Source: Piromyces finnis finn (lineage: Eukaryota; Fungi; Neocallimastigomycota). From it: a stretch of DNA of 36,111 nt. A model generated the notes under the pieces. The model searched no databases. It was not told where the DNA came from and saw nothing but the letters and a program-made list of their open reading frames with translations. A program made the position numbers and the translations under genes. This document shows, piece by piece, positions 1 to 36,111 of this stretch (positions are counted from its first letter, which is position 1; every line of letters begins with the position of its first letter). Where the stretch lies: NCBI GenBank assembly GCA_002104945.1, contig MCFH01000123.1, positions 1 through 36,111 on the forward strand, given 5' to 3'.

Positions 1-182
1 ACATTGCATTCAATTGCTGTGATAACTATGTCAAATTCTTTTTCTTTAATTAAATTAGTGAGTTGAACCATTTCATCTTGAAATTCAACCTCTTCAAAGA
101 GGTCTTGTTCTGACTCATAAGAAATTGACATAGTGCTCTTATCACTGTCACAGTCATTATAATCAATATTGTAATTGTTATT
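1..182 (-). CDS. 5' part of an ankyrin-family gene, paralog of the 16267..17919 gene; runs off the left edge (not in the ORF track)
   Basis: Manual translation from 182 gives NNNYNIDYNDCDSDKSTMSISYESEQDLFEEVEFQDEMVQLTNLIKEKEFDIVITAIECNV. This aligns with DSTETSTMILSNNSYTSDIELFEDIEVSNEMIQPNHLIEEKDFDEVISAIEYNV of the 550-aa protein. A T-rich tract plus AG (184-183, minus strand) suggests a splice acceptor; there is an in-frame ATG at 131-129. Confidence 0.7.
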
Positions 183-486
183 CTTTTGAAAAAAAAAATA
201 AAAATAGTTGAATTTGAATTTGCTTAACAAACTAAAAATAAATAATATTTTACTGGTGTTTTTTTTTTAAATAAAAAACAATAAATATTAAAAGATAAAA
301 AAAAAGTATTTTATTTAATAAATAAATTTAAAGTATATTTAAATATGATTGTTAATTAAATATTCTTAATAAATAAAGTTGTATTTTTTTATTCTATTAA
401 ATTTAAAACTTTAATTTTATTTTATATATAAAGTAATTTAATTAATTATATATCAGTTATTAAAACTTTTGAATTTTTTTTTATTA

Positions 487-505
487 TTTAAATGGATCAA
501 CCATT
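487..505. promoter_or_regulatory. Conserved upstream element TTTAAATGGATCAACCATT (AATGG-N5-CCATT inverted repeat) of ankyrin paralog 1
   Basis: An identical 19-mer lies at 18268-18286, at a similar distance upstream of the paralogous gene. Function is inferred only. Confidence 0.45.
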
Positions 506-2845
506 ATTAATATTGAAATAAAAAAATAAAAAATCAACTTTTCAGTAAATATAATGAATGATATTAAATATATTATATATTTTAAATATTCAAAAAGCAT
601 ATTATAGTATCTATATAGTATAATTAAATAAAAAAATTATTAATTAATTGTTATAAAGAGTTTTTTTATTAGAATAAAATATATATTTAATTTATACAAT
701 TTATTATATTTATATTTAATTAAATTTTGGATATTTGATGATGTTAATTTATGTAATAATAAATATATTATTGGAACAGTTTGTTCAATTGTAGAAATAA
801 CTACATTAAAAAAAAATTTTTTTTGGTAGTAATTTACCTATTTAATGGAAACAAAAATATTAATTCAAGGGAGAAAATTTCCAAAAACAACAATAACAAC
901 AACAAAACGAAAAAAAATTTAAATATATATAGAATCATATTTATTGAATACCATATTGGAAATAATGAAAGTAAAAAATATATATATATACAATTGATTA
1001 CTAAACAAGAATAATATAAGGCTTATATTTTAATATAATGATATATTCTAAAATAATCTTCATCTATGTAATTTCATATATTTTATAAAATTAAATGAAA
1101 AAATGTTACTTTTTTGGTTACTTTTTTTTGTGTTGTTATAAATATAAATATAAATATAACCATATAGTTTATTTTAAATTTTTTTACATTTCAAGTATGT
1201 AATAGAATGGATGATTAATAATAGTAATAAAATAAATATTAAAATATACCTTAATAAATTTTTAAAATATAGATAATGATAATGGTTTTGAATTATATTG
1301 AATTAATCTTTTTGAACTTTATGTTCTTTCATATTATTGTATATAGATAAAATTATTAAATATCAATGATAAAATTAGTGAAATAATTTAGCTTTAGTTA
1401 ATTTTTTTGATGTCTTTATTAATAAATATTAATATAATTTATTAACATTTAAATATACTTTTTATTCTTTCTCAAAATATTATACATTTATACAATTAAT
1501 TTTCTTTTCTTTTAAGTATTATTTTAAATATATATTTTTAAAAAAACACCTTTTAAATATAGTCACAACTTTTATAAAAGTAATTTTAATTCATTTTAAT
1601 GATTACATATCTAATAATAATTTATTCAAAAAAAATTTAAATAAATTTCATTAATCAATTTTTTGATACATTATTCATAATATTAATAATACTAATACTA
1701 TTATTAATTATAACATTTTCATATTTTTTTATTTATCATCACTTTCATCACTTTTATTGGGTCAATACTAATGTCTTTTAAGATATAAAATTTTCTACTA
1801 CTAATTTTTCTAAATACTCAATTTCATTCTATTGTTTTTTCTTTAAAACTCATACCCATATATTTACTATAACTACATTTGCTATCACCTATATTTTTTA
1901 TCATATAATTAATCTTCTAATTGGATTATTATTTGTTGCATTTTCATATAAAGTAGTTATACTATTTAATTTATTTGATTCAATTGACATTTATGTGTTT
2001 TTTTGTTGATAATAGAAAATAAAATTTATATCCATTATTTTAATACTTTTTTAACAGTCAAATTCATATACAATTTCAAATTTTGAAACTGAATAACTTC
2101 CGTCAATTATTTGTATTTGTTGTAAAACTTTATATTTTATGCTTAATTAAAATTATTCATTGTGTATATTAGTTTTTCTTGATTCTTCATTTCTTTTTCA
2201 TATTTATATGAAGGGATATAAATAATTTTCATATAGCATCAAATCAAGCAATTGGAAATTAATAGATATTGATTAGGTAAAGAAAGTAATACATAGTGTG
2301 AATCTAATTAGTATTTGATCACCTGAAAAATTAAAACATAGTAATAATTTTACAAATAATATTATCATAGGTATCAGTTATCTCTTTCATAGAACGTAAT
2401 TTCTACTTTCTGTAATTTTTGTATGGATAGAAATAAAATAGTTACATTAGTAGTTTTTTACTACCTTTAAATGAATTGAAAATACTTAAATATAAAATAT
2501 AAGCCACTCATATAATAAGTATAATCTTTCTTATAAATTATATTATTTAATTTTATTTATATAAAAAATAAAAATTATTTTATTTATTTAATAACTTTAC
2601 ATTCAAATTAATACATGTATTATAGATTTATAAAAATTTGTTAACTTTAATTTATCACAATTAAAAATATAAAAATCTTTTCTAATTATATAGTAATTGA
2701 AAATACAGAAACATTAAAGTTAATAAATTTATTATATTTAATTCTACTAATATAATAAAAAATTAAAAAATAATAATTATATCATTAATTTATATAATTT
2801 ATATATTAAATACTAAGTAAATATATTATATATATTATTCTATTT

Positions 2846-3040
2846 TTAATTGTTTTTGTTTATCCTTTCCACTACATGGTTTTTACTTCTTTTATTTCTT
2901 ATCAATTTAATATGCACTTCTTTAAGATAGTTTTCCATTTTGACATTATTTTGTTGAGATGCATATTTCCATAATGAAACTTTTTTATTATCATCATCAT
3001 AAATTTCAGTTTCGATATTCTTTAATCTATTGTTAATCAT
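2846..3040 (-). CDS. Terminal segment of the broken ankyrin frame (degenerate ankyrin-like helix pair)
   Basis: SLWKYASQQNNVKMENYLKE resembles an ankyrin half-repeat; in frame with 3155..4435. Confidence 0.35.
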   Translation of the reverse strand: MINNRLKNIETEIYDDDNKKVSLWKYASQQNNVKMENYLKEVHIKLIRNKRSKNHVVERINKNN

Positions 3041-3154
3041 GATATTAATAATATTATAGCAGTCTAAGATTATAGAATACTTTAATAAATTACTTATAAA
3101 ATTTTCTTCTGTATAATCAATAAAAAGTTTTAAATAAGTTAATTTTGAATTTTC

Positions 3155-4435
3155 TTATAATTTTTTAAACAATTTCTCAAATTCTTTTAAACTATAAATA
3201 TTCATTTTAGCTTTATTATCTATGAAACATTTCACAATATCTTCATTAATATTTTTTCTTGTTATGGCAAAATAAAATATAGAACATTTATTTTTGCCTT
3301 TTGAGCGAATAATATAATTAACATTAGCACCGTGTTTTATCAGTAATTTAAGTATTTCACAATTATTTTTAATTATAGCTTGAATTATTGGAATTTTTCC
3401 ATTGACATAATTGATATTACCTTTGAAATACCTTAGTATCAATTTAAGAATATTTATATTTTCAGTTTCTATTGCCATATTTAAAGCGGAACATATAGCT
3501 TTTCCAATATTAATGTAATTTCTTCTTCCTTTTTTAATATATTTCAAAAACAATTTAGTATAATATACTAAATTTAGCTTTATTGAATAAAGTAAAGCGT
3601 TATCAAAATCGTCAATTTTAAATTCTTTACTTAACAAGTAATAAACCATTTTTTCAGACTCTTCCTCCTTTTCAATCATCATTCCCATAACTAACGGATT
3701 TATATGAAACTTTAATTTATGAATATTAATATAATAATCTATACAATCTATGAAATCAAATTTATCATATAGATGGGATTGTCTGTTACAAATTATAATT
3801 TTAAATAATTCTGTATTTGAATTGACATCCGAAAAATAATCTTTTAAATTTCTACTTCTACAACTTTTAAATATTTTATTTAATATCCCTTTTATATTAA
3901 AAAAAATAATTCCAGTAATAATATTTTCAGATGAGATAAGATTAATAAATTTATCTGAATCAATACTGAGTAAATACAATATAGAATATTTATCCTCTTT
4001 CAATAAAGCATAATATAATATTAAATTTTTATATCTATCTATCATGTTTACATTATTTATATTTACATATTTTTTAATATCGAAATTCTCATTAAATAAA
4101 TATGCTTTTATAATATCATTATCAAACATACAATCAATGGTATAAAGTGTTGAATTACTATTATTATTGTTTCTTTCATTATAATGATATCTTAGATGTC
4201 TATTATTATTATTTAATTTTAATCTTTTATTCTCATTTTCATCATCAATAATAATTATTGTTTCTGTTCTATTACGTTTATTCCTTTCTTCTATTGCTCT
4301 ATTACTATTTACGTCACTAAAACAGTTTTTCTCAGTATTTTGATATTCATTTACATTTTCTTCATCATCAATAATTATTATTGTTTCTGTTTTATCATGA
4401 ATATTCTCTTTTTCAAATATTCTATTATTATTCAC
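3155..4435 (-). CDS. Ankyrin-repeat protein segment (426 aa; ORF track uses a GTG start, frame is open further upstream)
   Basis: KIPIIQAIIKNNCEILKLLIKHGANVNY and CSIFYFAITRKNINEDIVKCFIDNKAKMN match the ankyrin consensus. Confidence 0.65.
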   Translation of the reverse strand: MNNNRIFEKENIHDKTETIIIIDDEENVNEYQNTEKNCFSDVNSNRAIEERNKRNRTETIIIIDDENENKRLKLNNNNRHLRYHYNERNNNNSNSTLYTIDCMFDNDIIKAYLFNENFDIKKYVNINNVNMIDRYKNLILYYALLKEDKYSILYLLSIDSDKFINLISSENIITGIIFFNIKGILNKIFKSCRSRNLKDYFSDVNSNTELFKIIICNRQSHLYDKFDFIDCIDYYINIHKLKFHINPLVMGMMIEKEEESEKMVYYLLSKEFKIDDFDNALLYSIKLNLVYYTKLFLKYIKKGRRNYINIGKAICSALNMAIETENINILKLILRYFKGNINYVNGKIPIIQAIIKNNCEILKLLIKHGANVNYIIRSKGKNKCSIFYFAITRKNINEDIVKCFIDNKAKMNIYSLKEFEKLFKKL

Positions 4436-4468
4436 ACCACTAAAGCAGTTTTTCTCAGTATTTTGATA
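4238..4468 (-). repeat. In-frame 123-bp (41-codon) tandem duplication (TEKNCFS...TETIIIIDDE x2)
   Basis: CAGTTTTTCTCAGTATTTTG at 4323 and 4446, and TTCATCATCAATAATTATTATTGTTTCTGTT-like blocks at 4238 and 4361; both offsets are 123 bp. Confidence 0.8.
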
Positions 4469-4497
4469 TGCAATTTTACTATTTTTGTTAGATTCAT

Positions 4498-5544
4498 TTA
4501 AATAGATATTTGAACTATTTTTACATATTTTATTTTTTTTATTAAATAATCAAAAATTATTATATTTATAACATGATTATTATCCTCTAAAGATTTTTCT
4601 ATTATGGTTTTATTTTCGCGATTTCTTAAATTTAAATCAGCGCCATAATCCAATAAAATTTTAAATAGACTATAATCTTGATTTAAATATTTTTCTTTAA
4701 ATGAATTACAACCACAATGTCTGTAAGAAATAAATAATGGATATTCATCATAACCATTACAATTACTATTGACATTAATTTGTTTATTAATTATTGGATG
4801 GAATAATAGACATTTAATCAATTCATGATTATTGTCTTTTATTCCATTAATAAATAAAAGACCAATATTCTTTTCTTTATAGTCATTTTTTATTTTCATA
4901 TATATTTTATCATTATTTTTGCTGAACATTATATTTTTATAAATGGCTTCAAGGTCCTTAATTTCAATAATAATGTTTTTTTTATCATACTTTTTTGGTG
5001 TCGAAATACCTAGTGATAATTCATCTAAATTAATTTTTAATAAGGATCCTATCATCTTGATATATTTTTCTTTATTATCAACAAAAATATCATTTTCAAT
5101 GGATTTTAAAATATATTTTAAATCTATATACGATTTTTTAAAACTTTTATTTAAAAGAAATTTTGGAATAAGAATATTGATTATTTTTTCTTTATTATTA
5201 TTATTTTTAATTAAAGATATTAATATTTCATTAATATCTATTTTATTAAAATTAAATGATTCATTAATGAAAAATGTGTTGCTAAATATTTTAATTTCAT
5301 TAACATTATTAAAATTATATTTTACACTATTCATTAATAAATCTTGAATATTTATATTATTAATAATTTTTAATTTTTTTTGCTTATTTAAAACATTAAT
5401 AAGCATTCTTAAAATATTAGTATATTTGTTATAATATACTGAATTTATAATATAATCAAATTTGACAGTATCATCTGGATATTCATTTACAATTGTTTCA
5501 ATAATATTTTCAAAATATTTATTATGTAAATGATTTTTATCCAT
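4498..5544 (-). CDS. Ankyrin-repeat protein segment (348 aa)
   Basis: EYPLFISYRH...FKILLDYGADLNLRNRENKTIIEKSLEDNN is an ankyrin repeat. Confidence 0.6.
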   Translation of the reverse strand: MDKNHLHNKYFENIIETIVNEYPDDTVKFDYIINSVYYNKYTNILRMLINVLNKQKKLKIINNINIQDLLMNSVKYNFNNVNEIKIFSNTFFINESFNFNKIDINEILISLIKNNNNKEKIINILIPKFLLNKSFKKSYIDLKYILKSIENDIFVDNKEKYIKMIGSLLKINLDELSLGISTPKKYDKKNIIIEIKDLEAIYKNIMFSKNNDKIYMKIKNDYKEKNIGLLFINGIKDNNHELIKCLLFHPIINKQINVNSNCNGYDEYPLFISYRHCGCNSFKEKYLNQDYSLFKILLDYGADLNLRNRENKTIIEKSLEDNNHVINIIIFDYLIKKIKYVKIVQISI

Positions 5545-5616
5545 TTTGTCAATAATTTTTAATAATATAGTATCATAATTTATATAATAATTGCCATTAT
5601 AAGAAAATAAAAAAAG

Positions 5617-6744
5617 TTATTTTAAAATACAATCTATAAATGAATATTTTTTATTTTCGGCATAAAAAAGTAAAAGGTTATAAAAACTAATATTTTTAAC
5701 AACATTTTCATTCATTTTTAAAAATTTTAATAACATTTCAATTATCCATATTTTAGATGAATTTGCTACATAGTATAATATGTTTTCAATAAATGAAATG
5801 TTATAATTTTCAAAATTATATTTTATAATATATTCTAATAAATTTAAATTATTTTCAACTCGACGTGTATAAGATACATCGCCAATAATATATTTATATA
5901 ATTTCAATTTATTTAATATTTTCACGATTTCACTTGAACTTTTTTTGTCATATTTTATTAATATGCTAATAGTTGGGTAATCGTAAGAGTCAACTTTTTT
6001 GTCGATATCCTTATATTCACAATTAAATTTTTCATAATTAAAAGTACGGTTATAGATTTTTTCAGTAAGATTAATATATGTTTTTTCACCGTATTTTAAT
6101 TCATAAATTTGATTATTTATTAAAGGAATCCTGTATTTAAAACAAGTTAAAAATTTAATGATATAAATGAAATTTTTATCTTTTAATTTATAATTTAAAA
6201 CACGCTTTAACATTTCTTCATTTTTGCTTTCAATCAACATTATAATAAAACTTTCAATATTTTTATCTAAATTTTCATTATCAAAGTTTTCTAAAAATTT
6301 TAATATTTTAACTATATCAACTTTCTCAATATAATATTTTTGAATGAAGGATATCAAATTTACCCCTTCGTTATTTACATAATTTGTATTAGCACCCATT
6401 CTCATTAAGGAATGTGCCAATAAAAATTGTTCTTTTATCATTGCATCAAATAATGGTATTTTAACATCGCCATCTATTTTAAATGTATAGTTTAATTCTT
6501 TATAATCAAAATACCTGATAATGCATAAAATTATATTTTTTGTATTTTCATTTTCTTTTTCGACAGTTCCTATAGCACAAGTAAGAACGTCAAACTTATT
6601 ATCTTGGTTCAATTTCATTCTAAATTTATTATAATTACTTTCATTTAATTTTTTTTCAAATGCTTGAGTATCAGTATTATTATCAATACAACATTTAATG
6701 AATTCTATTAATTCATCTATTTTTTCTTTTAACATAACAGCCAT
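5617..6744 (-). CDS. Ankyrin-repeat protein N-terminal segment (375 aa)
   Basis: FDVLTCAI and KIPLFDAMIKEQFLLAHSLMRMGANTNYVN resemble YDVLTNCI and KSPLYAAIANNHFKIADFIISKGGDINF in the 550-aa gene. Confidence 0.6.
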   Translation of the reverse strand: MAVMLKEKIDELIEFIKCCIDNNTDTQAFEKKLNESNYNKFRMKLNQDNKFDVLTCAIGTVEKENENTKNIILCIIRYFDYKELNYTFKIDGDVKIPLFDAMIKEQFLLAHSLMRMGANTNYVNNEGVNLISFIQKYYIEKVDIVKILKFLENFDNENLDKNIESFIIMLIESKNEEMLKRVLNYKLKDKNFIYIIKFLTCFKYRIPLINNQIYELKYGEKTYINLTEKIYNRTFNYEKFNCEYKDIDKKVDSYDYPTISILIKYDKKSSSEIVKILNKLKLYKYIIGDVSYTRRVENNLNLLEYIIKYNFENYNISFIENILYYVANSSKIWIIEMLLKFLKMNENVVKNISFYNLLLFYAENKKYSFIDCILK

Positions 6745-8254
6745 GTTTATTAATTTTTAATAATATGGAAACAGTATAGTACTTTTTAAAAAGATATATA
6801 ACAATATATTTATCAATAATGCTAAATTATTGTTCTAATCTCTATAATTATGTTAATTTTTTATACTAAATAAAATAGGAAATTATATTATAATATATAT
6901 GATAGGATTAGATTATTTCTTATTATTATTATATAAATATAAAATAAAGAATATTAAGTTTTAATATTTAATGTTACCATTCAACCCTTATTAAAAAATG
7001 GGAGAATCTTTACAATAAAGTTTTTATAAATTTTTAGAAATAAATTTTAAAAAAAAATTTAAATACATTAAAAATAAGTGAAAGATTTAAATTTTGACTT
7101 TTCAAAAAGTTTTAATAATTTACATGACTCTATAAAAATGATAATTGTAAATTAAAAAAATATTATTATCCATATGTTATGAAAAGTGATATTTTTATCA
7201 CAAATTTAAATCTTGGAGCTTGTTAATAATATAATTTAAATTATTTCTTAATATTTTTATAAATATTTCATCTTTAAATAAAAAAAAAACAGAAATACAA
7301 AAAATATATACTTTCAATTAAACATTTATATTAATTATTATAAAAACTTAAAAAAAATTATTAAGTTATAAAGAAAAAATTAAGTTAAAATCCATAGAAA
7401 ATAGCATTTATTAATTTCCCTATTATTTATATTAAAATATAGTATTTATTAAAAATATATTTTCTGACTTTTTACCTGAAAAACTCCCAGTTTAAAATGT
7501 TTAAAAGAAGTAGAATTTTTTAAAAAAAGTCGTCAATGTTTAACTAAATTATTAAAAATTGGAGTATATACTAAATATATTGATTTTTTATCTTATATTA
7601 AACTTTATCAGTATTATCTAAAAATAAAAATTAGAAACATAATTTTATTGAAGTATCTTGTCCAGTATCGTGAAATGTATCCGAAAGAAAAGTATATTGA
7701 AAGAGTAAAAATAAAAAAATGTTGGATTATTATTAGAGAATGAAAATGATACTACCCAATTGGAACATTATTTATATAAATTAATGATAAAGGAGTATTT
7801 ATTCCGAAAAAAAAACATCCAATATAATAAATTAGTGGACAACAAAATTAATAGTAATAATGATAGCAATTATTTAATACTTTTTAATAATGACGAGTTT
7901 TTAAACTTTTTCGTTAAAGAATATGCTAAATTTATTAGCTTACCAAGGATAAATCATCAACCTTCGAAATTCCAATACAACAATAAAAAAATCAATTCTG
8001 ATTTAAACAGTATTAAAAATATAAAAAATTCATATTTATCTCAAAAAAAATCAATATAAATCCTAGAGAGGGTAAAAAAATCGGATCAAAAAAAATTTTA
8101 AATTAATAAAATAATGGTTTTTATTTAGTTCTTAAATATTAATTCTAGAAAATTAAAAATTATATATCACATTGTTTTTTAGAATTATCTAATAAGTCCG
8201 TTCATACTTTATAATTAGCACCATTACCATTACTAATTACATTCCACCTCATAA

Positions 8255-9700
8255 ATGGCAGCAATTGAGTTATCCAATGAAATAACAATAATTCTTGAAT
8301 AATTCGATTATGATTATTTAAATTCAAATGGAGATGCGAATAATGACATTGAAAAGGATTTAGGTTTTGACACTGAAAGTATTAATCTAATTAATGGCGA
8401 TAAATATGATAAATATTTTAAAGGAAATAATAAATTATTCATGAATTTAAAAAGATCTCGTATACCTTGCTATGAAATATTTATAAATAATTTTGTTGAT
8501 GTTAATGATTATACAGATTTATAAAGTAAAAAAGAATTCAATGATAAAAATAAATTTTGAATTGAAAAAAAAATTGTATATTATATATAAAATATTTACA
8601 AAAAAAATTTAAATTATTCCTTTTTTTTTATTACAGAGAAATTAAGACATTTATATTATGAAAGATATATTGGTATATTTATTAGCAAATCAATTATTAT
8701 TACAAATATTTTAAGAATTTTAAAAAGGATAAGAATAATAAAATGAGATTTATGAGGAAGCAATTAAATAAAGTAAATAAAGCTAACAAAATACAATCTT
8801 TGAATATTGATTTTGAATATATAAATAATTATATAAAATTTTTATATTCAATAATAAAGTTTTATGATAAAGCATTTAATTATAAATACGAAAATATTAT
8901 ATTAAAATATAAAGATTTCAGGAATACAGATATATTAAGTTTAAATAAGCTTTATTATGAATTTTTTAACATCAAACGAATAAATAATGAATGGTTCGAA
9001 ATAGATAATGAAAATAAATCTTATTTTTTATTGATATTAGGAATATACCTATTAAATTCCAATTATTCTAATAATTATTTGTATAATTCAGTTGATAATT
9101 TCAATATTTGTAGGAATAAATATATGGTGTATGATAATAAAATTGCTATTAACCTATGGTTAAAATGGATTAATACTACTAGTTATTTGTAGAAATATAA
9201 TAAAGAATATCATGAAAAAGAAAATGAAATAATAGAAAACAATAGAATTATAAATAATGTTTTACAAATATATCTAAGAGATTTTTTCAACTGTGATAGT
9301 TATACAAATATCAATCAATTAATGTTATCATCTTTATTTTTATTATTTGAATTACAATAATATATACATTATTAAATTAAAAAATTATATATTTCTTCAA
9401 AAATTTAATTATATTTTAATGAACCTTTACATTATTTTTTTTACAGAAAAAGTATTATGCTTTTTTTTATAATCATAATTGTGCTTTAACTGAATTTGGT
9501 TGGTGTTATTTAATTATTAAAGAAAATGGTATCTTTTAAAAAATATTTATTTTAATTGTTATTATATTATTATTACTTTAACCCTAATGTCAATGAACTT
9601 GGAATAAATAATAAAGATAGTATTTTTTGTTCGTTATGTATCAATATTCCAAATTTAGATGAGATTTTGTTCAATGAAGTCAATAAGAAAACTAATAAAA
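8255..9700 (+). pseudogene. Probable spliced gene or gene relic of unknown product (possibly one Sel1-like helix motif)
   Basis: Protein-like frames at 8255-8523 (one in-frame TAA) and 8743-9192, the latter continuing ~55 sense codons past its TAG. Acceptor-like TTTTTTTATTACAG (~8636) and TTTTTTTTACAG (9446). Clean exon 9447-9528 (KKYYAFFYNHNCALTEFGWCYLIIKEN) is followed by GTATCT. I could not assemble a complete gene model. Confidence 0.35.
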
Positions 9701-10716
9701 ATAATACCTTTTTGTATATTTTTACTTTTTATACTAAATACATATATTTTCTTTATATATATATATTTTTTTTCACCTTCCCTTTTATTTTAATGTGTTA
9801 TATCCATATAAGAAAGTTTAAATAAATAATCAATCAAACGAATGAATATTTTTTAAAAAAATTATATTATTATAATATATTCAAGATGATCAATAGATTC
9901 AATTAGAATATAACTACATTTCAACTCTAAATTATTAAAATAGCATACTCTTATTAATTTAAGATTAAAAAAAAAGTATCCATAAGTAATGGTGAATAAC
10001 TAAAAGTATATATTGATTAAAAAAAGTTTAATAATAATATAACCCAAAAGAATGATGAATAGAAATAGATTTAACAGATGGATACCTTTGAAACATATAA
10101 CTTTGTATTATTCAGTGAGAAAATTGTTTTATATTAAATAATTATTGTAATATTGTTTAAGAATAAAAGTTTTTAGAAATATTATGTTTTTAAAGATGAA
10201 ATATTATAAATTCATTATATAACTTATCTAGTGAAGTACTCTATATTTAATTAGAAAGTTTTATTCACTTAGTATAATTAATAATAAACAACTTTTTTAT
10301 ATTTGTAATAATATATAAATAAAATTCTTTATACTATTATATATAATGTTTTATATTTGTAATTTTTTTTTCATTTTACTATAAAATTTTTTAATAAAAT
10401 AAAAGACTTTTATATGTAATGTATATGATTTTCTTATTTTAAAATCTTTAAATTAAAAAATTAAAGAAAAAAGTAAAGCTTAAATATCATTAAATACAAC
10501 ATCTAATAACAATAAGCTACTTTAATATGTATTTTTTCATAACAATAGACATTAAAAAATAATAAAAATGAAGAAACAAATAACAAACCCTTTTTAATAT
10601 AATAATTAATATTATAAAATATATGGTAAATATATTCAATAATATTAGTATAAAACAAAAATATTTAATCTCAAAATTAATAAAATTTTTAATAAATAAT
10701 AATTATAATTAAAATA

Positions 10717-10922
10717 TGTTAGAATTTTAAGTTTTTTAATATACTTTATTATGGTAATTTATTAATATTTTATTACAAAGATTTAATTAACAATTACAAA
10801 TTTGTATTTACACTAAAATTTATGACTTATGCTATAATACATACATTATTATTACATTACATTATGTCAATTACATTTTACTAATGAATAAAGTTTATAA
10901 TAAAATTTGAGATTTTCTAACA
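10717..10922 (-). mobile_element. 3' LTR (206 bp) of a Ty1/copia element
   Basis: 8-bp terminal inverted repeats TGTTAGAA...TTCTAACA, immediately downstream (minus strand) of a polypurine tract. Confidence 0.8.
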
Positions 10923-10931
10923 TTCCCCCTC
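10923..10931 (-). other. Polypurine tract of the copia element (GAGGGGGAA)
   Basis: Abuts TG of the LTR; typical copia PPT-LTR junction. Confidence 0.8.
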
Positions 10932-11119
10932 AAACTTGATTTCATTTTGAAATCCAATGTTTGAAAGTTTTGTTTTAAAATGAAATAAAATAAATAAAAA
11001 AAAATTTTTTTTTTTTTAAATTTTAAAATTTTGTCAAATTATTATGAATATATAAGTATAATAATGCTTTATATAATATATTGTTTCACAAAAATTTTTA
11101 CCTGTAAAATTATTGATTA

Positions 11120-12870
11120 TTACTTTGATGGTGTATGTGTATCCGAATAAACTGGTTTCAAAACATACGCGGGATTTGTGGTTAAATTGTTATTAGAATT
11201 AGATTTAAGTTTTGATATCTTACATTTCAGGTAGTAGCCATTATACTTCGCCTCGAACACAAGCTGTTTGTTTGAATCACTTTGGGAATAATTATTTTTG
11301 CTACAATCATGCGGATCTTGATTAATTATTTTAATGTGATTTGATTGTTGAATGGTATTTATAAATTTAATTCTGATGATACTATTAATATCTGGTTCGT
11401 GGTTACTTATCTCATTATTTTGGATATCAAATAAAGTTAAAAATATTTGATTGTTATGATTTTTTATTTGAGTGCTAATACCAGATTTCGTTAACTTTAT
11501 CCCACTTATCAGGTTTTTATTGACGTCCTTTGAATATAGAACCTTATCTAAAACTATTTCAGTCTCATTAAATAACCCATGGAATGTACCGTAGCCTTCA
11601 AAAATACATGATGATTTATTTGTAAAATTTAAAATAATTTTTTCATTAATAAAATTTTCCAATATTTCTTTATTATTTGTGATATGTTCACTTGCGCCTG
11701 TATCATCCTGTATCATAGGTAGGTCCACATAAATGTTATGTAACCATCATTTTTATCATGTGACCTTGAAACATTACTTGGTCATATTTCTTCTGTATTT
11801 TCACTTGGAAAGACATTTTTAAGAGCTAGTTCGTCAAGTATATATTTCATGTGCTCAACCTTTAATTGGTCAGAATGTATGTTTATGTAACATTCATTTT
11901 CAGGGTTAGAAATATTTGGATCATCCATTTTTTCATTACTCTTTATTTTACTTTCAATATTGTCAGCTGTAGGTCCGAACATTGTATTTAATTCTTCATA
12001 GCATGGTGTACTATCTGTGGTTTCATTATTTTCAATGTTGGAACAATATTTATCTTCATTGGCTTCCTTTTTGTATGAGAATGTTTTGTGGGTTTGTTTA
12101 TTAGGATGTGTTTCATTTTTCTTTGTTCTTGTAGCTCGGCATGGATTGTAATGACAGTCCTTAACAGAATGTCCAGAAATGTTGCAAATTATACAATATT
12201 TATTATTTCTATGATGATATTTGTTTATTCTTTTATTTTTTGTGTATTTCTTTTCTATATTATCTATATCCATATAAGCATCATGAAAGTCTCTATATTC
12301 ATTGATGAATGGATTATTATAATGATTGTTTCCATTTCTAGCGTTTCTTGTATTAAAAGAGTTATTATCTCTTTGTTGATTATCTTGTTTATGTTTAAAA
12401 TTTGGGTTGTTATATTCCATCTGATAGCAAATAACAGTATATCTGTTTTTATGATTTCGTATAATGTTTCGGGTGTGTATTGAGAACTCATTAATATTTT
12501 ATCCTTGAGGATATTTGGTAGAGCGTTGTATATAATTGTTATTTTTTCCATGTTTGATTTGTTCATACATGAGTTTTCGAGTAATTTAAATAACTCTATA
12601 ATCTCATTCATGATATTCATGGTTTCCTTAAGGTTGGTGGCCTTGAGAGGTCCTAACCTTCTTAACCACTCTCCATGGTTGGAGGAGTCATCCGACTTGT
12701 ACAAGCTCTTGAGTTTCTCCATCTTCTCATATGCGGACTCACAGTTCATAATGTACCTTTTAACAGAGTCAGTACAATTTGTAAAAATGATTATTCCTGT
12801 GAGTGCATCATTTGGTTCAAATTTGCTTGGTTTCTTGAATGTTTTGTAGTTACTCTTGATGTAACTCCTT
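11120..12870 (-). pseudogene. Degenerate Ty1/copia gag-protease-partial integrase; RT and RNase H deleted, 5' LTR absent
   Basis: Gag-like DALTGIIIFTNCTDSVKRYIMNCESAYEKMEKLKSLY; CCHC knuckle CIICNISGHSVKDC; protease (WTY)DTGASEH plus VLYSKDVNKNLISG; integrase-like CKISKLK and PAYVLKPVYSD. Pieces are joined by a frameshift near 12430, a TGA at 11784-11782 and a 14-bp insertion at 11697-11724. Confidence 0.85.
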
Positions 12871-12889
12871 TGCTATTCTCGTTTTTTTT

Positions 12890-13832
12890 CTTGTTCCTTA
12901 AGGCAATACCATATTTAATAAAATTATTATAATCGTTAGCTCTAGAATTTTCTTCAATTTGGTTTATAGCTCCTTAACATTCCTTTAAAAGACAGATTTT
13001 GATAAAATTCTTATCTTCTTTTTTCTTCATGTTCATAATTTTTTTTTTCATGTATTTTTTTATTTTTTTTTAAAAAACATAACTTTAATTAAAATATATT
13101 TTTTTCTTTATTATTAAAATACTTTCCAATAATAAATCCGAAATCATATCATCATATCTACCATATCTACTATTTTCTTCTGGAGTTAAACCCCTAATTT
13201 TTTAAAAACAAGAATATTTGTATTAATAAACATTTTCACACATTTTGAATTTATCATACATACTGTGCTTCAAGTGATATTCATTTAATTTTGATAAATA
13301 TCATTTAAATTTTTATAAACTTTTTTAACATCTTTTTCAAAAAGACCATTAATAAAATTATATATTATTTTATCATTTGCTATTTCTAATTTATCTTAAT
13401 AGTTTTTAATAAAGCAATAAAATTTTCTAAAATTTCACCATTTATAATTTTAACATATTCATATTACCTTCAATGATTCGATTTAACATACTATTTTTAT
13501 ATTTTTTAATTTGACTTAAATTTTCTTTTTTTTTTCAGTTAATTTGGGTTTAACGGTAATTTATTTTTAAGATGATCAATAGCGGATTTGAAATCTTTAG
13601 ATTCTTCATCTTTAAAATTTAAATAAAAGACAGGATATTTATAAAATCCCCTCATGCTTTTTCCATTTTTAGAAACTTCTAAACTATCAAATAAATCATT
13701 TCTTAAATTTTTTCTATTAATAGGCTTTTCAAAGAATTCTTGAATCATTTTTAAATTAAAACTTTTTCCAAATTGACTTGGTCGTACTCCCAAATACACA
13801 TCTTTATAATTGTCAATAAAATTTGGTATCAT
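12890..13832 (-). pseudogene. Internally deleted AAA-ATPase-like (PF09820-type) plus PD-(D/E)XK nuclease (PF08011-type) gene relic
   Basis: RPSQFGKSFNLKMIQEFF...LFDSLEV...KYPVFYLNFK matches the family motif RPRRFGKS...KYPVI.L.FK. Downstream, PEENSRYGRYDDMI (~13145-13185) and GAINQIEEN...FIKYGIA (~12905-12975) match the C-terminal nuclease motifs. Family assignment is from recalled motifs. Confidence 0.75.
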
Positions 13833-14093
13833 CTAGTTTTATCAACAAAATAGTAATCATTTATAATAGAATCTTTATAAAATTCTCCAGAATATATTTC
13901 TTTTGGCATTTCTTAAAAGATTTGAAAGAAAAATTCATAAAAGTTTTAAATAGAAAAGATGATGAAATAAAATATTATTGATAATTATTTGAAAATTCAA
14001 AAAAAGGTATTGAAAAGTACATTAAAAAAATGACGCAAACCTTAGAAGATCTTTTTGTAAAACTGGAAAATAATCATAACAAAAATATTGAAC

Positions 14094-14234
14094 AATAGTA
14101 ATAGTAATAGTAATAGTAATAGTAATAGTAATAGTAATAGTAATAGTAATAGTAATAGTAATAGTAATAGTAATAGTAATAGTAATAGTAATAGTAATAG
14201 TAATAGTAATAGTAATAGTAATAGTAATAGTAAT
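14094..14234. repeat. Perfect hexanucleotide microsatellite (AATAGT)23
   Basis: Directly visible; explains the poly-NS, poly-IT, poly-L and poly-Y ORFs. Confidence 0.98.
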
Positions 14235-14269
14235 GATAAAGTCCTGCTTCTGAAAGGCACAACTATAAT

Positions 14270-14592
14270 TAATGTAATTCAAGATGAAGAGTCTCATTCA
14301 TTCAGAGTCATTCATAGATGATTTCTCTCCTGTATATCAGATCATAAACTAATCCTTATTAATTGTAAATCTATTCCTATGGATGATTTTTCTAATGACT
14401 TTAATGTTCCTAAGAAAATTCTGAAATAGAATAGATTGAATAAAATATATTGAGGAAAAGGAATCGATACACAGTCCTAATAAATCCCACATACTTTCAT
14501 CAAAACTCAATGATCCTGTTATTTCAACAGATGAACTTTCCAAAGAATTTACTTCAGCTGCTCTTTCAATTGAAGATGTATTAAATATTATG
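14270..14592 (+). mobile_element. Short LINE relic (C-terminal end of APE endonuclease and following linker)
   Basis: Encodes SDHKLILINCKSIPMDDFSNDFNVPKKILK*NRL and aligns by eye with the reverse complement of ~20750-21070. Confidence 0.85.
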
Positions 14593-15535
14593 TATTTATA
14601 TGTTTTTCCTTCTAATATAAAATAAAATTTATCGTTATTATTTTTCTTTTATCTTCATATGAAATAAATAAAGCTTTATTAAAAAAATGAAAACTAAAAT
14701 AATTATCAATTTTTTTCTTTTTTTAATTAAATAGATTTCATAATATCTGTTTTTCATGGAAAAGCTGAATTTTTTTAAATAATTTTAAACTTATAATAAT
14801 TATAAAATTATTATCTATATGTCCATAATTATAATGATTTAAAAAAATTCATAATAATTATTCATAACATCACTATTAATATTTTGTTAAAGTATAATTT
14901 TCTTTTTGTTTTTAAATTAAAAGTGAAGGTCGTTATTATTTCTAACTAAACTTCTAATAAATATTAATGATAATTAAACCTTAATCATGTTTAATGATTT
15001 ATAATATAATTTATGTAATATCAAGTTAAATAATCGGTGTTAAAATAAAATATAATAAATATGTCTTGTTTAAAATTGTAGGATATTTTAAATATATTTT
15101 ACTTTTCATGAAAATTCAATATTTTTACTATTTGTTATATAAATCTATTTTTTTATAGAGTATGCAAATAATTGATAAAATTTTTATAAAAAAAATGATA
15201 AAACTTTAAAATAATTTTATGGCTATTTTTTCCTATAAGAAAAGTATTCAAATGGAATGTAAAAAAAAAAGTGAAAAAAATTTGAAAAAATTAAAATTTC
15301 AAAAAATAAAAGCATGAATTAAATTCTTTATTAATATTTCAATTACTCTTTATAAAATGACTTTATTAATATTTATTTTCTTGATCAAATAATATCAAAA
15401 CGTTGAGTTATATCATGTGTATATCATTAAAATAATACTTTTTTATTAATTTATGATATTTATACATATTATATAATAATTAAATTAAAGTTTATTTTAT
15501 TTAAATATTGAAATAAATTAATTTTAAACCTTTAA

Positions 15536-15538
<3 letters not shown>

Positions 15539-15571
<33 letters not shown>
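15539..15571. repeat. Poly(A) run, 33 nt
   Basis: Directly visible; no TSD or upstream element recognised. Confidence 0.9.
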
Positions 15572-15572
<1 letters not shown>

Positions 15573-15664
15573 AAAGACATGTAATAATACAAATAATAAT
15601 TTATTCTTTTTAGCTATATTTTATCAAATTAATAAAGTATTATGTATTGAAAATTATCTATACA

Positions 15665-15666
<2 letters not shown>

Positions 15667-15699
<33 letters not shown>
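15667..15699. repeat. (TTA)11 microsatellite
   Basis: Directly visible. Confidence 0.9.
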
Positions 15700-15704
<5 letters not shown>

Positions 15705-16266
15705 TGATAAAGTTAAAATGTTAAAATATTAATTATTATTAAAAACATCTTTGAATGAAAATTATATATATATATATTTTATTTTCAATATAAAATTAAA
15801 TTAAAAAACTTTTAGTTTCTTTATTTCTTTTAAAATACTTTTTATTTGAATATTAATAATTCTTTTTATTATTGAACATTAATTTGCTTTTTTTAATAAG
15901 CTTTTTCAATTTTTATAATTTCTTTTTATTTAAACTTTTTTCAAGTAAAATTTTAAAAAATATTGAAATTTTTGAAAAATTTTCGAAGTTTGAATTTTTC
16001 ATTAAATTTTTTAATTAATTAATTAATTAATTATTCATCGTCCATTTAAAAAAATTTGATCTGAAAAAAATTGCATTGACACAAAAAAACTTAAACTTTT
16101 TTTTAAAATTTTTACACTTTAAGAAATACTTTATTTTTTATAATTATTTTTTATTATATTTTATTTATATTTTATTTTTAAAAATAAATTATTACATGTT
16201 TTTTTTATTAATATAAATAATACAAATATATAAAACAAAAAAAAAATAAAAAATAATTATTATTAT

Positions 16267-17919
16267 TTATACATTAAAAATCCATTGATCATGATCAATA
16301 TATCTATTAAAATATTTAAGAAATTCATGGTTTTTTATTGTTGTAGATAATATGTAAGTATTTTTATCATCTCCTCCTGCTTTTCTTAATTCTTTTAAAA
16401 TATATTTTACCTTTTGTTCTGATGATCTTTTATCAATAACAAAGAGATTTTCAATAATTTTATAGTTGTCGTTCTTCAAGGCGAAAGTATACCATTCATC
16501 TTGAAAATCGTTGTAATGAAGAAATTCCTTTACCAATAATAAAAATGTTTTATTTTTCTTTTCTTTTATTAATAATTTTAATATATATTGAGGTATATTT
16601 AACTTTTCAATTTTTTTAAATTTGTTTTTTAATATTTCAATAATGTAATCGAAATTTTCATATGAAAAGTTTTTTTGATGAATTAAAAATTGTATCACAT
16701 TGTTGAAGGAATTGTCCTTATCCAAAAATCTATAATTGATATCCGCACCTTTAGAAATAAGAAAGGTGCACACATCTCTTCTATTTATTAATAATGTATA
16801 AATGACTAAAGGTACTGATTCATTAATTAATGAATTTGGAATCTCATAATTGAAATTGGTGTATGAGAATAAGCTTATTATTTTTTTAAGTGAATCAATA
16901 GAAAATCCTGAAGTAATACAATTTGTTAATACGTCATAATCTGAAGAGTTTATATCACTTATTAATATTTCATTTTCTTGATAAAAATAAAATATTCTTT
17001 CCATATTTCCGTTCTTTATAAATTGACTTAATTCCATTCTTTTCTTAATCAAAATTTTATTCAAATATCTGTTAAGATGATTAATATCTAATATATTATT
17101 TAAGAAAATATTTTTATACTTATAGTTAATTATTAATTCATATAATTTAAGGGAGAATCCAGGATATATTATATCATTATTATTATCCATTATGAATTCA
17201 ATTTTTTCTCTAATTGAACTTGGAATATCATAACATGAAAAAAATTTTAATTGATCAAATGAACTACAATAAATACACCTATAGTACCATTGATATGGTA
17301 CATCGAAATTTCTTTCATTAATAATTATTTTATCAAATTGATCTTTCGATATGCTTTTTTTTGATTGGTATATTTTAAGTAATTTAATAACAAAGTTTTT
17401 ATCGCACTTATATTTGATATATTTGGATGCTAAATTGAAGTTAAAACTATAATTGTAAATATAATCTTTAATCTCCATTATATTCCAATTTTTGTTTAAA
17501 AGATATGAAAGAGTTTTAGTAGTTAGTAAATTTTTTTCAATTAATAATTTGAATATATTAATATTGTGTTGAGTAAAATTAATATCGCCCCCTTTGCTGA
17601 TAATGAAATCTGCAATTTTAAAATGATTGTTAGCAATTGCAGCGTATAATGGGGACTTTATTTCACCATTTTTGAAAATGATGAACTTGTTAAGCGGATA
17701 ATTCTTTTTTTCAATTAACAAATCTAAATATGCAATTGGAACATTGTATTCAATTGCAGAAATGACCTCATCAAAATCTTTTTCCTCAATTAAATGGTTT
17801 GGTTGAATCATTTCATTTGATACTTCTATATCCTCAAATAACTCTATATCTGAAGTGTAAGAATTATTTGACAAGATCATTGTTGAAGTTTCAGTACTAT
17901 CAATTTCAAAAGATGACAT
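16267..17919 (-). CDS. Ankyrin-repeat-containing protein, 550 aa, apparently intact and single-exon
   Basis: Uninterrupted ATG-to-TAA ORF in very AT-rich DNA; ankyrin motifs KSPLYAAIANNHFKIADFIISKGGDINF and VPLVIYTLLINRRDVCTFLISKGADINY. Confidence 0.85.
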   Translation of the reverse strand: MSSFEIDSTETSTMILSNNSYTSDIELFEDIEVSNEMIQPNHLIEEKDFDEVISAIEYNVPIAYLDLLIEKKNYPLNKFIIFKNGEIKSPLYAAIANNHFKIADFIISKGGDINFTQHNINIFKLLIEKNLLTTKTLSYLLNKNWNIMEIKDYIYNYSFNFNLASKYIKYKCDKNFVIKLLKIYQSKKSISKDQFDKIIINERNFDVPYQWYYRCIYCSSFDQLKFFSCYDIPSSIREKIEFIMDNNNDIIYPGFSLKLYELIINYKYKNIFLNNILDINHLNRYLNKILIKKRMELSQFIKNGNMERIFYFYQENEILISDINSSDYDVLTNCITSGFSIDSLKKIISLFSYTNFNYEIPNSLINESVPLVIYTLLINRRDVCTFLISKGADINYRFLDKDNSFNNVIQFLIHQKNFSYENFDYIIEILKNKFKKIEKLNIPQYILKLLIKEKKNKTFLLLVKEFLHYNDFQDEWYTFALKNDNYKIIENLFVIDKRSSEQKVKYILKELRKAGGDDKNTYILSTTIKNHEFLKYFNRYIDHDQWIFNV

Positions 17920-18267
17920 TTTTTTTATAATTTAAATGATTTTTATTGTGATTACGTGTTTTTTAAAAATGATAATTTATTTTGTTAAATTGTAAAAACA
18001 AGACAATAAATTTAAAAATAAAAATGATAACAATATAATTATATTTACAATAAATAACATTTTAAACTTTTTAATAATTAATATTCATTGATTTAATATG
18101 ATTCGTTAATTAAAATATCCTTAATAAATTAGGTTGTACTTTTCTTTTTTCTTATTTCTTTACAGTTTTAATTTTATTTTTTATTTTTAATAATATTATA
18201 AGTTATTTAATTAATATTATAATATATTAGATATTATATATTAGGTTTTTTTTTAAGATATCACATT

Positions 18268-18286
18268 TTTAAATGGATCAACCATT
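18268..18286. promoter_or_regulatory. Conserved upstream element TTTAAATGGATCAACCATT of the 550-aa ankyrin gene
   Basis: Identical to 487-505; a second shared block at ~18095-18143 matches ~343-388. Confidence 0.45.
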
Positions 18287-19270
18287 TTTAAGATTTAAAT
18301 AAAAAAAACTATTTTTTTTAATTCAAGGATCATATTAATTAAAATTTTTTTTTAATATTTAAAAAATTTTTATAATAAATTTCAGTAGTTATTACCTATT
18401 ATTTAAACTTATTATTTATTTTGATATTACATTTTTTTTATTAATATAAAATTATGAACTTTTCTTATTATAATAATCCCCTTTCATTTGTAGTTTCAAA
18501 AAATTTCAAGGGATAATATATTCCAACCTACTTGAAATATATTTATTATTATCCATAATAATATGGTAAATATTAATTTCATTCAAAATATAATTTGCTT
18601 TTTATCATAAACATCTATATAAATTCAATGTATCTTTATCGTCAGTATTTTTTTTAACATTCTATTTAATTCATATGAATTATGAATTCATAAATATAAT
18701 ATATTAATTGTTTATTACGCATTGATACATTGTTATAATTTAGTTAATATTTAAAAAAAAAATAAAAGTGAATCTCAGTTTATTTATTTTAAAAATTTTT
18801 ATGACTTAAACAATAAAAACTAATTGTAATCTTAGGTAGAATAATAATATTATAAAAGAAATAACGGTTTCCTCTATTTCTATATGTAATTCGATAGATT
18901 CTGAAAATCTATCAACAGGAAAAAATTTTTATCCCATATTTTAATGTTTTATTTCTCTACATTTTTTACTATCCTCTTTTATAGGCATTTTAATATTAAT
19001 TATTATAAATTTAAAATATTTAGTTTTATCAATGAATTAAAAATATTCAAATATAGTTATTTAGTATATATTAGATAATGTTGAACTAATATCTGTTGAT
19101 AATATATTTATATAATTTTTTTTTTTTTTTGAATATTAATATTAAAGCTACGTAATTTTTATTTATTAATAACATTAATTTAATTAAATTACATTATATA
19201 TAAAAAATTAAATAATAAAATATATAAGAATTTTTTGGATTGAAATGAAAAGACTGACACTTTCTTCCCT

Positions 19271-19282
19271 TTTACGAAATCT
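19271..19282. repeat. Left target-site duplication TTTACGAAATCT
   Basis: Identical to 19856-19867. Confidence 0.93.
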
Positions 19283-19815
19283 GGTCGTTCCAGTTTTTAT
19301 CCTGGTTGTTAAGGCGTTTCCTTAGCATACATAAGGCTTCTGGTTCGACCCCGCAGATGTCAGTGCCTGTGGATTTTCCCACTGGGTTTGCCATGGGTTG
19401 GGTTATGATATTCAGGTAAGTATAAATGAACTTTCTAATTTACTACTATGATAATAACACTCGTCTAGCCGGCCTGAGAGGGTCTAGTGTACATGGTACA
19501 TTCCAAATTAGAACTTAATAAGTGGTGACTTAGGCTATGCCAAAAACACATAATATTCCTTAATCAATTTAAGTGTAAACATTAGGGGGCGGTTGACACG
19601 TGATCAAATTGACTATAAGAGGCTTAGCATTGTAGTTGTGAAATATCGTACAACGACATGCATCTAATGTACATGGATTAAGTGAGCGTCGAAGCTGAAG
19701 AAACAGTATGACAGACCAGGAGGGTCACAACCACCTAGCAATAGGAATGAGCCAACGTTTCTCTAAGAACCACCATTGGAGCTAACTCTGATCGATGGGA
19801 GAAATGCACTCGGAA

Positions 19816-19855
<40 letters not shown>
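19283..19855 (+). mobile_element. Non-coding poly(A)-tailed retroposon, 573 bp (candidate SINE or retrocopied structured RNA)
   Basis: Perfect 12-bp TSD; pure A37 tail (19819-19855); ~42% GC by hand count over 536 nt versus very AT-rich flanks; B-box match GGTTCGACCCC (19342-19352); no substantial ORF; removal restores the host RT frame. Confidence 0.85.
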
Positions 19856-19858
<3 letters not shown>

Positions 19859-19867
19859 ACGAAATCT
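19856..19867. repeat. Right target-site duplication TTTACGAAATCT
   Basis: Directly follows the poly(A); identical to 19271-19282. Confidence 0.93.
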
Positions 19868-22800
19868 AAATTGTTTGTCTAATGAAATTATTTTTAAGAC
19901 CATATTTTAAAAATTCTAGTGGTGGCAATTTTCGAGATCAACTTAATACCATTATTGATAAGTGATATGTCTTGGTAATTATCATAATCTGTCAAGTCTT
20001 CCTTCTTAGGAATAGAAAAAATATTGGATTCATAAATTATTCATAAATTATCCATCCCAAATACGGTTGAATAAAATTTAAACCATTAGTATCGATATCT
20101 GAAGTGACATTATCAGAAGAATTATTATTTGTAACATTATTAGAATCATTATTTGAAGAAATTTATACCTTGTAAAAATTAATTGGAACACCATCCAAAC
20201 CCGATGCTTTATAATTAGGAGTAGGGAGGATAGCTGACTTGACTTTATTAATACTAATATCTTGGTTGATATCCCATTTATCAAACAAAGGGAGTGAAAA
20301 ACGCTTATTTATTGATTCTTCATACCAATGCTCCAAATCAAGACTTTCACCACTTGGATCAGATGCAAGATTTTCGAAATAGTCATGCTAAACCTCTAGT
20401 TGTTCTTTCGTAACAACTAAATCTCCACTTTTATTTTTAGTTGGTTGAGCAGTTAAGAAAGTATCTTTTCCAAATTTTGCAGTTTTCTTGATCTATTTCC
20501 AGGCCTTCTTTGGATTATGCCTTTTCATATACTCACATCCTTTTTTAATCCAATTAAGTTCCTATAATTATTACATCTTTTGTGAATGTAATTGATGAGC
20601 TTACGGTAGATTTTAATCCTTTTAATAAATTCTTCTATACCATAAACTCTTTCTTTTTTAAATCTCCTATACAGCTTCATTTTGATTTTTTGGAGATTAA
20701 AAATTTGTTGTGAAATATGAAATGAAGATTTTATAACATTATTTTATAAAATAATACTGAGCTCATCTGCAATTGAAAAAGCAGATAAAGTAAACTCATT
20801 GGAAAGTTCATCTATAGAAACATTAGGATCGTTGAGTTTTGCTGAAAGTATTTGGAATTTATTATGACTGAGAATAGATTCCTTTTCCTTAAAACATTTT
20901 AATCTATTCCATTTCAGAATTTTCATAGAAACATTAAAGTCATTAGAAAAATCATCCATAGGAATAATTTTATAATTAATAAGGAGTGGCTTATGATCTT
21001 ATACAGGATAAAAATCATCTATAAATGATCCTGAGTGAATAAGATCTTTCATCTTCGAATTGACATGAGCATAATCAATGTCGGGTGATTGATTACTTCG
21101 AGTCCAAGAGATAGAAGAATCTTTAAGTGGAAGTACTTCCCAATCTCCTAATTCATTAGATGATAACCAGTTGGATAATTTTACTTTAGACATATTAAAA
21201 TCACCAACAAGAATCAATGGATAATATGAATGAAATTGCAACCACAAGCGTACTTCTAACTTTGTATGATCAACATAGATGTAGTAATGACAATGAGGCA
21301 TATAAAAATATCCAATCGAGCATTTGAATCTATTCCAAAGGCTAAAAGTATAAATAGAAATAACATACTTTCCTGTGTAGTTTTCAAGTGAGGCTTGTCA
21401 CGAATTGTAAATACCTAAATATAAACTTCTCATGCTGGCCACTGATTCATCAGCTTTCTTGAACATGTGTCTATGGTTTCGTAAAGTAACACGACAAGAA
21501 TACTCTGTATTCGATCCATAACCATTATCAGTTTCTTGAAAACATAAAAACAATAGTTTGAAAATAGTTTTGAAATAACTAATATTATATCTTTTTTCGT
21601 GATTCCACCCATTGGTATTCTAACTAAGACAAAACAAAAAGTTATTAGGCTTGTTGGATGAGAAAGAATTGTTGCTATTATTATTATTATAGTCATCATT
21701 ATTAATGGATGATGCAACAGAGGAATTAGTTGAACTATTATTAGATGGCTGTGTAACTGAAGAACTATCAACTATTGAACTGTTATCGGAGTTGATTGAA
21801 CTATCAGAAATAACTGTTGAATGTTGAGGCTGAAACTATGTTTGTTATAGTTCTGGAATATATTCATGTTGAAAATCCTGTTGAAGATCTTGTTGAAGTT
21901 GGATTTGATTAGATTGATGATATGAATATTAACAAGATTGATGAATTGACTGTTGAATTGTTTGTTGATGTTCATTAAAAACTAAAAATTTATGTTTGAG
22001 TGAAGAAAAAAATGCATTTGTAATTCCTTCTACTACGAGCTGAAAAGGAAATTGAAGCAATGGAAAGTTTCTTTCTTAAGATGTGTAAGATTTTATTCCA
22101 GTCTTTCGTTGAACCATGAACCTTGACTAAAAAAAGGGATCATTGAAATTCTTATATTGATATTTATTCCATACTTGAATAATATTTTTAGAATTTCTTT
22201 ATTTCTAAGTCAAAAAAGCTATATGTAATTAAGTTATTGTTTCATTTTTATTCACACTGACGATTTTTAAATATTTCATTGCATATATTAAAATATATTA
22301 AAATTGAGAATAGAATTGGATTTATGTTTTGTTTTGCTTTTTTTTTTTTTTTTTTTTTTTTTACTAATATTAATTTAAAATCTCGCTTTAATACTTCCTA
22401 TTATATTTTTATAATAAAACCATTATCCTATTTAAAATATTTCACAAATTCATAATCTCTTTCACATTCATAATTTTCAAATAGTTCTTTCAATATGCTT
22501 TTCAATATTATTTTTTCCTTTTGAATTAATAAACAGTTTAATAACTTTAAATCTTAAGAATTAAAATATCTCTATTTATACAAATCATATATATTTAGAC
22601 TGTATTACTATTGTATATTTTTCATTTTTATAATAATCATTGTTCATTTCTATCTATCTATATATTATGTTTTATAACATGAGTTATATTAATATTATCA
22701 TTTCATAATAAAATTGAAAAAAATAAAATGATATTTATCCCATTTATATTTATATAAAAAGACCATTTTTACAATGTTCAAATTCTTTTCTTAACAAAAA

Positions 22801-23479
22801 AAAAAAAAAAAAATGAAAATTTATTTATAATTAAATTTTATAAAACATTATTCCACCAATCATATTTTAATAAAAATATTTTTTCAATGGATGTAAGTAA
22901 CATCTAATAACTTTCTTTTTTATTATTATTGTTATTACATTTTATATTTTAATGTTTATATTTTTTAACTTTAATGGTTTAATTTTAATTATCATACTTT
23001 TACAATACTTTATTGTATTGTTTTATTGTTATTTGACTTTTCATTTTTATTATAAAAAATATCAAATTAAAAAAAAAAAATATATATATATATATAATAA
23101 AATAAATTCCATCGGATTTATTTCCGCATTTAAGATGTCCATTTTATCTTTAGTTATCAGAGAATTTTAAAATTAATGGAAGCTACTTCAATAACTTTTA
23201 AAAACTAAATATAATATAAAATAAAAATAGATTACTTTTCATTCTAATTCTATTATTATCATAATTATTTTATATTAGCTGATAATTTATAAATTTAATA
23301 TTCATGATATTCCTGTAATACATGATTAGTTGGACTTAATTATTGAATATGATTGTTTTAATCCATACTAATTGACTGCGATTTATCCACTTGTTAGTGG
23401 TCCATTATTAACTATGAGAGCTTAGGGAATGACTCAAAATTAAGATATATATGAATAATTAATTCATAGAATTAGATAT

Positions 23480-24083
23480 TGTAAAGATATCAAACGCCTC
23501 TGTTTGATATCTTTAATGTAACTTAAGCCACAAGTATTATTGTTTAAGTTACACAAATTATATTCAGAAAAAGAAAATGAGACATAATTTATTTATTAAT
23601 AATTAAAGTTTAAAACAAAATAAATTATTAATTTATTTTTAATGTTTAACAAGTAAATTAATATTCTCAATTTAAATCCCTAGTTTTAGTATTGTTTTTT
23701 TATAGAAATAGATAAATAATAAATGATTAATATATCAATAATACATGGGCACATATTCAAATTAAATGGTACTTAATTTGAATTGCCAATTGTATTTTAC
23801 TAAAAATAGTTATAGTTTAAATATTTATTAATAATTAAGATTTTAGTGTAGATTTTAAATAATAATATATAAGAAATAAATAGTTATAATATAATATAAA
23901 TGTATTTAGGAAAAATATAAATAGAAGATATTTTTCATCATTTTATCGATGTAATTGTTATTATTAAAATTCTATTATAATAAAAGATATTTTTAATAAA
24001 ACAATTTTTTATTTTTATTTTAAATTTAGTGTTATTGTAATAGAATAGATATCCTAATCTATTCTTTCTGTGTCGACTTTACA
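23480..24083 (+). mobile_element. LTR 1 (604 bp)
   Basis: TG...CA ends with a 7-bp inverted repeat TGTAAAG...CTTTACA; similarity to the other LTRs stops at or within 2 nt of the TG on the left. Confidence 0.93.
23916..23923 (+). promoter_or_regulatory. Candidate LTR TATA box (TATAAATA), starting 35 nt upstream of the inferred transcription start 23951
   Basis: Sequence match plus spacing to the self-primer 11-mer; AT-rich context weakens it as stand-alone evidence. Confidence 0.5.
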
Positions 24084-24094
24084 ATAACAATTAC
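24084..24094 (+). other. Self-priming primer-binding site ATAACAATTAC (also 29790-29800 and 35495-35505)
   Basis: Exact reverse complement of GTAATTGTTAT at 23951-23961 inside the LTR (12 nt including the LTR terminal A). No TGG tRNA-type PBS. Confidence 0.85.
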
Positions 24095-24159
24095 CCAACG
24101 AAGATAGAGAATACGTTAGGGTATCTACCGCCGGGTACAAAAAGCAAGAAAGAACTTTA

Positions 24160-24372
24160 ACTACTGGTTAGAATTGGAAACTACCGCCGAATAAGAAGAA
24201 AGAAGAAATTTTGACTACTGGTTAGAATTGGAAACTACCGCCGAATAAGAAGAAAGAAGAAATTTTGACTACTGGTTAGAATTGGAAACTACCGCCGAAT
24301 AAGAAGAAAGAAGAAATTTTGACTACTGGTTAGAATTAGAAACTACCACCGAGTGCAAGAAGAAAGAAGAAT
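24160..24372 (+). repeat. 54-bp tandem repeat in the 5' leader (3 perfect units, 1 diverged unit, plus a degenerate partial unit from ~24125); repeated at 29866 and 35571
   Basis: Unit ACTACTGGTTAGAATTGGAAACTACCGCCGAATAAGAAGAAAGAAGAAATTTTG starts at 24160, 24214, 24268 and 24322. Confidence 0.95.
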
Positions 24373-24556
24373 TAACCAATAGTAATTAGTAATACAAAAC
24401 TTGTTCGACACTGCTTTGCAGAACGCGTTTGAATAACTTTTGTATTAGGATAAATTGTAGTAGTGTAATTAAAAAAAAAAAAAAAAAAAAATTTAAGATT
24501 ACTTGAAATAGTAGTAAGAAACCATTTTAATTTTATATTATATATTATATTTTGAA

Positions 24557-27500
24557 TTGGAGGATTTAATTAGTGAGTTTGAAAATTTAAATTTAGAAAT
24601 GGGTGATAGGAATGTGGGTGTTTCCGGGAACTCGGGGAACATTATTAATGCTCCACCGACATTTTCTGGTAAACAAAGAGAATTGGATGGATTTTTAACT
24701 AGAGTGGAGTTGGTATTTCGTACTCGACCGACACTGTATAATACAGATCGAGTCAAGGTCGACTTCGTTATATCATACTTTTCTGGTAAACCTTTGGAAT
24801 GGGCTTCAGTGTTGATGAAGAATAATAGTGAGGTTTTAAACCATTATGATGAATTTGTAGATAGGTTGAAGGCTAACTTTGGCAGTTATAGATACGATAC
24901 CGTTGTAGCTAACGGAAAATTAGATAATCTTCGCCAAAGGAAACTTGGTCAGGTATTAGATTACATTACCGAGTTTCAACGTATTAGCCAAAATTCAAGC
25001 TTTAATGATAGCGCAAAAATCTACATGTTTCTGAAAGGTTTATTACCACCACTTAGGGAGAAGTTGGCTTTCATTGAATCAAACCCAACTTCAATTGAAC
25101 AATTGATTTCTTCAACTAAAATAGTTGAAGATATGATGAAAAGGAATTCTTTAAGTGAATTTTATTTTAATGGTAGAAGGGCTAATGATCCTATGGATGT
25201 GGATGTATTTAAAATTAGTAGAGAGAATAAACGAAAAAGGTATGTGAATATTCAAGGATCAAGTAAAAATTACAATGAAAACATAGATAACTTTGAAAAA
25301 GAAAAGAAAAAAGGGTTATGTTTTCTTTGTAAACAACCGGGACATTTAAAATTTAATTGTCCTAATAGAGTAAAGCCCAGAAAAGTGTTAAGAATTGTTA
25401 AAGAAAGGACTCCAAAAATTGTTAATCCAAAAATTTACAAAGTTGGAGTCAAGGGAGTGAAAAGTGATTTAAACCTTGTGGACTTTTACTTGAGTACCAA
25501 TGAAGTTTCGGAAGTTAAAATTAAGGTTTTAATTGATTCCGGTTCTGAATTAAATTTCATTAATCCAAGTCTTGCTGAAGAACTTGGTATTAATTTGGAA
25601 AAAGTAGAACCATTCCGTGTTTCAGGTGTTAGTGATGGAGTTGTTAGTGTTTGGGAAAGGACTGAGAAGTGCATGCTCCGTTGCAAAAATCACTTCGAAG
25701 TAATTCAACTTTATGGATTACAAGTCCCCGGTGTTGATGTTATTCTTGGTTTGCCGTGGATAAAGAAGCATGATCCAAATGCTTTCTACGACTCTAAGAA
25801 AATCGCTTTTAGTTCTGGTTATTGTGCCAGACATTGTAATAAAGGCAAAAGAAAGAGAAAACCAAGAAAGAAGTCAAAGAATGATCAGTTAGATCATGAT
25901 GTTCTCGACCGAAGCTTGACCAAAAAGCCGAAAGTAGATCCCTCTGTCCCAAAAAATGAAGAAAAAGAATATGTTAAAGGCCGCCTTGTTAGAACCATCA
26001 ATGATGAAGATGATAGCGATGATGAATATATTAGTTTTAATAAAAAAGTTAAATGTATTGTAACAAAAATTAATGAAACATGTAATAATGATAACGAATC
26101 ATGTAGTAATAATAATAATAATGGAAAAGATATTAATAAAGATAAATTGGTCGCCGTACCAACCCAATATTTAGAATTTAGTGAAGTGTTTAATGAAAAA
26201 AATTGTGAAGTGTTACCTCCTCATAGACCTTATGATTGTGAAATCAAACTTAAAGATGATTCGACTTTATTTTATGGACCTTTGTATCCATTAACTGAAG
26301 TTGAAAGAGAGGAACTTAAAAAATATATTGATGATAATTTAAATAAAGGTTTTATTAGGAAATCATCGTCTCCTGCTGGTGCCCCAATTTTATTTGTTAA
26401 AAAGAAGGATGGCTCCCTAAGACTTTGTATCGATTATAGAAAGTTGAATGATATTACCATTCGTAATTCATATCCTTTACCTTTAATTAGTGACCTTTTG
26501 GATAGGGTGAAAAATGCTAAGATTTTTACTAAATTAGACCTTAAATCCGCTTATAATCTTGTTCGTATTAAAGAAGGTGACGAATACAAAACGGCTTTTC
26601 GTACTAGATATGGACATTTTGAATATCTGGTTATGCCTTTTGGATTAAAGAATGCACCTGCAACTTTTCAACACTTCATTAACGATGTCCTTAGTGACTG
26701 TTTAGACGATTTTGTTATCTCATATATTGATGATATTCTTATTTATTCTAATAATATCGAAGAACATCATGAGCATGTTAAAAAGGTACTTAAGAAACTA
26801 CTTGAAAATAATCTTTATGTTAAATTAGAAAAATGTGAGTTTGATGTTGAGAAAACCACTTTTCTTGGTTATGTCATTTCAAAGGATGGATTGCAAATGG
26901 ATGAAAATAAAGTTAAAGCAATTCTCGATTGGCCGGTTCCCAAGAATGTTAAAGAGGTTCAGTCTTTTATTGGTTTATGCAACTATTACAGAATTTTTAT
27001 TAAAGACTTTGCTAAAATTGCAAACCCTCTTCACAAACTCACTAGAAAGAATGTTGCTTTTAACTGGGTGAAAGAAGATCAGGACGCTTTTATTTTATTA
27101 AAATCTCTGTTCACGTCAGCTCCTATTCTGAAACATGCGGATAGTAATAAACAATTTATTGTAGAAACTGATGCTAGTAATTATGCTGTCGGTGCTATTC
27201 TCTCTCAAGAATTTGATGGCAAATTACATCCTATTGCATTTCTTTCTAAAAGTTTGACGAGTTGTCAAAGAAACTATCCTATATATGACAAGGAACTTTT
27301 AGCTATTGTAGTTGCTCTTGAAGAATGGCGTCATTATTTAGAAGGTGCACGCCATCCGTTCATAATTTATACTGATCACAAGAATTTAACATTTCCTAGA
27401 AAACCTGAAATGTTATCTCAGAGACAAATTAGATGGAATTTGTTCTTATCCAGATTTGATTTTAAACTCATTTATAGAGCTGGAAAGAAATCCGGTAAGC

Positions 27501-29149
27501 CTGATATCCTGTCTCGTAGAAGTGACCATGTAGAGAATAATATTAATTCTGATGTTTCTTGTCTTACTATTTCGTTTCATCATAGCGATAACAAACCGTT
27601 AATCGATTCTATTTTATTAGAACTTAAAAATGACGATTTGTATAATTCTATTGTCCAATTTAAAATGAATGGTTCTGCATGTAATGCACCTATTAAAAAT
27701 ATTGATAAAGTTATTATTGATAATGAAGGATTTTTGTTATATAATAATCTTATTTATGTTCCTAAATCTCTTAGGACAAGAGTTTTGGAACTTCATCATG
27801 ATTCTGTTGCTGCTGGTCATTTCGGTATTAAGAAAACCACTGAACTGATTTCCAGAAACTTTTGGTGGCCAAGGTTTCATTCAGATGTTAAATCTTTTAT
27901 CAAATCTTGCGTGACTTGTTGCAAATCCAAAGTCCCCAGACATAAGCCTTATGGATTGTTATCCCCTTTGGACACTCCCAGTAGGCCCTGGTCTGATATT
28001 TCTATTGATTTTATTGTTGATCTTCCTAAGTCCAGAGATATGACAACTCTCATGGTTGTTGTCGATAGATTTACTAAATTTGCTCACGCCATTCCTTTAC
28101 GTTGTCTTCCTACTGCTTCGATTGCTGCTGATGCTTTTATTGCTAATGTCTTCCGTTTGCATGGTCTTCCTGATTCCATCATTTCTGATAGAGGCTCGCA
28201 ATTTACTTCTGACTTTTGGTCAAGACTTTGTGACCTTCTTAATATCAATCATTCATTATCAACTGCCAACCATCCGCAGACAGATGGTCAAACGGAGAGG
28301 GTGAACGGCATATTAGAACAATATTTCCGTTGTTTTATAAATAAAAAGCAGAATAACTGGGTTGATCTTATCCCATTTGCTGAATTTGCATATAATAATA
28401 CTTTACAACAATCTATAAATCAATCTCCATTCTTTGCTAATTATGGTTTTCATCCAAAGTTCAGCTTAGAAATTCCAGCTAATGATAGACCTAGTAGAGC
28501 TGAACAAAGAGTAATTGATATGAATGAAAACTTTAAATTATTAAAAGAAAACTTAGAAAAAGCAAAAGAAACATATAAGAAATATGCCGATATGAAGAGA
28601 ATGATTCCCCCGGAGTTCGAAGTGGGAAAGAAGGTATGGTTATTGAAAGATTCTCCTGGAACTAACCTAAAGAGAAAATTAGCACCTCAAATGCTTGGCC
28701 CATTTGAGATAATTGGAAAAGTTAGTTCTCTCGCTTTCAAATTGAAACTTCCAAAGACAATGAGATGTCATCCAGTCTTTCATGTTTCATTGTTAGAACC
28801 ATACTTTGAAAACAAGTTTAACGACAGGTCTAATCGTAGGAAGAGGAACATTCACCTTAACACAGATTTAATTGAAAAAATTCCAGAGAAAATTGAAAAG
28901 ATGAAATCTGTTAATGGTGAAACATTTTATAAGTTATCATGGAAAGGATTTGACAAATCCACTTGGATTTCTGAAGATCAGATTCCAGATAAACAATTAA
29001 TACAAGAGTTTGAAAGAAACTCTAAAAAGTCAAAATATAAGTCGAAAGACTCCTCCATGAAAATTAGAAAGAATAAAGTTGGTAATCTAATCAAGCACAG
29101 ATACCAACCATTTGTAATTGAAATTCCTTCGAGAAAAGATTCCTTATAA
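24557..29149 (+). CDS. Single-ORF Gag-Pol polyprotein, copy 1: capsid, CCHC, protease, RT, RNase H, integrase, chromodomain (ORF track start is TTG; first in-frame ATG is 24599)
   Basis: PPTFSG...PLEWA capsid; PMDVD; CFLCKQPGHLKFNC; LIDSGS; YIDD; VETDAS; HHDSVAAGH...CVTC; DFIVD/SDRG/QTERVN; GPF motif; YKLSWKGFDKSTWISE chromodomain. PR-RT-RH-IN order. Confidence 0.97.
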   Translation: MEDLISEFENLNLEMGDRNVGVSGNSGNIINAPPTFSGKQRELDGFLTRVELVFRTRPTLYNTDRVKVDFVISYFSGKPLEWASVLMKNNSEVLNHYDEFVDRLKANFGSYRYDTVVANGKLDNLRQRKLGQVLDYITEFQRISQNSSFNDSAKIYMFLKGLLPPLREKLAFIESNPTSIEQLISSTKIVEDMMKRNSLSEFYFNGRRANDPMDVDVFKISRENKRKRYVNIQGSSKNYNENIDNFEKEKKKGLCFLCKQPGHLKFNCPNRVKPRKVLRIVKERTPKIVNPKIYKVGVKGVKSDLNLVDFYLSTNEVSEVKIKVLIDSGSELNFINPSLAEELGINLEKVEPFRVSGVSDGVVSVWERTEKCMLRCKNHFEVIQLYGLQVPGVDVILGLPWIKKHDPNAFYDSKKIAFSSGYCARHCNKGKRKRKPRKKSKNDQLDHDVLDRSLTKKPKVDPSVPKNEEKEYVKGRLVRTINDEDDSDDEYISFNKKVKCIVTKINETCNNDNESCSNNNNNGKDINKDKLVAVPTQYLEFSEVFNEKNCEVLPPHRPYDCEIKLKDDSTLFYGPLYPLTEVEREELKKYIDDNLNKGFIRKSSSPAGAPILFVKKKDGSLRLCIDYRKLNDITIRNSYPLPLISDLLDRVKNAKIFTKLDLKSAYNLVRIKEGDEYKTAFRTRYGHFEYLVMPFGLKNAPATFQHFINDVLSDCLDDFVISYIDDILIYSNNIEEHHEHVKKVLKKLLENNLYVKLEKCEFDVEKTTFLGYVISKDGLQMDENKVKAILDWPVPKNVKEVQSFIGLCNYYRIFIKDFAKIANPLHKLTRKNVAFNWVKEDQDAFILLKSLFTSAPILKHADSNKQFIVETDASNYAVGAILSQEFDGKLHPIAFLSKSLTSCQRNYPIYDKELLAIVVALEEWRHYLEGARHPFIIYTDHKNLTFPRKPEMLSQRQIRWNLFLSRFDFKLIYRAGKKSGKPDILSRRSDHVENNINSDVSCLTISFHHSDNKPLIDSILLELKNDDLYNSIVQFKMNGSACNAPIKNIDKVIIDNEGFLLYNNLIYVPKSLRTRVLELHHDSVAAGHFGIKKTTELISRNFWWPRFHSDVKSFIKSCVTCCKSKVPRHKPYGLLSPLDTPSRPWSDISIDFIVDLPKSRDMTTLMVVVDRFTKFAHAIPLRCLPTASIAADAFIANVFRLHGLPDSIISDRGSQFTSDFWSRLCDLLNINHSLSTANHPQTDGQTERVNGILEQYFRCFINKKQNNWVDLIPFAEFAYNNTLQQSINQSPFFANYGFHPKFSLEIPANDRPSRAEQRVIDMNENFKLLKENLEKAKETYKKYADMKRMIPPEFEVGKKVWLLKDSPGTNLKRKLAPQMLGPFEIIGKVSSLAFKLKLPKTMRCHPVFHVSLLEPYFENKFNDRSNRRKRNIHLNTDLIEKIPEKIEKMKSVNGETFYKLSWKGFDKSTWISEDQIPDKQLIQEFERNSKKSKYKSKDSSMKIRKNKVGNLIKHRYQPFVIEIPSRKDSL

Positions 29150-29173
29150 ATTAATCTCGCAGGAGCTCGACTT

Positions 29174-29184
29174 AGAGAGAGAGA
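29174..29184 (+). other. Polypurine tract AGAGAGAGAGA (also 34879-34889)
   Basis: Purine run 1 nt upstream of the LTR TG. Confidence 0.85.
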
Positions 29185-29185
29185 T

Positions 29186-29789
29186 TGTAAAGATATCAAA
29201 CGCCTCTGTTTGATATCTTTAATGTAACTTAAGCCACAAGTATTATTGTTTAAGTTACACAAATTATATTCAGAAAAAGAAAATGAGACATAATTTATTT
29301 ATTAATAATTAAAGTTTAAAACAAAATAAATTATTAATTTATTTTTAATGTTTAACAAGTAAATTAATATTCTCAATTTAAATCCCTAGTTTTAGTATTG
29401 TTTTTTTATAGAAATAGATAAATAATAAATGATTAATATATCAATAATACATGGGCACATATTCAAATTAAATGGTACTTAATTTGAATTGCCAATTGTA
29501 TTTTACTAAAAATAGTTATAGTTTAAATATTTATTAATAATTAAGATTTTAGTGTAGATTTTAAATAATAATATATAAGAAATAAATAGTTATAATATAA
29601 TATAAATGTATTTAGGAAAAATATAAATAGAAGATATTTTTCATCATTTTATCGATGTAATTGTTATTATTAAAATTCTATTATAATAAAAGATATTTTT
29701 AATAAAACAATTTTTTATTTTTATTTTAAATTTAGTGTTATTGTAATAGAATAGATATCCTAATCTATTCTTTCTGTGTCGACTTTACA
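29186..29789 (+). mobile_element. LTR 2 (604 bp), shared between units 1 and 2
   Basis: Preceded by a PPT and followed by the PBS; matches LTR 1. Confidence 0.95.
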
Positions 29790-30261
29790 ATAACAATTAC
29801 CCAACGAAGATAGAGAATACGTTAGGGTATCTACCGCCGGGTACAAAAAGCAAGAAAGAACTTTAACTACTGGTTAGAATTGGAAACTACCGCCGAATAA
29901 GAAGAAAGAAGAAATTTTGACTACTGGTTAGAATTGGAAACTACCGCCGAATAAGAAGAAAGAAGAAATTTTGACTACTGGTTAGAATTGGAAACTACCG
30001 CCGAATAAGAAGAAAGAAGAAATTTTGACTACTGGTTAGAATTAGAAACTACCACCGAGTGCAAGAAGAAAGAAGAATTAACCAATAGTAATTAGTAATA
30101 CAAAACTTGTTCGACACTGCTTTGCAGAACGCGTTTGAATAACTTTTGTATTAGGATAAATTGTAGTAGTGTAATTAAAAAAAAAAAAAAAAAAAATTTA
30201 AGATTACTTGAAATAGTAGTAAGAAACCATTTTAATTTTATATTATATATTATATTTTGAA

Positions 30262-33200
30262 TTGGAGGATTTAATTAGTGAGTTTGAAAATTTAAATTTA
30301 GAAATGGGTGATAGGAATGTGGGTGTTTCCGGGAACTCGGGGAACATTATTAATGCTCCACCGACATTTTCTGGTAAACAAAGAGAATTGGATGGATTTT
30401 TAACTAGAGTGGAGTTGGTATTTCGTACTCGACCGACACTGTATAATACAGATCGAGTCAAGGTCGACTTCGTTATATCATACTTTTCTGGTAAACCTTT
30501 GGAATGGGCTTCAGTGTTGATGAAGAATAATAGTGAGGTTTTAAACCATTATGATGAATTTGTAGATAGGTTGAAGGCTAACTTTGGCAGTTATAGATAC
30601 GATACCGTTGTAGCTAACGGAAAATTAGATAATCTTCGCCAAAGGAAACTTGGTCAGGTATTAGATTACATTACCGAGTTTCAACGTATTAGCCAAAATT
30701 CAAGCTTTAATGATAGCGCAAAAATCTACATGTTTCTGAAAGGTTTATTACCACCACTTAGGGAGAAGTTGGCTTTCATTGAATCAAACCCAACTTCAAT
30801 TGAACAATTGATTTCTTCAACTAAAATAGTTGAAGATATGATGAAAAGGAATTCTTTAAGTGAATTTTATTTTAATGGTAGAAGGGCTAATGATCCTATG
30901 GATGTGGATGTATTTAAAATTAGTAGAGAGAATAAACGAAAAAGGTATGTGAATATTCAAGGATCAAGTAAAAATTACAATGAAAACATAGATAACTTTG
31001 AAAAAGAAAAGAAAAAAGGGTTATGTTTTCTTTGTAAACAACCGGGACATTTAAAATTTAATTGTCCTAATAGAGTAAAGCCCAGAAAAGTGTTAAGAAT
31101 TGTTAAAGAAAGGACTCCAAAAATTGTTAATCCAAAAATTTACAAAGTTGGAGTCAAGGGAGTGAAAAGTGATTTAAACCTTGTGGACTTTTACTTGAGT
31201 ACCAATGAAGTTTCGGAAGTTAAAATTAAGGTTTTAATTGATTCCGGTTCTGAATTAAATTTCATTAATCCAAGTCTTGCTGAAGAACTTGGTATTAATT
31301 TGGAAAAAGTAGAACCATTCCGTGTTTCAGGTGTTAGTGATGGAGTTGTTAGTGTTTGGGAAAGGACTGAGAAGTGCATGCTCCGTTGCAAAAATCACTT
31401 CGAAGTAATTCAACTTTATGGATTACAAGTCCCCGGTGTTGATGTTATTCTTGGTTTGCCGTGGATAAAGAAGCATGATCCAAATGCTTTCTACGACTCT
31501 AAGAAAATCGCTTTTAGTTCTGGTTATTGTGCCAGACATTGTAATAAAGGCAAAAGAAAGAGAAAACCAAGAAAGAAGTCAAAGAATGATCAGTTAGATC
31601 ATGATGTTCTCGACCGAAGCTTGACCAAAAAGCCGAAAGTAGATCCCTCTGTCCCAAAAAATGAAGAAAAAGAATATGTTAAAGGCCGCCTTGTTAGAAC
31701 CATCAATGATGAAGATGATAGCGATGATGAATATATTAGTTTTAATAAAAAAGTTAAATGTATTGTAACAAAAATTAATGAAACATGTAATAATGATAAC
31801 GAATCATGTAGTAATAATAATAATAATGGAAAAGATATTAATAAAGATAAATTGGTCGCCGTACCAACCCAATATTTAGAATTTAGTGAAGTGTTTAATG
31901 AAAAAAATTGTGAAGTGTTACCTCCTCATAGACCTTATGATTGTGAAATCAAACTTAAAGATGATTCGACTTTATTTTATGGACCTTTGTATCCATTAAC
32001 TGAAGTTGAAAGAGAGGAACTTAAAAAATATATTGATGATAATTTAAATAAAGGTTTTATTAGGAAATCATCGTCTCCTGCTGGTGCCCCAATTTTATTT
32101 GTTAAAAAGAAGGATGGCTCCCTAAGACTTTGTATCGATTATAGAAAGTTGAATGATATTACCATTCGTAATTCATATCCTTTACCTTTAATTAGTGACC
32201 TTTTGGATAGGGTGAAAAATGCTAAGATTTTTACTAAATTAGACCTTAAATCCGCTTATAATCTTGTTCGTATTAAAGAAGGTGACGAATACAAAACGGC
32301 TTTTCGTACTAGATATGGACATTTTGAATATCTGGTTATGCCTTTTGGATTAAAGAATGCACCTGCAACTTTTCAACACTTCATTAACGATGTCCTTAGT
32401 GACTGTTTAGACGATTTTGTTATCTCATATATTGATGATATTCTTATTTATTCTAATAATATCGAAGAACATCATGAGCATGTTAAAAAGGTACTTAAGA
32501 AACTACTTGAAAATAATCTTTATGTTAAATTAGAAAAATGTGAGTTTGATGTTGAGAAAACCACTTTTCTTGGTTATGTCATTTCAAAGGATGGATTGCA
32601 AATGGATGAAAATAAAGTTAAAGCAATTCTCGATTGGCCGGTTCCCAAGAATGTTAAAGAGGTTCAGTCTTTTATTGGTTTATGCAACTATTACAGAATT
32701 TTTATTAAAGACTTTGCTAAAATTGCAAACCCTCTTCACAAACTCACTAGAAAGAATGTTGCTTTTAACTGGGTGAAAGAAGATCAGGACGCTTTTATTT
32801 TATTAAAATCTCTGTTCACGTCAGCTCCTATTCTGAAACATGCGGATAGTAATAAACAATTTATTGTAGAAACTGATGCTAGTAATTATGCTGTCGGTGC
32901 TATTCTCTCTCAAGAATTTGATGGCAAATTACATCCTATTGCATTTCTTTCTAAAAGTTTGACGAGTTGTCAAAGAAACTATCCTATATATGACAAGGAA
33001 CTTTTAGCTATTGTAGTTGCTCTTGAAGAATGGCGTCATTATTTAGAAGGTGCACGCCATCCGTTCATAATTTATACTGATCACAAGAATTTAACATTTC
33101 CTAGAAAACCTGAAATGTTATCTCAGAGACAAATTAGATGGAATTTGTTCTTATCCAGATTTGATTTTAAACTCATTTATAGAGCTGGAAAGAAATCCGG

Positions 33201-34854
33201 TAAGCCTGATATCCTGTCTCGTAGAAGTGACCATGTAGAGAATAATATTAATTCTGATGTTTCTTGTCTTACTATTTCGTTTCATCATAGCGATAACAAA
33301 CCGTTAATCGATTCTATTTTATTAGAACTTAAAAATGACGATTTGTATAATTCTATTGTCCAATTTAAAATGAATGGTTCTGCATGTAATGCACCTATTA
33401 AAAATATTGATAAAGTTATTATTGATAATGAAGGATTTTTGTTATATAATAATCTTATTTATGTTCCTAAATCTCTTAGGACAAGAGTTTTGGAACTTCA
33501 TCATGATTCTGTTGCTGCTGGTCATTTCGGTATTAAGAAAACCACTGAACTGATTTCCAGAAACTTTTGGTGGCCAAGGTTTCATTCAGATGTTAAATCT
33601 TTTATCAAATCTTGCGTGACTTGTTGCAAATCCAAAGTCCCCAGACATAAGCCTTATGGATTGTTATCCCCTTTGGACACTCCCAGTAGGCCCTGGTCTG
33701 ATATTTCTATTGATTTTATTGTTGATCTTCCTAAGTCCAGAGATATGACAACTCTCATGGTTGTTGTCGATAGATTTACTAAATTTGCTCACGCCATTCC
33801 TTTACGTTGTCTTCCTACTGCTTCGATTGCTGCTGATGCTTTTATTGCTAATGTCTTCCGTTTGCATGGTCTTCCTGATTCCATCATTTCTGATAGAGGC
33901 TCGCAATTTACTTCTGACTTTTGGTCAAGACTTTGTGACCTTCTTAATATCAATCATTCATTATCAACTGCCAACCATCCGCAGACAGATGGTCAAACGG
34001 AGAGGGTGAACGGCATATTAGAACAATATTTCCGTTGTTTTATAAATAAAAAGCAGAATAACTGGGTTGATCTTATCCCATTTGCTGAATTTGCATATAA
34101 TAATACTTTACAACAATCTATAAATCAATCTCCATTCTTTGCTAATTATGGTTTTCATCCAAAGTTCAGCTTAGAAATTCCAGCTAATGATAGACCTAGT
34201 AGAGCTGAACAAAGAGTAATTGATATGAATGAAAACTTTAAATTATTAAAAGAAAACTTAGAAAAAGCAAAAGAAACATATAAGAAATATGCCGATATGA
34301 AGAGAATGATTCCCCCGGAGTTCGAAGTGGGAAAGAAGGTATGGTTATTGAAAGATTCTCCTGGAACTAACCTAAAGAGAAAATTAGCACCTCAAATGCT
34401 TGGCCCATTTGAGATAATTGGAAAAGTTAGTTCTCTCGCTTTCAAATTGAAACTTCCAAAGACAATGAGATGTCATCCAGTCTTTCATGTTTCATTGTTA
34501 GAACCATACTTTGAAAACAAGTTTAACGACAGGTCTAATCGTAGGAAGAGGAACATTCACCTTAACACAGATTTAATTGAAAAAATTCCAGAGAAAATTG
34601 AAAAGATGAAATCTGTTAATGGTGAAACATTTTATAAGTTATCATGGAAAGGATTTGACAAATCCACTTGGATTTCTGAAGATCAGATTCCAGATAAACA
34701 ATTAATACAAGAGTTTGAAAGAAACTCTAAAAAGTCAAAATATAAGTCGAAAGACTCCTCCATGAAAATTAGAAAGAATAAAGTTGGTAATCTAATCAAG
34801 CACAGATACCAACCATTTGTAATTGAAATTCCTTCGAGAAAAGATTCCTTATAA
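30262..34854 (+). CDS. Single-ORF Gag-Pol polyprotein, copy 2 (first ATG 30304)
   Basis: Translation identical to copy 1 in the ORF track. Confidence 0.97.
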   Translation: MEDLISEFENLNLEMGDRNVGVSGNSGNIINAPPTFSGKQRELDGFLTRVELVFRTRPTLYNTDRVKVDFVISYFSGKPLEWASVLMKNNSEVLNHYDEFVDRLKANFGSYRYDTVVANGKLDNLRQRKLGQVLDYITEFQRISQNSSFNDSAKIYMFLKGLLPPLREKLAFIESNPTSIEQLISSTKIVEDMMKRNSLSEFYFNGRRANDPMDVDVFKISRENKRKRYVNIQGSSKNYNENIDNFEKEKKKGLCFLCKQPGHLKFNCPNRVKPRKVLRIVKERTPKIVNPKIYKVGVKGVKSDLNLVDFYLSTNEVSEVKIKVLIDSGSELNFINPSLAEELGINLEKVEPFRVSGVSDGVVSVWERTEKCMLRCKNHFEVIQLYGLQVPGVDVILGLPWIKKHDPNAFYDSKKIAFSSGYCARHCNKGKRKRKPRKKSKNDQLDHDVLDRSLTKKPKVDPSVPKNEEKEYVKGRLVRTINDEDDSDDEYISFNKKVKCIVTKINETCNNDNESCSNNNNNGKDINKDKLVAVPTQYLEFSEVFNEKNCEVLPPHRPYDCEIKLKDDSTLFYGPLYPLTEVEREELKKYIDDNLNKGFIRKSSSPAGAPILFVKKKDGSLRLCIDYRKLNDITIRNSYPLPLISDLLDRVKNAKIFTKLDLKSAYNLVRIKEGDEYKTAFRTRYGHFEYLVMPFGLKNAPATFQHFINDVLSDCLDDFVISYIDDILIYSNNIEEHHEHVKKVLKKLLENNLYVKLEKCEFDVEKTTFLGYVISKDGLQMDENKVKAILDWPVPKNVKEVQSFIGLCNYYRIFIKDFAKIANPLHKLTRKNVAFNWVKEDQDAFILLKSLFTSAPILKHADSNKQFIVETDASNYAVGAILSQEFDGKLHPIAFLSKSLTSCQRNYPIYDKELLAIVVALEEWRHYLEGARHPFIIYTDHKNLTFPRKPEMLSQRQIRWNLFLSRFDFKLIYRAGKKSGKPDILSRRSDHVENNINSDVSCLTISFHHSDNKPLIDSILLELKNDDLYNSIVQFKMNGSACNAPIKNIDKVIIDNEGFLLYNNLIYVPKSLRTRVLELHHDSVAAGHFGIKKTTELISRNFWWPRFHSDVKSFIKSCVTCCKSKVPRHKPYGLLSPLDTPSRPWSDISIDFIVDLPKSRDMTTLMVVVDRFTKFAHAIPLRCLPTASIAADAFIANVFRLHGLPDSIISDRGSQFTSDFWSRLCDLLNINHSLSTANHPQTDGQTERVNGILEQYFRCFINKKQNNWVDLIPFAEFAYNNTLQQSINQSPFFANYGFHPKFSLEIPANDRPSRAEQRVIDMNENFKLLKENLEKAKETYKKYADMKRMIPPEFEVGKKVWLLKDSPGTNLKRKLAPQMLGPFEIIGKVSSLAFKLKLPKTMRCHPVFHVSLLEPYFENKFNDRSNRRKRNIHLNTDLIEKIPEKIEKMKSVNGETFYKLSWKGFDKSTWISEDQIPDKQLIQEFERNSKKSKYKSKDSSMKIRKNKVGNLIKHRYQPFVIEIPSRKDSL

Positions 34855-34890
34855 ATTAATCTCGCAGGAGCTCGACTTAGAGAGAGAGAT

Positions 34891-35494
34891 TGTAAAGATA
34901 TCAAACGCCTCTGTTTGATATCTTTAATGTAACTTAAGCCACAAGTATTATTGTTTAAGTTACACAAATTATATTCAGAAAAAGAAAATGAGACATAATT
35001 TATTTATTAATAATTAAAGTTTAAAACAAAATAAATTATTAATTTATTTTTAATGTTTAACAAGTAAATTAATATTCTCAATTTAAATCCCTAGTTTTAG
35101 TATTGTTTTTTTATAGAAATAGATAAATAATAAATGATTAATATATCAATAATACATGGGCACATATTCAAATTAAATGGTACTTAATTTGAATTGCCAA
35201 TTGTATTTTACTAAAAATAGTTATAGTTTAAATATTTATTAATAATTAAGATTTTAGTGTAGATTTTAAATAATAATATATAAGAAATAAATAGTTATAA
35301 TATAATATAAATGTATTTAGGAAAAATATAAATAGAAGATATTTTTCATCATTTTATCGATGTAATTGTTATTATTAAAATTCTATTATAATAAAAGATA
35401 TTTTTAATAAAACAATTTTTTATTTTTATTTTAAATTTAGTGTTATTGTAATAGAATAGATATCCTAATCTATTCTTTCTGTGTCGACTTTACA
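34891..35494 (+). mobile_element. LTR 3 (604 bp), shared between units 2 and 3
   Basis: Preceded by a PPT and followed by the PBS, 54-bp repeats and gag start. Confidence 0.95.
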
Positions 35495-35966
35495 ATAACA
35501 ATTACCCAACGAAGATAGAGAATACGTTAGGGTATCTACCGCCGGGTACAAAAAGCAAGAAAGAACTTTAACTACTGGTTAGAATTGGAAACTACCGCCG
35601 AATAAGAAGAAAGAAGAAATTTTGACTACTGGTTAGAATTGGAAACTACCGCCGAATAAGAAGAAAGAAGAAATTTTGACTACTGGTTAGAATTGGAAAC
35701 TACCGCCGAATAAGAAGAAAGAAGAAATTTTGACTACTGGTTAGAATTAGAAACTACCACCGAGTGCAAGAAGAAAGAAGAATTAACCAATAGTAATTAG
35801 TAATACAAAACTTGTTCGACACTGCTTTGCAGAACGCGTTTGAATAACTTTTGTATTAGGATAAATTGTAGTAGTGTAATTAAAAAAAAAAAAAAAAAAA
35901 ATTTAAGATTACTTGAAATAGTAGTAAGAAACCATTTTAATTTTATATTATATATTATATTTTGAA

Positions 35967-36111
35967 TTGGAGGATTTAATTAGTGAGTTTGAAAATTTAA
36001 ATTTAGAAATGGGTGATAGGAATGTGGGTGTTTCCGGGAACTCGGGGAACATTATTAATGCTCCACCGACATTTTCTGGTAAACAAAGAGAATTGGATGG
36101 ATTTTTAACTA
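35967..36111 (+). CDS. Start of Gag-Pol copy 3, truncated by the window edge
   Basis: Sequence matches 30262 onward (LEDLISEFENLNLEMGDRNVG...). Confidence 0.93.
   Translation, partial: MEDLISEFENLNLEMGDRNVGVSGNSGNIINAPPTFSGKQRELDGFLT

Follow-up and report, generated by a model that had tools for sequence, protein, structure and literature searches.

A young SINE-like retroposon family of Piromyces finnis with a putative RNA module in common with an L1-like LINE

Introduction

SINEs are rarely documented in fungi. A candidate is present in the stretch of 36,111 nucleotides that is analysed here as a whole and referred to as the window (Piromyces finnis, Neocallimastigomycota; contig MCFH01000123.1, positions 1 to 36,111). 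At positions 19271-19867 of the window, an A-tailed sequence flanked by short repeats interrupts an older LINE. The locus raises two questions: from what kind of RNA the inserted sequence was copied, and which enzyme did the copying. The original prediction, drawn from the letters of the window, proposed a young SINE and named a 5'-truncated LINE 3' UTR and a retrocopied RNA as alternatives.

The window has other features as well. Two uninterrupted gag-pol ORFs of 1530 aa each (24557-29149 and 30262-34854, both on the plus strand and 1.1 kb apart) are of the Ty3/gypsy-type LTR retrotransposon kind; zinc knuckle, protease, RT, integrase and a chromodomain-like end can be recognised in them by eye. 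More long ORFs are found in somewhat GC-richer islands on the minus strand, at 3155-6744 (348-426 aa), 11120-12749 (161-212 aa) and 16267-17919 (550 aa).

Results

The insert is 573 bp long and is read on the plus strand. It consists of a single extra G (19283), a non-coding body of 535 nt (19284-19818) and a pure A37 tail (19819-19855), and it lies between perfect 12-bp target-site duplications with the sequence TTTACGAAATCT; the predicted length, perfect duplication and A37 tail are confirmed. The left duplication (19271-19282) corresponds to about LINE-B reference positions 3405-3416, and the right one occupies 19856-19867. The extra G stands outside the duplication and outside the start of the family consensus (GTCG). 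The GC content of the body is 41.7%, compared with 23.4% for the window, and its longest stop-free frame has 52 codons. These values, together with the position of the host on the minus strand, agree with the earlier description of an insert of about 42% GC that has no ORF and is antisense to its host. The first part of the body is a GC-rich head of about 132 nt (19284-19415) containing a T5 run, the motif TTAGCAT and a B box. It is followed by an AT-rich, intron-like spacer (19416-19468) of the form GTAAGT ... CTAAT ... TAG. Runs of four or more T occur in the body only at element positions 11 (T5, 19294-19298) and 91.

The host of the insertion is an old copy of the LINE-B family (19116-22148, minus strand) that is 5'-truncated at reference position 1091 and matches the reference at 87% identity over 2329 nt. 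The host's 3' UTR and A tail, both decayed, are found at 19116-19230 on the minus strand, with 70% identity over the 3' UTR piece, and an internal deletion has removed about 2.1 kb between reference positions 3457 and ~5568. The two flanks of the insert overlap on LINE-B reference positions 3408-3416, as expected of a target duplication. When the insert and one duplication were deleted in silico, an unbroken minus-strand LINE peptide, SLDKQFRFRKREESVSLFISIQKIL, was obtained, which includes the stretch QFRFRK-REESVSLFISI. Paralogous LINE copies at loci L064-L068 run straight across the reconstructed junction in 601-nt alignments of 83-85% identity. The claim that removal of the insert restores a reverse transcriptase peptide was thus borne out by both the frame and the paralogues. 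The accompanying claim of nesting inside a LINE reverse transcriptase can be made more specific, as the host belongs to LINE-B, the presumed partner family. The retroposon inserted antisense into a dead copy of its presumed partner LINE. As an ordinary retroposon copy inside a dead LINE, the window insertion has no effect on a host gene.

The whole 56.46-Mb assembly of 232 contigs was searched for other copies. The search gave 875 first-look candidates, and the best 40 of these, the only ones scored, were all 100% identical over the full length. A 31-mer from the 5' end occurs exactly 149 times in the whole assembly and 200 times at up to two mismatches, while a 35-mer from the 3' end (the last 29 bases and six A) occurs 267 times. 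From the difference between these counts, roughly 200 copies (about three quarters) are full length and about 70 have no 5' end. The family therefore comprises a few hundred dispersed copies, many of them identical, in an AT-rich genome. Heads on contigs 14, 39, 52, 79 and 101 are not accompanied by the standard 3' 35-mer.

Thirty copies were inspected together with their flanks. All 30 begin at GTCG, and in 26 of them the target duplication is clean and measures 10-17 bp, most often 12-13 bp. Tail length varies between A11 and A96, the median over all 30 copies being 35. At 23 of the 27 tabulated sites a T precedes the duplication, and at every one of the 27 the first base of the duplication is A or T. 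The extra G outside the duplication was seen in two of the 30 copies, that at locus L001 and that in the window. A chance repeat is ruled out as the explanation of the boundaries, since 26 of 30 other copies share them, each with its own duplications. The same 26 copies carry the marks, duplication and poly(A), from which the original prediction had deduced target-primed reverse transcription. It follows that the source was a discrete, A-tailed RNA with one constant 5' end (GTCG...), which has been copied into the genome by this route. The family is young, and is active or very recently active, as shown by the identity of all 40 scored copies and by tails made up of long A runs; the expectation of a recently active, non-autonomous family is in agreement with this. 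The window insert itself is very probably a single recent insertion of a non-autonomous, non-coding, SINE-like retroposon.

Older material is also present in the genome. Decayed heads of the family were observed, along with a tail fragment of 55 nt with 81% identity (L005:1184-1237) and a 99% copy at the edge of locus L039. An isolated fragment of 87 nt, L068:9243-9329 (G000:C79:408242-408328), is 91-93% identical to the body of the retroposon (91% to its positions 245-329) and has neither tail nor head. As a single isolated piece it was rejected as a separate family, and it is probably the relic of an old copy. At G000:C150:542410-542550 (minus strand), the 5' 31-mer occurs twice without mismatch, in the same orientation and at a distance of 110 bp, which could represent a tandem or a rearranged head. 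Head variants with T or G in place of A just after TTAGCAT were found at 21-23 places (for example, C13:497462, C101:341990 and C178:658966), and the T variant common to about 20 copies suggests a separate subfamily. In metagenome contigs and viral contigs, no relatives were found by exact-pattern matching, a result that is little informative in that an exact match was required.

The uniform start of the copies bears directly on the possibility that the insert is the 5'-truncated 3' UTR of a LINE, or a LINE deletion derivative of the RIME/ingi type. Some 50 nt are indeed common to the retroposon and LINE-B, and each of the two terminates in GTT and then A(n). However, truncated LINE copies would not share one 5' end in 30 of 30 inspected copies or be full length in ~75% of the family, and the genome-wide check of 5' ends recommended earlier gave the outcome proper to a SINE, with no staggered series. 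In no case among the 30 inspected copies does the sequence run on into an RT ORF. The retroposon has no similarity to any LINE 5' UTR, on which ground the RIME-like derivative was rejected. The comparison of its 3' end with full-length LINE tails, which had also been proposed, likewise gave no similarity to the last ~320 nt of LINE-B or LINE-A beyond the common segment. An origin as a LINE fragment, which the original prediction had kept as an alternative, is therefore extremely improbable.

The only departure from the uniform start does not alter this assessment. The copy at locus L007 (L007:1468-1500; G000:C13:750231-750249) has 18 extra bases, GGGGCGTAAAAGAAAGAA, before GGTCG, within its 13-bp duplication TTTAACAATATCA. 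This extension is non-coding, and the 29-mer across its junction is unique in the genome. Either a template switch or a master copy, since lost, in which transcription began further upstream could account for it. A search for a source or master locus by means of the extension located no master, and no source locus with different flanks was seen among the copies inspected. The intron-like spacer was also considered. The "spliced" junction, in which the GTAAGT...TAG segment would be removed, has no match in the genome at up to three mismatches. An intron in the element was rejected on this basis, no genomic copy without the segment 19416-19468 having been found, and so was a processed retrocopy of a spliced host gene, for which the inspected copies also gave no source locus.

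The head contains the signals that are of interest for transcription. The B box, GGTTCGACCCC, is located at 19342-19352 and starts at +59 from the 5' end of the element. It is the sole B-box match on either strand of the 36-kb window, where 0.02 would be expected from shuffles, and the predicted B box about 60 nt from the 5' end is thus well founded. The motif TTAGCAT (19322-19328) is separated by 13 nt from GGTTCGA. Read from the sequence, this spacing is that of a canonical tRNA, which has the same gap from position 38 to position 52. The fold of the head has a z-score of -2.8. No A-box match was found in the head. ARAGORN detected no tRNA genes in the window, in the region or in the head alone, and Rfam gave no match to a tRNA, 5S, 7SL or snRNA model at E values up to 10, also when the head was searched alone. 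A single Rfam match to snoR16 was dismissed as chance (E 4.2, opposite strand, outside the insert). Three patterns of the TTAGCAT...TTCRANNC type were used to look for resident tRNA-Ala(AGC) genes, and all 21-23 matches proved to be head variants of the retroposon. Given the absence of ARAGORN and Rfam matches and of a resident tRNA gene, the head was rejected as a recognisable tRNA-Ala, only the spacing TTAGCAT-13 nt-GGTTCGA being tRNA-like. The head may be a decayed tRNA-Ala. The retroposon behaves like a SINE in being short, non-coding and dispersed, with one 5' end, target duplications and an A tail, but has no demonstrable small-RNA head. The SINE label first given to it holds as far as a discrete retroposon family with a fixed 5' end is concerned; in the strict Pol III sense it is tentative, as no A box, tRNA model match or resident tRNA source was found.

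These features invite the question of whether the element is transcribed by Pol II. It would then be a capped non-coding RNA, belonging to a retrocopy family of the SVA-like or lncRNA type and copied in trans by the LINE protein, with an A tail either templated or added and the B box as a relic. Pol III might stop at the T5 run (19294-19298) at +11, a caveat that was raised at the outset and still stands. With 535 nt, the element would also be a rather long Pol III transcript. The missing A box and the missing tRNA or Rfam match point in the same direction, as does the intron-like GTAAGT...TAG segment, and the additional 5' G in two of 30 copies and the one upstream extension of 18 nt would fit a capped RNA. 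However, the extra G is rare, no spliced variant exists in the genome, and the spacing of the B box, both from the 5' end and from the anticodon-loop-like TTAGCAT, is canonical. In addition, neither AATAAA nor ATTAAA occurs anywhere in the element, while in both resident LINEs AATAAA is followed by 25-30 nt and then A(n). Pol II transcription is for these reasons unlikely, and Pol III transcription of the element is somewhat more probable than not.

A scan for the endonuclease domain revealed two abundant LINE families in the genome, each with many intact ORFs. LINE-A has an ORF of 1478 aa in an element of ~5.8 kb, and LINE-B has an ORF of ~1512 aa, of which there are dozens of that size, in an element of ~5.7 kb. 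The RVT_1 domain is present in both, and their proteins are 35% identical. Among solved structures, LINE-B is closest to human L1 ORF2p (E 1e-33); R2 proteins score E 1e-18. A homologue annotated from Neocallimastix lanati puts the lineage with the anaerobic gut fungi. The target duplications are 11-16 bp at T|A sites for LINE-B and 12-15 bp for LINE-A; those of both families resemble the duplications of the retroposon, and their length does not separate the two families as possible partners of the retroposon.

Several further observations were made on these LINEs. Despite the 35% protein identity, LINE-A and LINE-B have the same 5' terminus, CCCTCTTGGGAACGTGCCTTCATTT... (L065:757-1005; L063:701; L061, L062), and the LINE-B 5' UTR contains a 123-bp tandem duplication. 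Besides the segment described below, a second short motif, GGRAGTCAAA, is kept beside the ORF stop across LINE-B relatives from different metagenomes (L065:6205-6222; L069, L071, L072, L074, L075). It is located just after the stop codon, or just before it in L071, and a long AT-rich 3' UTR lies downstream of it in the LINE-B relatives. Local clustering is evident at locus L064 (G000:C1:1174500-1184499), where four LINE-B 3' ends, several of them nested or adjacent, occur within 10 kb.

The segment that the retroposon has in common with LINE-B comprises element positions 401-450, with 85% identity to the final ~26 codons of the LINE-B ORF. Nothing else in the retroposon resembles either LINE, and no counterpart of the segment was found in LINE-A, which was for this reason rejected as its source. 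The segment contains a predicted three-helix RNA module of ~45-50 nt, placed at 19688-19726 on the plus strand in the window copy. It was compared with seven relatives of LINE-B from independent metagenome assemblies that have 37-58% aa identity in the C-terminal region. The nucleotide identity of the module is 83-94% in these seven relatives, and drops to 56-68% in the 300 nt upstream and 51-58% in the next 300 nt. Over 11 sequences, 96.7% of the cells in the three helices are standard pairs, compared with 9-38% when the partners are slid. The helix 16-19/26-29 is fully paired, with one change of G-C to G-U, while its loop varies in a way that alters the encoded residues. The pair 11-33 changes from U-A to C-G in two metagenomic LINEs, and the pair 37-47 from G-C to A-U in the retroposon and L069, with an A/C intermediate in L070. 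This covariation is modest: two pairs are involved, in a sample of 11 sequences, and the changes may go back to two independent events. Combined with the local nucleotide conservation within an otherwise diverging ORF, it indicates that the module is under selection on its predicted RNA shape in the LINE-B lineage, and that this shape has been kept by the retroposon.

In neither element is the module at the 3' end: 85-135 nt separate it from the tail of the retroposon, and ~320 nt from that of LINE-B. Within the last 85 nt of the retroposon there is no more than a faint resemblance to the GGRAGTCAAA motif that follows the LINE stop codon.

Discussion

The arrangement of the retroposon and of the resident LINEs allows a mechanism to be proposed. 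The element would be transcribed, probably from an internal Pol III-type promoter with its B box at +59, and its A tail would already be encoded in the source copy instead of being added downstream of an AATAAA signal. The copying enzyme is probably the EN-RT protein of the resident L1-like LINE-B. The SINE RNA would be recognised partly through the A tail and also via the three-helix module that matches the last ~26 codons of LINE-B, which would probably aid capture of the RNA by newly made LINE protein.

Mobilisation by LINE-A, with its ORF of 1478 aa, or by any LINE through the A tail alone has to be weighed against this mechanism. The module would then be a passive leftover of recombination with LINE-B. 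LINE-A is likewise intact and young, and it has similar duplications of 12-15 bp. Mammalian L1-type enzymes are able to use any A-tailed RNA, and the non-terminal position of the module would agree with recognition of this general kind. This alternative is nevertheless quite unlikely, in view of the missing counterpart in LINE-A, the conservation of the module as an RNA structure in the relatives of LINE-B, and a pairing in the SINE that has been kept through a two-sided change.

In the most far-reaching reading, the retroposon would be the first described SINE family of the anaerobic gut fungi, and its mobilisation would depend on a structured RNA module within the final codons of an L1-like LINE ORF. 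This full proposal is put forward tentatively, with somewhat less than even confidence. If it is true, a coding-region cis element that is conserved across LINE lineages of several species has been captured by a SINE, and through the module the cis-preference of a LINE otherwise dependent on the A tail could have a sequence-specific basis. The hairpin module in the coding sequence is a testable candidate for template recognition by a LINE of the A-tail type. For this fungus, which is studied in biotechnology, the family also represents an active source of insertional variation and offers a convenient marker with which to type strains.

The mechanism as such is ordinary, and no publication describing the family was found. 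A full-text literature search returned no paper combining Neocallimastigomycota, SINE and retrotransposon, and the top-ranked results of a further search included no description of SINEs in anaerobic fungi.

Comparison can be made with several known systems. The SINEs of other fungi include Mg-SINE of Magnaporthe, Foxy of Fusarium oxysporum and EGH24-1/Eg-R1 of Blumeria. These are non-coding, LINE-dependent elements of several hundred bases, with A tails, target duplications and tens to hundreds of copies. The present family resembles them in length class, A tail, duplications, dispersal and presumed dependence on a LINE, a likeness that is one of description only. It differs from them in belonging to Neocallimastigomycota, in a head with no recognisable tRNA, and in its internal, LINE-derived hairpin module.

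In stringent LINE-SINE pairs, such as UnaL2 and UnaSINE1 of the eel, a common stem-loop is located at the very 3' end, beside short repeats. The retroposon is comparable to UnaSINE1 in that it carries a small conserved RNA structure copied from a LINE, which is likely to be a recognition handle. However, its module corresponds to the last codons of the LINE, some way before either tail. The retroposon and LINE-B also have long A tails, as in L1 and Alu, in place of the short repeats of the eel pair.

SINEs with LINE-derived middle bodies have been described in animals (PMC5786205; Genome Biol Evol 2018). The present family is similar to them in having a LINE-derived segment within the retroposon body and not only at its tail. 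That work is not known to include a fungal example or a coding-region hairpin.

A further parallel is with Alu and L1 of primates. The retroposon resembles Alu in its presumed dependence on an A tail and on an L1-like EN-RT, in target nicks at T|A, in the lack of a polyadenylation signal and in young, near-identical copies that follow a master-copy pattern. Alu originates from 7SL, is ~300 nt long, gains access to the ribosome via SRP9/14 and has no sequence in common with L1. The retroposon of P. finnis, in contrast, has a length of 535 nt and one segment in common with LINE-B.

Follow-up and report, generated by a model that had tools for sequence, protein, structure and literature searches.

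A chromodomain LTR retrotransposon of the gut fungus Piromyces predicted to prime its own reverse transcription in the Tf1 manner

How does a retrotransposon begin reverse transcription when the bases next to its long terminal repeat (LTR) carry none of the usual marks of a tRNA-binding site? The question is raised by a tandem array in the 36-kb window examined here (the whole stretch of DNA that was analysed), in which the LTR is followed by ATAACAATTACCCAACG, with no TGG in the first bases. [quoted passage not shown] The Piromyces element most likely starts reverse transcription in the same way, with no need for a tRNA primer. As far as sequence can show, the support is strong, because the PBS and the LTR stretch that it matches covary in relatives with one geometry; similar complements occur in chytrid and GC-rich relatives, and no tRNA-type PBS is present.

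Judged by its coding content, the element belongs to the chromoviruses of the Ty3/gypsy group of LTR retrotransposons and is intact, with gag-pol in one ORF. The unit 1 product carries, in order, a Ty3-type capsid, a CCHC knuckle (aa 240-256), protease, reverse transcriptase (RT), RNase H, integrase, SH3_Tf2-1 and a chromodomain, which is the chromovirus order gag-PR-RT-RH-IN with a C-terminal chromodomain; it matches Ty3 Gag-Pol with E = 1e-155, and the chromodomain match, with E = 1.2e-5, lies slightly above the Pfam cut-off. RNase H is intact, and the CCHC residues of Gag are unchanged across nine relatives. The array reads LTR-internal-LTR-internal-LTR in tandem with a period of 5705/5706, and with identical LTRs and open ORFs the elements look, on paper, both young and intact. 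Purine tracts stand at the spot equivalent to the polypurine tract in loci L003, L008, L011 and L012, and leader repeats with other periods occur in L001, L002, L016, L003, L011, L013 and L022. The sequence-only reading had made the reach of its proposal depend on an early-diverging fungal host, and the host is indeed one of the Neocallimastigomycota, Piromyces finnis or a species very near it; a flanking ankyrin gene shows 99% identity to a Piromyces finnis protein. The features are collected in Table 1.

Table 1. Features of the tandem array (positions are those of the window)
Feature	Position	Strand	Remarks
5' LTR of unit 1, 604 bp, terminal inverted repeat TGTAAAG...CTTTACA	23480-24083	+	identical to 29186-29789 and 34891-35494
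U3	~23480-23950	+	part of unit 1 5' LTR
R+U5	~23951-24083	+	part of unit 1 5' LTR
Promoter block with TATAAATA	23899-23924	+	invariant in window, L001 and L002, whose LTRs are only ~70% identical
Self-primer arm GTAATTGTTAT	23951-23961	+	putative first 11 nt of transcript; exact PBS complement
Two AATAAA poly(A) signals	23979-23984, 23995-24000	+	AATAAA(G) aligned in L001 and L002; poly(A) site predicted
U5 segment TGTTATTGTAA	24030-24040	+	complementary to 24079-24089 (last 5 nt of LTR and first 6 of PBS)
9-bp hairpin AGAATAGAT/ATCTATTCT	24042-24065	+	private 15-nt insertion relative to L001, L002, L016 and L003
U5-leader stem, 5' strand	24048-24067	+	RNAalifold, 5 relatives, mapped to window
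U5-leader stem, 3' strand	24106-24125	+	LTR end and PBS enclosed in ~38-nt loop
PBS ATAACAATTAC	24084-24094	+	offset 0 from LTR end ...CTTTACA; without TGG
Leader tandem repeats, 54 nt x 4.2	24142-24371	+	include ACTACCGCC
A-run in leader, 21 nt	24471-24491	+	unit 2 copy 1 A shorter, the sole difference between units
gag-pol ORF, unit 1, single, 1516 aa	24599-29149	+	
Polypurine tract AGAGAGAGAGA	29174-29184	+	1 base 5' of next LTR
LTR 2, common to unit 1 (3' LTR) and unit 2 (5' LTR)	29186-29789	+	arm 29657-29667; PBS 29790-29800
gag-pol ORF, unit 2, intact	30304-34854	+	open frame 30262-34854; units identical bar one A
LTR 3, shared	34891-35494	+	arm 35362-35372; PBS 35495-35505; unit 3 passes window end

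The PBS is the exact reverse complement, at 11 of 11 positions, of a stretch within the same LTR, here termed the arm, and the duplex could be extended to 12 bp by T23962:A24083. Both the 11-nt complement directly after the LTR and the 35 nt that separate the first base of TATAAATA (23916-23923) from the arm start, as claimed in the sequence-only reading, hold when read off the DNA. The published rule for detecting self-priming asks for a complement of at least 10 bp that starts 0-5 bp past the LTR (PMC6317226), and the window element has 11 bp at offset 0.

With an LTR GC content of ~17%, fortuitous matches have to be reckoned with. In the whole window, counting both strands, 0.10 copies of the 11-mer are expected and seven are found, six of which are the arm and PBS of the three LTR/junction copies; the seventh, at 171-181, lies in surroundings without LTR homology and was taken as a chance occurrence. 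Scaled to one strand and the 604-nt LTR, the probability of the 11-mer is ~1e-3. Of 5000 dinucleotide shuffles made from the 670 nt upstream, 111 contained a match to a 10-nt version; requiring the G at base 11, in a context with 8% G, brings the shuffle probability down to ~2e-3. Overall, an 11-nt complement would arise by chance about 1-2 times in 1000.

Transcription would start at about G23951, as suggested by the conserved TATA block upstream, by the pyrimidine/purine step at the arm start in eight of nine types, which is the usual Pol II start dinucleotide, and by the complementarity that ends there. The TATA spacing alone is weak evidence, as TATA-like strings are common in this genome and the LTR, very rich in A+T, has three matches to TATA[AT]A[AT], at 23916 and as TATA-like motifs at 23866 and 23895. 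It gains weight only because 26 nt around 23916 do not vary between LTRs that share ~70% identity elsewhere. Three invariant islands stand out in the comparison with L001 and L002, namely the arm, the TATA block and the block that holds the LTR end and the PBS. The two AATAAA signals lie 28-44 nt downstream of the arm start and would therefore make R short, roughly 50-70 nt. An exact-protein look-up with the window ORF for transcript contigs that mark the RNA start gave no match, a promoter/terminator scan, bacterial in design and applied here to a fungal host, returned 8 sites with 8.1 expected, and an Rfam scan of 23400-24700 found no match.

The sequence-only reading had proposed related families as the place to look for compensatory changes between the PBS and the 11-mer, and there they were found, in nine pair types with one geometry. 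The nine arm/PBS types, all from AT-rich contigs of the gut-fungus type, are GTAATTGTTAT, GTATTAGTTAT, ATAGTTGGAAAAT, GAGTTTTTAT, AGTGTTTTTAT, GTGCTTTTAT, GTAAGATTAT, AGCGTTACTAT and AGAATTAGTAT. The PBS follows ...T(T/G)ACA at offset 0 in every one of them, and the offset is 0 in all gut-fungus-type relatives with a readable junction; the arm lies 33-43 nt past TATA[AT]A[AT] in eight of the nine (L021 has a TATA variant only), begins with a purine after a pyrimidine in eight, and the complementarity stops precisely at its first base in all nine. PBS positions 1-10 are Watson-Crick paired in 90 of 90 cells, with no G.U and no mismatch, compared with 33-58% in a slid register, and each of positions 3-10 shows two to four pair types; pairing drops to chance level at positions 11-12 and at LTR -2. 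The arms were located by an exact-complement search, which families with a mismatch would escape, and the 90/90 figure is therefore partly circular. We retain it with this caveat because the LTR-end anchor and the per-family shuffles, in which a 10-nt match has a chance of 0.0008-0.068, are independent of the exact-match search. A search that combined three features (arm-PBS complement, LTR-end CA and upstream TATA) gave 38 hits on the element strand versus 9 on the control strand.

Closer at hand, the arm is invariant in L001, L002 and L016, and L003 differs from the window arm/PBS by two double (compensatory) changes. Further afield, a Batrachochytrium dendrobatidis relative has the same architecture, with 12 bp including one G.U and an arm 36-37 nt past the TATA, and GC-rich fungal relatives (~42% identity) have complements of 9-10 bp with other sequences at offset +1/+2; these are further pair types beside the nine. 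The 5' LTR is rearranged or truncated in L007 and L010. Against self-priming, no clear LTR junction or complement was seen in L024, L026 and L028, which are AT-rich and have enough flank.

The surroundings of the PBS are also structured. The 9-bp U5 hairpin of the sequence-only reading (AGAATAGAT, 24042-24050, with ATCTATTCT, 24057-24065) is present as described but is not conserved, and because the relatives in the alignment lack it, we rejected it as a functional analogue of the U5-IR. The U5-leader pairing that had been called an alternative also exists, with TATTCTTT (24060-24067) pairing with AGAGAATA (24106-24113) through one G.U, but it is better seen as part of a conserved stem of 19 pairs, 10 of which show compensatory changes (RNAalifold, five relatives). 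This U5-leader stem belongs to the minimum free energy (MFE) fold of 23951-24140 (z = -3.8); in the unconstrained fold of this segment, it forms with the arm unpaired at -41.4 kcal/mol, compared with -35.5 kcal/mol for a nested arm-PBS fold, a preference that speaks against self-priming. The MFE fold of the shorter segment 23951-24100 is closed by the arm-PBS helix (z = -4.2). Together, the arm-PBS helix and the U5-leader stem would make a pseudoknot, a form outside the folding scores used.

A further U5 segment, TGTTATTGTAA, is complementary to the junction itself, with one of 300 shuffles as good, and the helix is, as predicted from this match, a U5-IR-like stem that would mask part of the PBS. 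PBS-overlapping U5 complements of this kind occur in eight further loci, covering six PBS types in total; in the 16 loci compared, a U5 complement to the LTR end and PBS start reaches significance in eight (no more than 7 of 300 shuffles as good), and L011 is a ninth locus with a weaker complement (13 of 300). Competition from this segment for PBS nt 1-6 is a point against the self-priming reading. These features recall the retroviral U5-leader and U5-IR, in that a covarying U5-leader stem loops out the PBS and a U5 segment pairs with the LTR terminal inverted repeat. Unlike the retroviral U5-IR, however, the presumed primer here is the 5' end of the element rather than a tRNA, and the U5 complement reaches 4-9 nt into the PBS in many of these families.

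From these data we propose the following course of events. Transcription would start near G23951, 35 nt downstream of the conserved TATA box, with the end of R past the AATAAA signals (23979/23995). The transcript would fold back so that its first 11 nt pair with the PBS at 24084-24094, displayed in the loop that the U5-leader stem (24048-24067 with 24106-24125) closes. The cut made in this duplex by the RNase H of the element would fall between 23961 and 23962, just 3' of nt 11, a position chosen because A24083 must be copied first. Extension of the 11-nt RNA over U5 and R would yield minus-strand strong-stop DNA of ~122 nt joined to the 11 nt of RNA. In the progeny, the PBS would presumably be recopied from the primer, and for that reason arm and PBS could remain perfectly paired despite the sequence drift between families.

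Given that the RNA start is itself a prediction, self-priming might also work with another geometry, either from a start upstream of 23951 or with the arm acting in trans on a co-packaged second RNA, so that priming would use an extended 5' fragment or the partner RNA. The two additional TATA-like motifs would allow such a start, the bases 5' of the arm resemble the PBS in L008, L023 and L046/L047, where an arm hairpin is possible if they are transcribed, and an intramolecular arm-PBS helix would have to coexist with the U5-leader stem as a pseudoknot. We nevertheless regard this version as unlikely, as complementarity stops at the first arm base in nine of nine types, in eight of which this base is a purine preceded by a pyrimidine, and the motif at 23916 is the only one of the TATA motifs to fall in the conserved block. 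Very unlikely, in our judgement, is a purely structural role of the arm-PBS helix in packaging, dimerisation or translation control, with something else as the primer. The high degree of structure in the region (z about -4) and the further covarying helices nearby would suit such a role, but a structural helix need not begin at the first base after the LTR, and this one has offset 0 in gut-fungus-type junctions and +1/+2 in distant relatives. In addition, the first leader bases hold no other PBS candidate (TGG...), and the lack of any G.U or mismatch in 90 cells, a count that is partly circular, is what would be expected if the PBS were recopied.

Priming by a host tRNA, a tRNA half or another small RNA that matches ATAACAATTAC by accident is, by our estimate, a shade less likely still. 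Scans for tRNA genes found none in the window and none in 30 related loci. A PBS starting with TGG near the LTR is absent from the window and from all nine PBS types, and a match to a CCA 3' end is impossible because the PBS lacks TGG. The PBS is 82% A+T, a composition unlike that of cytosolic tRNA stems, and a shared tRNA would keep the PBS constant, whereas close relatives have nine PBS sequences, each matching its own LTR; this covariation is the only argument by which internal tRNA fragments are excluded. Least credible of all is chance complementarity in a very AT-rich LTR. Its GC content, the 10-mer matched in 2% of shuffles and the stray 11-mer at 171-181 would leave some room for it, but the match recurs with different sequences and always at the LTR junction, in nine families, the chytrid element and the GC-rich relatives, and we consider chance already refuted by the covariation.

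We therefore return to self-priming by the arm, for which a more elaborate form can be envisaged, tentatively and with more doubt than conviction, in which the RNA does not simply fold back but acts as a regulated switch, masking and exposing the PBS in turn. The covarying U5 hairpin would hide the end of the LTR and 4-9 nt at the start of the PBS; alternately, the covarying U5-leader stem would expose the PBS in its loop, and the free 5' end would pair with it as a pseudoknot. With the PBS presumably copied anew from the primer in each cycle, arm and PBS would drift quickly to family-specific "addresses". If this were true, such addresses would stop co-resident families, of which nine pair types were seen, from cross-priming on the RNA of others.

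How closely does the element resemble Tf1? As in Tf1, gag and pol share a single ORF, and in common with Tf1, Tf2 and Tj1 there is a chromodomain integrase, no tRNA PBS, a PBS right after the LTR that is complementary to ~11 nt at the presumed RNA 5' end, and predicted additional U5 helices adjoining the PBS. The Piromyces element differs from Tf1 in its host, an anaerobic gut fungus instead of an ascomycete yeast, and in being known here from sequence alone; its leader of 515 nt contains tandem repeats as well as an A-run, its U5 complement overlaps the PBS, and its Gag has a CCHC knuckle, which that of Tf1 is not known to have. The sequence-only reading had presented this knuckle as a distinction, and it is present, but it is not unusual, many elements of the Tf1/sushi and Tcn1 self-priming group having kept it. 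For Tj1 of S. japonicus, self-priming was inferred from the same kind of complementarity (PMC4600332), and Tf1 is reported to require a U5-IR-like stem-loop (Lin and Levin 1998, as cited in PMC4600332).

Among the best named Pol relatives, placed from pairwise identities alone, fungal, frog and fish proteins show 44-53% identity and plant chromoviruses 39-40%. The B. dendrobatidis protein is 52% identical over RT-IN, and the best named non-fungal relatives are frog and fish proteins (44-47%). For the Tf1/sushi group, whose vertebrate sushi-type members live in animal hosts, self-priming has been described (Butler et al. 2001, as cited in PMC6317226 and PMC4600332). Like the Piromyces element, members of the Tcn1 clade, including BatDenTy3-1 and the moss and club-moss elements, are chromodomain Ty3/gypsy elements; the clade is known from basidiomycetes, a chytrid and non-seed plants (PMC2864245). 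Predictions of self-priming cover Tcn1 of Cryptococcus and most plant Tcn1-clade elements (PMC7175516, PMC6317226), and SM-Tcn1 of Selaginella was reported without evidence of either kind of priming (PMC2864245).

Hence, the notion that the window extends the mechanism far past its tested range was overstated. Self-priming had already been predicted for the Tf1/sushi elements of fungi and vertebrates, for Tcn1 of Cryptococcus and for the plant Tcn1 clade (PMC6317226, PMC7175516, PMC4600332), with experiments confined to fission yeasts. The Piromyces element is a new and well-supported example of a known priming mode, and the mechanism itself is not new. In the literature searched, we found no description of these elements or of their priming in Neocallimastigomycota; with this element, the anaerobic gut fungi join the hosts of Tf1-type self-priming elements, and Batrachochytrium supplies a second chytrid-grade example. 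The nine covarying pairs form an unusually clean natural compensatory series, which as comparative support far exceeds the usual single-element complementarity. The finding also suggests an early origin of self-priming in the lineage of fungal chromoviruses to which Tf1, Tcn1 and sushi belong. Being young and intact-looking, the elements could be developed into a test system, or into a tool for those fungi where genetic tools are at present lacking. The arm-PBS complement also provides an annotation rule for AT-rich genomes, by which LTR junctions can be found where searches for a tRNA PBS fail.

The LTR under study belongs to an array rather than to a single insertion. Beginning at 23480, units repeat head-to-tail every 5705/5706 bp (LTR-internal-LTR-internal-LTR-internal, the third internal region being cut by the window end), and the sole difference between internal units 1 and 2 is a single A within a 21-nt A-run. 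The ORF product contains a Ty3-type capsid, a CCHC knuckle, protease, reverse transcriptase, RNase H, an integrase with an SH3_Tf2-1 domain and a C-terminal chromodomain (E = 1.2e-5), and its closest solved structure is Ty3 Gag-Pol (E = 1e-155); the element is hence an intact chromovirus-type Ty3/gypsy retrotransposon. The CCHC knuckle, whose retention the sequence-only reading had contrasted with Tf1, is invariant in nine relatives and not unusual for this retrotransposon group. Head-to-tail layouts also occur at other contig loci encoding relatives, namely L001 (period 6019, 100% identity), L002, L029 and the GC-rich L069 (94% identity). Such arrays may stem from LTR recombination or from cDNA recombination into a resident copy. 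Those on metagenome contigs are possibly assembly artefacts; the two units of L002 are only 82.7% identical and so do not represent a simple assembly loop.

Coordinates of features in the window (arm, 11-nt self-primer stretch; PBS, primer-binding site)
Feature	Position	Strand	Remark
Lone GTAATTGTTAT copy	171-181	+	surrounding DNA without LTR similarity
Host ORFs with ankyrin repeats	3155-6744	-	three consecutive ORFs
Broken ORFs, Pol polyprotein beta-barrel domain	11120-12749	-	PF22936, E = 2e-12
Flanking ankyrin-repeat ORF	~16267-17919	-	
LTRs	23480-24083, 29186-29789, 34891-35494		604 bp each, all three identical; TGTAAAG...CTTTACA
Upstream motif TATAAATA	23916-23923		35 nt upstream of arm
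Arm	23951-23961		11-mer
AATAAA signals	23979 / 23995		in LTR
U5 hairpin	24042-24050 / 24057-24065		9 bp
U5-leader stem (RNAalifold)	24048-24067 / 24106-24125		19 pairs
Pairing TATTCTTT/AGAGAATA	24060-24067 / 24106-24113		
PBS	24084-24094		exact complement of arm
Leader tandem repeats	24142-24371		54 nt, 4.2 copies, containing ACTACCGCC
A-run	24471-24491		21 nt, after leader repeats
Single ORF per unit	24599 (ATG) to 29149 (stop)		1516 aa
Polypurine tract AGAGAGAGAGA	29174-29184		

The host DNA of the window is 15-20% GC, and the ankyrin-repeat ORF flanking the element shares 99% identity with Piromyces finnis BCR36DRAFT_305058. This sequence match places the host among the anaerobic gut fungi (Neocallimastigomycota), and thus among the early-diverging fungi, as the sequence-only reading had allowed. 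The nearest Pol relatives (75-89% identical) come from metagenome contigs, and one relative is from Orpinomyces. A full-length polyprotein copy, P0009 (78% identical), has been entered as a hypothetical protein in an Erysipelotrichaceae bacterium MAG, its source evidently being a mis-binned gut-fungus contig.

Tf1-type self-priming had been proposed from an 11-mer in the LTR; direct reading of the sequence bears out both its exact complement, starting at the first base past the LTR, and the position of TATAAATA. The 11-mer is found seven times on the two strands of the window (expected, 0.10), six of these being the three arm/PBS copies and the other an unrelated copy at 171-181, which is ascribed to chance in such AT-rich DNA. 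An arm/PBS match of this kind is expected by chance in about 1-2 of 1000 cases for one LTR. The LTR holds three TATA-like motifs, so TATA spacing alone is weak evidence.

Contigs that encode relatives show compensatory changes between arm and PBS. L001 and L002 have LTRs only ~70% identical to that of the window, with three blocks unchanged: a 26-nt TATA-box block, the arm with its flanks, and the LTR end with the PBS. L003 (Pol 79% identical) has the pair GTATTAGTTAT / ATAACTAATAC, in which each of two arm changes relative to the window is accompanied by a complementary PBS change, and more distant gut-fungus-type families have entirely different pairs in the same layout (listed as seven sequences: ATAGTTGGAAAAT, GAGTTTTTAT, AGTGTTTTTAT, GTGCTTTTAT, GTAAGATTAT, AGCGTTACTAT and AGAATTAGTAT). 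Across the nine arm/PBS types, Watson-Crick pairs fill 90 of 90 cells at PBS positions 1-10, the arms having been located by an exact-match search, so that mismatch-bearing families would escape. Sliding the register by 1-3 lowers this pairing to 33-58%, and two to four pair types occur at every position from 3 to 10. One further pair (T:A) extends into the LTR in 8/9 types, and pairing is at chance level at LTR -2 and PBS positions 11-12. In all nine types ...T(T/G)ACA is followed immediately by the PBS; in eight the arm starts with a purine after a pyrimidine, and in eight TATA[AT]A[AT] precedes the arm by 33-43 nt, L021 having only a TATTTAA variant ~38 nt upstream in place of a canonical TATA. 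Most contigs with unmatched loci lack an LTR junction, and inspection of L024, L026 and L028 revealed no interpretable LTR junction or complement. GC-rich fungal relatives (~42% identity) have 9-10-bp pairs at an offset of +1/+2, again variable in sequence, and in a Batrachochytrium dendrobatidis relative the pair spans 12 bp, one of them G.U, with the arm 36-37 nt after the TATA box.

A 10-nt match has a chance of 0.0008-0.068 per family. Its recurrence across families excludes chance complementarity, and the combination of arm-PBS complement, LTR-end CA and upstream TATA occurs at 38 sites on the element strand versus 9 on the opposite strand (786 kb). Priming by a host tRNA is unlikely judging from the PBS sequences, which do not begin with TGG and vary among families, each complementary to its own LTR. 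A purely structural arm-PBS helix could start elsewhere than precisely at the LTR junction. Self-priming from another start site, or in trans, is a less probable variant.

Comparison of the families establishes the arm/PBS architecture and its covariation. On the precedent of Tf1, transcription would start at about 23951, the RNA 5' end would fold back onto the PBS, and RNase H would cut after 23961, making A24083 the first templated base. Extension of this 11-nt RNA would then add ~122 nt of strong-stop DNA, with strand transfer via a short R that ends past the AATAAA signals. Should every cycle renew the PBS by copying the primer, one would expect the sequence to drift rapidly and the pairing to stay perfect.

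In Tf1, RNA bases 1-11 anneal to the PBS and RNase H cuts between bases 11 and 12 (PMC7175516). Self-priming was demonstrated in Tf1, and in Tj1 it has been inferred (PMC4600332). It has also been proposed for the Cryptococcus element Tcn1 (PMC7175516) and predicted for TAR copia elements and the majority of plant Tcn1-clade elements (PMC6317226); a B. dendrobatidis element falls within the Tcn1 clade (PMC2864245). The Piromyces element is therefore probably a further case of an already known self-priming type, and the literature searched contained no account of these elements in Neocallimastigomycota.

In the predicted fold of 23951-24100 the arm-PBS helix closes the molecule (MFE -27.8 kcal/mol, z = -4.2). 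The best fold of 23951-24140 has a long U5-leader stem (24047-24075 with 24099-24126; -41.4 kcal/mol, z = -3.8) and leaves arm and PBS both unpaired. RNAalifold also predicts this stem (window, L001, L002, L016 and L003), and 10 of its 19 pairs show compensatory change in one or more of the sequences. The pairing TATTCTTT/AGAGAATA, which the sequence-only reading had rightly seen but ranked as an alternative, lies within this stem and so is the pairing that is conserved; the 9-bp hairpin is present but stems from a 15-nt insertion private to the window element. The predicted loop of ~38 nt under the stem contains the LTR end and PBS, much as a U5-leader stem loops out the PBS in retroviruses, there a tRNA PBS. 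Arm pairing into this loop would form a pseudoknot, which is beyond the scoring of the folding methods used.

The U5 segment 24030-24040 is complementary to 24079-24089 (the LTR's last 5 nt and PBS first 6 nt), so that segment and self-primer would be competitors for the PBS. Such complements, spanning the LTR's last 1-6 nt and PBS first 4-9 nt, change with PBS type. Among 16 loci examined, eight have one equalled by at most 7/300 shuffles and L011 a weaker one (13/300); these nine (L011 together with the window, L001, L002, L008, L021, L023, L025 and L027) represent six PBS types, and the complement is absent from L003, L013, L016, L022, L029, L033 and L046. At L008:278-314, L023 ~1049-1071, L046 ~5960-5985 and L047 ~5786-5818, the U3 end just upstream of the arm resembles the PBS, a likeness not found in the window's element. 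There, U3 end and arm could form a hairpin across the presumed transcription start, which would be confined to the 3' RNA copy (U3-R junction).

The leader measures 515 nt from PBS to gag. Tandem repeats of other periods (14-54 nt) occur in the leaders of L001, L002, L003, L011, L013, L016 and L022, with a CTACC(GCC) core common to the closest families, and relatives' A-runs span 21 to about 100 nt. Repeats and A-run possibly serve in packaging, as a protein-binding array or as a translation enhancer.

Elsewhere in the window, GC rises to about 30% at 19000-22000, where the only ORFs are short (71-113 aa) and without Pfam matches. The broken ORFs at 11120-12749, where GC locally reaches 26-30%, are probably the remnant of a different, copia-like retroelement, and the three ankyrin-repeat ORFs at 3155-6744 possibly represent exons of a single gene.
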